Source: a virus
Taxonomy: Duplodnaviria > Caudoviricetes
Reading direction: 5' to 3' (one strand)
Virus record (IMG/VR): IMGVR_UViG_3300027820_000005
Location: 1-51,818 of that record
DNA length: 51,818 nt
The stretch's first letter is position 1. Every line of letters begins with the position of its first letter. Shown one piece after another: positions 1 through 51,818 of the stretch. The notes below the pieces were generated by a model, which ran no database searches, was not told the origin of the DNA, and saw only the letters and a program-made list of their open reading frames with translations. Made by a program: the position numbers and the translations under genes.

Positions 1-127
1 AGATCGCCGTTGCCCTCGAAATGGGCCTCGAGATCGGAGTCCAGGGAATGCAGGCGCTCTCCGGCATTGCCGTTGTGAACGGACGCCCCACCGTGTGGGG
101 AGACCTCGGAACAGCCCTCGTTCTTCG
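1..127. repeat. 127-bp terminal direct repeat (copy 1), most likely assembly overlap of a circular contig
   Basis: Identical to 51692-51818; falls inside a coding sequence. Confidence 0.95.
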
Positions 128-899
128 ATCAGGAAAGCTCCAGGCGAAGGAGGAGCACTGGACGGTCGATCCCGAGCTTGGGATCGTGGCGACATGCAAG
201 CTGCAGCGAGACGGGATCGTATTCGTGGGCACGTTCAGCGAAGCCGAAGCGAAGTCCGTCAAGCAGAAGACACGCAACGGCACCATGAGCCTCTGGGAAA
301 AGGACACCTACCAGTCGTACCCGAAGAGAATGCTGATGTGGCGCGCGCGGTCGCTCGCCTACAGAGACGGATTCTCGGACGTTCTCAAGGGCATGTGCTT
401 CGCAGAGGAAGCGATGGACATGGACGAGGGGCCGCGCGAAGTCGAAGCTATCATCGACCTCGACGAGCTCACCGACGCCATGCTGCTCCAGGAGACACCC
501 GTCGCAGAAGAAGGCGACCGGAGCGCCGAGCAGGAGCTCCCGGCGACCGAGCCCGAAGCCGAGCCGGAGCCGCCGGCCAAGCCCGAGCCCGAGCCGCCGG
601 CCAAGCCCCAAGGCCAGGACTGGCGCGCGTTCCGAGACGACGAGGTTGGAGGCCGCAGCAAGGCGTTCAAGGACCGCACCTGGCTCGAGATGTCCGAGGG
701 CCCCAGGGGCGGAGGGCGCCATTCCTTCCTGGTCGCCGTGAAGTCCAAGGCGCTGGAGAAACCGAACGAACCGATGCACCCGTGGCAAGAGAGGGCCTTG
801 ATTACCCTCGACAGGATGGAGGCGGGCTTCGACGAGCCCCAGGAGAAGACGGCGGCGCCGCCGTCGTCGATGCCTGACTCGTCGGGCCTCTTCGCCTGA
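1..899 (+). CDS. recT: RecT-like ssDNA annealing protein, 3' part (gene starts at 51532; 352 aa across the junction)
   Basis: Motifs GLEIGVQGMQALSGIAVVNGRPTVWGD and YPKRMLMWRARSLAYRDGFSDVLKG typical of phage RecT-like annealases; lies downstream of a YqaJ exonuclease. Confidence 0.8.
   Translation, partial: IAVALEMGLEIGVQGMQALSGIAVVNGRPTVWGDLGTALVLRSGKLQAKEEHWTVDPELGIVATCKLQRDGIVFVGTFSEAEAKSVKQKTRNGTMSLWEKDTYQSYPKRMLMWRARSLAYRDGFSDVLKGMCFAEEAMDMDEGPREVEAIIDLDELTDAMLLQETPVAEEGDRSAEQELPATEPEAEPEPPAKPEPEPPAKPQGQDWRAFRDDEVGGRSKAFKDRTWLEMSEGPRGGGRHSFLVAVKSKALEKPNEPMHPWQERALITLDRMEAGFDEPQEKTAAPPSSMPDSSGLFA
561..608 (+). repeat. 2 x 24-bp tandem repeat encoding EPEPPAKP in the RecT linker
   Basis: 561-584 and 585-608 differ at one base. 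Confidence 0.9.
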
Positions 900-921
900 C
901 CCACGCCCCCGGGGAACCCCC

Positions 922-951
922 TTGAGTGGAGCCTAGCCTTCGGGCTAGGCT
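922..951 (+). promoter_or_regulatory. Putative sigma70-type promoter for a leaderless mRNA, overlapping the hairpin
   Basis: TTGAGT-N18-TAGGCT-N6-ATG(958); no Shine-Dalgarno present. Confidence 0.4.
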
Positions 952-956
952 CTTTT
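929..956 (+). terminator. Intrinsic terminator-like hairpin after recT
   Basis: GAGCCTAGCC-TTCG-GGCTAGGCTC (10-bp perfect stem) followed by TTTT. Confidence 0.7.
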
Positions 957-957
957 C

Positions 958-1671
958 ATGGGCAGTTTCACCAAGCGCTTCTCGAAGGTCTGGTCACCCG
1001 CCGACGGCGAGATCACCACCGAACGCACAGCGGTTCGTGAGTGGCTCACCCAGCTCCGCGGGCGCGTCGAGCGACTCCACCGCGTGCTCAAGCGCAACTC
1101 GCTCCCCTACCGCATCCGAGAGACGCCCGGCGGCATCGGCTACCGGCTCAACGAGCTCATCCCGGCCGGGCGACTCGTGTTCTCGGCCACCGCCTCGCTC
1201 ACGGCCACGGACGGCTACTTCCTCGAGCCGATCTCCCGCAAGGCGTACAACCGCGCCGGCGCCACGCGCAACCAGGGCCAGACGATGGCCCTCGATGCCG
1301 GCCTCACCGCGACCGAGGCGACCAAGGTCGAGCCCGGCGGCGAGACGTCGGCCTTCGCCAACCTCGTCGACCCCGACGCCACCAGCATCATCCACGGATG
1401 GCTGGTGCTCCTCCTGGCCGACGCCGGCGACAACGTTGGCGTGTCCACCATGATCGGCGGGTTCGCCAACCAGTGCCTCGTGGGCAAGTCCTCCGGCAAC
1501 GTGACCATCGACCAGGTGACCACCACCGACGTCACCAACCGCACCCAGGTCGAAGGCGTCTCCGGCTCGCGCGTCACCGGACGGACGATGGAGGCGTTCA
1601 CCGCGCCCGGCTCGAGCGGAGCACTCGGCAAGGTCGTCTTCGACGGCTCCTCCGGCTACATCATGCCCTGA
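958..1671 (+). CDS. Hypothetical protein (237 aa), possibly virion-associated
   Basis: Coding-like codon bias; G/T/S-rich C-terminal half; TGATG-coupled to the next gene. Confidence 0.75.
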   Translation: MGSFTKRFSKVWSPADGEITTERTAVREWLTQLRGRVERLHRVLKRNSLPYRIRETPGGIGYRLNELIPAGRLVFSATASLTATDGYFLEPISRKAYNRAGATRNQGQTMALDAGLTATEATKVEPGGETSAFANLVDPDATSIIHGWLVLLLADAGDNVGVSTMIGGFANQCLVGKSSGNVTIDQVTTTDVTNRTQVEGVSGSRVTGRTMEAFTAPGSSGALGKVVFDGSSGYIMP

Positions 1672-3470
1672 TGCCCGGGCGGACGATCACGCCCTCGGGC
1701 AAGTCCAAGGTCTTCAAGTTCAAGCAGCGCGAAGACCCCGACGCGGACAACAACCCCGGCCCCGGAGGCGACGACGAGCCGTACGCCTGGACCACGCCGC
1801 ACTCCGAGAACCGAACCTTCTGGGTCTCCCAGATGTTCGGCGCCAACATCGACGACCAGGTGCAGGGCCTGAGCCCGGAGCTCCCCCTGCGCAACCTCTG
1901 GTACCTGATCGGCACCATCGGGCTCGAACCCGGGGATCTCGTCTACCTGCGCCTGGGAGAGCAGTACAACGCCGACGGGCTCGGCACCGCCAACCTATCA
2001 TCGGTCACGATCGCCGCCGGCCCACCCGACGACCTCGACTCCGTGGGCACGACCGGTCACCTCGAGGACGGCCGGCCGCGCATCATCACCTCGCCCGGCA
2101 AAGCCTTCTGGGATCTCACCAACCTCGAGCTCCAAGGCGACGTCACCTTCCTGAACGTGGGGTTCGAGGCCGCCACGCCCGGCGCACCCGGCACCTTCGG
2201 CATCTTCGGCCAGAACGTCTCCGGCGCCGGAAGCATCGCGCTCGAGGGCTGCGCCTTCTGGGGCTACAGCTCCGGTGTGCACATCGAGGGCGCCCAGCTC
2301 GGCGTCACGCCCAGCTTCCACTCCAGGCGCAACGTCTACCTCGACTGCGCCGACGAGTCCGGGGGCGACTCATGGGGCTGCTACCTCGACTTCCTCACCG
2401 GCATCGAGATCATCGAAGACCTCTTCGATCACAACGGCTGGCACGAGGAGGGGTTCATCGAGCTCTACGGCGACCTCCGCGCAACCACGCCGATCGCGCG
2501 CAGCGCGCACAGCGGCAACCTCCACCTGGGCGCCGGCAACTCCGGCACCGTGAAGGTCGACCTTTCATACTCGACACAGGCCGGCTGGGCAGGCATCGAG
2601 ATCCTCTGCCCCTTCACCCAGGTCAAGCGCAACGTGCTCGCGCTCAGCCCCATCGGCGCGATCCTCGGGCACACCGAGAACGAGCTCGAGCGGAAGCTCA
2701 CCGGGATCAGCGGGGAGTTCCGCAACAACGCCATCATCGACGGAGTGGACCTCGACGAGGTTCCGGCCGCGCTCGACCGCCACGCCGGCTACGGCCTCTG
2801 GCTGGGCAACGTGAACACCGACGACGGTCTCACCGTGACCCAGAACGTCGTGAACCGCACCATGACCGAGTGCGGATCGGCCGTCGCCGTCTTCGGCGCG
2901 CTCGGCGTCGGCGCCACGAGCGTCGTCTTCACGTCCAACGTCATCCACGAGTGGACCCGACAGCTCCACTTCAAGGACGGCACCGTGGAGGCCGCGCTCG
3001 AGGGCTGGACCATCGACGCGAACGAGTTTCAGCAGCCCGCGGACTGGTCTCCCAGCAAGGGCTTCTTCCTCGTCGGGCACCAGGTCGCGCCCGTCGACGA
3101 CCTCTCCGACGCTCTCAGCTACGGAGAGAACGCCTACTGGTCACCGAACAGCCAAGGGTTGCTCTGGGCCGTCCTCAACACACCGATCAACACCTACGCC
3201 GAGTGGGTCGCCACCTCCGGCGAGTCGGGCGACGGCACGGGAGGCATCTACGGATTCGTGCAGCGCACCTATCAGGACCCCAACGTGTCGCTCGCGTCCT
3301 TCCTCGCCGCGCTCACGGGCCTCCCCGCCGACGACCTCGACTTCATCGAGATCGCCCGCTCGCGAGAGCAGTTCGGCGCCGGCTGGAGAGACGACCTCGA
3401 CGCCATCCACGTCCTGAACGCGCTCCGCGTGGGCTTCAACCTCCACACCCTGGCCGGCAAGGACAACTGA
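1671..3470 (+). CDS. Right-handed beta-helix protein 1 (599 aa), tailspike/depolymerase-like
   Basis: ATG at 1671 overlaps upstream TGA; repeated beta-helix-like N/D-containing strands; C-terminus paralogous to the next gene. Confidence 0.7.
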   Translation: MPGRTITPSGKSKVFKFKQREDPDADNNPGPGGDDEPYAWTTPHSENRTFWVSQMFGANIDDQVQGLSPELPLRNLWYLIGTIGLEPGDLVYLRLGEQYNADGLGTANLSSVTIAAGPPDDLDSVGTTGHLEDGRPRIITSPGKAFWDLTNLELQGDVTFLNVGFEAATPGAPGTFGIFGQNVSGAGSIALEGCAFWGYSSGVHIEGAQLGVTPSFHSRRNVYLDCADESGGDSWGCYLDFLTGIEIIEDLFDHNGWHEEGFIELYGDLRATTPIARSAHSGNLHLGAGNSGTVKVDLSYSTQAGWAGIEILCPFTQVKRNVLALSPIGAILGHTENELERKLTGISGEFRNNAIIDGVDLDEVPAALDRHAGYGLWLGNVNTDDGLTVTQNVVNRTMTECGSAVAVFGALGVGATSVVFTSNVIHEWTRQLHFKDGTVEAALEGWTIDANEFQQPADWSPSKGFFLVGHQVAPVDDLSDALSYGENAYWSPNSQGLLWAVLNTPINTYAEWVATSGESGDGTGGIYGFVQRTYQDPNVSLASFLAALTGLPADDLDFIEIARSREQFGAGWRDDLDAIHVLNALRVGFNLHTLAGKDN

Positions 3471-5242
3471 TGGGCTTCGGCTTCGGACAGAACCAGGACC
3501 CCGGCACGCCCCCGCCGGCCGGCGTTCGCACCGGCCGCACGCCCGGGTCGACCATCCAGCAGGAGCTCGGCACCTCAACCGGATCGGCGCGTCACTCCGT
3601 CACCCGCTACTCCAAGAAGTCGTACTCCATCGGCAAGCCCTGGGATCACAAGGTCACCAACCGCATCGCGGCGTCCGCCCTGTTCGATGCGTGCGAAGTC
3701 ATCGACACCGACCCGCCCGAGACCGGATGGACCGAGTTCATCCTGCACACCGACGCCAAGATCATATACGTCGGCATCGACGGCGACGACGCGAACGACG
3801 GCCTGTCGACCAACACCTCGTTCGCAACGCTCGATGCCGCCTTCGCAGCCGTCGAGTCGGGAGACTGGATCCTTGCCCAGAGGGGATTCGACATCGACAT
3901 CGGATCCAAGTCGTACTCGATGCCGGGCGGAATCGACGCCGAGCACCCCACCCTCTTCGGCGCGTGGGGAGACAGCTTCGACCCCATGCCCCACATCCGA
4001 ACGACCGCGGGGCTCGGGATCGTCTTCAACTCGGAGAGCCGCAACTTCACGGCCTACGTCGACATCCACTTCGAGGGCAGAGGGCACGTCGAGGAGTCGG
4101 ACGGCTCGTTCGGAATCGCATTCCGAGGGGGGACAGGCCACCTCGTCGAAGGCTGCTGGGTCCAGGGCTTCGGGCACGGGATCAACTGCCGCAAGCCGGG
4201 CGTCTCGAACCTGACGGTTCGCCGCTCCGTCCTCCTGGACAACTGGACCGAGGGCATCTACAGCACGGACTCGCCGGCCGGCATCCTCATCGGAGACGAC
4301 ACCACATTCCACAACAACGGGCACTCCGCCGGGTCGCACAACGCCTACATCCTCGACACCAACAACCTGATCTGGAAGCGGGTCTGGTGCATTCAGGCTT
4401 CGCGCGGAAACGGGCTCAAGCACAAGCAGAACAAGTCCATGACGGTGCGCGACTCCATCTTCGCGCTCAGCCAAGCGGACTGCCCCGTGCACATCCAGGC
4501 GAACCAGCCCGAAATCGGCATCGGCAACCGGACCTACGACTGCCTCTTCGACCTCGCCGGCCAACCCGACGCGCCGCCCCCCGTGGAGTCTCCGCACCCC
4601 TCTGCGATCAACGGCCAGGTCGACTACGAGTTCCGGCGGAACATCATCCTCGCGGCCGCGCACCACACATCGGGGCAGCAGGCGCTCGCGCTCGAGAAGC
4701 CCTACATCCTCCAGGACGTCACGATCGCGGACAACATCTTCTACGGCTGGACGTCCACCGGAATCCGCGTGGCGCCGCAGAACGCCTCCCTCGTGTCGGG
4801 AATCTCGATCACCGGCAACTCACTCATCAACCTCACCAACTACGCCGCGGGCGCCAACTCGAAGATCGTCCAGGACTTGCTCGGAGACCCAGCCAAGGTC
4901 GTCTACTCGGGCAACCGCTACCACGGCGACGGCTCGACGCCGAGCGACCGACTCTTCGGATACGGCGGAGTCAACATGAGCTACGCCGAGTGGGTCGCAG
5001 CATCCGGCGAGACCGACTCGGAGCTCGTCACGGACGCAACTGGCGGATACCCGGATCCGACTCGCAACCTGAACAGGTACACCGTCGAGGTACTCGGGCT
5101 CGGGCCCGACGCGACGTTCAAGGACGACATGCTTCCGCTACTCCTGCAGCAGCGCAAAGGCAACTGGTCAACGGCGCTTGAGGTGCTCCCGGCACTCAAC
5201 TACGTGCGTGCCGGATTCAATCTGGTCGCTCTCGCGCCATAG
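3470..5242 (+). CDS. Right-handed beta-helix protein 2 (590 aa), tailspike/depolymerase-like
   Basis: IYVGIDGDDANDGLS..SFATLDAA motif and FHNNGH..HNAY typical of pectate-lyase-like beta-helices; TGATG coupling. Confidence 0.75.
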   Translation: MGFGFGQNQDPGTPPPAGVRTGRTPGSTIQQELGTSTGSARHSVTRYSKKSYSIGKPWDHKVTNRIAASALFDACEVIDTDPPETGWTEFILHTDAKIIYVGIDGDDANDGLSTNTSFATLDAAFAAVESGDWILAQRGFDIDIGSKSYSMPGGIDAEHPTLFGAWGDSFDPMPHIRTTAGLGIVFNSESRNFTAYVDIHFEGRGHVEESDGSFGIAFRGGTGHLVEGCWVQGFGHGINCRKPGVSNLTVRRSVLLDNWTEGIYSTDSPAGILIGDDTTFHNNGHSAGSHNAYILDTNNLIWKRVWCIQASRGNGLKHKQNKSMTVRDSIFALSQADCPVHIQANQPEIGIGNRTYDCLFDLAGQPDAPPPVESPHPSAINGQVDYEFRRNIILAAAHHTSGQQALALEKPYILQDVTIADNIFYGWTSTGIRVAPQNASLVSGISITGNSLINLTNYAAGANSKIVQDLLGDPAKVVYSGNRYHGDGSTPSDRLFGYGGVNMSYAEWVAASGETDSELVTDATGGYPDPTRNLNRYTVEVLGLGPDATFKDDMLPLLLQQRKGNWSTALEVLPALNYVRAGFNLVALAP

Positions 5243-5444
5243 CGCGCAACTCGTAGAGTGTTTCCTTCTGCGTGCGCTCAACCGCCCGGTTGTGAGCATT
5301 CAGATCAGCGCGGAAGCCCGAGAAGGCGTCTACCGCATCCTTCAAGGCGTCGATCACCTTGTCCTGTCGACGCATCATGCCAGCGACGATGTAGACGAGA
5401 ACGGCCCAGCCCCCGAGTCGTTCGACCCACTCCATAGCTTCCAT
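5217..5444 (-). CDS. Small single-TM protein, possible holin (75 aa)
   Basis: Hydrophobic LGGWAVLVYIVAGMM followed by a coiled-coil; last gene of the late operon. Confidence 0.5.
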   Translation of the reverse strand: MEAMEWVERLGGWAVLVYIVAGMMRRQDKVIDALKDAVDAFSGFRADLNAHNRAVERTQKETLYELRAMARERPD

Positions 5445-6632
5445 TCAGCCAACCCTTTCGAGAGTCAATGTGAAATCGTTGGTGCCGATGCTCACCGTCG
5501 TCGTCCCGTCGAGGCACGCCATCCTGCACCGGATGATGTCGGTCGCGTTCAGCGACACCAGCTCGGGCGAAAGCGAGGCCGTGCTGCCCTCGCTCGCTCC
5601 GAGCACCCGGACGTAGGAACGCGCTCGGAACCCGGGGATGTTCGCGAACGACCCAGCGCCGAGTGGGTCTCTCTGCACCCTGAACTCCACGACATCGCGC
5701 GTGCCGGCGGAACCCGAAGGACTTCCACTGAACCCGATCTTGTAGAGGCCGGTCGTGTTGATCGTCACGTTCTCGGTGTTCGTCGAGGTCGAGTGCGTGA
5801 AGTCCGAGTCCTTGAAGTCCTCGGTGGCGAGGCCGATGACGACGGGAGTCGTCGACGAGGCGATCGTCAGCACACCCGAACGTCGGAACTGTGCGATCTG
5901 CAGGAGCTCGCGCTGCGACTTCGGCACCCAGTGCGTGCCGTTCCACTGCCACAGGTCGCCGGTCGCCGGCGCGTGCGACACCATGTCGACGTCAGCGTGC
6001 GCGGTCACGTTCGCGTTCGGCGCCATCGCGAGCAAGCTCAGAGCGACCGGCTGGAATAACCCGGCGCCGTGATAGAGGACGTCGCCGGCCGCCGCCGGGC
6101 CGAGCGTCACCGTGTCCACGTCCGACAGGTCGTCGAGCTCGAGGAGGCCGATCAGACTCTGCGCCGAATGTCCGCACCACGCGATCACGCCAGCATCGCT
6201 CGTGCCGTTGGAGAGCAGCAGGATCATGTGCCCCTGACCAACCTCGAGCGTCGTGTCCGCGGCGTCTCCGAGCCAGGTCCAACCGGCCGGGTAGACGAGC
6301 GTCGTTGCCGTCGTCGAGGGCGGGCTAACTACGAGGATGTGCCATCCTCCTAGCGTCACGTTGCTGGACGCGGCAACAGTCTGCGTTCCGCCGCCTCCGC
6401 CCGTGTTGAAGATCGTCCTGTTGCTCGCGCCCCAGTCGATTCCAGACCCGTCGGTTATCGTCCCGATCGGTCCGCGCAACTCGCCCGACACGTCCATCGA
6501 GCCGTCCCCGAGAACCTTCGCAACCGTGTTGCCCAGGCTGTCGAGGAAGGCGTGCGAGACGCCCAAGGCACCGCTAACGAGCGCCTTGGAGAAGTTCTCG
6601 CCGCCCCTCTGGTTGCGCGCAACTCCGCTCAC
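5445..6632 (-). CDS. Tail fibre-like protein (395 aa)
   Basis: LDDLSDVD, GDVLYHG and GDLWQWNGTHWVP fibre-shaft motifs; C-terminal beta-sandwich-like region (VTINTTGLYKI). Confidence 0.6.
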   Translation of the reverse strand: MSGVARNQRGGENFSKALVSGALGVSHAFLDSLGNTVAKVLGDGSMDVSGELRGPIGTITDGSGIDWGASNRTIFNTGGGGGTQTVAASSNVTLGGWHILVVSPPSTTATTLVYPAGWTWLGDAADTTLEVGQGHMILLLSNGTSDAGVIAWCGHSAQSLIGLLELDDLSDVDTVTLGPAAAGDVLYHGAGLFQPVALSLLAMAPNANVTAHADVDMVSHAPATGDLWQWNGTHWVPKSQRELLQIAQFRRSGVLTIASSTTPVVIGLATEDFKDSDFTHSTSTNTENVTINTTGLYKIGFSGSPSGSAGTRDVVEFRVQRDPLGAGSFANIPGFRARSYVRVLGASEGSTASLSPELVSLNATDIIRCRMACLDGTTTVSIGTNDFTLTLERVG

Positions 6633-6886
6633 TCGATCGGCTCAGTCTCGCCTTCTCGCGGCAGGAACGGGCGCACCGCGGCGTAGGTGCGCACCAAGTA
6701 CTTGAAGTCGTTGTCCTCGTCGAGCTTCTCGTGAAGCTCCCCGCGCGTGTAGCCGTCCACCTCGTCCATCATCATGTCGAGCGTGGCGTGGTCCACCTCG
6801 TCGACAGGATGCTCTCCGAGCAGGCTCTTGACGGTTGCGCAACTGAACAGCGGCAACACCAGGAACAGGGCGAGTACGGTCTTCAT
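6629..6886 (-). CDS. Putative lipoprotein (85 aa)
   Basis: MKTVLALFLVLPLFS-C signal peptide with lipobox-like Cys. Confidence 0.6.
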   Translation of the reverse strand: MKTVLALFLVLPLFSCATVKSLLGEHPVDEVDHATLDMMMDEVDGYTRGELHEKLDEDNDFKYLVRTYAAVRPFLPREGETEPIE

Positions 6887-9800
6887 TGTCTACTCCGTGT
6901 CATGAGGTCGTAGGATTTCTTGACGGGCGCAACCTCGGGTGCGTCACCGCCAAGGAGCTTCATCAGGTTCGGAATGTCCTTCGCCGGATTCGGCTTGTTG
7001 AACACGACGTCGGAGAGACCGGCGAAGTACTTTCCGATCCGACGGTAGGCTTCGCTCGCGCCCGTTTCGGAAGGCGCACCGAGCTTCTGGTAGACCGCGT
7101 AGAAGAGGCCCGGGTCCTCCACGTCGTTGTCGCGGATCTTGCGGTCCATGTACTTGATCAGCCCGCGGTCTTCGGGATCCGACATGGCCGACAGGAGCAG
7201 GCGCTCGTACATGAGCGGATCCATTGCCTTCGACCGCGCCGCCTGTTCGATCACAAGCCCGGGACCGGAAGCCCACCGCTCCGAAGTCGTGACGCCAACC
7301 CACAGGTCGATGAGGTCCGATTGCAACTCGGCGGGCTGGCGCGCGACCCACTTGCCGATCGGTGTCGAGTGCTCCGGCACGTCCAGGAGGTCGTAGCGCC
7401 CGTCCGCGTTCAAGCGCAGCTCGACGTCGCGAGACAGGTTCAAGAGCGGCTCGCGGAACTGGTCGAAGCCGGGCGTCATCTCCTCGTTGCGCGTCCACTG
7501 AGCGTAGGCTTCGCGCTGCATCGAGGCGTAGGCGCGCGCGAACAGCTTGCCGGCGAGCTCCTGGCGCGCGACGTCCTCGTTCGCCGGCCCGAGGTTCGGC
7601 GCCATGAACTGGCTGATCATCGCGCGGCCGAGCCCAGACTCCGAGAGCACGTCGTTGTAGGGAGACGCCTTGCGCAAGTTCCAGACCGTGCCGAACGCCG
7701 CTTCGGTCATACGCTCGCCGGCCGGCTGCTCGTAGATCGGCTCCATGCCCGCAGCCCAGTCCTGGAAGCTCTGCCCCGCGGCCGCCTCTGCCCAGCGCCG
7801 CGCCTGACGCGAGAAGGGCATCGTGGCCGGGTTCAGGAAGGGCACCGACCCCGTGAGCTCCTCCACGGCACGGGCCGCCTGCTCGGTCGCCGTCCGCTTC
7901 CCCAGGCCGCTCACGAAGTCGCCGACGAGCGTGATGGGCGAGAGCATCACATGGGCCTGGTAGCCCATGAAGTTCCGGTTGAAGGCCCGCACGTTCTCCA
8001 TCGCCGACCTGTTCGGGACGGCGCCGAGGTCGTGCCAGGCCCTCTGGAGAGTGCCGATCCCAGGCGCCATGTCCGCGAGGTCGGTCGTCTGCGTGCGCGC
8101 GCCCTTGCGCGGGCCCGGGGCGAACAGCCAGTGACGGAGCAGCGCTCGCTGCGCAGCCTGCCCGAGAGCGACCGGGATCCCCGCCGGGCCGCGCGGCTTC
8201 GGAACCGACTCGAGCGCCCGATACATCGCCTCCGCTTCCTCGCGCGAGAATCCCAGAGCCTCGTACCCGGGCGTCGAGTCGATCGCCTCGTAGAAGTCCT
8301 GCTCCTCGTCGGGGTTGTCCGCGAACATCCGAAACAGGCCCTCTTGCATGATCTTCACGAGCGCGTAGATCCCGAAGGCCGCCTGCGGTCGCGCGACGGC
8401 AGCCCAGAGCATCGTGGGACGCATGTTCTGGCTGTAGAGCTGGAACGGGTTGGCGAGCGCGAAGCGTGCCGCCTGCTTGATGAAGGGGTGGCGCTCCGTC
8501 TGGCGCACCAGCGGGCTTGAAGCGATCGCGAATCGAGTCGACCACCGCCGGAGCAGCGGCGACGTGTTGCCGTAGTCCGCCGTGCCCTGCGCCGCCCAGG
8601 TTGCCGCCTTCCTGATGTCGGTGAAGCGCCCTGATCTGATCGCCGCAAGGGTGGCCGCGTACTTGAACCCGAGCTCGGTGAGCGCGTACGCCTGGTAGAG
8701 ATCCGCGCCGGCCTGGATCTTGGCGCCCATGTTCATCCCGCCGAACGCGCGGATCAACGCCGCGTCGACGCGAGCCGTAGACCCCGCCATGTTCTCCTGG
8801 TAGGCGAGCATCGCGTCCATCGAGTCGAGAACGACGTTCTGCCCCTTGCCCTTCGTCTGCGCGCGGATCATCGGCTGGAACATCTCGCCGGCAATCGAAA
8901 CGTCGAAGGCGGTTTTGCGGAACGTGCCTCCGGTCAGAATCTCGGCCGCTTGCTCGAGCTGTTGCACCGCCGCCCAGTCGCGCAACGTCCAACCGCGCTC
9001 GAGGAGCTCCGGCGGGACCACCGTTCCGCCGCGGCCGGGCTTGCCGATCTCCCACCACTCTTCGGCCTTGATGATAGTCTTCCAGGCGTCCGCGTAGTGC
9101 CCCTTGCCAGTGAAGACCGACCGCACGAAATCACCGATGTCGGCCGCTCCCCACAGGTGGTTGGTCATCACCGAGGAGCCGATGTTCAGACTCCAGTGGA
9201 CCGGGTTCTGAATCGTCACCGAACGGCGCCACCAGCGGGAGAACTGATCGAGACGCTTCCCGGCGTACTCGACCACATGCCCGCTGTCGGCCGCGTTGCG
9301 CAAGCTCTGGACCGATGTCGGGGCGTCGTAGAAGTCGGAGAGCGCCAGGTCGATCTCGTCCACGAGCTTGAGCGGAAGCACCAGTCCGGGCTCGCCGTTC
9401 ACGCCCAGGTAGGCGTCGAGCAGCTCGACCATTTGCGGCGTGCGTGGGCGCTGAGTCCCGGTCGGTTGCACGCCCTCGGGCGCCATCGAGTTCTTGATGC
9501 TGGACAGGAAGGCGTGCAGGCGCAGCGAGGCGCCCTTGACCCGCCACTTCGAGAGCGGGTCGTATCCGTCCTTCCCGCCATCGGCCCAGGCACCGACGGC
9601 GTACGAATCCTTGGTCCACGGCACCCAGCCCTTCGCCTCCGACCAGGGCACCGCGTAGCCCTCGCTCTTGAGACCGTGCAGGATCTCCAGCACCTCGGCA
9701 ACCTTCCCCTCCTGCGCCGCGGCCGAAGGGAAGACGACGAAGGGATCCCAGATCCGCTCGGCCCAGCCAGCCGGCTTCCCCGCCTTCCGGCTGATGTCGT

Positions 9801-12800
9801 GGCGCGGGATCATGAAGCTCGCGTCACCGGAGCGCATCTTCTCGTAGTTGTCGCGCTCGACCTTCTTGTTGTAGCGCCGCGGAACCCACTGAGACTCCCA
9901 GCGCGCGAACTGCGCGTCGGTGATCGCGCCCAGGTCGCGGAGCGCAATCCCCATCTCGTTCGCAACGGAGACGTACTGCTGCGCGACGTCGAAGAGGTAG
10001 CCGGTCCCCTTGCCGTACCGCTGCTCGACGTCCTCCGGCCCCTCCATGTGCTTGAACGCTCCGCTGTCGACGAGATCGTGCAGGCGCTTGCGGTCGCCCA
10101 TCGTCGGCATTTGACCGCCCCAGGCGCGAGTCCAGTTGTTCAGGACATGGTGCATCGCCGCCATCAGGTTCGCGTGCCGCGTCTGCGCCGGTCGGATCAC
10201 GTCGCGCACGGCGTCCTCGATGCGCTCCGCGACGGCCTCCTCCATCGTGTTGCCCTTCCACATGCGGCCCACGAATCGGTCGCTCTCCACGAACATGCGC
10301 CGCATCCGCCGCGGCATCTTCGGAAGGAGCGCGTTGTAGATCGTGCGCACGCGCCACTTCTCGGAGCCGGGCATTTGCCAGGGCTCTCCGCCCCACTCCC
10401 CGAAGCGGCCGCCACCCAGCGCCATCGAGATCGGGTCGAGCGAGTAGAGCATCGTCGCCTCGCGGCTGTCGACCCCGGCCTTCTCCGCGAGCTTGGCGAA
10501 GGCGTGGGCGAGGTGCGTCGCCATCTTCGTCGGCACGTCCGGGCGCAGGAGCCCGTCGTCGCCGAGCATCTTGTGGCGCTCGAGGCGTCGGCGCGTGCCC
10601 TCGGGCAGCTCGCCGGTCGAAGAGTCCATCACGTCGACGGCTTCCAGGTACGCCTCCACGGCGTCGGCGAGCTTCGCGTCCCCGGTCGAACGCGCGTAAC
10701 CGCGGATCGCAGAGCGCGCCAGGTCTTGGTACTCCTGGGCCGCCTGCACGTCCTCCTTGCTGGCCCCCTCGATCACACCGCTGGCGAGCTCGTTCATCGC
10801 CGCCTGAGCCTCAGCCATCCTCGGCAGGACGTCAGGCCCGACGACGCCGAGGGCCTGGAGGCGCTCGAACACCTGCTCCGCCTTGTACCCGAGGGTCTCG
10901 AACATGCGCACAGCTCGCAGCTCCGGCGAGGGCGCGCGGCTCAACAGCACCTCGAGGGCACCCTCGGCCGACTTGGCGGCACGCGCCTCGTCGGGGTAGA
11001 GCCTGTGGGCCATCCGCAGGCGTTCGGCGTCGGTCTCCGGCAGGTCGATGTACCCGGCCTCGAACCCTTCGCGCTCCTGCTCCACCTCGGCCGCCTCCTG
11101 ATCGGCAGCCAGGTCGTCGGCCAGGTTCTCGTACCCGGCATCCCCGGTGGCGTACACGGCGCCACCGTCCGCGGCGCGCTCGATCGCTTCGAGCAGGTCG
11201 TTGATGTCGGAGCCCTCGCGCAGGTAGCCCTCTTCGACGAGGGCTTCGCGCAGGTAGTCCAGCGACTCGGCCCCGCCCTTCTTCCGCAGGAACCCGGGAA
11301 GCGTAGCCTCCAGGCCGATCTGAGCGCCTCCGGCGCGCGGCGAGCGGCGCGACCCGGGGGTGTCGCCGTAGCGCTGGCGCAGGTCGCCCACCGCGGGCTC
11401 CTCGGAGTCGATGTTGATGCCGCCGCGCTCTCGAATCCGCGTGATGATGTCGGGCGGGTTCTTGTCTCGCCACCGCTTGTAGTTTGCGGCGGCCTGCTTG
11501 CGCCTGAACTCGCTGGCCTCCTCGCGCGCGAGCTGCTTGAACACCGCCTCTTGCGGACTCAGGCCCGCGTACGCCTTCTGTTTCTCCGTGCGCCGCGCCC
11601 GCGTGGCGATCTCCCCCGGCGACATGGCGTCGAGGCGTTCCTGGGCCCGCTTCTTCGCCGCCTGGATCGGCCCGAGGGTCGGCCCCTTCTTTTTCGGCTT
11701 CGCCGGCTTCGCCTCCGACAGATCCTTCTGGCGCGGCTTCTTGCCCACGCCAGAGGTCGGCGGAGCGACGGCCTCGCCGCCCTTGGGGAGCTCCGTTCGC
11801 TTCCCGCGCGAGCGCGCCTGTTCGGCTGCGATCACGGCCTCGCCGCCGGCCTCGGCCTCTTCGCTGGCCCCCTCGTACTCCAGCGTCGGGCCGTCCTCGC
11901 GGTCGGTCTGGTACTGGTTGCTGTACCCGGCCACGCCGTTCGCCTGAGCCATCGCGTCTTCGAGCGAGCCCCAGACCTTCGTGTTCCCGACGCGCTTTCC
12001 GCGCAGGTTGCCCGTCGCGTGCTCGATCGTGAACTGGTACTCACCCTCGGCCGTCGTGGGGCGGCGGCGGATCTGGTACTTGCCCCCGCGTTGCAGCCAG
12101 ACGTTCGCGCGCGGCGTCAGCGAGGTCACGAACTTGCCCCGGTGATAGCGTCCCCGCTCGAAGAACCCCGCCATCTCCTCGTTCCGCGCCGCGCTGCGCT
12201 TCGGCGGCGCCTGTTCCGTCAGCGGCTCGGGCGTCGGGTCGACGAACTCCTCGACGGGCGAGTAGTCCACGTCCTTGAAGTAGGTCGGATTCGCGGCCCG
12301 CAACTCCTGGAACCACTGAACCAGGCCCTCGAACTCCTTGCCGGAAGGGTCGACGGGGTGCGCGGCATCGTTGATGATCGAGGTCAGCGTCTTGGCGACG
12401 AACGTGCGCTGGTCCTCGGAGAGCCCCTTCGACAGCGAGTGGAGGTCGCGGCCCGCGTAGGCGGCGGTCGTGCTCATGAAGACCATCGCGTTCGCCAGGG
12501 CGTCCTCGCTGGCGACGTGCGAGAACATCGCCATCACCTGCTGCATCGGGGACAGCTCGTCGAACCCTTCCTCGCGGGCGGCGGAGGCGTAGCCCCCGAA
12601 CAGCGCGCCGACCCAGCCGGCGTCCCAGGCCCGGAGCACGCTCTCGGCGACCTTCGCGTCCTTGAACATGGCCCGCGCCTGTTTCTCCAGATCCACGCGG
12701 CCGCTCGGCAGGGACGAGATCAGGCTCTCGAGGTACTGGGGGGCGCCCGTGGCGTCGAGGGCGCGCAGCGCGTCCACGCGACGGTGCATCTTCATCGTCA

Positions 12801-14214
12801 GGAAGTGCAGCGGCTTTCCGACCTTGGATCGAGAGGCCCAGCCCAGGAAGGATCGGGCGCCCCCGGCGAGCTTCCCGAGACCGGCCTCGGCCGCGGCCTC
12901 GCCAACCCCCTGAGCGACGGCCTCGCCGGCGCCCTGGTCGTTGACGATCGCGGAGCGCATCAGCTCGTAGATCACCTCCTCGGAGACGTTCCGCGCACCG
13001 AACCGGACGCCCGACCAGTACTTGCCCAGGCTGTCGGCGCCGGCGAAGCCCGTGGACTTGACCAGGGCCCCGCCGATGCGCGCCGCCCCGGCCACCGCCG
13101 GCATCTTCGACTTGGAGAGCCCGGAGGCGATCTTCCCGCCACCTAGAGCCACGCCCTTGTTCACCGCAATGAACTCCCCCATCGCGATCCCCATGAACGC
13201 GGCCTTCTCCCAGAAGGTCTTGTCGAGCTCGCCGTCGCGCTGCAGGGCGACCAGCTCCTCGAGCAGAGCCCGCCGGTGCTCCGTCCGCTGGAGGTTGCTC
13301 ACCGTCTTCTCGCGCCAGTCGGGGCCCTCGGCCAGCCGCGGGAGCCAGGGAATCTCGCTCAGGTCCGGGAGGTCGAGCGGAACCTCGTAGTCCTCCCCCT
13401 TCTCTCCGAAGAGCTTGGGGATCTCCCCGGTGATCAGGCCCTCGTGCGCGAGGTTGCCGGAGCGCGGGTGCACACCGGAGAACGCCTCCCGGATCTCGTC
13501 GCGGTACTTCGAGTAATCGGGGATCGCATGGGGCACGCCATCAGCGACCGCCCATCGGGACCCGTCCGCGTCCTCGAACAGCGGCGACTCGTAGACCTGG
13601 CGCCGCCGGTTCGACTCCCCTTCCTTCCCGAAGGCCGGTGCGTTGAACACCTCGTCGGGGAGCTCGTACTTGTTGTCCGCCGAGCCCCAGAACCCGGCTT
13701 CGATCGCGGCTCCGTCCACCACGCGGCCGCGCTTGTAGTCCTCCCACGCCTTCGAGGGGCCGGAGACCGACAGGCCCTTGAGGGCGGATTTCAGGGCCGA
13801 TCGCCGCCGGAGGCCATCCAGCCCGCGGCCGGCCGCGTCGAGCTCCCGTAGCTCGCCCTGGACCGCCTGCAGCTCGCTCTCGATGCCCTGGACCTGGCCG
13901 ATGGAGCCGAGCCCGCTCTGACCCAGCACCTCGAGCTGCCCGTTCAGACCCTCGATCTTCTGCCGCGCCGCGGCGCGCCGCTGCTCGAGCTCGCCGGTCT
14001 CCTCGAGCCGAGAGAAGTCCAGCTCCCGGAGGAACCGCTTGGCGTGCTTCGAGAACTGCGGGTTGAACTCGTTGGCCTGCAGGTACCCGGCCCACTGAGC
14101 CGTCGCCTGACCAGCGAGCGCCTTGCGCTCCGGGTTCTCGGTGGTCAGGAACTCGGCGTGCGCACGCAGCCCGGCGTCCGCAAGCTGACCGAAAGTCTGG
14201 GGCTCCTGCGGCAT
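6883..14214 (-). CDS. Large internal virion / DNA ejection protein (2443 aa)
   Basis: Very long alpha-helical ORF in the podovirus ejection-protein position, after two smaller G/Q/A-rich genes. Confidence 0.7.
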   Translation of the reverse strand: MPQEPQTFGQLADAGLRAHAEFLTTENPERKALAGQATAQWAGYLQANEFNPQFSKHAKRFLRELDFSRLEETGELEQRRAAARQKIEGLNGQLEVLGQSGLGSIGQVQGIESELQAVQGELRELDAAGRGLDGLRRRSALKSALKGLSVSGPSKAWEDYKRGRVVDGAAIEAGFWGSADNKYELPDEVFNAPAFGKEGESNRRRQVYESPLFEDADGSRWAVADGVPHAIPDYSKYRDEIREAFSGVHPRSGNLAHEGLITGEIPKLFGEKGEDYEVPLDLPDLSEIPWLPRLAEGPDWREKTVSNLQRTEHRRALLEELVALQRDGELDKTFWEKAAFMGIAMGEFIAVNKGVALGGGKIASGLSKSKMPAVAGAARIGGALVKSTGFAGADSLGKYWSGVRFGARNVSEEVIYELMRSAIVNDQGAGEAVAQGVGEAAAEAGLGKLAGGARSFLGWASRSKVGKPLHFLTMKMHRRVDALRALDATGAPQYLESLISSLPSGRVDLEKQARAMFKDAKVAESVLRAWDAGWVGALFGGYASAAREEGFDELSPMQQVMAMFSHVASEDALANAMVFMSTTAAYAGRDLHSLSKGLSEDQRTFVAKTLTSIINDAAHPVDPSGKEFEGLVQWFQELRAANPTYFKDVDYSPVEEFVDPTPEPLTEQAPPKRSAARNEEMAGFFERGRYHRGKFVTSLTPRANVWLQRGGKYQIRRRPTTAEGEYQFTIEHATGNLRGKRVGNTKVWGSLEDAMAQANGVAGYSNQYQTDREDGPTLEYEGASEEAEAGGEAVIAAEQARSRGKRTELPKGGEAVAPPTSGVGKKPRQKDLSEAKPAKPKKKGPTLGPIQAAKKRAQERLDAMSPGEIATRARRTEKQKAYAGLSPQEAVFKQLAREEASEFRRKQAAANYKRWRDKNPPDIITRIRERGGINIDSEEPAVGDLRQRYGDTPGSRRSPRAGGAQIGLEATLPGFLRKKGGAESLDYLREALVEEGYLREGSDINDLLEAIERAADGGAVYATGDAGYENLADDLAADQEAAEVEQEREGFEAGYIDLPETDAERLRMAHRLYPDEARAAKSAEGALEVLLSRAPSPELRAVRMFETLGYKAEQVFERLQALGVVGPDVLPRMAEAQAAMNELASGVIEGASKEDVQAAQEYQDLARSAIRGYARSTGDAKLADAVEAYLEAVDVMDSSTGELPEGTRRRLERHKMLGDDGLLRPDVPTKMATHLAHAFAKLAEKAGVDSREATMLYSLDPISMALGGGRFGEWGGEPWQMPGSEKWRVRTIYNALLPKMPRRMRRMFVESDRFVGRMWKGNTMEEAVAERIEDAVRDVIRPAQTRHANLMAAMHHVLNNWTRAWGGQMPTMGDRKRLHDLVDSGAFKHMEGPEDVEQRYGKGTGYLFDVAQQYVSVANEMGIALRDLGAITDAQFARWESQWVPRRYNKKVERDNYEKMRSGDASFMIPRHDISRKAGKPAGWAERIWDPFVVFPSAAAQEGKVAEVLEILHGLKSEGYAVPWSEAKGWVPWTKDSYAVGAWADGGKDGYDPLSKWRVKGASLRLHAFLSSIKNSMAPEGVQPTGTQRPRTPQMVELLDAYLGVNGEPGLVLPLKLVDEIDLALSDFYDAPTSVQSLRNAADSGHVVEYAGKRLDQFSRWWRRSVTIQNPVHWSLNIGSSVMTNHLWGAADIGDFVRSVFTGKGHYADAWKTIIKAEEWWEIGKPGRGGTVVPPELLERGWTLRDWAAVQQLEQAAEILTGGTFRKTAFDVSIAGEMFQPMIRAQTKGKGQNVVLDSMDAMLAYQENMAGSTARVDAALIRAFGGMNMGAKIQAGADLYQAYALTELGFKYAATLAAIRSGRFTDIRKAATWAAQGTADYGNTSPLLRRWSTRFAIASSPLVRQTERHPFIKQAARFALANPFQLYSQNMRPTMLWAAVARPQAAFGIYALVKIMQEGLFRMFADNPDEEQDFYEAIDSTPGYEALGFSREEAEAMYRALESVPKPRGPAGIPVALGQAAQRALLRHWLFAPGPRKGARTQTTDLADMAPGIGTLQRAWHDLGAVPNRSAMENVRAFNRNFMGYQAHVMLSPITLVGDFVSGLGKRTATEQAARAVEELTGSVPFLNPATMPFSRQARRWAEAAAGQSFQDWAAGMEPIYEQPAGERMTEAAFGTVWNLRKASPYNDVLSESGLGRAMISQFMAPNLGPANEDVARQELAGKLFARAYASMQREAYAQWTRNEEMTPGFDQFREPLLNLSRDVELRLNADGRYDLLDVPEHSTPIGKWVARQPAELQSDLIDLWVGVTTSERWASGPGLVIEQAARSKAMDPLMYERLLLSAMSDPEDRGLIKYMDRKIRDNDVEDPGLFYAVYQKLGAPSETGASEAYRRIGKYFAGLSDVVFNKPNPAKDIPNLMKLLGGDAPEVAPVKKSYDLMTRSRQ

Positions 14215-14215
14215 C

Positions 14216-15376
14216 TCACGGCTGCTGCAGGTACTGGAAGAGGGCCCCGAAGCGGTCTTCGGGTGCTTGCTGGGGCGCGGGAGCCTCCAGCGGCGCCGGC
14301 GGCACGAGCCCGCCGAGCTTCTTCATGTCGCTGGACGTCATGTCCGCCATCGGGTCGAGGCTCTTCGCGGCCGCGCCCATGCCCATCCCCGCGCTTCCGC
14401 CGACCACCTGGTTCAGCCGCTGGAAGAACTCCTGCACCTGCGGGGCGAGCGCGCCGAGCAGGTTGGGGTCTGGCTCGCCGGTCTGCGGGTTCAGCGGCGC
14501 CCACTGTGCACCGTTCGGCCCGTTGACCCACGCTCCGGGGTTCTGGGAGAGCATCGCGTCGAGCATCCCCGGGTTCACGCCCATCCCCGCGGCGATCTGC
14601 TGCGCATCGCCCATCGGCGCCGACGAGGAATCCGGCGCGTAGACCGTCCGCGGCTCGGCGGACACCTGCTCCTGCTGCAACGGCGAGAGGTTCTGCTGGG
14701 TCACGCGCTGCCCACCCATCAGGCTCAGGGACCCGCGCATGTCCTTCTTGTACCGATCCTCGGCCTCGAGCGGGCTGTCGGCCAGGTCTCCGATCCGCTC
14801 CTCCACGATGTCGAGCGCCAGCGGGTCGTATCCGACCGAGGCCAGCCACGAGCTGAGAACCTCCTGGTTCACCACCGGGATCTTGCGGGGCTTGGCGAGC
14901 TTCGCCATGTCCTTGCCCTTGCCCGGGTAGTTCTTCTCCCACGCGTCGTCGCCCCACGCGCTGATCCCCGGGATAGCGAGGTCGGGCACGAATTCCATCT
15001 CCTCGATGAGCCCGGACTTCTTGTCCGTCATCAGCCGGAGGAAGGAGTTGCCGATTTCCTGCCGCCTCTGCTGCTCCTGCGCCGCCTGCTGGGCCTTCTG
15101 CTCGATGCCTAGCCTCGCCATCGCCGCGCGCTGCGCGCCCTCCTGGGCCAACAGGCGGCTTCTGGCGTTGTAGTCGAGCTCGGACTGGGATTCCCGGTCC
15201 TGGCGGTCCATGAGACGCCCGGTCAGGCCCGACAGGAAAGAGGAGGCCGTGTCGTAGATGCCCTTTTCGGCGGCGCCAGCCCCGGCGAGCGCCTGCATGG
15301 ACCCAGACACGGCCCCCTGGGCGATCTGCGGCTGCGCGGCCGGAGCTCCGTAGTACCTCGTAGGGTCGACAGGCAT
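14216..15376 (-). CDS. Putative ejection protein (386 aa)
   Basis: Q/A/G-rich helical protein; TGATG coupling at 15376; synteny. Confidence 0.6.
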   Translation of the reverse strand: MPVDPTRYYGAPAAQPQIAQGAVSGSMQALAGAGAAEKGIYDTASSFLSGLTGRLMDRQDRESQSELDYNARSRLLAQEGAQRAAMARLGIEQKAQQAAQEQQRRQEIGNSFLRLMTDKKSGLIEEMEFVPDLAIPGISAWGDDAWEKNYPGKGKDMAKLAKPRKIPVVNQEVLSSWLASVGYDPLALDIVEERIGDLADSPLEAEDRYKKDMRGSLSLMGGQRVTQQNLSPLQQEQVSAEPRTVYAPDSSSAPMGDAQQIAAGMGVNPGMLDAMLSQNPGAWVNGPNGAQWAPLNPQTGEPDPNLLGALAPQVQEFFQRLNQVVGGSAGMGMGAAAKSLDPMADMTSSDMKKLGGLVPPAPLEAPAPQQAPEDRFGALFQYLQQP

Positions 15377-16095
15377 CAATAGCCCCCGTACTCGGGCGGG
15401 CCGTACGGCTGCCCACCGCCGACGTAGGCCCCGTTGTAGCCCCCATACCCGCCCCCGGCGTAGGGATTGGGAGCCGGGGGCCCGTAGGTCTGCTGCTGCG
15501 GCCCGCCGCCCCCGCCGCCGCCCTGCAGGAGCCCGGCGAGCGGTCCCTTGCCGGCCGCACCGAAGAGTCCCATGCCCTGCAGGCCCAGATTCAGAAGTCC
15601 GCCCAGAGCCCCCAGGCGGTTCTTCTTCTTCATCTGCTTGTACATGAGCTGGTTCCAGTACTCGGTCTGGTCGAGCTGGTCCTGATAGTCGACGGATCGC
15701 TGCATCGCGTCACCAACGCCGGCCAGGTTCGAGGCCACCGCCCCCGACTCGCGCGCGCGGGACCCCGCCAGTTGCCCGCCGAGCATCGTCGAGAGCTGCT
15801 GACCCTGCTCGGCCATGATGAAGCCGGCCTGGGTCGGGTTCACGCCGTTCGCGCCGAGCGTCTCGCGCAGGCGGCGCTCGTTCGCCATCGAGGCGCCGGC
15901 CGCGCCCTCCGAGAACGCGAGGCGCTCCTGCTCCGCGCCGCGGCGAATCTCGTCCTCGACGCCCATTCCGAGCCGCGCGTAGAGGTCGGGCCCGAACGAC
16001 TGTTTCCACCCACCGGCCCCAATGTCCAGCGGACCACCACCCGTCAGGTCGCGGCCCCGATAACGCACCGTGCTCAGGAAGTCTCGAACGCTCAT
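15376..16095 (-). CDS. Putative ejection (pilot) protein (239 aa)
   Basis: Gly-rich with hydrophobic LGALGGLLNLGLQGMGLFG segment; synteny. Confidence 0.6.
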   Translation of the reverse strand: MSVRDFLSTVRYRGRDLTGGGPLDIGAGGWKQSFGPDLYARLGMGVEDEIRRGAEQERLAFSEGAAGASMANERRLRETLGANGVNPTQAGFIMAEQGQQLSTMLGGQLAGSRARESGAVASNLAGVGDAMQRSVDYQDQLDQTEYWNQLMYKQMKKKNRLGALGGLLNLGLQGMGLFGAAGKGPLAGLLQGGGGGGGPQQQTYGPPAPNPYAGGGYGGYNGAYVGGGQPYGPPEYGGY

Positions 16096-17828
16096 AGAAC
16101 GATGATGTCCACGCCTACCTCGCGTTCGCCTTGCTCGACGACTTCGAGGCCGATCTGGTCGTAGTTTTCGAGGTGCACGTCCGTCGAGGACGCCCCTACG
16201 ATATCCCCCGACTTCACACCCATGAAAGGCAAAGCCTGGACGATCAGCGAGAAGCTCGTATCCGAGGGCCTCAAAGACCCGATGTCCCGGAACTTGAACG
16301 GCGGCCCCTCGACGTAGTTGCCGCCCGACGGCGCCGTGCCCTTGGTGGCGAGCGCGGCCTCGTCTAGCGTCTCGTAGTCGTCGATCGACAGCCCCGCGCT
16401 CTGATCAGCGAAGACGAGCGAGGCGGTCGTTGGGGCCTCGTACTCGAGCCCCGGAGGCGCCGTCGCCACGAGACCCGCGGCGTTCCCTGCGAGGTGCGGA
16501 AACCACTGGGAAAACCTGCCGTTGAGCATGGGGAAGAGCTGCTTCTCGGTCCGACCGGTCGGGATCGAGAACGAGAACCCCTCGATCCTGGCGATGTAGT
16601 CGGCGGTCGGCACCAGGGGCCCGGACGTCGAGTCGTTGTCGAACGCCTGGAACATGACGGGGGGGTCCGTCTCGAATTCCTGCGTCACCTGAACGTCCTC
16701 GAAGAACACCGGGTCCGCATTCGACAGGATTCCCGTGAGGAGCGAGTTCGTCGCGTCCACGTTGTCCATATCGCCGTCGCGCGCGCGGTTCGAGCCCGGA
16801 GAGTCGCCCTTGTAGGCCGCGAAGACCGCGACCGGTGGGCGCCCGAACAGGAGAGGGATGCCGCGGATCACGATTCCGTACTGGACCTCCGTGATGCCGT
16901 TCCACGCCTCCACCTTGTCGCTCGAGGCCAGGTGACGCAGCCCCATGACGCCGAGCCGCACGCCTGGCGTGATGATCCGGTAGCGAACAGGCCCCGGCCG
17001 CGCCACGTAGTCGCGCGGGAGCGAGTAGCTCACCACGTCCCAGATGCGCCCCGGCCCGTCCTTGGTTCCCTCCGCCCACCTGTCGACACCGCCGGCCGGC
17101 GCGATCTTGAGCTCGATGGCCTCCTCCGACTGAGGCCATCGCGACACGAAGGCGTTGAGGCTGAACGGGTCGAGCTTGTGAGCCTCGATCGAGCCCGGCG
17201 CCAGCACCGCGCCGTCGACGGAGTTGGCCGGGAACCGAACGCCCCCGTTGGCGACTTCGCGAAGCTCGAGGGCAACCTGGAGCGCGAAGGACTCCAACGT
17301 CTGCTGGGCAACCTTGGAGTCCCACTCCTCCGGCAGATCGTCGAGCGTCATCGGAATGCCCGAGGCCGACGTCTCGCCGCTATTCACCACGCCTCCGTCG
17401 CGAACGGAAGCCACCTGGCTCGCAACCTCCGAGGCGTCCTCGGCGTCAGGATCGCCGGATGGGCGTGATAGGTTCACGTCCACGATGTCGGCGCCGGCCG
17501 CGGCGCCCAGGAGGTTGCCGTACTCCCCGCCACTCCAGTCCTGATCGGGATACCTCTGCGCGAGGAACGCCTGCGCTTCGGCCTCGCTGATGCGGCCGTC
17601 GCGCACGAGAAGGACGACGAGGTTCAGGTCCTGGATCGACTCGACACTCGTCGCGCGCGCCGCATCCAGAACGCCGGTGTCGTAGAGGTAGCCGGGAACG
17701 TCCACCAGAGGACTTGAGCGGCCCCCCTTGCTGCGCGGTCGGTTGTTGGCGAGCGCGACGTTTAGCCGCTTGTAAGCGCTCGCGTATTGCGCGATTTCGT
17801 TCGCGCGCTCGTCCTGCAGGTAGGGCAC
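16092..17828 (-). CDS. Virion structural protein (578 aa), tail-associated
   Basis: GTG at 17828 overlaps the upstream TAG; NSVDGAVLAPGSIEAHKL fibre-like motif. Confidence 0.6.
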   Translation of the reverse strand: MPYLQDERANEIAQYASAYKRLNVALANNRPRSKGGRSSPLVDVPGYLYDTGVLDAARATSVESIQDLNLVVLLVRDGRISEAEAQAFLAQRYPDQDWSGGEYGNLLGAAAGADIVDVNLSRPSGDPDAEDASEVASQVASVRDGGVVNSGETSASGIPMTLDDLPEEWDSKVAQQTLESFALQVALELREVANGGVRFPANSVDGAVLAPGSIEAHKLDPFSLNAFVSRWPQSEEAIELKIAPAGGVDRWAEGTKDGPGRIWDVVSYSLPRDYVARPGPVRYRIITPGVRLGVMGLRHLASSDKVEAWNGITEVQYGIVIRGIPLLFGRPPVAVFAAYKGDSPGSNRARDGDMDNVDATNSLLTGILSNADPVFFEDVQVTQEFETDPPVMFQAFDNDSTSGPLVPTADYIARIEGFSFSIPTGRTEKQLFPMLNGRFSQWFPHLAGNAAGLVATAPPGLEYEAPTTASLVFADQSAGLSIDDYETLDEAALATKGTAPSGGNYVEGPPFKFRDIGSLRPSDTSFSLIVQALPFMGVKSGDIVGASSTDVHLENYDQIGLEVVEQGEREVGVDIIVL

Positions 17829-20800
17829 TACCGCACGTCCGCGTCCTGGCCGCGGAGCGCAATCTCCACCAGCTCCAGGTCGACGTCCGCGGCCGCGTAG
17901 TCGAGGTAGAACCGGAACTTCACTCTCCGGCCCTTGAGCTGGTTGATGTCGAGGCTCGCGTACCCGTACTGACCGGAGCCCGAGTCGAGCCTGTGCGTGC
18001 AGTCCAACAGGTCCGTTGCGTCGTCCATGTCGAGGAACGCCTGAACCTTCACCGATCCGTTTGAGATCGCGTGCACGAAGTCCAGGTAGCGGAAGCTCTT
18101 GCTGTTCTCGATGCGCCCAAGGTCGAGCCACCCCGTCTCCCAGTAGGCAACGCGGGGACCGATTCGGACAGGCGGGCTCGGCTCACTCGCCATCTTGACG
18201 GGAGCCGTGAGGTGGATGGCCGAGTTCGTCGCGAACAGCGCCGTTCCGTAGGAGTTCTGACCCCAGTAAACCGGGCATCCTCGGATGCCCTCCAACTGCT
18301 TGTCGATCGAGGTCCCGCCGATCGAAATGTAGCTGTTGCCCACGACGACTCCGCTCGAGCCGGGCGCGGTCACTCCCCAGATCGAAGAGTCGCCTCCGAT
18401 CATGATGCGGCGCGTATCGCTCCGGTCCAGCCACACGACGAACCCCTCTTCGGTGCCGCCAATCAGGCGCTCGGTCCCGCCGCCAACTGGATTCACGACA
18501 CCCAACGCCGTGACGTTGGGGTGCCGAAGCCTCCCGAACCTGTGGAGCGCCGGCATCTTCCGACCGGTTGACACACCCGACAAGGCGTTGTCGTACTCGG
18601 TCGTGATGCGCACTTGGGGGCTCTCCTCGCCGGCCGCCTGCAGCGCCATGACGTACTGGTTCCTGCGCTTGTTGATCGCCGCAGAGGCTCGGTTGAGCTC
18701 GCGCGCATCGACGCTCACCAGTCCGGTCCCGTTGAAGAATGCGTCGACGCTGTGAGCGATCCATGCCGGAGTGCCGGCGCCCGTGTAGACGTACGGCCCG
18801 CGAGCGGCGAGGCTGTAGAGCCGATCGTCGAGACTCTCGGCCGTCTGGTGCGCAGAGCACCCCACGGAGTTGGTCACTTCCTCGACCAGCGCGACCGCGC
18901 CGCGGACCACGATCTTCGCGACGTAATCGCCCTTGTAGACGATCAGCTTCCCCCGGTGCCCGCGCATCGCGCGGATAGCGTCGGCCCCACCCGCGTTGAT
19001 GACGACGAGGTTCGTCGGCGGAACCGAGAACGGACTGGCGAACTGCGAGTAGGCGATCCCGTCTGGCTGCTCGCGGTCGCCGGCAATCCTCCCGTAGAAC
19101 ATCGCCCCCTGGCTGGACGCGACAACGTGACAGTCGGGCGGGTCGAGGTTGTCGAATCGAAGCGCCTCACCAAGAGCTAGCGGGTCGTCCGTCAGCCGGA
19201 GCTCGACCGAAGTCGACTCGTTGTCCGGGATGATCTTCTGCAGGAAGAACGCCGAGCCCCCTGGCTGCGTCAGGTAGACGCGGCGCTGAACCTGCTCGCC
19301 ATCCACCGAGATCGGGAGACGCCGCAGCAACAGCCGCACGTCTCCGGCCGGGTTGTTCACGTCCTCCGCTTCCGGGACGACGGTCAGCGGCGGGCCTGGG
19401 AAGCTCGTGAGACCGAGAGTCGGGTCGTGGAACGCAACACGAACGAGGCGCCGCGCACGGAAGAGCGTGGGTTGCCGGATGTACTCGACTCGCAGCGGAA
19501 GAGCGTTAACGCTCGACTCCGTGCTGAGCGCCACCTCGAGCTCCTTGTTGGGCAACACCTTTGCCGTGACGTCCTGTTCGGACCCACCGGCCGCATAGGT
19601 ATTCGTGTGCACCGACGCGAAGCAACTACCTCCCGCCGTGCGCAGCGGACCGGGGGCGGTAGCAGACGACATCAGAGCGTTCAGATCGTCAGACCCCATC
19701 TCGAGCGCGTCGTCGAGCGGAGGATCTCCGGCCGCGGCCTCGAAGATCACCGTGTTCGCGCTGAGCGAAGTGACGTGATAGGCGAAGGAGTCGAACTTCC
19801 CATCGAACGGCGTGATGCCAGTTGCCGGGTCGCGCGCCAGTTGCGAGCCGAACAATTCGATGTCGTACGGACCGGGGTCGGGCCTCGATGCGTTGTCGAA
19901 GTCGGGAGACTTAACGAGCGAGACCCCGCTGAACACCGCGCCTCCGTCACCAGAAAGAGAGCTCAGGTCTGGAGTCGATCCATCCAGAGCCTTCACCGTC
20001 ACCGTGTCCGGGCTCGCGTCCGTCCAACCTGTGATGACGTACGGCTGCTCGAACCCCGACGTCACGTCGTCCGGGTCGAACCAGAAGAGCATCCCGACAT
20101 GATCGGGGTGGAAGTACTGCGAGCTTGGAGTGATGACACCGGATGCGTTGCCGCTGAACGTGATGCCCGCCGAACTCTTGAGGGAAACCATGCCCGTCGC
20201 CGGTATGTTGGGCATGTCGCCGTCCCGGTAGTCGCTAGTCGTGAACGACACCGCCATGCGGCCGCCGGCCTTGTGCGACCACCACGGGCGCTTGACGTCC
20301 GTCGCCAGCTCCTGGTCGAGCTCGCGCACGACGAACAGATCCTTGCACTCGCCGGCCGCGTCATCCAGGTAGACGGAGTTGATCCAGTTCCCCTCGTCGG
20401 CGTCTCGTTCGGGCCAACGCTTGCGAACATAGAGGTAGTTCCAGTACCCGGCTCGCACGACCGGGACGTTGGTCGAGATCGAGACCTCTTTCTTCAAGTC
20501 CAGGTCGAACCATCCGAACACAACCTTCCCGTCGCGCACTTCGACGAAGGGTCCTCCGGCGTCCACACCTCTGCGCTGCGAGTAGAGCGGGATCCGCCCA
20601 TGCGTGTTCCGCAGCATGAAGTAGCACTTGAACGCGAAGATGTCGCGGGAGCCACCGTCCGGGAACTCCCACGCCATTTCCTTGTGGTACGTCTGGCGCA
20701 GGAACCACGTCCCCGGGTTGTCGAAGTGGTACCGCTGGTCGGCCTGGTCCGCGCTCACATCGGCGTCCTGCAGGGGAGTGACGAAGCTTCCCGCCACATA

Positions 20801-23800
20801 GTCCGCGTCACCGACGCGCGGCGTGTTCCGAGCCAGGATCGGCTTTCGGATGATGTCGGCCACGAGCTTTGACGTCGGCGGAAGGAGCCCACAGAACCGA
20901 GCGCCCTCCGCGTCACCGATGAACGCCGGCCGACCTCCGTTCGCGACGAAGATCCGCTGGTTGTGCACGGCCATCGACGTCTGCTCTTCGCTTGCGCCCA
21001 TGTCGTGCTTCATCGAAATGAAGGGATGCGACATGACGACGCCGAGCCCCACGGCCGAGGCCCCGATCCCGGTCTGAGCGTTCGTGGCTAGAGAGTCGCC
21101 GGCGTCAAAGCACAGGTGTCCGACGCCCTCCTGCAAGTCCGCGCGGAATCTAACGTCGTACTCCGGCACCGAGTAGTCGATCGCGAACGGGTCGTAGTTG
21201 GCACCGGACCCAGAACTCAGGTCGCGGCGAACGACGGCCACGCCAGCCAGGCGCCCCACGAGGCCGTCGACCACCCCCATTCTGTTTCCGCGCCGGATGA
21301 TGCGCCCTCCGAGCTCGTCGATCAGGAACGTCGGGTTGTCCGGGAAGAGCTCCTCCATGCCCCGCGAGGCTCCGAGCCAGAGCTGGAACTGCCGGTCGGT
21401 CTCGGGCGTGTACTGCCCGGTCGTCACGGAGTCGATCCACGGGTTCGCGGAAGGCGAGGCGTTCGTCGATGCGTTGACCGTAACGGCGTCCCACGGAGAG
21501 TCACCAGGGCGGCGCTTGCCATGAATGAAGAAGCGCGGGTAGTTCGCATCCCCGAGAACGAACTCGATCTCGACGCGAAGGTGTACCCACTCTCCCGCGG
21601 GCACCGTCTCCTTGTCAGAGGCGATGTACTGACCGTGCTCCGGTGGGCCGGATCCGCCGCTGTAGCTCTGCGGAGACCCGATCCCGAACTCCTGGCGCCC
21701 GTTGTTGATCCTCCAGAACCAGCGCAGCTTCCGGTCGTTCTCGGTGTCCGACGCCGAGCCACCAGCGACGTCCAGGCCGTGCTCGACGCTACCGTGCCAT
21801 GCGATCGTCTGAGTCCCCTCGACGGATTCCAGGTACACCCAGGCGTCGAACTGCCAGACCTTGTTGTTGGTCCCCGGCCCATAGATGAAGTCGGCGTTGC
21901 GGCTCACCTTCCACGCAACGTAGTCCTTCTGCCCGGGAAGGAAGTCCAGGCTACTGTTCAGATCGTCGGTCGGCCCTTCATCCCGCCATCGGTCGTCGAC
22001 GTTGAACAGCGCTCCGCGCGCACTCGCGTAGACGTTCTCGTTCAGGTTCTTGAGGCCGAGGATCCGGTTCGCGCGAGGCGCGCTCAGGCCGCGCGTCCAC
22101 ATCCTGGCGACCCCCGCGATCGAGCCGCCCGCGACCGGAGAGAAGATCGAGAGGCCGAAGTTGCCCGTCACCGGAGCCCGGTTGAAGAACAGGTTGGGCA
22201 CCACAACGGCGTCCGACGCCTTGGTGGTCCCGGGCTTGAACGGAACGCCGCCACCGAGGGCGATCGGCTTCCTCGAGATACCGTCACCGAAGGCCGTGTA
22301 GCCCACGACGCGGAAGGAGTAGGCCGTGACCGAGGTTGCGGTCGCCGTCCTGATCGGAGTGACCGTAGCGAGAGAAGCGCCGCCAGAGGCCACCGATCGG
22401 ATGCCGTAGAACTCCTCCTGCCTCGTCGGAGCATCGCGCCCACCGCTCCGAACGAACTCGTCTCCGTTCACGAGCAGGTAGGTCCCCTGGATCCCCTCGC
22501 TGTCCTCCGCTGAGTCGACCGTGCTGAACGCCTGGTTCGATGAGGCCGTGACCGTCTGCGATCCCTCGACCACGTTCGCGACCTTCGAGTTGGGGGAGAT
22601 CGCCTGCAGCAGATCGGAGGCTGAGAGCTCCCGCAGCGGCAAGCCGCGGCCGGCGGAGAGCTTGCCGTTGTCGTCGACGAGAGGGCTTCCGTTCGACGTG
22701 CCTATGGCGCCAGGCGCGGCCGAGGCGAACACGCGCACCTCGTCCACGATCATCCGAGCGCGCACCTCCGAGTATCCGAGCCCGGTCGGGTCGGCGCACC
22801 CACCGATCGTCACAACCGACCGCAACAGGTCTTTCTTGCTGATCGTGACGGCCGTAGGCGACGTCCCGAGGTTCTGCTCTTGCCCGAAGTACTGAATCTC
22901 GCCCTGCGCCGGGCTCACGCCAGCCGACGCCGTGGAGATGAGACCGACCGGCTTCCCGGCCAAGTAGACGTGGAACTGATCTTCCGTCCCAGTTGGATGC
23001 ACTCCGATCTGGATGGTGACTGCGTTCCCCACCCACGGAGCGTCGGTATCGAACGTGAACCCATCCGTCGTGTTGTGCACGCCGTTCACGGGAAGAAGCG
23101 GGTCTCCCGAGTTGTCGGCCCCGTAGGAGCACAGCGCCTGGAACATCATGGGCGCGCGTGTCGGGTTCGCGCCGGAAGCCGATGTCCATATGGCCCGGTG
23201 CGTAAGCTGCATCAGCGGCTTCGGTGACGTGTGGTGCCCCGACTCGTCGGGAGCGCGAACGTCCCACGACGCCAGGCATGGCGCGTAGGAGCCGACCCTG
23301 CGACCGCTTTCGGTGGCGTGCGTGACCGACTTGCCGTAGATGGCCTCCGGCATCGTCACGGTGAGCTCGATGGCGAACCCGGCCTTGCCCGTCCTGAGAA
23401 GCTGCTGAAACTCGCGGCCGAACACGGGGTTGTCGGACAGGTCGAGCTCGATGGCCTCACCCTCGCCGGAAAGAAACAGGCTCTTGCGGCCGCGCGTGCC
23501 TCGATCAGATACGCCAAGTCCGAACGGCGCGAGGTATGCGTCGTTGCCGCCCACCAGCTCGCGCACCGTTCCGCCGCCGGCGTCGTCCATCGGCCAGTAG
23601 CTCGCGAGCGTGTCGAGGTCGGGCTCCGTCGGATCGTCCAGCTCGACGGTCGAGCGGAGGCTGAACTCTACGCGGTCGTCCGCGTAGTCACGCGGCGCGC
23701 TGTAGACCCTCACGTCTCCAATCACGAGGTCACGCTGGTTCCACCGGAACGCTTGGATCAGGCAGTAGGGTTGAGACGAGAAGGACCCCGAGAAAGCGGA

Positions 23801-25372
23801 AGCCCCTGTCGGGTTGTGCACCTGGAACTGCACGTTGCTCGAGTTGTGCGTCGACCCGCTGATGGTCATTACGCCGCCAGGCAACACGGCGTTCGCGGCC
23901 GACGAATCGCTGGTGAAGATCAGCCGATACCCGTTCAGAGCTTCCGCGTTCAAGATCGAACTGAGCGCGCCGTACCCGGCCCAGATCCCGGTCCATCCGA
24001 GTGGAGACGTCGTGACTCCCGCAGCCAGGAGGCCCGCCTGGTCGCACTCGATCTCGTCGGTGCCCGTGTAGTTGAACGTGAACCCGTAGGCCCCCGAGCC
24101 GTAGAGTTGCTCGGCCGTCAGGACGGATCGGTCAACCAGGCGGTGCCCGCCGTGCTCCATCGGAGCCGAGTCCATTCCGTACGGGATGTAGCCCTGGTCC
24201 CCCAGTGACGCCTGCCGATAGCCGAGCCCCCCGAACATCGCGTCCTTTCCCTGGTATCGGACGCCGTACTTGACGAGGTACTCGAGCGAGTCGGCCGGCC
24301 CCTTGTTCACCCAGACGCCGCCGCCGCCGTTGTTCATGCCGGGGGCCCACTCGAACGTCTCCAGGTTGTTGTAGTCCTCGACGACCTGGAAGCGCACGGC
24401 GCCGTCGTTGTTCCAGTCCGTCGAGATCACATCCGAGGCGTCGACGACGGATCCGCTGTCGAGCTCGAGCTGGACGGCAACGTGGTACGTTCGCCCCGGC
24501 TCGATGAACTTCTCGCACACGATCGAGCGGAGAGCCTGCGAGCCCGCGACCGCGCTCCCGTCGAGCCCACCGTCGTAGACGGTTCCGTTGTCGAGCCGAT
24601 AGGCGAAGTCGTCGGCGCTGTCCTGGCCCCAGGCCGGCGAGTCGAGCCACATGAAGCACAGGGCGTACGGGCTCTGTCGCGGCAGCTCCTTGGGCGGGTT
24701 CGCCTCTCCGTAGAGGTCCGCCAGCCAGTAGAACGGCGACCGTGAACCGGCGTTCGATGAGTTCTTCGGGGCCGCTCCCGTGTTCACGATCGCGAGCGCC
24801 CAAGACATCGGGGACGTGCGATCGCCGCCCTTCTGCAAGATGCACACGCAGTCGTCCAGGGCCTCGTTCGCACCGTAGTTCGCGCGGAGCGAGTCGTTGC
24901 CCGAGGTCTGGCTCGCTCCGTCTCCGAAGTGAAAGCCGGGCAAGAGGTCGACGTCCTCTGGCACCTTGAAGCTGACCTTGATCTCGAAGCTCCTCCCCCG
25001 GGCCGTGTGATAGCGACCGGACGGGAACGTGCCTTCGCTCTTGAAGAGTCCGCCGATGTCCGACTTCTCGCTGTAGGGGAAGAAGACGTAGTTCCGCAGC
25101 GGGACGGACCGCAGCGACGAGTCCGAGCTGTTGATGCTCGTGGAGAGCGGGGAGAAGCCGGGGTCGACGCTCGTGCGCACCGCGCTTCGCGGCGCGACCT
25201 GGTTGTTGAACTTGAGGCACCCGCCCGACGAGTGCACCGAGTCCCGATCGAACTCTACGTTCTCACAGTCCGGTGTCTCGTTGGCCGCGATCGCCGTGGG
25301 GTGCCGAGAGTCGTTGAGCCCGCCCGCGAGGTTCGTCAGCCGCTCGGGCTCCCTGTAGTGACTCTTCGGCAT
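17828..25372 (-). CDS. Tail nozzle-like protein (tail tubular B / P22 gp10-like) with LamG-like insertions (2514 aa)
   Basis: N-terminal LAGGLN..AIAANETPDCENVEF and C-terminal AYWETGWLDLG..KSFRYL nozzle-like motifs; internal YWPMDDAGG and FDAWVY..GEWVHL LamG-like motifs. Confidence 0.7.
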   Translation of the reverse strand: MPKSHYREPERLTNLAGGLNDSRHPTAIAANETPDCENVEFDRDSVHSSGGCLKFNNQVAPRSAVRTSVDPGFSPLSTSINSSDSSLRSVPLRNYVFFPYSEKSDIGGLFKSEGTFPSGRYHTARGRSFEIKVSFKVPEDVDLLPGFHFGDGASQTSGNDSLRANYGANEALDDCVCILQKGGDRTSPMSWALAIVNTGAAPKNSSNAGSRSPFYWLADLYGEANPPKELPRQSPYALCFMWLDSPAWGQDSADDFAYRLDNGTVYDGGLDGSAVAGSQALRSIVCEKFIEPGRTYHVAVQLELDSGSVVDASDVISTDWNNDGAVRFQVVEDYNNLETFEWAPGMNNGGGGVWVNKGPADSLEYLVKYGVRYQGKDAMFGGLGYRQASLGDQGYIPYGMDSAPMEHGGHRLVDRSVLTAEQLYGSGAYGFTFNYTGTDEIECDQAGLLAAGVTTSPLGWTGIWAGYGALSSILNAEALNGYRLIFTSDSSAANAVLPGGVMTISGSTHNSSNVQFQVHNPTGASAFSGSFSSQPYCLIQAFRWNQRDLVIGDVRVYSAPRDYADDRVEFSLRSTVELDDPTEPDLDTLASYWPMDDAGGGTVRELVGGNDAYLAPFGLGVSDRGTRGRKSLFLSGEGEAIELDLSDNPVFGREFQQLLRTGKAGFAIELTVTMPEAIYGKSVTHATESGRRVGSYAPCLASWDVRAPDESGHHTSPKPLMQLTHRAIWTSASGANPTRAPMMFQALCSYGADNSGDPLLPVNGVHNTTDGFTFDTDAPWVGNAVTIQIGVHPTGTEDQFHVYLAGKPVGLISTASAGVSPAQGEIQYFGQEQNLGTSPTAVTISKKDLLRSVVTIGGCADPTGLGYSEVRARMIVDEVRVFASAAPGAIGTSNGSPLVDDNGKLSAGRGLPLRELSASDLLQAISPNSKVANVVEGSQTVTASSNQAFSTVDSAEDSEGIQGTYLLVNGDEFVRSGGRDAPTRQEEFYGIRSVASGGASLATVTPIRTATATSVTAYSFRVVGYTAFGDGISRKPIALGGGVPFKPGTTKASDAVVVPNLFFNRAPVTGNFGLSIFSPVAGGSIAGVARMWTRGLSAPRANRILGLKNLNENVYASARGALFNVDDRWRDEGPTDDLNSSLDFLPGQKDYVAWKVSRNADFIYGPGTNNKVWQFDAWVYLESVEGTQTIAWHGSVEHGLDVAGGSASDTENDRKLRWFWRINNGRQEFGIGSPQSYSGGSGPPEHGQYIASDKETVPAGEWVHLRVEIEFVLGDANYPRFFIHGKRRPGDSPWDAVTVNASTNASPSANPWIDSVTTGQYTPETDRQFQLWLGASRGMEELFPDNPTFLIDELGGRIIRRGNRMGVVDGLVGRLAGVAVVRRDLSSGSGANYDPFAIDYSVPEYDVRFRADLQEGVGHLCFDAGDSLATNAQTGIGASAVGLGVVMSHPFISMKHDMGASEEQTSMAVHNQRIFVANGGRPAFIGDAEGARFCGLLPPTSKLVADIIRKPILARNTPRVGDADYVAGSFVTPLQDADVSADQADQRYHFDNPGTWFLRQTYHKEMAWEFPDGGSRDIFAFKCYFMLRNTHGRIPLYSQRRGVDAGGPFVEVRDGKVVFGWFDLDLKKEVSISTNVPVVRAGYWNYLYVRKRWPERDADEGNWINSVYLDDAAGECKDLFVVRELDQELATDVKRPWWSHKAGGRMAVSFTTSDYRDGDMPNIPATGMVSLKSSAGITFSGNASGVITPSSQYFHPDHVGMLFWFDPDDVTSGFEQPYVITGWTDASPDTVTVKALDGSTPDLSSLSGDGGAVFSGVSLVKSPDFDNASRPDPGPYDIELFGSQLARDPATGITPFDGKFDSFAYHVTSLSANTVIFEAAAGDPPLDDALEMGSDDLNALMSSATAPGPLRTAGGSCFASVHTNTYAAGGSEQDVTAKVLPNKELEVALSTESSVNALPLRVEYIRQPTLFRARRLVRVAFHDPTLGLTSFPGPPLTVVPEAEDVNNPAGDVRLLLRRLPISVDGEQVQRRVYLTQPGGSAFFLQKIIPDNESTSVELRLTDDPLALGEALRFDNLDPPDCHVVASSQGAMFYGRIAGDREQPDGIAYSQFASPFSVPPTNLVVINAGGADAIRAMRGHRGKLIVYKGDYVAKIVVRGAVALVEEVTNSVGCSAHQTAESLDDRLYSLAARGPYVYTGAGTPAWIAHSVDAFFNGTGLVSVDARELNRASAAINKRRNQYVMALQAAGEESPQVRITTEYDNALSGVSTGRKMPALHRFGRLRHPNVTALGVVNPVGGGTERLIGGTEEGFVVWLDRSDTRRIMIGGDSSIWGVTAPGSSGVVVGNSYISIGGTSIDKQLEGIRGCPVYWGQNSYGTALFATNSAIHLTAPVKMASEPSPPVRIGPRVAYWETGWLDLGRIENSKSFRYLDFVHAISNGSVKVQAFLDMDDATDLLDCTHRLDSGSGQYGYASLDINQLKGRRVKFRFYLDYAAADVDLELVEIALRGQDADVR

Positions 25373-25375
25373 GGA

Positions 25376-26044
25376 TCATCGCTTCTCGCGATAGCCGCCG
25401 ATCCAGAGACCGAACGAGGCACCCTCGCCGTTGCTGTAGTTGTTCGCGGACTCGGCAGCGAACAGAAGCCCACCTGGAAGACGGGACTCCACGAGGTACT
25501 GGCGCGCGTCGCCGTTCTCGAGAGGCAGGACCAATCCCGCCGTCGTCGACTGGTCTCCGAAGTGAGGCTTGAACTGCATCGCCTCGGCGTCGTTCTGCGA
25601 GCCGAGAGAGCTCGCCCACAGAAGCTCGGCCTCGGGATATCCGAGGTCTCGAATGCCGTTCAGCGTGCCGGCGAAGTTGCCCCCAGTGACGGCGAACAGA
25701 GAGATCGCCGCGTAGTCCGCGGCCGCCTCCGGCGTGAACCGGATGCGCCCAGCCGTTGCCGAGCCCTTGTAGCTCACGACACGGAACGTCTTGCCGTCCA
25801 GCGTGAACGCTTCGCCAGCCGCAGGGGGTCCGCTGGTGACGCCTGTGATGTTGGCTTCGAGAATCGGCGCCAGGGCGGACTCCCAGGCGTTGGCCGTAAG
25901 GTTGTTCAGGTCGACCGTGCCGCCGAAGTTCGATGCGTCCACCTCGAACGAGTTGTGCTTGGGGTACACGAGGACTCGCGTCAGCGCCCCGGGATTGGTC
26001 GAGCTAGCAATCGTGAATCCGCAAGTGAGCGTGGCTTTCTTCAT
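25376..26044 (-). CDS. Hypothetical virion protein (222 aa)
   Basis: Tightly packed in the late operon; coding-like codon bias. Confidence 0.7.
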   Translation of the reverse strand: MKKATLTCGFTIASSTNPGALTRVLVYPKHNSFEVDASNFGGTVDLNNLTANAWESALAPILEANITGVTSGPPAAGEAFTLDGKTFRVVSYKGSATAGRIRFTPEAAADYAAISLFAVTGGNFAGTLNGIRDLGYPEAELLWASSLGSQNDAEAMQFKPHFGDQSTTAGLVLPLENGDARQYLVESRLPGGLLFAAESANNYSNGEGASFGLWIGGYREKR

Positions 26045-26046
26045 GG

Positions 26047-27090
26047 CTACCCCAGTATGTCGATTGCCGGCGCGTCGTCATAGGTGCTAGACGTCGCCCG
26101 TCTCCGGTTGGTGCGAATGAAGTCGGGCTCTTGCCCCTGCCGCGGCTGGATGTGCTGCAGGTAGTTCACCCACTCCTCGTTGAGCTCGCCGGCGATCGCC
26201 CGCAGCTCGTCGTTGTTGCCCTTCGACTCCCAGCAGGCACGGCAGACGAGCAGGATGAGCAGGCGGACGTGCTCTTCCGCGATCTCCGTCTGGAACTCGT
26301 AGGTGTCGTTCGCGGCCGGCGGAACCGGTAGGGCCTTGTCGAGCGTCAGGAGCGTGTAGAACTTCGAGGCGTCCTCGTTCCGGTGGCTGCTCGCCGTCAC
26401 GCGCGCGATCGCGCCGCTGATGATGTGCGTGGGGCTGTCGGTTCCCGTCAGCTCGACGATCGCGTTCCGGTACGAGTTGGCCTCCGTCTCGTTCGGGAAC
26501 TCCGCGTCCTCGTCCGGTTCCATGTAGAGCTGGATCGTCCCCGAGACGCCCGTCGACGGCTTCCCCACGGTCCCGCGCGTCATGCGAGCCGGCAGCTTCA
26601 CCGTGTCGACCTGGAGATCAAGGGCGTTCGCGTGCCGCAGCCGAAGCGTCGTGTTGGCGACCATGTGATAGTTCGGCCCGCCGCGCCCCGAGGTCCGCCT
26701 GTCCGCCGGCTGGATGAAGTCGGGCTCCGGCTGCGAGTCGGTCGCCTGCTCTCGAACGCCGGCCACGCGCATCGACCAGGTGGGCAAGATGTAGTCCCAC
26801 ACGTTCGAGTGCACCTGGATCGCGTCTTCCTTGGAGAGAAGGACCGCGCAGTTGTGGAAGCCCTGGTCGAGCTCCATTTGCTTTCTCACGAGCCCGCGGA
26901 TCGTCCTGTTCGCGTGCCGCATCAGCACGCCGTCGTCCCACCGGACCTTCGCGCTTCCCGACAGATCGTCGGGGTCGTCCAGCATGTCGCGCACCTCGAG
27001 CAAGAACTGGGTCACGTTCATGCGTCGGCGCCCCCCCTGCATTTGGTACTGCAGGAACTTGTGTGCCGGAAGCGGGTTCTGAGAAGGCAT
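26047..27090 (-). CDS. Head-tail adaptor-like protein (up to 347 aa; alternative start 27021)
   Basis: MNVTQFLLEVRDMLDD..W....LMRHAN N-terminus and IAEEHVRLLIL C-terminal motif typical of adaptors; synteny. Confidence 0.6.
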   Translation of the reverse strand: MPSQNPLPAHKFLQYQMQGGRRRMNVTQFLLEVRDMLDDPDDLSGSAKVRWDDGVLMRHANRTIRGLVRKQMELDQGFHNCAVLLSKEDAIQVHSNVWDYILPTWSMRVAGVREQATDSQPEPDFIQPADRRTSGRGGPNYHMVANTTLRLRHANALDLQVDTVKLPARMTRGTVGKPSTGVSGTIQLYMEPDEDAEFPNETEANSYRNAIVELTGTDSPTHIISGAIARVTASSHRNEDASKFYTLLTLDKALPVPPAANDTYEFQTEIAEEHVRLLILLVCRACWESKGNNDELRAIAGELNEEWVNYLQHIQPRQGQEPDFIRTNRRRATSSTYDDAPAIDILG

Positions 27091-27091
27091 G

Positions 27092-27571
27092 TCACGTCGG
27101 GATCACGAGCTCCTTCGGCCGGCGGATCTTGTCGCGCATGAGCCGCCCCTCGCGCAACGCTCGGCGCATTTGGCCGACGGCGTTCTTCCGACCGGGACCG
27201 CTGGCAACGCGGTTCTCGGTGACGTACCGGAGCCACTCCAGGCCCTCGTCTCGCGCCTGCTTGAGCCGCGCCACCGTCTGGACCTTCGCCGCCATCTCCG
27301 GGTCTCCCATCGACTCGTTGATGACCGCGACGTTCGAATCGGAGGCCGTGCAGTTCGTCCACGACCAGTCGATGCTTCTGAGGTGCTGCAGGAGCGGCTC
27401 GGCAGGATCTACCGGGCCGCTCCAGTTCAGCACATGGTGCAGACGGCCAGACTGAGAGCCGACCTCCTGGACGACCCAGTGGCCTTCGGCCCAGTCGAAG
27501 TGGATGCGCAGCCGGTGGTCCAGCTCGCGCAGCCTCTTCTCGATACGCGCCTGCGCCGTGGGGTTCGTCAC
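27092..27571 (-). CDS. Hypothetical protein (159 aa)
   Basis: Overlaps the upstream stop; in the late operon. Confidence 0.7.
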   Translation of the reverse strand: MTNPTAQARIEKRLRELDHRLRIHFDWAEGHWVVQEVGSQSGRLHHVLNWSGPVDPAEPLLQHLRSIDWSWTNCTASDSNVAVINESMGDPEMAAKVQTVARLKQARDEGLEWLRYVTENRVASGPGRKNAVGQMRRALREGRLMRDKIRRPKELVIPT

Positions 27572-28125
27572 TTGCCCCTCTGGACGATCGCTCGAAGCTG
27601 CTTGGTGCCATCGTAGGTGCTGGACGACACGTCGATACCGCTGCTGTTCTCCCCGACGGTGATCGTCGGAGACGCGATGATCGCTCCGTTGAAGTAGACC
27701 GTCGACACGGCCTCCGCCGACAGGATGTTCATGGGGAGGCCGATCACGTTCCCCATGCCAACCGTGTAGTCGTCGGAGCCGGTCGCGCCGCTGACGTCGA
27801 CGGTGACAACCTTGGTCACCTGCGCGAACATCTTCTTCCCGGAGACCGTCTGGCTTCCCCCGCCCGGAGTGGGTCGGAAGACCTCGCTGATGGCCTTTCC
27901 GGTGGCGGAGATTCCGTAGACGGTGACGTACCCGGAAACGACCGAGCTGTTGGTGTCGAGGAGCGTGACCTCGACGTTCCGGGGGATGTCAGGCTGCCCA
28001 GCGAAGGACGATACGGTCTCGTCCTGGAAGTCGCGCACCGCAAGAATGCGGTCCACGTCGATCAGCGCGGGCGCCCCCATCTCCACGAATGAGGTGATGT
28101 CGAGTTCGGTGTCGGTAACAGGCAT
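27568..28125 (-). CDS. Putative capsid decoration / virion beta-sandwich protein (185 aa)
   Basis: First gene after the capsid gene; S/T/V/G-rich; PDIPRNV and SGKKMFAQVT motifs. Confidence 0.55.
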   Translation of the reverse strand: MPVTDTELDITSFVEMGAPALIDVDRILAVRDFQDETVSSFAGQPDIPRNVEVTLLDTNSSVVSGYVTVYGISATGKAISEVFRPTPGGGSQTVSGKKMFAQVTKVVTVDVSGATGSDDYTVGMGNVIGLPMNILSAEAVSTVYFNGAIIASPTITVGENSSGIDVSSSTYDGTKQLRAIVQRGK

Positions 28126-28154
28126 GGGATTGATGGGGGTTGAAAGGTGGAGGT

Positions 28155-28185
28155 GGGGGCCGCGCCATGACGAAACGCGGCCCCC
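28155..28185 (-). terminator. GC-rich hairpin downstream of the capsid gene (mRNA stabiliser or weak terminator)
   Basis: GGGGGCCGCG-N11-CGCGGCCCCC; no clear U-tract. Confidence 0.45.
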
Positions 28186-28197
28186 GAGGGAGGGAGA

Positions 28198-29547
28198 TCA
28201 GTTCTGGAGATCCACCAGGTGGAAGCCCGTGCGCTGACGGCAGTCGACGCCGACGGTGCAGCGGTACTTCATGGCGAGCTGGTAGTCCTCGTCGTCCTCG
28301 AGACGCTTCCACTTCTGCCCGTTCCAGTCGACGTAGCTCAGCGGAACCTTCTCGTAGATGCGGGCCTGGTCGATGTCCATGCCCTTCACGCGGTTGTCGT
28401 AGGCGTTGCGGTCCTTGATCCAGGGAACCCCGTTGAAGTCGAGCGACTTGTGACCGCCCGCGAGATCCTGGGTGTTGTTGAACCGCTTGTCCTTGACGAG
28501 CGTCTTGAGGTAGTCGTTGTAGGGACCACCGTTCGAGAGGAGGAGCTTGACGTCGGCGTTATTCCGACGCTCCGCCTCCCAGATCGCATCCTGCAGGATG
28601 TCTTCCGTGATCGCGCGCTTGACGCCGGCGTTCGAGCGAACAACCGCCTGGTTGTACTCGTTGCCGGATGCCGTCGCGTCGAGACCCTGGAAGCCGACCC
28701 CGCCCGCGGTCGTGTCGCCGTCGGCGCCGGTCTGCCCCACCGCGAGACCGTTGCCGTCCGCAATGTTGGCGTCGGAGAGGATGCCTTCCCAGCCCATCGG
28801 CTCGTTGCGATAGGCGCAGTCCTTGAGCGCGTAGCTCGTGTTGATGCCGGCCGTGCGGCACACCCAATCGCCCGTGGCGATCGCAGTGTTTCCGCCGGAC
28901 CCCGCGGTGAACGCATCCACCGTGAAGGTCGTGTCGGACGGAACCGTGAGCACGGTGGCGTGCGTGAGGCTCGTCCCGTCGGGCTGCATGAAGGCGAGCT
29001 TCATGCCGGGACGAATCCAGCGCGTCGGCGCCGTGTCACAGGTCGCCGCACCCTCGATGTCCTGGTTGATCTCCACCGTCACCGTAAGAGACGCGACCGA
29101 TACGACTTCGCACAGGCGACCCGAACCGTCGCTGTGAAGCATCCGGTTCTGTTCCTGAATGATGTCGTCGATGAGACCTTCGAGCTCGAACGTCACGAGG
29201 TCCACGTACGCGGCCGCGTCCTTGCGGGCGTCGTCGTAGGTCTCGCCGTCGATGAGCACGCGCGCGAACACCGTTCGCGTCATGAAGGTGTGCTGGTCCG
29301 CGCTCTGGCTGCCGGGGTCGGCCAGCTTTCCGCGGTGACCCACGGCGCTGATTCCCTCGTTGCGGCCTTTGCGAACCGGGTACGTCACGAACTTGCCCGC
29401 GATGTTCTCCGACGTCGAGGGCATGAGTGACCACAGGACCGCGCTGTTGTTTCGCGCGTCCACGATGATGGGCTGGAACCAATCCGTCACCAGGTGATCG
29501 TGGTAATCACCGGAGTAGATTTGTCCGCCGCCGTCTGCGATAGGCAT
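28198..29547 (-). CDS. Major capsid protein (449 aa)
   Basis: Follows the scaffold; NRMLHSDGSG and LAGGHKSLDFNGVPWIKD motifs resembling HK97-fold capsid proteins. Confidence 0.85.
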   Translation of the reverse strand: MPIADGGGQIYSGDYHDHLVTDWFQPIIVDARNNSAVLWSLMPSTSENIAGKFVTYPVRKGRNEGISAVGHRGKLADPGSQSADQHTFMTRTVFARVLIDGETYDDARKDAAAYVDLVTFELEGLIDDIIQEQNRMLHSDGSGRLCEVVSVASLTVTVEINQDIEGAATCDTAPTRWIRPGMKLAFMQPDGTSLTHATVLTVPSDTTFTVDAFTAGSGGNTAIATGDWVCRTAGINTSYALKDCAYRNEPMGWEGILSDANIADGNGLAVGQTGADGDTTAGGVGFQGLDATASGNEYNQAVVRSNAGVKRAITEDILQDAIWEAERRNNADVKLLLSNGGPYNDYLKTLVKDKRFNNTQDLAGGHKSLDFNGVPWIKDRNAYDNRVKGMDIDQARIYEKVPLSYVDWNGQKWKRLEDDEDYQLAMKYRCTVGVDCRQRTGFHLVDLQN

Positions 29548-29559
29548 GTCGTTTGCTTC

Positions 29560-30456
29560 CTAGCTTGCGCCGGGTGTTCCCGGCGTCTCCAAGAACTCGA
29601 TGAGCTTGCTCTTGAAGTTCCTTCGCGCATCGCTGCCGCGCTTCGACCAGTCCTTGTAGCTCGGCGTCTCGACGTTTCCGCCTTCCGAGAGTCCAGGGGT
29701 TGAGGACGAGGTGGGCATCGGTGCACTTCGAGCCGACCGGTCGCGTTGCTGCCGGTCGGCGTTGGCCTGCTCTTCCTGCATCGCCTTGAATCGCTGGGCG
29801 ACCGCCTCCAGAACATCCTTCGGGGCGTAGTTCTTGCCCTTGATGCTCAGGTGCGACATCACTTGCGCGGTCGCAAGCTCTTGCGCGGCTTCGCTACCAG
29901 CGAACGAGGGATGGTTCTGAACCAGGCTCGTCACTTCCGTCAACAGAGACTTCTTCTCGCCCTCCACCTGGAGTGACTCGAGCCTCTGCCTCATCGCCTG
30001 AATCTCGCCCTGCATCTCTCGACGCACGGCTTCTACGTCCGGGGAAGGGCCGTGATTGCCGATCGGCGTCGGGCCCCCGTCGTCTGTCGGATCGTCGTTC
30101 AAGCGTTGATCTCGTGGCGCCAGCCGAGCGCGGATCTCGGCGGCTGTAAGTCCGTTGTTCATGCCCGACACCACCTGGTCGAGCACCTCGAGCCCGGCCG
30201 GGTTCCGAGCCGCGGCCTGGCTGATGTAGTCGAGCGCCTGCAGGCGCCCGGCGCGCTGCTCGACCTCGGCAAGCCGTTGCTTCGCGTCGGCCTCGATCTG
30301 CCGCGCGCGCACGGCCGTCTTGAGGTAGTCGTTGATCTGCGACTCCTGCACTTCGACTCGCCCGCCGGGCAGCCCGTCCTCCTCCACGACGTAGGTCTTG
30401 GGCGTCGGGGGCGTCTCGGGCGTCTGGGGCTTCGGTTTCTCGTTGGGCTCAGGCAT
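29560..30456 (-). CDS. Capsid scaffolding protein (298 aa)
   Basis: Helical, charged, P-rich ends; directly upstream of the capsid gene. Confidence 0.65.
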   Translation of the reverse strand: MPEPNEKPKPQTPETPPTPKTYVVEEDGLPGGRVEVQESQINDYLKTAVRARQIEADAKQRLAEVEQRAGRLQALDYISQAAARNPAGLEVLDQVVSGMNNGLTAAEIRARLAPRDQRLNDDPTDDGGPTPIGNHGPSPDVEAVRREMQGEIQAMRQRLESLQVEGEKKSLLTEVTSLVQNHPSFAGSEAAQELATAQVMSHLSIKGKNYAPKDVLEAVAQRFKAMQEEQANADRQQRDRSARSAPMPTSSSTPGLSEGGNVETPSYKDWSKRGSDARRNFKSKLIEFLETPGTPGAS

Positions 30457-31138
30457 GGGTCGTCTCCGGCTCTACCATCGAGCCGCTCTCCTTGGAAGTG
30501 ATCAGCATGGCTCCGGTTTCGCGATTGATCGCGCAGACGTATCGGCTGTGCGCCGACGCGATCCGCCAACCACCTTCGATCGGGCTTCGCTTGAGCAGCA
30601 TGGGGATTCGGAGCCCGACCTTATGGCAACACTGGCACCAAATCGACTGCTCGTAGTGCGGCTCCGACTGCTTGCGGTACGCCGTGTACCACTCGGTGTC
30701 GGGCACCGCGCGCCCCCGCGGATCGCTGGAGAAGAACATCCCGAGGCCGTTGCAGCGCCGGCAGAGCATCGCCCAGGCGTGCTTGAGGTTGAAGTCCTCG
30801 TCGATCTTCGCCTTCACCTCGAGCGTGCTCTTGGCCCGCAGGCTCAGCAGGGCGTCGGCCGCATCGCTCGAATTGTCGTTCTCGAGGATCTCGTCGCGCG
30901 CCGCCTGCACCAGCTCCTGGATGTCCTCGGGGCCCTTGGGGGGAGTCTCGGAGTTCCCCTCGCCCTCCAACAGCTCGAGGTTCTGGGCCTTCTTCTCCCC
31001 CTTCTTCTGCTCCTTCGCCTTCTTCCGCGCGCGCTCCTTGAGCTGCTCTCGCAGCTCGGCCGCGTCCTTCTTCACGTCCTCCGTGTCGGACTTCGGGGGC
31101 CGATCCCCCAGTCGTTGATCTACTTGCTTCTCATCCAC
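30449..31138 (-). CDS. Hypothetical Zn-finger-containing protein (229 aa)
   Basis: GTG at 31138 with AGGAG RBS; K/E-rich N-terminus; CRRC and CQCC motifs. Confidence 0.7.
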   Translation of the reverse strand: MDEKQVDQRLGDRPPKSDTEDVKKDAAELREQLKERARKKAKEQKKGEKKAQNLELLEGEGNSETPPKGPEDIQELVQAARDEILENDNSSDAADALLSLRAKSTLEVKAKIDEDFNLKHAWAMLCRRCNGLGMFFSSDPRGRAVPDTEWYTAYRKQSEPHYEQSIWCQCCHKVGLRIPMLLKRSPIEGGWRIASAHSRYVCAINRETGAMLITSKESGSMVEPETTHA

Positions 31139-33186
31139 TACATGGCTCCTTGTCGTGCCGGGGCTGATGGGGTTCCGGTCTCGCCGGGAGTGCCTTGCAT
31201 CCCTTGGGCGAGCTCCTGCGCTTTCTTCATCATGTCTCCGAGCACCCGAACGTGCTCGTTCCACAGGCCGAGCACCACGTCCTGCGAGATGCGGTCGAGG
31301 TTCTCGTACTCCGCGGTCTTCATGAAGCTCGAGAGGACTGCCGCGAACACCTCGTGGTCCTGGAACGGCCGCACCGGGTATCCGCCGGCCAGAGCCCACT
31401 TGAGCGGGTCGTTCACGATCTCGTCGATGGCGCGCTCCGCCGCCTGTTCGTCGAGCAGCGTCTCGTCGATCATCGAGTCGCTGCCCCCGAATCGGTAGGA
31501 CTTGAGCACTTCGCGCCGCTGGTGCGGGTCGTTGAGGTCGATGACCTGGAACTGCAGGAGGTCGATGATCTCCGCTCGCCGCAGTTGTTCCGACTCCATG
31601 ATGGACGGCTCTCCGGTGATTCGGAGGTCGGTGCAAATGTCCGCGCGCCGGAAGTACTGAACCATCGTCTCCTCGTTCGGGCCGACGTACTTCATCACGC
31701 GGCTCCCCGAGTAGTTCTGCTTGCCGAGCAAGAGGAGGTTCCGACCCACCTCGCGGTCGACGCGAATCGAGCCGCGCGCGGGCTTCGACAGGTTGCGGTT
31801 CTTCTCCGCGAACATCGCCTGGATCGCGGCCCCGGAGCGCAGTTGCCCGGGGAGCGCGTCGTCGGGGGAGTGGTTGCTGGAGATCACGTCCATTTCGCGA
31901 GCACATGACCCCGCGTTCTCGGCCACTTCCTTCGGCAGACTCGGCGGCTCCCCGAAGATCAGGCTCCCGAGCCCCGTGGGCTTGTAGGAGTGGACGGAGC
32001 CGGGCGCGATCGTGAAGCGGCCCGTAGGAAGACCCCAGGACTCCGGCACCAGCATGAACGGGTGTCCGTGCACGTTCTGGTGCTCGATGATCGTCGCGCG
32101 CGCCTTGTTGTACTGGAACTGGGTAGCGGTCAACTGCTCGACCATGCCGAGTTGGATGAACCGGCCGCGGAACGGCCACCAGTCGACCTTGACGAACGGG
32201 TAGTGCATCCCGTCGCGGGCAAGCGCCGCGTACGGAGACGGCCCGTTGACGAGCGCGCGCCCGCCGACGAGCGCGACGTAGCGGCCGCTCCAGTTGTTCG
32301 TGCGCTTCGGCTTCTCCCAGTACTGCGTGAGCCGCGCGCGCGGAAGCCGCGTCGATCGCCTCGTGTTCTGCGTTCCGAGCCCCTGGACGCCGGAGGACAG
32401 GAAGGTGAGGGCCTCCTCGTACCACGCCGTTCCAACGAGGTCGGTCTCCTCCTCGACGTCCCACGCTGTGTCACCGAACCGCTGGACGAGAGCCTCGATC
32501 GAGACGCTCCCCGTGGTCGCGAACCACTCCAACTCGTCCATCTTCGGGGTCCGGTTGTTCCAGTCCCAGAAGGCGTTGAACGGGTTGACGGTCTCCACGT
32601 CCACCTCGCCCAAGAGCTGGTCCTTGTACCGACCCTCGGCCTCTGCGCGGCGCATCTCCTCTTCGCCAAGGCCGGTGATGACGTTCGAGTGGTTCTCGTC
32701 GTCGTAGTACTCGCGGATCGTGTCTCCGATGTCCGGGTTCCACCACGTCTGCAGGAAGCCCGAGCCGCAGATCGCCGCGTCGACAACAGCCAGTTCCTTC
32801 TCGGTGGCGTAGTCCGTCACCTCGAGCTGGTGCGCGGCGATGCGCGTCGACACCCTCGCGGCCTTCCTTCGCTGGCGGGTGTCGTTCTCGGGATAGACCT
32901 TGAAGCTGGCGCTCGACGAGATCACCTTGTCGACGGCTCGGTTCACAGCCGGAAGGATCATGTTGGCGCGGTACTGCACCGAGTGGTCGCTTCCCGGCTG
33001 TGTCGCGCGAAGCCGCACGCCGTCCTGGTGGAAGTTCTGCTTGCCGACGAAGTAGGCGTAGTCCTTGAGGCACTGCTCCTCCCACGCCTGCCGTTCCGGG
33101 TGGAACGACTTGGGGTCGACGCGCTCCATCACCCTGTTCAGGGCGTAGTCGTCGCTCCAGTCGGCGGGGATTCTCTGATGCGCCAT
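31138..33186 (-). CDS. Portal protein (682 aa)
   Basis: Size and position after the terminase; DAAICGSGF..WW, YPFV and LTATQFQYNK motifs resembling P22-like portals. Confidence 0.85.
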   Translation of the reverse strand: MAHQRIPADWSDDYALNRVMERVDPKSFHPERQAWEEQCLKDYAYFVGKQNFHQDGVRLRATQPGSDHSVQYRANMILPAVNRAVDKVISSSASFKVYPENDTRQRRKAARVSTRIAAHQLEVTDYATEKELAVVDAAICGSGFLQTWWNPDIGDTIREYYDDENHSNVITGLGEEEMRRAEAEGRYKDQLLGEVDVETVNPFNAFWDWNNRTPKMDELEWFATTGSVSIEALVQRFGDTAWDVEEETDLVGTAWYEEALTFLSSGVQGLGTQNTRRSTRLPRARLTQYWEKPKRTNNWSGRYVALVGGRALVNGPSPYAALARDGMHYPFVKVDWWPFRGRFIQLGMVEQLTATQFQYNKARATIIEHQNVHGHPFMLVPESWGLPTGRFTIAPGSVHSYKPTGLGSLIFGEPPSLPKEVAENAGSCAREMDVISSNHSPDDALPGQLRSGAAIQAMFAEKNRNLSKPARGSIRVDREVGRNLLLLGKQNYSGSRVMKYVGPNEETMVQYFRRADICTDLRITGEPSIMESEQLRRAEIIDLLQFQVIDLNDPHQRREVLKSYRFGGSDSMIDETLLDEQAAERAIDEIVNDPLKWALAGGYPVRPFQDHEVFAAVLSSFMKTAEYENLDRISQDVVLGLWNEHVRVLGDMMKKAQELAQGMQGTPGETGTPSAPARQGAM

Positions 33187-33437
33187 TACTGCGCCGGCGG
33201 TTCGTAGGCTCTCGCTGCGCCGTTCGAGCGCGTGAACACCGCGCGCTCGATCTCTTCTTCGGTCGGCTGCCGCCCTCGAATCACGTCGGGCTGCATCATC
33301 GCGCCGGCCAGGTGCATGAGCTTGGTTTCGAGCTCGCGGTTCTGGGAGATCAGGTGGAGGATCACCCGAAACAGGAGGAGGAACCCCGCCAGGCTGATGA
33401 TGCAGACCGTCAGGAAGGCCGTGAGGTCACTCCACAT
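33186..33437 (-). CDS. Small membrane protein (83 aa)
   Basis: N-terminal TM helix LTAFLTVCIISLAGFLLLF. Confidence 0.7.
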   Translation of the reverse strand: MWSDLTAFLTVCIISLAGFLLLFRVILHLISQNRELETKLMHLAGAMMQPDVIRGRQPTEEEIERAVFTRSNGAARAYEPPAQ

Positions 33438-33741
33438 GCCACACGCTCTCGAACTGGCCCTTGGAGAGCACGGCGATGTCGTCGCCGGTCAGGACGTGAT
33501 AGCAGCCGTTGACGACGAGGCGCATTCCCTTCGGCGTCGGCGCCAGGTAGGTCGGTCCGCGCGGGGTGACCTTGCTCTGGACCCAGCCCTCGAGCGGCTC
33601 CATGCCGTGCTCCCAGTAGAACGCCTCGATCTTCTGCTCCGACCGGTAGGTGCGGATCTGCACCTTCGGCTCACTTCCTTCGGAACCCTCGCCCCCTTTG
33701 GACTCCTTCTTCGCCTTCTTCGCCTTCTTCGCCTGAGCCAT
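33427..33741 (-). CDS. Hypothetical protein (104 aa)
   Basis: ATG with GAGG RBS; K-rich N-terminus. Confidence 0.65.
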   Translation of the reverse strand: MAQAKKAKKAKKESKGGEGSEGSEPKVQIRTYRSEQKIEAFYWEHGMEPLEGWVQSKVTPRGPTYLAPTPKGMRLVVNGCYHVLTGDDIAVLSKGQFESVWHVE

Positions 33742-34456
33742 TGTGCCTCCTCAGTCGCCTGTTTACACCGAAGACGAGTTCCTCGGCGGCCTTGTCCTCT
33801 GCCTCCCATTCATCCCACATCCGGTCCTCGTCCGTCAAGCGCTCGACGCTGGTAGGTGCCTCGAAGATCCCCGACGTGTACCCCGCGTCCCGGGCTTCCA
33901 GGGTGAGCGCGTAGGCGATCACCGTGTCGTCGTGGTCCTCGTGGACGATCTGACCCTTCTCGTTCAGTTTGATGCCGCGGGCCTCGTGGAGCAGGATGGG
34001 GCAGTTGATCTCGTACTCCTCCTCGAGCGCCACGCGGACCCTGTTGAAGAGCATCGGCCGCGTGCGCACGTCGGTTCGATAGCCGAGCTTCTTGGTCTCC
34101 TGGCGCTGCACCTGGTCCTGGTGGATGCGCCGGTAGAGGTTCGGGTAGCCCAGGAGCATGGCGTTGTTGGCGGCCGTGAGCCCGTGCGCTGACCCCCCGG
34201 TCTCGAAGCAGATGAACGCCTCGTTGTAGGCGTAGCCCAGCAGGCAGCAGCAGAGCGCCCACTGGTTGGCGTCGATCAGGCCGCGCCACCGCGCGCACAT
34301 CTTCATCGTCTGCGACTCGATGACGTACGCCACGGCGTAGTCACCACCCCGGATGCCCTCGCTCGAGTCGACACCCATCGCGTAACGGAGGCTGGGATCT
34401 GGCTCGTACCAGATGGCGAGCTCGCCCTTCGGGTCGTCGATGAAGACCGGATCCAC
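33671..34456 (-). CDS. terL: Terminase large subunit, C-terminal RNase H-like nuclease part (261 aa)
   Basis: YAMGVDSSEG..GDY, ICFE and HDDTVIAYAL catalytic acidic motifs. Confidence 0.85.
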   Translation of the reverse strand: MDPVFIDDPKGELAIWYEPDPSLRYAMGVDSSEGIRGGDYAVAYVIESQTMKMCARWRGLIDANQWALCCCLLGYAYNEAFICFETGGSAHGLTAANNAMLLGYPNLYRRIHQDQVQRQETKKLGYRTDVRTRPMLFNRVRVALEEEYEINCPILLHEARGIKLNEKGQIVHEDHDDTVIAYALTLEARDAGYTSGIFEAPTSVERLTDEDRMWDEWEAEDKAAEELVFGVNRRLRRHNGSGEEGEEGEEGVQRGRGFRRK

Positions 34457-34459
34457 AGG

Positions 34460-35710
34460 TCACAGCTTCCTGGGGCTGCGCTGCACGAGTCGGTTGCTGC
34501 GGTCGGATGGCCGGATCGGAATAATGGGCTGGGTGTTGTCCATGTCGATCAGGGTCCCCGTCATCACGGGATCCGGCAAGGCCCGGCTCAGCAGGCGGAT
34601 CCTGTCGAGGTTGAAGAACGGCCGACCGGACGCCTTGAACGCCTCGTCCGGGTCGGCCGGGTACTGCTCCATGAACTCGTCCCAGTCCCCCCCGAGGTCT
34701 TGCGCGCACGTCTGCCGGCGCCACCAGAGCTGGTCGAAGTCGAGCCCGAACCTCTCGATGAGCGCCTCCTCGTCGGGCGTGAGCGTGTCCCGGATGCGCT
34801 CCATCAGGTCCTGCGGGAGATACCCGGGCAGGTACTCGCCGCGCCCTTGCTGTTGCGACCATCGGTACTCGTGGTGCTCCCACCAGGCGACGAAGATGGC
34901 CACGTTGCCGCTCTCGTGCACATAGCCGTCGTTCTGGGCGTTCCAGGCAGCCCAGAAGAGGTTGCGGTACCAGCCGGTGTCGCCGTTCGCCGTCGACTCG
35001 TTGTAGATTTCGGTGCCCGGGTACTTGGCGACCGTCGAGAGCAGGCCCTTGGCCTTGCGCTCCGCGTCCTTCCACCGGCTCGTCTCGGTGAGGTGCAGGA
35101 AGGTCGACGTGTCGCCGTGACCGGGCTCCTCCACCTCGGCGGAGTCCGTGTCGATCGTCGAGTGAATCGGCTCCCCGATGCGGATTTCGTGCCTCGACCC
35201 GTCGATCGCCAGGTCCCACTTGGTGCCGTCGAGCCGTTGAAGGTGGCGAACCATGCCCTTCATCATCGCGAGCACCTTGCGGCTGATGTCCTTCCGGTGC
35301 GCGATCACCTGGGCGTGCTTGTTCTCGCCGCGGACGCAATGCTCGAAGGCGAGGCCCTCGACGTAGGTGGAGAACCCGATCCGCCGAGGCTTGAGGATGA
35401 TGATGCGCACCGGCATCCCGTGCCTGATCATCCAGAGCCGGCCGGCCTCGAGCCGTCGCTGGCCGAAGTTCGGGACGAGGTACACCATCCCGCGCTCGTT
35501 GTCCTTGTGCAGAATCTTGACGTGCGCCTGGATCCAGCGCCTCGCCGGCACCTTCCGCCATCCGGGCAGCCCGCGGTTGCGGTCCCAGAGGTGCGCGAAT
35601 CGGTAGTTCTCCTGGACCCGGAAGTCCTTGCTGTGGAGCTGGATGCTGGCTTCGATCTGCTCGAGCTGGTCCTCGGGCGGAGGCGCCAGAGAGTCGGGAT
35701 CCCAGATCAT
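34460..35710 (-). CDS. terL: Terminase large subunit, N-terminal ATPase part (416 aa)
   Basis: Walker A IILKPRRIGFST, Walker B LHLTE, motif III ESTANG, EQYP..PDEAF. Confidence 0.9.
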   Translation of the reverse strand: MIWDPDSLAPPPEDQLEQIEASIQLHSKDFRVQENYRFAHLWDRNRGLPGWRKVPARRWIQAHVKILHKDNERGMVYLVPNFGQRRLEAGRLWMIRHGMPVRIIILKPRRIGFSTYVEGLAFEHCVRGENKHAQVIAHRKDISRKVLAMMKGMVRHLQRLDGTKWDLAIDGSRHEIRIGEPIHSTIDTDSAEVEEPGHGDTSTFLHLTETSRWKDAERKAKGLLSTVAKYPGTEIYNESTANGDTGWYRNLFWAAWNAQNDGYVHESGNVAIFVAWWEHHEYRWSQQQGRGEYLPGYLPQDLMERIRDTLTPDEEALIERFGLDFDQLWWRRQTCAQDLGGDWDEFMEQYPADPDEAFKASGRPFFNLDRIRLLSRALPDPVMTGTLIDMDNTQPIIPIRPSDRSNRLVQRSPRKL

Positions 35711-35958
35711 TCCCCGTAGGGGTTGTAGATCCGCTTCCGCAGCGTCCAGTAGTTGACGCCGAGCTCCTCGGCCACCTGGCGGATCGTGAGCCCGTCCTCC
35801 CGCCGGCGCTGGGCGAGCTTGAGGTGCTCTTCGGTCAGCGCGCGGTCACACCGTCGCTTGGCGACGAGGAGCTCGGCGTGCTCGTCGCAGAGCCGCACCT
35901 TGCGGACGCGGACGTTCTCTTCGGTCTCGCAGACGGCGCACTTGTGGGCTTCGGCCAT
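35707..35958 (-). CDS. Zn-ribbon plus HTH protein (83 aa), candidate terminase small subunit or regulator
   Basis: CAVC..CDEH and GLTIRQVAEELGVNYWTL HTH; ATGA-coupled to terL. Confidence 0.6.
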   Translation of the reverse strand: MAEAHKCAVCETEENVRVRKVRLCDEHAELLVAKRRCDRALTEEHLKLAQRRREDGLTIRQVAEELGVNYWTLRKRIYNPYGE

Positions 35959-36362
35959 GTGCCCCGTAGTACCCGAAAGGCCCGCCGCGCCGCGAGCAAA
36001 AACCGCGACCGGCGGCCGAAATTGCTCGCTTCGCTCGCAGACCCCTGAACTGGAACCGTTCTGGGGCCTCGGTCGCTTCGCTCGCGCGCCTGACGGCGGC
36101 TCACTCCCTCGGCCTTGCTCACGGCCCCCCCTACCCCCCAGGGCTTGACGATCCCCGGAGGACGTAGCGGAGGGGTGGCCCAGCAGGGTTACTTTAGCGC
36201 CGCTTGCCCTGCGTGCCCGGCGTTACCCGGGGTCCCCTTCGGCGTTGCACCAAGCCTTGCGGCCCTTGAGGCGACGGATCGCGGTGCGGGTCATCCACCT
36301 GTTGGTGAGCCGTGGATGTGCCTGCTCTGGTCGGGACCGTACCCCGGACTTCGGCCGCGGTC

Positions 36363-36397
36363 AAAAAAAAAGGACGTCCCGGGCCAGCGGGACGTCC
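36363..36397 (-). terminator. Intrinsic terminator
   Basis: GGACGTCCCG-N6-CGGGACGTCC stem, followed on the minus strand by U9. Confidence 0.85.
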
Positions 36398-36472
36398 AGT
36401 CGGATCCATGACCGAGCAGGCTTGGATCCAAGGGGGCCGTAGTTTCCCCCAACGGGTTCCTCCAGGCAAGCC

Positions 36473-36964
36473 CTACCCGGCTTCTTTCCCTCCGCCCCGC
36501 AGGTAATCGAGCTTCTGCTCGAGGTGCGCGTCGTTCTTGGAGTTGGCGCGCAGGCGCTCGGCGCCCTCGGTGGCGCGCGAGGCGTTCGGGACCTTCGGCT
36601 GGTAGGCCGGCGGCTTCGAGGCGCCCTTGATGACTCCGTGGGTGTTCCCGAGGAGCTTGGCGGCTTCGAGCCTGACGCGGGGGTCGTCGGTGGCCTTGAG
36701 CATGACCTCCATCGAGACGCGCTCGACGAGCTCCTTGGCCTCGTCCTCGTCGAGCCTCCGAGTCGTCTGGATGAGCATGAGCTCCCGGATGCGGGCCTCG
36801 GTCTGCTTCTCGTCGGAGCTCTTGTCGTCGTCTTGCGGCATGAGAAGGGCCTCGAGTTCGGGTGAGCGGTCGGGGAGCAAGGGGCTCGGGAACATGGCTT
36901 CCCGAGCCTCCTCGCGTTTGCGAGCGATGGCCGCCCGCTTTCGAGCGCGGCCGCGCTGGTTCAC
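36473..36964 (-). CDS. Hypothetical helical protein (163 aa), alternative terminase small subunit candidate
   Basis: GTGA-coupled start; DPRVRLEAAKLLG motif resembles TerS C-terminal helices. Confidence 0.55.
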   Translation of the reverse strand: MNQRGRARKRAAIARKREEAREAMFPSPLLPDRSPELEALLMPQDDDKSSDEKQTEARIRELMLIQTTRRLDEDEAKELVERVSMEVMLKATDDPRVRLEAAKLLGNTHGVIKGASKPPAYQPKVPNASRATEGAERLRANSKNDAHLEQKLDYLRGGGKEAG

Positions 36965-37158
36965 CGGAGCTTGGGCGTGGCCGTCGACTTCGACGAGGTG
37001 TGGACCTTGCTCTTCGGTGACCACTTCTGGCGCTTGGTCGCGCCGCCCGTGGTGCGCGGCTGGCTGGTGCTTGCCGTGAACGGCCCTCCCTTGCGGGTTG
37101 CCCCGAAAGAGCCGGAGGGCACGCGCCCGACGCCGAGCTTCTGGCCTGCGACCTTCAC
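36961..37158 (-). CDS. Small basic low-complexity protein (65 aa)
   Basis: GTGA overlaps at both ends; K/R/G/S/T-rich with no acidic residues. Confidence 0.6.
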   Translation of the reverse strand: MKVAGQKLGVGRVPSGSFGATRKGGPFTASTSQPRTTGGATKRQKWSPKSKVHTSSKSTATPKLR

Positions 37159-37364
37159 TTCGAGTGGGCCGAAGACTTCGGCATCCGCCCGGACTTGGTG
37201 CCGGCGATGCCGGTTCCGCCGGGCGGCGACGTCTGTTCGCGGGTCGCGCGCGAGGCGCTGCCCTTGGACTTGGTGTTGGCGCCGACGTTGTGGCCGATCG
37301 ACGTCGCGGTGCCGGCGTGCGGGCCGTCGCCGCGGGAACCGGACTTCTGGGGGTGTCCCTTCAT
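37155..37364 (-). CDS. Small basic low-complexity protein (69 aa)
   Basis: GAGG RBS, ATG at 37364; G/S/K/T-rich. Confidence 0.6.
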   Translation of the reverse strand: MKGHPQKSGSRGDGPHAGTATSIGHNVGANTKSKGSASRATREQTSPPGGTGIAGTKSGRMPKSSAHSK

Positions 37365-37518
37365 AGGAATGTCCTCGTGCTGTTGGTGTCTCGAGACGGG
37401 CTCAGGGCCCTGCAACACTCCTAGGATGCGCGCCGAACTTCTCGATGTCCACGGTTGACGGCCGAGCGTGTATCTGCGAGCCTTAGCAGACCCTTTTCGG
37501 CACCAACAAGGAGATGCC

Positions 37519-37746
37519 ATGCAAGAGAAGCTCGACAACTGGTTCACTTACCACTCGCCCGACGACCACACGGAAGGCCCTGCCGCCGTCACGCAGCGCT
37601 ACGGGCGGCTGCGCGCGGCCGGCAAGGCTTTCGCGGAGGTGATCGTCGCGGAGACGCCGCCTTCGGCCGACCAGTCGGATGCGATCCGCAAGGTTCGCGA
37701 GGCCGTGATGACCGCCAACGCGGCGATCGCCTGCGAGGGTCGCTGA
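37519..37746 (+). CDS. Acb2/Tad1 hairpin-like protein (75 aa), putative immune-signal sponge
   Basis: AAGGAG RBS; WFTYHSP..RYGRLR..P.SADQSDAIRKVREAVMTANAAIA pattern. Confidence 0.7.
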   Translation: MQEKLDNWFTYHSPDDHTEGPAAVTQRYGRLRAAGKAFAEVIVAETPPSADQSDAIRKVREAVMTANAAIACEGR

Positions 37747-37946
37747 TGTCCGAGTTCAGCACCACCCAGGTCCCCGTGACCGACGAGATGCGCGACCGCG
37801 CGCGAGCTCTCGTCCCCCTGATGAAGCGCGGCAACCCCCTGATCCGGTCGGCTAGCAACGTCTTCTACGTCGCCTTGTGCGAGGGGCTCTCGAAGCTCGA
37901 GGCCGTTCACACCCAGCCGTCCCCGCGGTCGACGGAAGAAGACTGA
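37746..37946 (+). CDS. Small protein (66 aa), possibly ribbon-helix-helix DNA-binding
   Basis: TGATG coupling; TTQVPVTDEMRDRARAL strand-helix pattern. Confidence 0.5.
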   Translation: MSEFSTTQVPVTDEMRDRARALVPLMKRGNPLIRSASNVFYVALCEGLSKLEAVHTQPSPRSTEED

Positions 37947-38830
37947 TGGAGAACGACTACGCGATTCGCCAGTACGAGGAGGCGTGCGGCCTTCTGCCCG
38001 AAGAGTGGGCCGTTGACGACGAGCACTCGCTGGTGGATCGCGTGGCGGACTTGGTGCGCGACGTACAGAAACTCGAAGGACGTCGCTGCAACATGGGACA
38101 CCACAACGCGCTACCGCTCAAGTTCTGGGACTGCCCGACTTGCACGGCAGAGCTTCGGGTAGGACTGCGGGCCGAGCGCGACGTCGCGCTAGCCAAGCTC
38201 GCCAGCGCCGAGTCCATCCTTGCGGCAACCGCAGACCGGCTCGGCGTGGCCCTGCGGGAGGTTGGCATCTTCTGGTGGGACGGGAGGGGCTATAGCGAGT
38301 CGCTTGCGGTTCGCGACGGCATCGTTGCGCTCTATGACAAGGGCTCGGAATGGCGGCAGGAGGCCACCAAGTGGAAAGACGCCTTCGAGTGCGAGGCGGC
38401 CAAGCTCAAGGATGCGGAGGAGCAGGCGGACTCGCTCGCGGACTACCTGAACGCCGCCGAGGCCCGCGTGCGCGAGCTGGAGGAGGCAGAATCCATGCTC
38501 AAGATTCAACTGGGACGGATGACCGCAAAGGCCTCCAACCAAACTGTCGAGCTGCGAAAGCTGCACATGAAACGACGCGACATCGAGCACAAGGACAAGG
38601 CGCTCACCAACGCACGCGAAGCCATCGCCGCCGCCCAAGCCGAAGCCGCATCGTGGAAGGCCAAGGCGGAGGCAGCAGAAAGCTCGGCAAGTGTGGCCTT
38701 CGACTGCCACAATCGCCTGCTATCCGAGATGGACGAGCGGCGCAGGGAGTGCGTTGACCTCCGCGCCCAGCTCCAGGCCGAGCGTGAGCGAGTGAGGCGC
38801 CTGGAGGAACAGCTGGAGGCCCAGCAATGA
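37946..38830 (+). CDS. Coiled-coil protein with CxxC motif (294 aa), Ead/Ea22-like
   Basis: Long heptad-rich region; AEARVRELEE. Confidence 0.65.
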   Translation: MENDYAIRQYEEACGLLPEEWAVDDEHSLVDRVADLVRDVQKLEGRRCNMGHHNALPLKFWDCPTCTAELRVGLRAERDVALAKLASAESILAATADRLGVALREVGIFWWDGRGYSESLAVRDGIVALYDKGSEWRQEATKWKDAFECEAAKLKDAEEQADSLADYLNAAEARVRELEEAESMLKIQLGRMTAKASNQTVELRKLHMKRRDIEHKDKALTNAREAIAAAQAEAASWKAKAEAAESSASVAFDCHNRLLSEMDERRRECVDLRAQLQAERERVRRLEEQLEAQQ

Positions 38831-39033
38831 AGGTGCGCATCTGGTTTGAGCTGGAGGGCGACGAACCCTGGGTGGTTACCGCTTGGGACGAGCAGTCCAT
38901 CGAGTGCAACCCCGAGGGCTGCCAAGCGGACGTAGCCAAGCACCCCGACGCCAAGCCCCTCGACGTGACCATTCCCGACGAGGCTATCCAGGCGCTCTTT
39001 GACGTGCCGGTGGTGGACGGGGAGGTGGGGTGA
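38827..39033 (+). CDS. Hypothetical protein (68 aa)
   Basis: ATGA overlap, GGAGG RBS. Confidence 0.7.
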   Translation: MKVRIWFELEGDEPWVVTAWDEQSIECNPEGCQADVAKHPDAKPLDVTIPDEAIQALFDVPVVDGEVG

Positions 39034-39440
39034 TGGGGTGGGAAGACACATCAGCCGCGCCGTACGGTTCGGAGTTCGACGAAGAGGACGAGGACGAGGA
39101 AGAAGAGCATGAGCACGAGAAGAGCATGAGCACGAAACAGACAGGCCCGATGTTCCTGCTCCACAGCCCGCGTTCCGACCTTCACGGCTACGAGTTCACT
39201 GACGAGGCCCACGCGCAACGCTGGATTGACCAGGACATCAACGTCTTCTCCAAGAAGCCCGCCCGCTGCCACGTCTACGAGCGCCTTACCAACAAGCGCC
39301 GGTGCGCGTGCTGCGGCGAACGCCACTATAAGCCGGGCAAGTCGTTGCGCCGTCTGGTGCCGCGTACGCCCAGCGACGACGAGCGCGCGGAGTGGGGAGC
39401 GAAGATGAAGCGGCTGCGAGAGGAGTTGTCGAAGCGATGA
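39030..39440 (+). CDS. Hypothetical protein (internal start MSTKQ at 39126 is possible)
   Basis: Acidic N-terminus joined by a 17-bp tandem duplication (39101-39134) to an MSTKQ module. Confidence 0.6.
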   Translation: MMGWEDTSAAPYGSEFDEEDEDEEEEHEHEKSMSTKQTGPMFLLHSPRSDLHGYEFTDEAHAQRWIDQDINVFSKKPARCHVYERLTNKRRCACCGERHYKPGKSLRRLVPRTPSDDERAEWGAKMKRLREELSKR

Positions 39441-39784
39441 GCACGAAACAGCACCGCGAACAGTTCAATAGAGACGGCGCGTGGCTTCGGCGCGCACGCA
39501 AACACTACGCGCTCCTGACCCGCTCGTGGGTTGATGATGAGGCCGAACCGAGAGCGTTCCTTGCCCGGTTATACGTGGTTGCAGAGAGAGCGCAGGGGCA
39601 CGGCCTGTACTCCGAGCGCACCTGTGTTCGGCAGGTGATGTTCGGCTTGCTGACCAAGTGGAGGCAGAGTGACCAGATGTCCTGGTGGCCTTGGATGCAC
39701 TCCGATAAGCGCAGGGCCTCGCTTGTGGACTGGAGCATCAAGACGGCTTGGATTCGAGATGACGCAAGAAAGGTATCGGCATGA
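39437..39784 (+). CDS. Hypothetical protein starting MSTKQ (115 aa)
   Basis: ATGA overlap, AGGAG RBS. Confidence 0.65.
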   Translation: MSTKQHREQFNRDGAWLRRARKHYALLTRSWVDDEAEPRAFLARLYVVAERAQGHGLYSERTCVRQVMFGLLTKWRQSDQMSWWPWMHSDKRRASLVDWSIKTAWIRDDARKVSA

Positions 39785-40074
39785 GCACGAAACAGGACTG
39801 GACGCCGGAGCCGGGCGACTACCGGCTGGTCTTGACCGAGCACGGATGGACGTGGGAGGGGTGTCCCGCCAACGACGCCGGTCAGAAGACCGTCGAGTGG
39901 GCATCGGCATCGTTGCGCGCCCTCGCTGGCCTGAACCCCGAGGGGGTGGCCGAAGCGGTGGCGGCGCTGCGGTGGGTGATTGATGCGGCAGAGGAGGGCA
40001 TCCCTGAGGCGGCCATTCTCATTGCAGCCGAGAGAGCCCGAGATGCGCTGGAAGGGCTGGGGGTGGAGCCGTGA
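39781..40074 (+). CDS. Hypothetical protein starting MSTKQ (97 aa)
   Basis: ATGA overlap. Confidence 0.65.
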   Translation: MSTKQDWTPEPGDYRLVLTEHGWTWEGCPANDAGQKTVEWASASLRALAGLNPEGVAEAVAALRWVIDAAEEGIPEAAILIAAERARDALEGLGVEP

Positions 40075-40307
40075 GCCTCCCTCGCTGGACCGGTAGGCAC
40101 TCGCCCGTCCTCCTGCGCCGCGCCGAGGATGGCGAGGTGGTTAGGTACGAGGATGCCGCCGCCCGGATAGCCGAGCTGGAGGAGGCGCTGCGCGGATGTG
40201 AAAAGCTCATCGGGGACCTGTTCACCCAAGGCATCGGAGACCTAAGCCTGCTCACGGCGCGCAGCTCGCACCTGCGCGCCGTCCTGGAGAAAGGCAAGCC
40301 GACGTGA
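40071..40307 (+). CDS. Ead/Ea22-like small coiled-coil protein (78 aa)
   Basis: ARIAELEEAL..RAVLEKGKPT. Confidence 0.65.
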   Translation: MSLPRWTGRHSPVLLRRAEDGEVVRYEDAAARIAELEEALRGCEKLIGDLFTQGIGDLSLLTARSSHLRAVLEKGKPT

Positions 40308-40401
40308 TTGACCGCGACGAGCTAGTGCAGATGTCGCGCACTTGTCCGACACGCCGGGCATAGCTACCGCCGCGCTGGAAGGGCTGGGGGTGGATGGATA
40401 G
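40304..40401 (+). pseudogene. Probable deletion relic of an array gene
   Basis: GTGA-coupled start (MIDRDELVQM) is out of frame with an ALEGLGV tail that copies the 3' end of 39781-40074. Confidence 0.4.
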
Positions 40402-40588
40402 ACACGGAGGGCATCGCCAGTACTACCTGTGCGCGGAGGTCGACGCCCGGATAGCCGAGCTGGAGGAGGCGCTGGCGGAAGCCGTCGGCCGAGCGTCGGA
40501 GTTCTTGTCTCACGGCACCTACTACCCTCAGATTCAGTTCGACGAGCTACAACAGTGGCGCGCCGTCCTGGAGAAAGGCAAGCCATGA
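40394..40588 (+). CDS. Ead/Ea22-like small coiled-coil protein (64 aa)
   Basis: ARIAELEEAL..RAVLEKGKP. Confidence 0.65.
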   Translation: MDRHGGHRQYYLCAEVDARIAELEEALAEAVGRASEFLSHGTYYPQIQFDELQQWRAVLEKGKP

Positions 40589-40839
40589 CCTGTACCGAGT
40601 GCTCATGCAACCCGAGCGAGTGCCTTGCTGCGTCCGACGGGCAAGGGCGGCGGATTCGAGAGCTGGAAGCCGCGCTGCGCTCAATCAACGGCGTAGTGAC
40701 CCGAGCCGTCGCGGAGCATGTGCGAGACCCGAGCGCGGACAGCTACGCCGAGGGCGAGTATGACCGTCGCCTAGTCCGCATGCAAAAGGCCGTGACGGCC
40801 ATCACCCGCGTCACCCTGGAGAAAGGCAAGCCGACGTGA
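40585..40839 (+). CDS. Ead/Ea22-like small protein with Cys-rich N-terminus (84 aa)
   Basis: RRIRELEAAL..LEKGKPT; ATGA overlap. Confidence 0.65.
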   Translation: MTCTECSCNPSECLAASDGQGRRIRELEAALRSINGVVTRAVAEHVRDPSADSYAEGEYDRRLVRMQKAVTAITRVTLEKGKPT

Positions 40840-41039
40840 ACAAGCCGACCTGGCCGCCGATTAGATGCACGCGCTGCGGCGGCAACATCTACATCGAGCT
40901 GATAGACGAAGGCACATCTTGGAATTCGCACCGCGTCGTGGACTGTATCAGTTGCCAGGACTGTGGCGCGGAGTGGGGGCCAGGTGGCGAGCCGAAGGAA
41001 ACTGCATGGCTTGCGGACCTGGAGGACAAGCCGACGTGA
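40836..41039 (+). CDS. Zn-ribbon protein (67 aa)
   Basis: CTRC..CQDC; ends LEDKPT. Confidence 0.65.
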   Translation: MNKPTWPPIRCTRCGGNIYIELIDEGTSWNSHRVVDCISCQDCGAEWGPGGEPKETAWLADLEDKPT

Positions 41040-41094
41040 CCACCTACTTCTTCTTCTCCAACCCCACCCCGACGATGTTCAGAGACGAATCCGC

Positions 41095-41628
41095 ATGAAG
41101 AAACAGAAGATGGAAGCCCCCGACGCCCTCGGTCCGCGCTACGCGAACCTGATGCTGCCCGACACGGTGTACGAGGGCCCCGACGGCGAGGTCGTCGTCG
41201 CCCTCGTGTTCACCGAGCCGTTGTCGCCGGCTCCGAAGCGCGTGCACATCATGATCCCGGTCGAGAACATCGCGGCGATCGCGCGCGACATGAAGGCGGC
41301 GAAGCGCACGGGACTTGCGCGCCTAGCTCGCCGCGCCGCGGACGCGGCGAGCTCGAGCCTCCCGAGCGACGTGGAGAAGAAGGCGGACAACATCTTCCGC
41401 TCGCTCGAGCAGGCGCTCATGGAGCCGGGGAACGTCGGTCGCGAGCGGTACGCGGTCGAGCTCCTGGTGGACGACTCGCATGGCAAGCAAGTCGCGGTCG
41501 CCGCGGGCTTGCAGCTCCGAATGCGCGTGGAGTCGTTGCTTCCGGCGTACGACGTGGCGAGCAACGTCTCGCGCAAGTCGCGCTTCTGGGTGGCGACGGT
41601 GGGCGCGGTGCGCCCGGGGATCGTCTGA
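41095..41628 (+). CDS. Hypothetical protein (177 aa)
   Basis: ATG at 41095; coding-like codon bias. Confidence 0.7.
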   Translation: MKKQKMEAPDALGPRYANLMLPDTVYEGPDGEVVVALVFTEPLSPAPKRVHIMIPVENIAAIARDMKAAKRTGLARLARRAADAASSSLPSDVEKKADNIFRSLEQALMEPGNVGRERYAVELLVDDSHGKQVAVAAGLQLRMRVESLLPAYDVASNVSRKSRFWVATVGAVRPGIV

Positions 41629-41629
41629 G

Positions 41630-41869
41630 GTGGCCGGTCTCCACATCAGCAAGTCGCTGGGCTGGCTGGTCTTCTTCGGCTACAGCACGCGCACGAACGC
41701 CTTGCCCTCGCCCATCGGCCTCGAGCTCGCGACTCAGGGCTGGATCGAGCGGTACACGGTGCCGAACACCAACCACATCGCGTGGCGCCTGACGCCGGCG
41801 GGTCGCGAGCAGATCACCGAGCACGCGAAGACGTGGGGCCTGGACCCCAAGAAGGCGATCAACGAGTGA
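41630..41869 (+). CDS. Hypothetical protein, winged-helix-like (79 aa)
   Basis: LATQGWIE..WRLTPAGRE wing motif. Confidence 0.5.
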   Translation: MAGLHISKSLGWLVFFGYSTRTNALPSPIGLELATQGWIERYTVPNTNHIAWRLTPAGREQITEHAKTWGLDPKKAINE

Positions 41870-42093
41870 ACCGTCCGATTCTCGACTGTCTCGCGTGCAT
41901 CGTCCGCTTGGGGTGCAGTTGGCACGGCCTCTGCCGGAGCTGCTACAGTTCCGCGCGCAAGCTGTCCGTGCGCGAGCACCTCACGATCGAGGAGGCCGTG
42001 CGCCGGCGAATCGAGGCCCTCAACCCAAAACCGACATCCTATGAAGATGCTACTAGCCCCGTTCCTTCTCCTGCTCGCTCCGCAGTCGACTGA
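41866..42093 (+). CDS. Small Cys-rich protein (75 aa)
   Basis: GTGA overlap; CLAC..GLCRSCY. Confidence 0.55.
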   Translation: MNRPILDCLACIVRLGCSWHGLCRSCYSSARKLSVREHLTIEEAVRRRIEALNPKPTSYEDATSPVPSPARSAVD

Positions 42094-43642
42094 CTGGACG
42101 CCGCCCGACTACCTGTTGCCGGGCACGCAGGAGGCGTTTCGCATCGTCGACGAGGAGTTGCTCCCGTCCTACCAGCAGGCTCTCGGGCTCTTCCACGAGC
42201 GCGCGCGCACGACGACCGAGCTCTACCACGACGACCCGATCGAGCCGGCGACGATCTCGCTGGCGACGGACCGGCTCATGGCGGAGGGGCTGCGGGTCTG
42301 GAACCTGATCCCGCAGGCGCAGAAGCTCACGGTGAACGCCGTGAAGCTGCAGACGGTGGTGAAGGCGTACGGCTACGCGCGGCGCGCGTTGCTCGAATCG
42401 CTGGACGACGACGATGATAGCGACGACGTGGACCCGCCATCGCTGGGCTTCACGCCCTCGAGCTACCCGGTCGAGTGGACGGACGCGCACGGCACGACGA
42501 CCGCCATCGCGTCCGCGATCAACGCCCGCGAGGTGCACGAGACGGACGAGCTCGTGGTCGTCTACTGCGCGCAGGGGCGCGTCGACGGGTTCACGATCGG
42601 TGACGGGGGCTGGACGCCGACGCCGCAGGCCAAGCCCTGGTGGGACCCGGAGAAGACGCTGGTGATCATCGGGCACCCCGAGGGCACCACGCTCCGCGGT
42701 CTCCCGAGTCCCGGCTGGGGCTCGACGGTCACGCTGCAGGAGGGCGGCAAGTGGGAGGGCCGCGTGCACGTCGTCGACCTCGTGGTCGAGGCTTCGGGCT
42801 CCAACTGCTTCCAGATCGGGGACTACGGCTCGTCCGAGATCCGCTACATGGAGGACGTCAGCCTGGTCAACTGCGACCTCGTGGCGAACCCGCTCCCCGA
42901 GGTGCGCTGCGTCCGGCCGATCTCCGCCAACCAGGTCGACCTCACCGTCGACGGCGTTACCTGCAACATCCCGAATGCCTGGGAGCACTACGGTTACACC
43001 CGCAACTGCCGCAAGGTCGTCGTCGCCAACGCCTACGTCTACGCCACCGGCGGTCAGATATGGCAGGACGTCGGGCGCCCCAGCGAGGGCCCCTACCTTG
43101 GCCGCGGCCTCATCACCTTCCAGGGCATCGCGCACAACTTCCACCGCGACCCGTCGCGCGCTGGCTCCGGCCTCACCTTCGCCGGCGGCAACAAGGACGT
43201 CGTGGTCCGCGACTCGATCATCTGGGACAACCCCGACGAGGACCCCGACCGCGACTTCGGCTACGGCCTCGAAACCACCTGGGACGGGGGCTGGGACAAC
43301 CACTACGACCTCCCCTCCGGCCGCGCCAACGGCAACGTCCTGCTCGAGGACAGCCTCTTCCTCTCCGTCGCGCCCAACCGCTCGCCCGTCAAGTTCTCAG
43401 ACTGCGAGTCCGTGACCCTCAACCGCTGCGGCTTCTACTGGGGCGGCTCCAAGACCATCGACATCCGCGACAACGCCCTGCCCTGGAGTGCCACCGGCTG
43501 CAACACACCCGAAATCTGGGAGTGGGCCCGCGACGTCCTCCGAGCCGAGGGCCTCGACGACAAGCTCTGGATCCTCGACAAGGACCCGCGCGTCAGGCTC
43601 CTCGACCAGAACCTCACCCTCAAGGAGATCGACGAGTACTGA
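42041..43642 (+). CDS. Secreted-type beta-helix protein (533 aa)
   Basis: Signal peptide-like MKMLLAPFLLLLAPQ; beta-helix-like strands (VSLVNC, VVVRDSII, VLLEDSLF, VTLNRCGF). Confidence 0.65.
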   Translation: MKMLLAPFLLLLAPQSTDWTPPDYLLPGTQEAFRIVDEELLPSYQQALGLFHERARTTTELYHDDPIEPATISLATDRLMAEGLRVWNLIPQAQKLTVNAVKLQTVVKAYGYARRALLESLDDDDDSDDVDPPSLGFTPSSYPVEWTDAHGTTTAIASAINAREVHETDELVVVYCAQGRVDGFTIGDGGWTPTPQAKPWWDPEKTLVIIGHPEGTTLRGLPSPGWGSTVTLQEGGKWEGRVHVVDLVVEASGSNCFQIGDYGSSEIRYMEDVSLVNCDLVANPLPEVRCVRPISANQVDLTVDGVTCNIPNAWEHYGYTRNCRKVVVANAYVYATGGQIWQDVGRPSEGPYLGRGLITFQGIAHNFHRDPSRAGSGLTFAGGNKDVVVRDSIIWDNPDEDPDRDFGYGLETTWDGGWDNHYDLPSGRANGNVLLEDSLFLSVAPNRSPVKFSDCESVTLNRCGFYWGGSKTIDIRDNALPWSATGCNTPEIWEWARDVLRAEGLDDKLWILDKDPRVRLLDQNLTLKEIDEY

Positions 43643-43917
43643 TGGACGAGCAGGAGGACCCCATCTGCCCCGTCTGCGACGAGCCCGTGGATTCCGGCCC
43701 GTGGGTCCTCCTCAACCGCTACGCCTTCGGCACCGGACGCCACCGATGCATGGCCGAGGGCCGCAACGAGGACGGCGAGTACGACTGGCTCCAGGTCCCC
43801 GACGACCCCGACGCGCAGGAGGTCGCCACCGGCAAGGTGCTCCACTTCCCAACCTGCACCCTCCTCTTCTTCGAGTCCCGGATGATCGAAGTCGACTACG
43901 AGATGCGAGCCACATGA
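43642..43917 (+). CDS. Hypothetical Zn-binding protein (91 aa)
   Basis: CPVC..HFPTC; TGATG coupling. Confidence 0.65.
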   Translation: MDEQEDPICPVCDEPVDSGPWVLLNRYAFGTGRHRCMAEGRNEDGEYDWLQVPDDPDAQEVATGKVLHFPTCTLLFFESRMIEVDYEMRAT

Positions 43918-44108
43918 GAGACCCATCCACACACCCCAAGGAGTTCGTCGACATGCCCGGCAAGACACCGCCCGGCCTCACCTTCACCGACAAGCTCCGC
44001 TGGCTCCGCACCCGCGGCGGACTCATTCAGCACGACCTACTGCCAAACAAGACCCGCCAGGACGACGCAAACCCCTGCCACGAAACGACCCCCAAGAAAG
44101 GCTTGTGA
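43914..44108 (+). CDS. Hypothetical protein (64 aa)
   Basis: ATGA overlap. Confidence 0.5.
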   Translation: MRDPSTHPKEFVDMPGKTPPGLTFTDKLRWLRTRGGLIQHDLLPNKTRQDDANPCHETTPKKGL

Positions 44109-44148
44109 CAACCCTTTGCAAGTCGCATTTCACGCCCAGAGTGGGGGG

Positions 44149-44240
44149 TACAATCTCACACATCCCGAAGACGCCACGACACGTCTTCTCTCTCGGGGAC
44201 TCCGCGGCCGGCACCTCTTCGCAGCAGGGGTGTCGGCCGT
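44149..44240 (+). promoter_or_regulatory. -10 box followed by a two-hairpin leader
   Basis: TACAAT at 44149; GAAGACG/CGTCTTC stem and a 15-bp stem 44204-44218/44226-44240. Confidence 0.45.
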
Positions 44241-44249
44241 CTCCATGCC

Positions 44250-44501
44250 ATGAACCGAAGAGCACTCCTACAAGGCGTCCTCGCCACCGCCACGCTCGCA
44301 TGGGCGCCGCTCAGGCCCCAGAAGAAGCCGAGCCTCGAGTTCACACTCGGACAACCCGCGGCCTACGTCGAGATGATCCGACGGGAGCTCCAGGCCCTGC
44401 TCGACGACCGCGCCCAGACCGAGGAGTTCTACGCGAACCTGCGGCCCACGCCCGCCGGCATCCTCAACGCATCCAGCACCGGGTCCCCTCTCGATTCCTG
44501 A
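44250..44501 (+). CDS. Small protein with twin-arginine-like signal (83 aa)
   Basis: MNRRALLQGVLATATLAWA. Confidence 0.6.
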   Translation: MNRRALLQGVLATATLAWAPLRPQKKPSLEFTLGQPAAYVEMIRRELQALLDDRAQTEEFYANLRPTPAGILNASSTGSPLDS

Positions 44502-44720
44502 GCCAAACGGGTCCCCTACGCTTTCCAGAAGGGGTCCCAAGTGAGGGCTTCCAATTTTGAACGCGGGGGCAGTCACCCCCCCCTGGACGTCAGAGCGCGC
44601 GCCCCCCGGGCACCCCTGGGTGGGGGGGTCGGCCTCGGCGCAAGGCTGAGCAGGGACGGGGGAGGCACCCCCGCGAGCTGACGCTCGCTCGCTGCGCTCG
44701 CTCGCTCCACCGTGGAAGAA

Positions 44721-44736
44721 CGTTCCACGTGGAACA
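44721..44736. promoter_or_regulatory. parS: parS-like ParB-binding palindrome
   Basis: CGTTCCACGTGGAACA (reverse complement TGTTCCACGTGGAACG) matches the chromosomal parS family. Confidence 0.75.
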
Positions 44737-45056
44737 ACGCCAGGGGGGGAGCAACACCGCGCCCAAGGCGCACTTCAAGCCCGCCAGCACTCAACGAGGC
44801 CAGGGGGCGACGGCGCAAGGGACGGCGGCCATCCCGCCGTTCCCATCTCCCCATCTCTCTCCCTTCGGACCGAGGGGGCGTGCGCCGACTCGACCCGGTG
44901 CAACCGTGAGGCTTGTACGCTGGCGGCGCGGCGTAGCTCAAGGGCTGGCTGGCGTGTAAGACTTGAGCAAGCGCGGAAAGAACGGGGGGAATTAGTGTGC
45001 GGTCGGGGCTTGATTTCCCCTTACTAGGGTAGCGCCCCGCGTAGTGCTGGGTGCCT

Positions 45057-45073
45057 TGATCTTGGAGGATCAA
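45057..45073 (+). promoter_or_regulatory. Repeated SD-sequestering hairpin (copy 1)
   Basis: TGATCTTGGAGGATCAA, identical to 48474-48490. Confidence 0.7.
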
Positions 45074-45076
45074 ACG

Positions 45077-45292
45077 ATGACCGAGCAAACGATGCACGCC
45101 ACTATCACGGTCGACCGTGTGGTGGAGCTTCTCGAAGACGCCGGGAGCAGTCTTTCCAACCCCGGGCTATGCCTGGCTTGCGGAGAGGATGCCGAGGGCT
45201 GCGAGCCTGACGCCCGCGAGTACACTTGCGAGTGTTGCGGAGCGCCGACCGTCTACGGTGCCCAAGAGGTGCTTTTCATGGTGGTGTCCTGA
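45077..45292 (+). CDS. Phage early Zn-finger protein (71 aa)
   Basis: GLCLACG..GCEPDAREYTCECCG..VYGA; GGAGG RBS. Confidence 0.75.
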   Translation: MTEQTMHATITVDRVVELLEDAGSSLSNPGLCLACGEDAEGCEPDAREYTCECCGAPTVYGAQEVLFMVVS

Positions 45293-45528
45293 TGCGCGCC
45301 GAAACCCGAGCCACCATTGCGCAAGACCTTGCCGACTTCGTGCTCGAAGAGCTGGCATCGACCACGCTCCCCGATGACGGAGGCGACGTCGTAGACATGA
45401 TCGAGCGCATCGCGGAGCACGCCCGATCCCTCGGGATGCTCGACGTCATCGAGTCCGAGGGCGGCACCACGAGGTACCTGACCCGCCCGGCTTGGGACAC
45501 GTTCGAGCCCGAAGGGGGTGGATGCTGA
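45292..45528 (+). CDS. Hypothetical protein (78 aa)
   Basis: TGATG coupling. Confidence 0.65.
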   Translation: MRAETRATIAQDLADFVLEELASTTLPDDGGDVVDMIERIAEHARSLGMLDVIESEGGTTRYLTRPAWDTFEPEGGGC

Positions 45529-45752
45529 TGGATGCTCAGCTTGCAATGCAGGGGATCCCGGGCTCTATCATCGGGCCCGCCAAGCGTTACCGCTCGAAGG
45601 AAGCGGCCGAGCGCGCGGCGTCTGGCCTCGCTCTTGGTGAGCGTGACGGCTGGACGTACACGGCGAAGCGAGTCGGCTCACCGTTGGTGGTCCGTCGCTG
45701 GGTCGTCGAGGTGCGCGACGAGCGCGGAGAGTTCGCGGGGTACTGGTCATGA
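45528..45752 (+). CDS. Hypothetical protein (74 aa)
   Basis: TGATG coupling; 3' 65 bp duplicated at 46713. Confidence 0.6.
   Translation: MDAQLAMQGIPGSIIGPAKRYRSKEAAERAASGLALGERDGWTYTAKRVGSPLVVRRWVVEVRDERGEFAGYWS
45688..45752 (+). repeat. 65-bp exact direct repeat (copy 1)
   Basis: Identical to 46713-46777. Confidence 0.95.
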
Positions 45753-46033
45753 CCGCGCAACACACTCCGGGGCCGTGGCGACTGACGACGCTCCCCGAAG
45801 GGCGCTGGGTTGAGGTCTACGGCGGCCATCCCGAAGACGACGTGGCGCAAGCTGTCGGCGTTCCCAACGCGCGCCTTATCGCTGCCGCACCCGAGCTACT
45901 GGAAGCGCTGGAACGCATTTCGGCCATCGGTGAATGGCTCGATGATGACCAGGATGTCTTCGCTGCGTGCTACCGAACGTGGGTCATCGAGGCTCGCGCA
46001 GCTATCGCTAAGGCTAAGGGGGGCCGGGAATGA
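45749..46033 (+). CDS. Phage hypothetical protein of the HTPGPW family (94 aa)
   Basis: HTPGPW..NARLIAAAPELLEAL..ARAAIAKA. Confidence 0.8.
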   Translation: MTAQHTPGPWRLTTLPEGRWVEVYGGHPEDDVAQAVGVPNARLIAAAPELLEALERISAIGEWLDDDQDVFAACYRTWVIEARAAIAKAKGGRE

Positions 46034-46245
46034 GCACCCTAACCTGCGAGACGTGCGGCGCGCCCGCCGGGGCTGGCGGGATTGCTTGTCAGCCATGCTA
46101 CACAGCTAGACTTGAAAGCCTGCTAGCTACGCGCGCATGGCGCGAGAACGCATCAACGCGAGCCGGAGATATGCCCGGCGAATCCATGCTGGATACCGTA
46201 CAGCGCGAAGTCTCACGTATGCGTAGCGCCGAAACCCCCTCCTAG
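46030..46245 (+). CDS. Small Cys-motif protein (71 aa)
   Basis: CETC..CQPC; ATGA overlap. Confidence 0.55.
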   Translation: MSTLTCETCGAPAGAGGIACQPCYTARLESLLATRAWRENASTRAGDMPGESMLDTVQREVSRMRSAETPS

Positions 46246-46292
46246 GGGGTCCGGGAACCGATGGCCGGGTTCCCGCTGATGATGGCAGGCCA
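46228..46292 (+). ncRNA. Type II hammerhead ribozyme with loop I / 3'-tail pseudoknot
   Basis: GCC-GAAA-[CCCCCT/AGGGGG]-UC-[CGGGAACC/GGTTCCCG]-CUGAUGA-U-GGC; loop UGGCC pairs with GGCCA (46288-46292). Confidence 0.9.
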
Positions 46293-46329
46293 ACCTACAC
46301 GCACCCTAGATACGACTGGACATCGAATC

Positions 46330-46557
46330 ATGACCGAGAAGACCTACAACGGCTGGACGAACTACGAAACGTGGAACGTGGCACTCTGGATCGGCAACGA
46401 CGAGGGGCTCTACAACATGGCCCGTGAAGCCGGTAGCTACCGAGCGTTCACGGGCATGATGCGCGACTGCGAATGCACCGAAACGCCCGATAGCGTGGCC
46501 TGGAACGACTCCGGGCTCGACCTGGACGCGCTCGAAGAAATGGTGGCCGAGCTGTGA
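46330..46557 (+). CDS. Phage early protein of the YNGWTNYETW family (75 aa)
   Basis: TYNGWTNYETWNVALWIGNDEGLY..ETPD.VAW. Confidence 0.8.
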   Translation: MTEKTYNGWTNYETWNVALWIGNDEGLYNMAREAGSYRAFTGMMRDCECTETPDSVAWNDSGLDLDALEEMVAEL

Positions 46558-46679
46558 GACGCCGCTACCCCACTCCCGTAGACCGCCGCCTAGCTCGAGC
46601 TACGATCCTCTGGGCTACCATTGCCGGCCTGGTCTGGGCCTTTGCTGCCGGGCTGGTCGGGGGATGGTGGACGCTATGA
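46554..46679 (+). CDS. Small single-TM protein (41 aa; not in the ORF track)
   Basis: GTGA/ATGA overlaps; ILWATIAGLVWAFAAGLVGGWW. Confidence 0.55.
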   Translation: MRRRYPTPVDRRLARATILWATIAGLVWAFAAGLVGGWWTL

Positions 46680-46777
46680 CGCAATACGTTGTTGTCAAAC
46701 TCGGCGTCTACATGGTCCGTCGCTGGGTCGTCGAGGTGCGCGACGAGCGCGGAGAGTTCGCGGGGTACTGGTCATGA
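46676..46777 (+). CDS. 33-aa peptide sharing its C-terminus with 45528-45752
   Basis: MTQYVVVKLGVYMVRRWVVEVRDERGEFAGYWS; ATGA overlaps at both ends. Confidence 0.5.
   Translation: MTQYVVVKLGVYMVRRWVVEVRDERGEFAGYWS
46713..46777 (+). repeat. 65-bp exact direct repeat (copy 2)
   Basis: Identical to 45688-45752. Confidence 0.95.
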
Positions 46778-47397
46778 TCCCCTTCGAGGAGACCGAAGCG
46801 GGCAAGCGCGCCGCAACCATCGCGCTCCATGCTATCCGCGTCAAGGGCTGGAGCCAGGCCATTCTCCAGGCCGACGCCCTGGCTCGGAACATCTATCACC
46901 GGCTGCCAAGTGGCGACTACGGCCGGGCCGACGTCCGCCGCGTGGTCGATGCTGCCTTGGACGAGTGCGCGCCCAAGAGGAAGACACCCCACGAGTTCAA
47001 CACCGCCCTAGTCCTGAGCACGGCTCACATCACCAAGGCCACCGCTGACGCTCTCGAAGCGGACGCGGACACCGTGCCGTGGACGATGCGCGGGACCTAC
47101 GGCTTCATGGTATGGGCCGAGACCGACGAGGAGCGCAACGGTGTGCACCCCGACCTCGACGCGTGCCTCGATCGCGCCGCCAAACAGGGTTGCCAGTGGC
47201 TGCGCCTGGACTGTGACGCGGAGGCCCGCCCCGATCTTCCGACGTACGCTTGGGAGGAGGACAAGCCCGCCTTCTCGTGCGCTTGCCCGCTCTGCGGGTT
47301 CGCGTGCTCCCACCCCATCACCGAGCGCCCGTGCGGTCGGTGCGGACGGATGCTCTCCATGGGCCAGCCCCACGAGACCGAGGAGGGCGCGCAATGA
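46774..47397 (+). CDS. DUF5983-like domain protein with C-terminal Zn finger (207 aa)
   Basis: LSTAHIT..YGF..GCQWLRLDCDA..LPTYAW; CPLC..CGRC. Confidence 0.6.
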   Translation: MIPFEETEAGKRAATIALHAIRVKGWSQAILQADALARNIYHRLPSGDYGRADVRRVVDAALDECAPKRKTPHEFNTALVLSTAHITKATADALEADADTVPWTMRGTYGFMVWAETDEERNGVHPDLDACLDRAAKQGCQWLRLDCDAEARPDLPTYAWEEDKPAFSCACPLCGFACSHPITERPCGRCGRMLSMGQPHETEEGAQ

Positions 47398-47606
47398 TCC
47401 CGCCCGATACCAACATCGAGCAGGGGCAATCCGCGCTCGACTATCACCGCACGCAAGCGGGAGGCGACAGCGACGACAACCGCTCGAACCTCGTTGACCT
47501 GCTCACCGATCTGCGCCACTGGGCACACGCGCAACACATCGACTTCGAGGCCGCCTTGCAGCTTGCCGCGATCCACTTCGAGGCGGAACAGGAGTTCGCA
47601 TCATGA
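47394..47606 (+). CDS. Hypothetical protein (70 aa)
   Basis: DLLTDLRHWA..DFEAAL..A..HF motif; GGAGG RBS. Confidence 0.7.
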   Translation: MIPPDTNIEQGQSALDYHRTQAGGDSDDNRSNLVDLLTDLRHWAHAQHIDFEAALQLAAIHFEAEQEFAS

Positions 47607-47824
47607 GCGTGCGCCTGATCTGCCCCGAGTGTGGATTCCACGACATTCGCGAGCTTGTTCCCGTCTGGGTCGATCCCAACGCCCCGACGCCCGAAGCGCG
47701 GAAGGCATCGGTCGAGTTCGCTTTCAACCGGCGCGAAGAGCCGGAGGAACCCTACTGGTGCCCCGACTGCGAGGCACGATTCCAAGAGCCGAGCAAGGAG
47801 CGACAGGAGGAGCTTTTCTCATGA
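47603..47824 (+). CDS. Zn-ribbon protein (73 aa)
   Basis: CPECG..WCPDC; ends QEELFS. Confidence 0.7.
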   Translation: MSVRLICPECGFHDIRELVPVWVDPNAPTPEARKASVEFAFNRREEPEEPYWCPDCEARFQEPSKERQEELFS

Positions 47825-48021
47825 AGGACGCCGAGAAGAACCGCGACCCCGAACGAGCGCAGAAGCGAGCGCGCGCCGATGCGCGCTGCGCGCTGCGAAA
47901 GCTGGGGCTCCTCGACAAGCTGGAGAAGTCCGCCGCCATGGCGAGCTTGCTCGACGACCTGGACGTAGAGGCCGACCCCGTGGCGTCGTTCACTATCACA
48001 CTTTGGGAAGCTCTCCGTTGA
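47821..48021 (+). CDS. Hypothetical protein (66 aa)
   Basis: ATGA overlap, AGGAGG RBS. Confidence 0.65.
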   Translation: MKDAEKNRDPERAQKRARADARCALRKLGLLDKLEKSAAMASLLDDLDVEADPVASFTITLWEALR

Positions 48022-48476
48022 GTCTGCCCGCCTACATGGCCGAGCCGTGCACCTGGTACGAGCGCGATCTTCCCGACCGCTCCGGCGTTGCCAAGTACAC
48101 CGTTGCAATCAAGGCCCCGGACACGGACCCCGAGCCGCTCTCGCGCAAAGCCAAGCACGCGATCGGCTCGGGCTTCGAGGCTTGGCGGACCGACCTGCTC
48201 GGAACTGACCGCCAGTGGGCCGCGCGTATCGCGCGCCTGCTCTGCCACGCTCCGCACTCGCTCACGTTCAACGCTATCACGCTCCACCTAACCGGCCTCA
48301 AGCATGGCGCCGACTCAGCTATGGGCAGGGCCCCTGAAGCTGGGCTCTGGCTCGCCGTAGAGCGCGGGCTGATCTGGTGGGCAAACGTTAACGATCACGT
48401 TCGATTCGCAAGGCGCCCGATGGGATGGGGTGGATCACCTCCCCGCTCAGCCGGTCGTCAACTCTCTCTGTTCTGA
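48018..48476 (+). CDS. Hypothetical protein (about 152 aa) ending in QLSLF
   Basis: TTG at 48018 or ATG at 48036; C-terminal clamp-binding-like motif. Confidence 0.6.
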   Translation: MSLPAYMAEPCTWYERDLPDRSGVAKYTVAIKAPDTDPEPLSRKAKHAIGSGFEAWRTDLLGTDRQWAARIARLLCHAPHSLTFNAITLHLTGLKHGADSAMGRAPEAGLWLAVERGLIWWANVNDHVRFARRPMGWGGSPPRSAGRQLSLF

Positions 48477-48490
48477 TCTTGGAGGATCAA
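48474..48490 (+). promoter_or_regulatory. Repeated SD-sequestering hairpin (copy 2)
   Basis: TGATCTTGGAGGATCAA. Confidence 0.7.
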
Positions 48491-48493
48491 CAC

Positions 48494-48946
48494 ATGGAAA
48501 CGATCACGGCAAATATGCCCGCTGAACTCACCAACAACGCGCGCAACTACTCGGGCGAGAAGGAACTCGTCAACCGCCTACAGCTAGTCGTCTTTCGCCC
48601 ATCCGAGAAGAAGGGAACCGACGACCGTCACGATCAGCGGTTTGTCCGGGCTATTGACGCGCGGTTCTGGATGGGCCGGAGCTCCCAGGCCAGCACCGTG
48701 TACTGCTCGGTCTGGATCTACCAGCAGACGACCGGGGGAGGCTTCGACTATCACGGTGGCACCGGATCCGCAGGGGGCTTCGGATATCACAAGGAGAGCG
48801 CCGCTCTCGACGAGGCTCTACGCTCCGCAGGCGTGACGCTCAGCACGCCCATTCATGGGGCCGGAGACCACGCGATGGAGGCCGCGCTACGCGCCGTCGC
48901 ACGCGCAGCAGGCTACGGGCGCTCGCCCCAGGTGTTGCTCGGATGA
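48494..48946 (+). CDS. Phage early protein (150 aa)
   Basis: GTGSAGGFGYHKESAALDEALRSAGV motif; GGAGG RBS. Confidence 0.75.
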   Translation: METITANMPAELTNNARNYSGEKELVNRLQLVVFRPSEKKGTDDRHDQRFVRAIDARFWMGRSSQASTVYCSVWIYQQTTGGGFDYHGGTGSAGGFGYHKESAALDEALRSAGVTLSTPIHGAGDHAMEAALRAVARAAGYGRSPQVLLG

Positions 48947-49146
48947 CGCGCATCGACACATGCCGCCGATGCGGAGAAAAGGTGTACACCAAGGCGGAAG
49001 GGCGCCCGCTCTGCCTGATCTGCCAGAACTGGGAAGACGGCGAGCAACCGCCCGAGGGCGCGGCCGCCTGTCCGTTCTGCGGATCCGTCTGGCTCGACGC
49101 AACACACGCTGGGCAATGCTGCCCGAGTAAGAGGGCAACAACATGA
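48943..49146 (+). CDS. Cys-rich small protein (67 aa)
   Basis: Three CxxC motifs; ATGA overlap. Confidence 0.6.
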   Translation: MTRIDTCRRCGEKVYTKAEGRPLCLICQNWEDGEQPPEGAAACPFCGSVWLDATHAGQCCPSKRATT

Positions 49147-49373
49147 GAAAGCCCAGCCACGCCGAACTCGAGGCCCAACTGCGCGCCATCGATCTCGCCT
49201 ACACCGCCGCTCTCATCGTCGAGGCCGGGGTCGGGCACTATCAGGACCACCGAGCCCGCCAGCACGAGCACGGGCCCACATGCAAGGCGCTGCGGCTTGC
49301 CCTCACGCAAGCGCAGATCGCCTACGCCGAAGGATTCCGAGACCACCAACCGAGCCCCACAAGGAGGAACTGA
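49143..49373 (+). CDS. Hypothetical protein (76 aa)
   Basis: ATGA overlap. Confidence 0.6.
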   Translation: MRKPSHAELEAQLRAIDLAYTAALIVEAGVGHYQDHRARQHEHGPTCKALRLALTQAQIAYAEGFRDHQPSPTRRN

Positions 49374-49702
49374 TGCCCGCCGCCGCCGCTCTGACGTCCG
49401 TCGAGGACCACATCGAGCAGACCATCGACAACCCCACGCCCGCCAACATCGAGGCCTCACGGCTCATCGTCGCGAGCTTCACTCGCATCGGCTCCGCGCT
49501 CGCACTCGCCGCCGAATACATGGACGCGAGCGCCAGGGCCAGCGTTCAAGCCGGCCGCGCCTACCAGGCCAACAGCGGAGAGCGCGAGCGCGTGTTCCTG
49601 GACAACTCCGCGACCTATGATGAACTGGCGTCCGACCAGCTCGAAGAGGTGCGGTCGGAACTCCAGCTCACGCGAAAACTCATCCAGGAGGCCGAACAGT
49701 GA
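49373..49702 (+). CDS. Hypothetical helical protein (109 aa)
   Basis: AGGAGG RBS, TGATG coupling. Confidence 0.7.
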   Translation: MPAAAALTSVEDHIEQTIDNPTPANIEASRLIVASFTRIGSALALAAEYMDASARASVQAGRAYQANSGERERVFLDNSATYDELASDQLEEVRSELQLTRKLIQEAEQ

Positions 49703-49959
49703 TTGCCGTACGACAAGGCCAAGTCATCACGTCCCGCCCGTGCCCGCATTGCGGCGCGCACTCCTGCGCCCAATTCTCCGAGCACCAGCCCGAGCTCCTC
49801 GTCTGCAGCTACTCCAAGAAGGCGCTACCCGCGCAAACCGGCGAGGTGCTGCGCGTGCTCGACCCGCCCAAGAGCTTGGCCGCAACAGCAGCAGGAAGCG
49901 CAGCGGAGGCCGCACTGATCCTGTTCGCGATCGCCGTCACCCTCGCTATCATCATCTAG
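49699..49959 (+). CDS. Zn-motif protein with C-terminal TM anchor (86 aa)
   Basis: CPHC; ALILFAIAVTLAIII. Confidence 0.6.
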   Translation: MIAVRQGQVITSRPCPHCGAHSCAQFSEHQPELLVCSYSKKALPAQTGEVLRVLDPPKSLAATAAGSAAEAALILFAIAVTLAIII

Positions 49960-49987
49960 GCTCACCCGGTGCGGATCCTCCAAAACA

Positions 49988-50107
49988 GGGCGGCGAGTGC
50001 CGCGCCGGGTTGCCAATCGAAGCACTTGCCGCCCACCTTTCACCGTTGGGGCGCCCGATGTTGCACCAACCACATCGACCCGGGTTTGCCTTCGGGTTGC
50101 CCCAGCG
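49988..50107 (+). ncRNA. Candidate structured RNA (hairpin plus three-way junction)
   Basis: 13-bp stem 49988-50000/50022-50034; outer stem 50044-50053/50098-50107 enclosing two hairpins. Confidence 0.4.
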
Positions 50108-50126
50108 ACCATCCACAAGGAAACCC

Positions 50127-50282
50127 ATGCTGAAACACGCCACGACGACGATCGAGTGGACCTACGACGACCAGGCGACCGGAGTCGCACAGGTCGAACA
50201 GCAGATCCGCGAACTGTTCGAAGAAGGCGAGCCCGCCGTGGAGCTCGTCACCATCACGACCGAGGTGCGCGAAGGCGAGTAG
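50127..50282 (+). CDS. Small acidic protein (51 aa)
   Basis: AAGGA RBS; ATG at 50127. Confidence 0.6.
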   Translation: MLKHATTTIEWTYDDQATGVAQVEQQIRELFEEGEPAVELVTITTEVREGE

Positions 50283-50315
50283 CCCAAGCGCACGCAACAC
50301 TCAGGAGTCAGATTG

Positions 50316-51305
50316 ATGCAAGCTGAGAAGACAACCCACCCGACCGTCCACGCCTTCCCCGACCGCGAGTCGTGGCTCGCGCAGCGGTCCAAGGGCATCG
50401 GCTCGTCCGACGTGCCCGCAATCCTCGGAGCGTGCTCGCCCACCATGGGCACGCCCTACAGCGTCTACTGCGAGAAGCGCGGCGAGTTCCACGAGGAGGA
50501 CATCGGCAAGCAGGAGTTCGTCCAGGCCGGCAACTTCCTCGAGCAAGGGATTGCCGACTGGTTTGCGTTCAGAACCGGACGCTCTATCATCCGGCCCGAA
50601 GCCTATAGCCACGCGGGCAACAGCCACAAGGTCATCTGGCAGGACCGTGAGCACCCCTTCCTCCAGGCCACGCCCGACTTCTTCCAAGTCGACGTTGACA
50701 ACCAGGAGGGCGACCGCTTCGAGAAGAAGGGCGACGGAATCTTGGAGACCAAGAACGTCGGGTTCTTCATGTCGAAGGACTGGGATCCCAAGACGGGCAA
50801 GGTCCCGCTCCGCGTGCTCACGCAACTCCAGTACCAGCTCGACGTCACCGGGCTCCAGTGGGGCACCGCCGCCGGGCTCATCGGCGGCAACTCCCTCGTG
50901 TGGGTCGACCTCGAGCGCAACGAGCGCTTCATCGGCGCGCTGCGCAGGACGCTCGAAGCCTTCTGGCGCAACGTCGAGAAGGGCAACCCCCCCGGCGTCG
51001 ACGGCGCCGACAAGACGTGGAAGGCGATCAAGGCGCAGTTCACCAAGGAGACCGGCGAGGCCAAGGACATCCCCGCCTCGCTGATCTCCGAGCTCAACGA
51101 GGGCGCGCGCATGGAGAAGGAGGGGAAGGCCCTCAAGAGCAAGGCGCGGAACGCGATCTGCGAACACCTGGGCGATGCCACCTACGGCACCGTCGACGGT
51201 GTGAACGTCTGCCAGTGGAAGGAACAGAACCAGGCCATCATGGTGTCGTCGGGCACGCGGCGCGCGCGCGTGTTCCGCGTCCTCGGCGCAGGCGGGGACC
51301 TCTGA
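50316..51305 (+). CDS. YqaJ-like (lambda exonuclease family) recombination nuclease (329 aa)
   Basis: WLAQRSKGIGSSD, GNFLE, HPFLQATPD, ILETKN, QLQYQL. Confidence 0.9.
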   Translation: MQAEKTTHPTVHAFPDRESWLAQRSKGIGSSDVPAILGACSPTMGTPYSVYCEKRGEFHEEDIGKQEFVQAGNFLEQGIADWFAFRTGRSIIRPEAYSHAGNSHKVIWQDREHPFLQATPDFFQVDVDNQEGDRFEKKGDGILETKNVGFFMSKDWDPKTGKVPLRVLTQLQYQLDVTGLQWGTAAGLIGGNSLVWVDLERNERFIGALRRTLEAFWRNVEKGNPPGVDGADKTWKAIKAQFTKETGEAKDIPASLISELNEGARMEKEGKALKSKARNAICEHLGDATYGTVDGVNVCQWKEQNQAIMVSSGTRRARVFRVLGAGGDL

Positions 51306-51535
51306 TGGCGAAGAAGAAGCGCAACTACAAGAAGGAGTACGCCGACTATCACGGCAAGCCCGAGCAGATCAAAAACCGCTCGAAGCGCAACCAGGCCGCG
51401 AGGAAGAAGAACTGCCCGAAGGGGCAAGAGGTTGACCACAAGGTCCCGCTCTCGAAGGGCGGGAGCAACAAGGGGAAGAACCTCAAGTGCGTTTCGCGCA
51501 AAGCGAACAGGAAGAAAGGCAACAAGACGAAATGA
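51305..51535 (+). CDS. Small basic HNH endonuclease (76 aa)
   Basis: EVDHKVPLSKGGSNKGKNL..VSRKANRKKG; coupled to both neighbours. Confidence 0.85.
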   Translation: MAKKKRNYKKEYADYHGKPEQIKNRSKRNQAARKKNCPKGQEVDHKVPLSKGGSNKGKNLKCVSRKANRKKGNKTK

Positions 51536-51818
51536 CCGAGCAGAAACAGACACCCAACCCGAGCGCCGCGCTCGCCGCACACTCCGTGGGCGGGCACGGG
51601 ATCGCGATCAACAACATCGACGAGCTGATGCGTTTCGCGAAGCTCATTCACGCCTCGCGCATGGCGCCCGACTCGCTCGACACCGTGGAGAAGATCGCCG
51701 TTGCCCTCGAAATGGGCCTCGAGATCGGAGTCCAGGGAATGCAGGCGCTCTCCGGCATTGCCGTTGTGAACGGACGCCCCACCGTGTGGGGAGACCTCGG
51801 AACAGCCCTCGTTCTTCG
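51532..51818 (+). CDS. recT: RecT-like annealase, 5' part (continues through the junction to 899)
   Basis: ATG at 51532; MTEQKQ..RFAKLIHASRMAPDSL..IAVALEMGLEIG in frame with ORF 21-899. Confidence 0.8.
   Translation, partial: MTEQKQTPNPSAALAAHSVGGHGIAINNIDELMRFAKLIHASRMAPDSLDTVEKIAVALEMGLEIGVQGMQALSGIAVVNGRPTVWGDLGTALVL
51692..51818. repeat. 127-bp terminal direct repeat (copy 2)
   Basis: Identical to 1-127. Confidence 0.95.

Follow-up and report, generated by a model that had tools for sequence, protein, structure and literature searches.

The window, by which we refer to the whole stretch of DNA analysed here, is one complete IMG/VR virus record of 51,818 bp with direct terminal repeats and about 66% G+C. 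In this uncultured phage of ~52 kb a type II hammerhead was located on the + strand between two small genes (46227-46294); its parts and the genes on either side are given in Table 1. Small genes on the + strand occupy the window from about 38 kb onwards and continue into 1-6 kb, and the AT skew was positive in 38-51.8 kb as well as in 1-6 kb. Successive genes around the ribozyme overlap by 4 nt, and the sole intergenic gap among them is filled by the ribozyme. The ATG of the upstream gene overlaps the stop codon of ORF 45749-46033 (phrog_1273) in the sequence ATGA, and a 4-nt overlap was present again between the DUF7249 gene and the gene after it. No ORF of at least 40 aa was found across the ribozyme on the - strand.

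Table 1. Positions in the window of the hammerhead, its structural parts, and the two flanking genes.
Feature	Position	Strand	Basis or detail
Upstream gene, 71-aa four-cysteine protein	46030-46245	+	30 HMMER homologues with E ≤ 1e-3, best 1.9e-15
Type II hammerhead, whole	46227-46294	+	Rfam RF02276, model positions 1-66 of 66
Stem II, 5' strand GCC (11.3-11.1)	46228-46230	+	Sequence; partner 46284-46286
Core G12 A13 A14	46231-46233	+	Sequence and Rfam alignment; invariant in subclass alignment
Stem III hairpin, 7 bp (A15.1-U16.1 and 6 pairs), loop CCU	46234-46250	+	Strands 46234-46240/46244-46250
C17, predicted cut 46251/46252	46251	+	Triplet G46249 U46250 C46251; alignment to family consensus
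Stem I hairpin, 8 bp, 8-nt loop GAUGGCCG	46252-46275	+	Strands 46252-46259/46268-46275
Core C3 U4 G5 A6 U7 G8 A9 (CUGAUGA)	46276-46282	+	Sequence and Rfam alignment
Extra U between A9 and G10.1	46283	+	Insert relative to Rfam model
Stem II, 3' strand GGC (10.1-10.3)	46284-46286	+	Sequence
Pseudoknot, 3' strand GGCCA	46288-46292	+	Partner loop I UGGCC 46262-46266; 5 Watson-Crick pairs
Downstream gene, DUF7249/phrog_871, 75 aa	46330-46557	+	PF23907 2.6e-19; phrog_871 8.1e-24

Flanking genes and their context

Homologues of the four-cysteine protein retrieved by an exhaustive HMMER search were mostly 64-87 aa long, and C6, C9, C20, C23, W37, and G46 were invariant in an alignment of 15 sequences; these homologues and invariant residues indicated that ORF 46030-46245 is a real gene. 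The protein belonged to no Pfam or PHROG family and gave no match in a word-index search or in scans of viral contigs; its profile alignment was too variable for scanning, and it was the exhaustive HMMER search that did find homologues. Codon-position G+C over 45.7-46.3 kb could not separate coding from non-coding DNA, a measure that failed even for the PHROG-matched ORF.

The last 18 nt of this gene are at the same time the 5' arm of the ribozyme, with the UAG stop codon (46243-46245) placed in the loop and the 3' strand of stem III. An overlap between this arm and the end of the upstream ORF had already been pointed out when the DNA was read from its sequence alone, and it was confirmed here for an ORF that is a real, conserved gene. 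The overlapped codons encode a non-conserved tail of the protein, homologues aligning with residues 4-66 of 71. On the other side of the ribozyme, the match to PF23907 extended over residues 3-75 of the protein and positions 2-86 of the profile. From the end of the upstream gene to the predicted cut there are 6 nt, and a further 78 nt separate the cut from the ATG at 46330, exactly the distances given beforehand; this ATG stands 37 nt past the pseudoknot strand. No Shine-Dalgarno-like motif, as defined in this work, preceded it.

The ribozyme had also been claimed to lie inside an early operon. Both flanking genes, like the ribozyme, are on the + strand, and they would belong to a single transcription unit. 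An early nature of the block is plausible; the co-directional small genes, the AT skew, and a YqaJ-type recombinase gene situated 4 kb downstream of the ribozyme hint at it. A scan of 44.5-48 kb revealed no promoter-like site and one terminator-like site, fewer than expected by chance. The one sequencing run found for this DNA, possibly its source, is recorded as DNA, and no RNA run containing the stretch was found.

Assignment to the type II hammerhead family

The whole 51.8-kb genome was compared with all 4227 Rfam families by means of Infernal, followed by a permissive rescan with E up to 1. The sole match above the gathering score was RF02276 (Hammerhead_II) at 46227-46294, with 41.4 bits vs. 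a gathering score of 37 and an E-value of 3.9e-5 for all families (9.2e-9 with RF02276 as single family). Beyond RF02276, just one weak mir-598 match, attributable to noise, appeared in the permissive scan. The sequence-only reading had proposed a full type II hammerhead core and Infernal with the Rfam hammerhead models as the way to check it; the match extends over the full model, its score exceeds the gathering score, and every coordinate proposed for the core was right.

The topology corresponds to the type II permutation, in which stems I and III are capped by loops and stem II is open. A46234 (A15.1) is paired with U46250 (U16.1), and the stem III hairpin was present in both the MFE and the centroid folds, with the equivalent pairs covarying in the subclass described below; stems I and III were predicted whether the 68-nt or the 221-nt context was folded. 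G46284 can pair with C46230 (G10.1-C11.1), but U46283 intervenes after A9, and one A separates GGC (46284-46286) from GGCCA (46288-46292). The complementarity between loop I UGGCC and GGCCA, proposed earlier as exact, was checked base for base and found complete. Position H17, which must not be a G, is C46251 here; across the class it was C in 113 sequences, U in 9, and A in 1. Cleavage by hammerheads leaves a 2',3'-cyclic phosphate on the upstream product and a 5'-OH on the downstream product.

A sequence descriptor gave 149 matches in 835,840 bases, which comprised the fetched loci and the window, and 0 in reversed copies. The margin over the Rfam threshold was 4.4 bits, low within the 37-69-bit range of the subclass. 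The folding z-score of the isolated 68-mer (-1.41) was not significant, a value that is little informative given the 66% G+C of the DNA and a program that does not consider pseudoknots. In the pseudoknot-free MFE fold, GCC paired with the second GGC, contained in the pseudoknot strand, which represents a possible competing register. The window differs from the Rfam consensus by the extra U after A9, and from the usual members by a stem I of 8 bp, one pair more than the subclass mode of 7; the 24-nt length of its stem I hairpin was common to the window, L087, and L110 only. The element at 46227-46294 is more than a chance pattern. We are highly confident that it is a true hammerhead, of type II and probably active.

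The extra U and the ribozyme subclass

Members of the subclass were collected from IMG/VR by searching for an exact 17-mer formed by CUGAUGA, the extra U, the stem II strand, and the pseudoknot strand, with stems I and III unconstrained. The 17-mer occurred 56 times at 54 loci, and a complete hammerhead was present upstream of it in all but three of these occurrences (53 of 56; the exceptions were L096, L097, and L134). Whole records, behind 50 of the 54 loci, were scanned with RF02276, and the cut-off was exceeded in 47 of the 50 (exceptions L083, L096, and L097).

The extra U is the majority state among the phage type II hammerheads collected here: 47 out of 83 hammerheads at the same loci not chosen by the 17-mer carried a 1-nt insert after A9, which was U in 45. 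Forms with and without the extra U were found side by side in one cultured phage genome. An inserted nucleotide between A9 and G10.1 is shared with the CChMVd (+) viroid hammerhead which, unlike that of the window, is a type III ribozyme that processes replication intermediates. According to the available text of a review on chrysanthemum viroids (PMC3705267), the CChMVd hammerhead tolerates an extra residue at this place, and trans-cleavage by the viroid ribozyme was 3-4 fold faster with an inserted U than with the natural A (De la Pena & Flores 2001, as cited there).

Covariation of the stems and the pseudoknot

Stems I and III covary strongly, and the pseudoknot covaries too. The set analysed for the stems contained 43 distinct sequences including the window; these were gathered via the common 17-mer and may share descent. 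RNAalifold applied to a MAFFT alignment recovered stems I, II, and III, with double changes in 13 of 17 pairs. This alignment sets the GUC of the window one column to the left of the other rows, and we have therefore relied on an anchor-based count, in which pairs were counted without gaps from GAAA, the cleavage site, and CUGAUGA, the cleavage site being taken as the best-pairing candidate. Standard pairs occupied 544 of 559 cells, in contrast with 225-245 when the 3' partner was slid by 1-2 bases; likewise, 53 pair types were present in the hammerhead structure vs. 28-42 for the slid partners. Several pairs in stem I of the window (CGGGAACC/GGUUCCCG) differ from those of the other members, and pairing was fully kept. 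Stem II was uninformative on covariation since GCC/GGC was invariant in the set (43 of 43 distinct members), the GGC side being preset by the search pattern.

The pseudoknot strand was also preset by the 17-mer in the 43-sequence set, and its variants were taken from other hammerheads at the same and later loci. The compensatory variants found were UGGCC/GGCCA, UGACC/GGUCA, UGGGC(A)/(U)GCCCA, UGACG/CGUCA, UGGCU/AGCCA, and CAGGCUA/UAGCCUG, the last one in L139. A helix of at least four Watson-Crick pairs between loop and tail was obtained for 91 of 124 sequences, as compared to 41% of mismatched loop/tail pairings.

Gene-junction architecture and distribution

The subclass keeps a tight order of stop codon, ribozyme, ribosome site, and start codon across dozens of unrelated phage contigs. 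Junctions were surveyed from -60 to +30 for upstream stop codons and from -5 to +60 for downstream starts, and the figures refer to these ranges only. Among 46 distinct upstream ORFs, 33 had their stop in the interval from 12 nt ahead of the ribozyme to 1 nt inside it, the base before GCC often being supplied by the upstream stop codon itself; an overlap of more than 1 nt into the ribozyme occurred only in the window (+18) and in L119 (+15). The 45 distinct downstream ORFs started 11-50 nt past GGCCA, and a Shine-Dalgarno-like motif was present for 37 of them, the gene of the window being one without it. Neighbours on the downstream side included five Mu-type transposases, three HTH_17 proteins, and one DNA methylase, and DUF7249 was found directly downstream of the ribozyme in 2 of the 45 cases (the window and L104); DUF7178, Cro/C1-type HTH proteins, and IstB-like ATPases were among the upstream neighbours.

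Arrays of 9-12 type II hammerheads, all on one strand and within about 10 kb, were present in several complete records whose size was about 50 kb and whose G+C content was 67-68%. In bacterial and archaeal contigs (596 Gb) the 17-mer was present at 120 loci or more, and the hammerhead signature was recognized in 17 of the 120 that were fetched. These 17 loci belonged to MAGs and isolates from several phyla; the others were as expected for chance matches to a 17-mer.

Relatives of the phage and of its junction

No close relative of the phage was found in the collections searched. The capsid protein had no kin in IMG/VR viral contigs, the only matches of the portal were 22-24% identical and came from Arthrobacter and Cellulosimicrobium phages (24% to Arthrobacter portals), and DNA similarity to known phages was restricted to some 85 nt within the DUF7249 gene. 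The portal of the window gave no match in any of five records with many hammerheads, although an empty answer of this kind is weak evidence. Conservation at the level of the site was therefore checked through the upstream gene.

Homologues of the upstream gene were available at five metagenome loci, and a type II hammerhead occupied the junction in one of them (L139, 47% identity), where it starts at the stop codon of the gene and is accompanied by three more within 2.2 kb. The L139 ribozyme has no extra U and presents a different, 7-bp pseudoknot; no synteny with the window was found beyond the four-cysteine gene, the other flanking genes being unrelated. In the remaining four loci the next gene followed directly and there was no hammerhead. 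This patchy presence at the junction of the four-cysteine gene fits ribozyme gain and loss at gene boundaries. The conservation and covariation anticipated for related phages were observed for the ribozyme subclass, and at the same junction a hammerhead was present in one of the five homologue loci.

A link between the ribozyme and the DUF7249 family was also considered and was rejected. RF02276 matched none of the 50 whole records scanned, which stand behind L002-L051 of 80 IMG/VR DUF7249 loci, and there was no convincing match in the 80 loci themselves, in which the sole descriptor match (L077) was weak and on the wrong strand.

Comparison with known hammerheads

Type II hammerheads, their pseudoknot, their abundance among phage genes, and the idea that they process mRNA were put forward by Perreault et al. 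(2011; PMC3088659). As far as the available text of that work goes, RF02276 hammerheads share with the window the same topology (stem II of 2-3 bp), core, and kind of pseudoknot, together with phage and prophage DNA and metagenomes as habitat. The same text states that the pseudoknot is needed for fast cleavage, in agreement with what the sequence-only reading had asserted, and that activity fell when stem I was extended by two pairs. Like the window, the ardA triple arrangement of Agrobacterium tumefaciens and the prophages of Clostridium scindens and Azorhizobium caulinodans have a sense-strand ribozyme between co-directional phage genes, and the role proposed for these prophage ribozymes is the conversion of long transcripts into gene- or operon-length mRNAs (PMC3088659). 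They differ from the window in being tandem clusters of two or three whose cleavage was demonstrated in vitro (for A. tumefaciens also in E. coli; PMC3088659), whereas the window contains a single copy known from sequence.

HHphage, from haloviruses HF1/HF2, also lies just upstream of a start codon, in its case among the early genes of a lytic virus, and the 5' end of a halovirus transcript was mapped within 3 nt of its cleavage site (PMC3088659). HHphage differs in that it depends on high salt, carries atypical insertions close to C3 and to stem I, and is located 13 nt before the start codon (PMC3088659); in the window this distance is 37 nt, measured from the ribozyme end. In the available text of a 2019 review, the purpose of bacterial and phage hammerheads is considered still undefined and in need of more work (PMC6765202). 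In this context, the window ribozyme is a correct but fairly ordinary find, its kind being already common in phages; a single copy is one more example and leaves the question of the role of phage hammerheads unchanged. The yield of the comparative analysis lies in the regular junction architecture, the majority extra-U core variant, and the existence of cultured phages with ribozyme arrays.

Proposed mechanism and alternative readings

We consider it likely that an active hammerhead splits the transcript between the four-cysteine gene and the DUF7249 gene. According to this proposal, the ribozyme would be transcribed within the co-directional + strand block of small genes and would fold into its three stems, of which the short stem II is open, so that these and the 5-bp pseudoknot position the core. 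Self-cleavage in the cell would then take place between C46251 and C46252, and the mRNA of 46030-46245 would be parted from the message carrying the DUF7249 gene (46330-46557) and its followers, as in the processing model of Perreault et al. (2011). A 2',3'-cyclic phosphate would terminate the upstream product, whose 3' end would be folded into the G+C-rich stem III hairpin; the downstream product would start with a 5'-OH in the stem I hairpin, without single-stranded overhang. In bacterial mRNA decay, hairpins, cyclic phosphates, and 5'-OH ends are expected to slow 3' exonucleases and 5'-end-dependent RNases; judging from the type II anatomy, both ends may be poor substrates for exonucleases and 5'-end-dependent RNases. 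If the capped ends do resist RNases, stability and translation of the two groups of cistrons could become separate, and in this way cleavage might have an effect on mRNA stability or translation.

A comparable principle is exploited in RiboJ, a synthetic insulator in which a hammerhead placed before a ribosome-binding site leaves a defined 5'-OH hairpin end and uncouples the gene from upstream sequence; RiboJ was engineered from the ribozyme of a plant satellite RNA, and its likeness to the window is a functional analogy only. A stronger version of the proposal, namely that the type II permutation has been selected as a natural mRNA insulator capping both products, with cutting timed moreover by the ribosomes that end the four-cysteine gene, seems to us unlikely. 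If it were true, ribozymes would determine how stable each cistron is and how well it is translated, and in the window they would be gated by translation as well.

Several other explanations were weighed against cleavage between the two genes. The small margin over the Rfam threshold, the single copy in the genome, the non-significant folding z-score, and the fact that 4 of 18 consensus-conforming candidates were inactive in vitro (Perreault et al., PMC3088659) would be compatible with a non-cleaving look-alike, arisen by chance or through decay. Such a look-alike is nevertheless extremely improbable, in view of the E-value of 3.9e-5 across all Rfam families, the lack of decoy matches in reversed sequences, an intact 5-bp pseudoknot, and a core that deviates by the common extra U only; moreover, the 3' 17 nt are identical to the 17-mer of the subclass, which belonged to a full hammerhead in 53 of its 56 occurrences, and the element is in sense orientation in the sole intergenic gap of its neighbourhood. 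An active hammerhead could also be a selfish or neutral passenger that moves between junctions, perhaps with a short leader, and is kept by element-level selection or as a recent arrival, with no benefit to the phage. Self-cleaving ribozymes are common in selfish elements (Perreault et al., PMC3088659), and the subclass is present in phages that are not kin (the window portal being unmatched in the five many-hammerhead records), in bacterial genomes from several phyla (17 of the 120 loci fetched), and next to heterogeneous genes; it is patchy after the four-cysteine gene (one of five loci), and DUF7249 genes are usually not accompanied by it (none of 50 records and no convincing match in 80 loci). 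However, the regular packing of stop codon, ribozyme, ribosome site, and start codon looks like integration into gene expression, and the arrays of 9-12 copies on one strand of compact genomes suggest the same; in addition, the copy in the window has no repeat, target-site duplication, or mobility gene. On balance we regard a mere passenger as rather unlikely.

A further alternative concerns the timing of the cut. Along the lines suggested in the sequence-only reading, ribosomes at the UAG codon (46243-46245) might hold the 5' arm unfolded, so that cutting would follow upstream translation. The upstream ORF, a real gene, has its stop codon within stem III, and an extension of more than 1 nt into the ribozyme was, among the 46 upstream ORFs, confined to the window and L119; in most members the stop codon is so near that a terminating ribosome, with a footprint of the generally known size, would cover the 5' arm. 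Regulated cleavage was also raised for phage hammerheads by Perreault et al. (PMC3088659). In contrast, genome compaction would by itself lead to tight packing, the tail encoded by the overlap is not conserved, as if the ORF merely ran to the first stop, and cleavage would still occur once the ribosome leaves; control of the cut by translation is accordingly quite improbable.

Hammerhead arrays in a cultured phage

A BLAST search of the 86-nt element against cultured phages yielded weak matches only (E about 3), which led to Streptomyces phage Issmi (NC_054667.1, Arquatrovirinae). In this cultured phage 11 hammerheads above the Rfam threshold were found within the last 9,950 bp of the genome. 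A full-text search, in which few subscription journals were covered, yielded, as judged from titles and abstract openings, no paper on hammerheads in Streptomyces phages or actinobacteriophages; arrays of many ribozymes in cultured actinophages may be less known, and the supplements of Perreault et al. (2011) may already list members of the subclass or of such arrays. Cultured Streptomyces phages, in which about 11 ribozymes are packed into 10 kb, could offer a tractable system for studying the role of the ribozyme. All 11 hammerheads of Issmi were located in gaps between annotated genes, two of them in one longer gap; 10 of the 11 started 0-44 nt past a stop codon, and 10 of the 11 ended 10-24 nt before a start codon.

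Hammerhead Arrays in Streptomyces Phage Issmi and in IMG/VR Virus Records

The final 10 kb of the cultured Streptomyces phage Issmi (RefSeq record NC_054667.1) contained 11 type II hammerheads scoring above the Rfam threshold, all of them located in the gaps separating small annotated genes, and none of the 11 is annotated in the RefSeq record. BLAST comparisons suggest a corresponding situation in the phages Marav, Paolo, Puginator, and Zainub. Full-text literature searches on hammerheads in Streptomyces phages and actinobacteriophages found no published description of an array of this type.

Further arrays were noticed among the whole virus records behind loci L106, L107, L121, L122, and L128 (G075, G076, G090, G091, and G097, respectively), L090 (G059), L089 (G058), and L126 (G095). 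Scanning of whole records yielded 9–12 RF02276 matches in each of five near-complete virus records (49–53 kb, 67–68% G+C), confined to a single strand and a span of around 10 kb, and 11 matches in an 18-kb virus fragment. These many-hammerhead records are probably related to Issmi and its group; the portal comparison did not identify them as kin of the window's phage.

Coordinates of the features described in this section
Feature	Sequence	Positions	Strand
Hammerheads 1–6	L136, Issmi segment (record 40694-50643)	1420-1484, 1812-1874, 2313-2378, 2893-2955, 3152-3236, 3889-3952	
Hammerheads 7–11	L136, Issmi segment (record 40694-50643)	4486-4555, 5194-5257, 6212-6278, 7037-7101, 9095-9159	
Four hammerheads	L139, metagenome contig	706-780, 1239-1311, 1582-1657, 2035-2110	
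Hammerhead	L104	9292-9364	-
DUF7249 gene	L104	9035-9277	-
DUF7249 frame, extended	Window	46261-46557	+
Four-cysteine protein gene	Window	46030-46245	+
Very long ORF	Window	6883-14214	-
Very long ORF	Window	17828-25372	-

Four-Cysteine Protein Family and the Hammerhead Cluster of L139

The four-cysteine protein encoded in the window belongs to a family of small proteins, around 65–85 aa in length, in which two CxxC pairs are accompanied by an invariant W and an invariant G; an exhaustive HMMER search gave 30 representatives of this family. The family had no counterpart in Pfam or PHROGs, and its members are probably zinc-ribbon-like phage proteins. A homologue occurs in the metagenome contig L139, where the first of four type II hammerheads lying within 2.2 kb begins at the stop codon of its gene. 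Units 1 and 3 of this cluster have the same 3' half, and their short leaders resemble each other. A 10-base stretch of L139 whose end lies in the downstream start region, CGAATCATGA, matches window 46323-46332 at every position, which may reflect either chance or a common ribozyme-plus-leader unit.

Genes Downstream of Subclass Hammerheads

The DUF7249 frame of the window is open back to an ATG at 46261, in loop I, and two ATGs inside CUGAUGAUGG (46279 and 46282) are in frame with the gene. N-terminally extended forms could in principle be encoded by the cleaved downstream RNA. The short form starting at 46330 is the typical one, since the Pfam match begins at its residue 3. L104, from a complete 38.8-kb record with one hammerhead, was the only other subclass locus with a DUF7249 protein gene right after the ribozyme.

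At five subclass loci (L086, L088, which equals L102, L108, L119, and L132) the gene directly 3' of the hammerhead encodes a Mu-type transposase of around 650–680 aa with HTH_Tnp_Mu_2, rve, and Mu-transpos_C domains. The phages concerned are transposable and not related to that of the window, and in them the ribozyme lies 5' of the transposase gene.

Separately, the structural-gene block of the 52-kb window phage contains two very long ORFs, of 2443 and 2514 aa.
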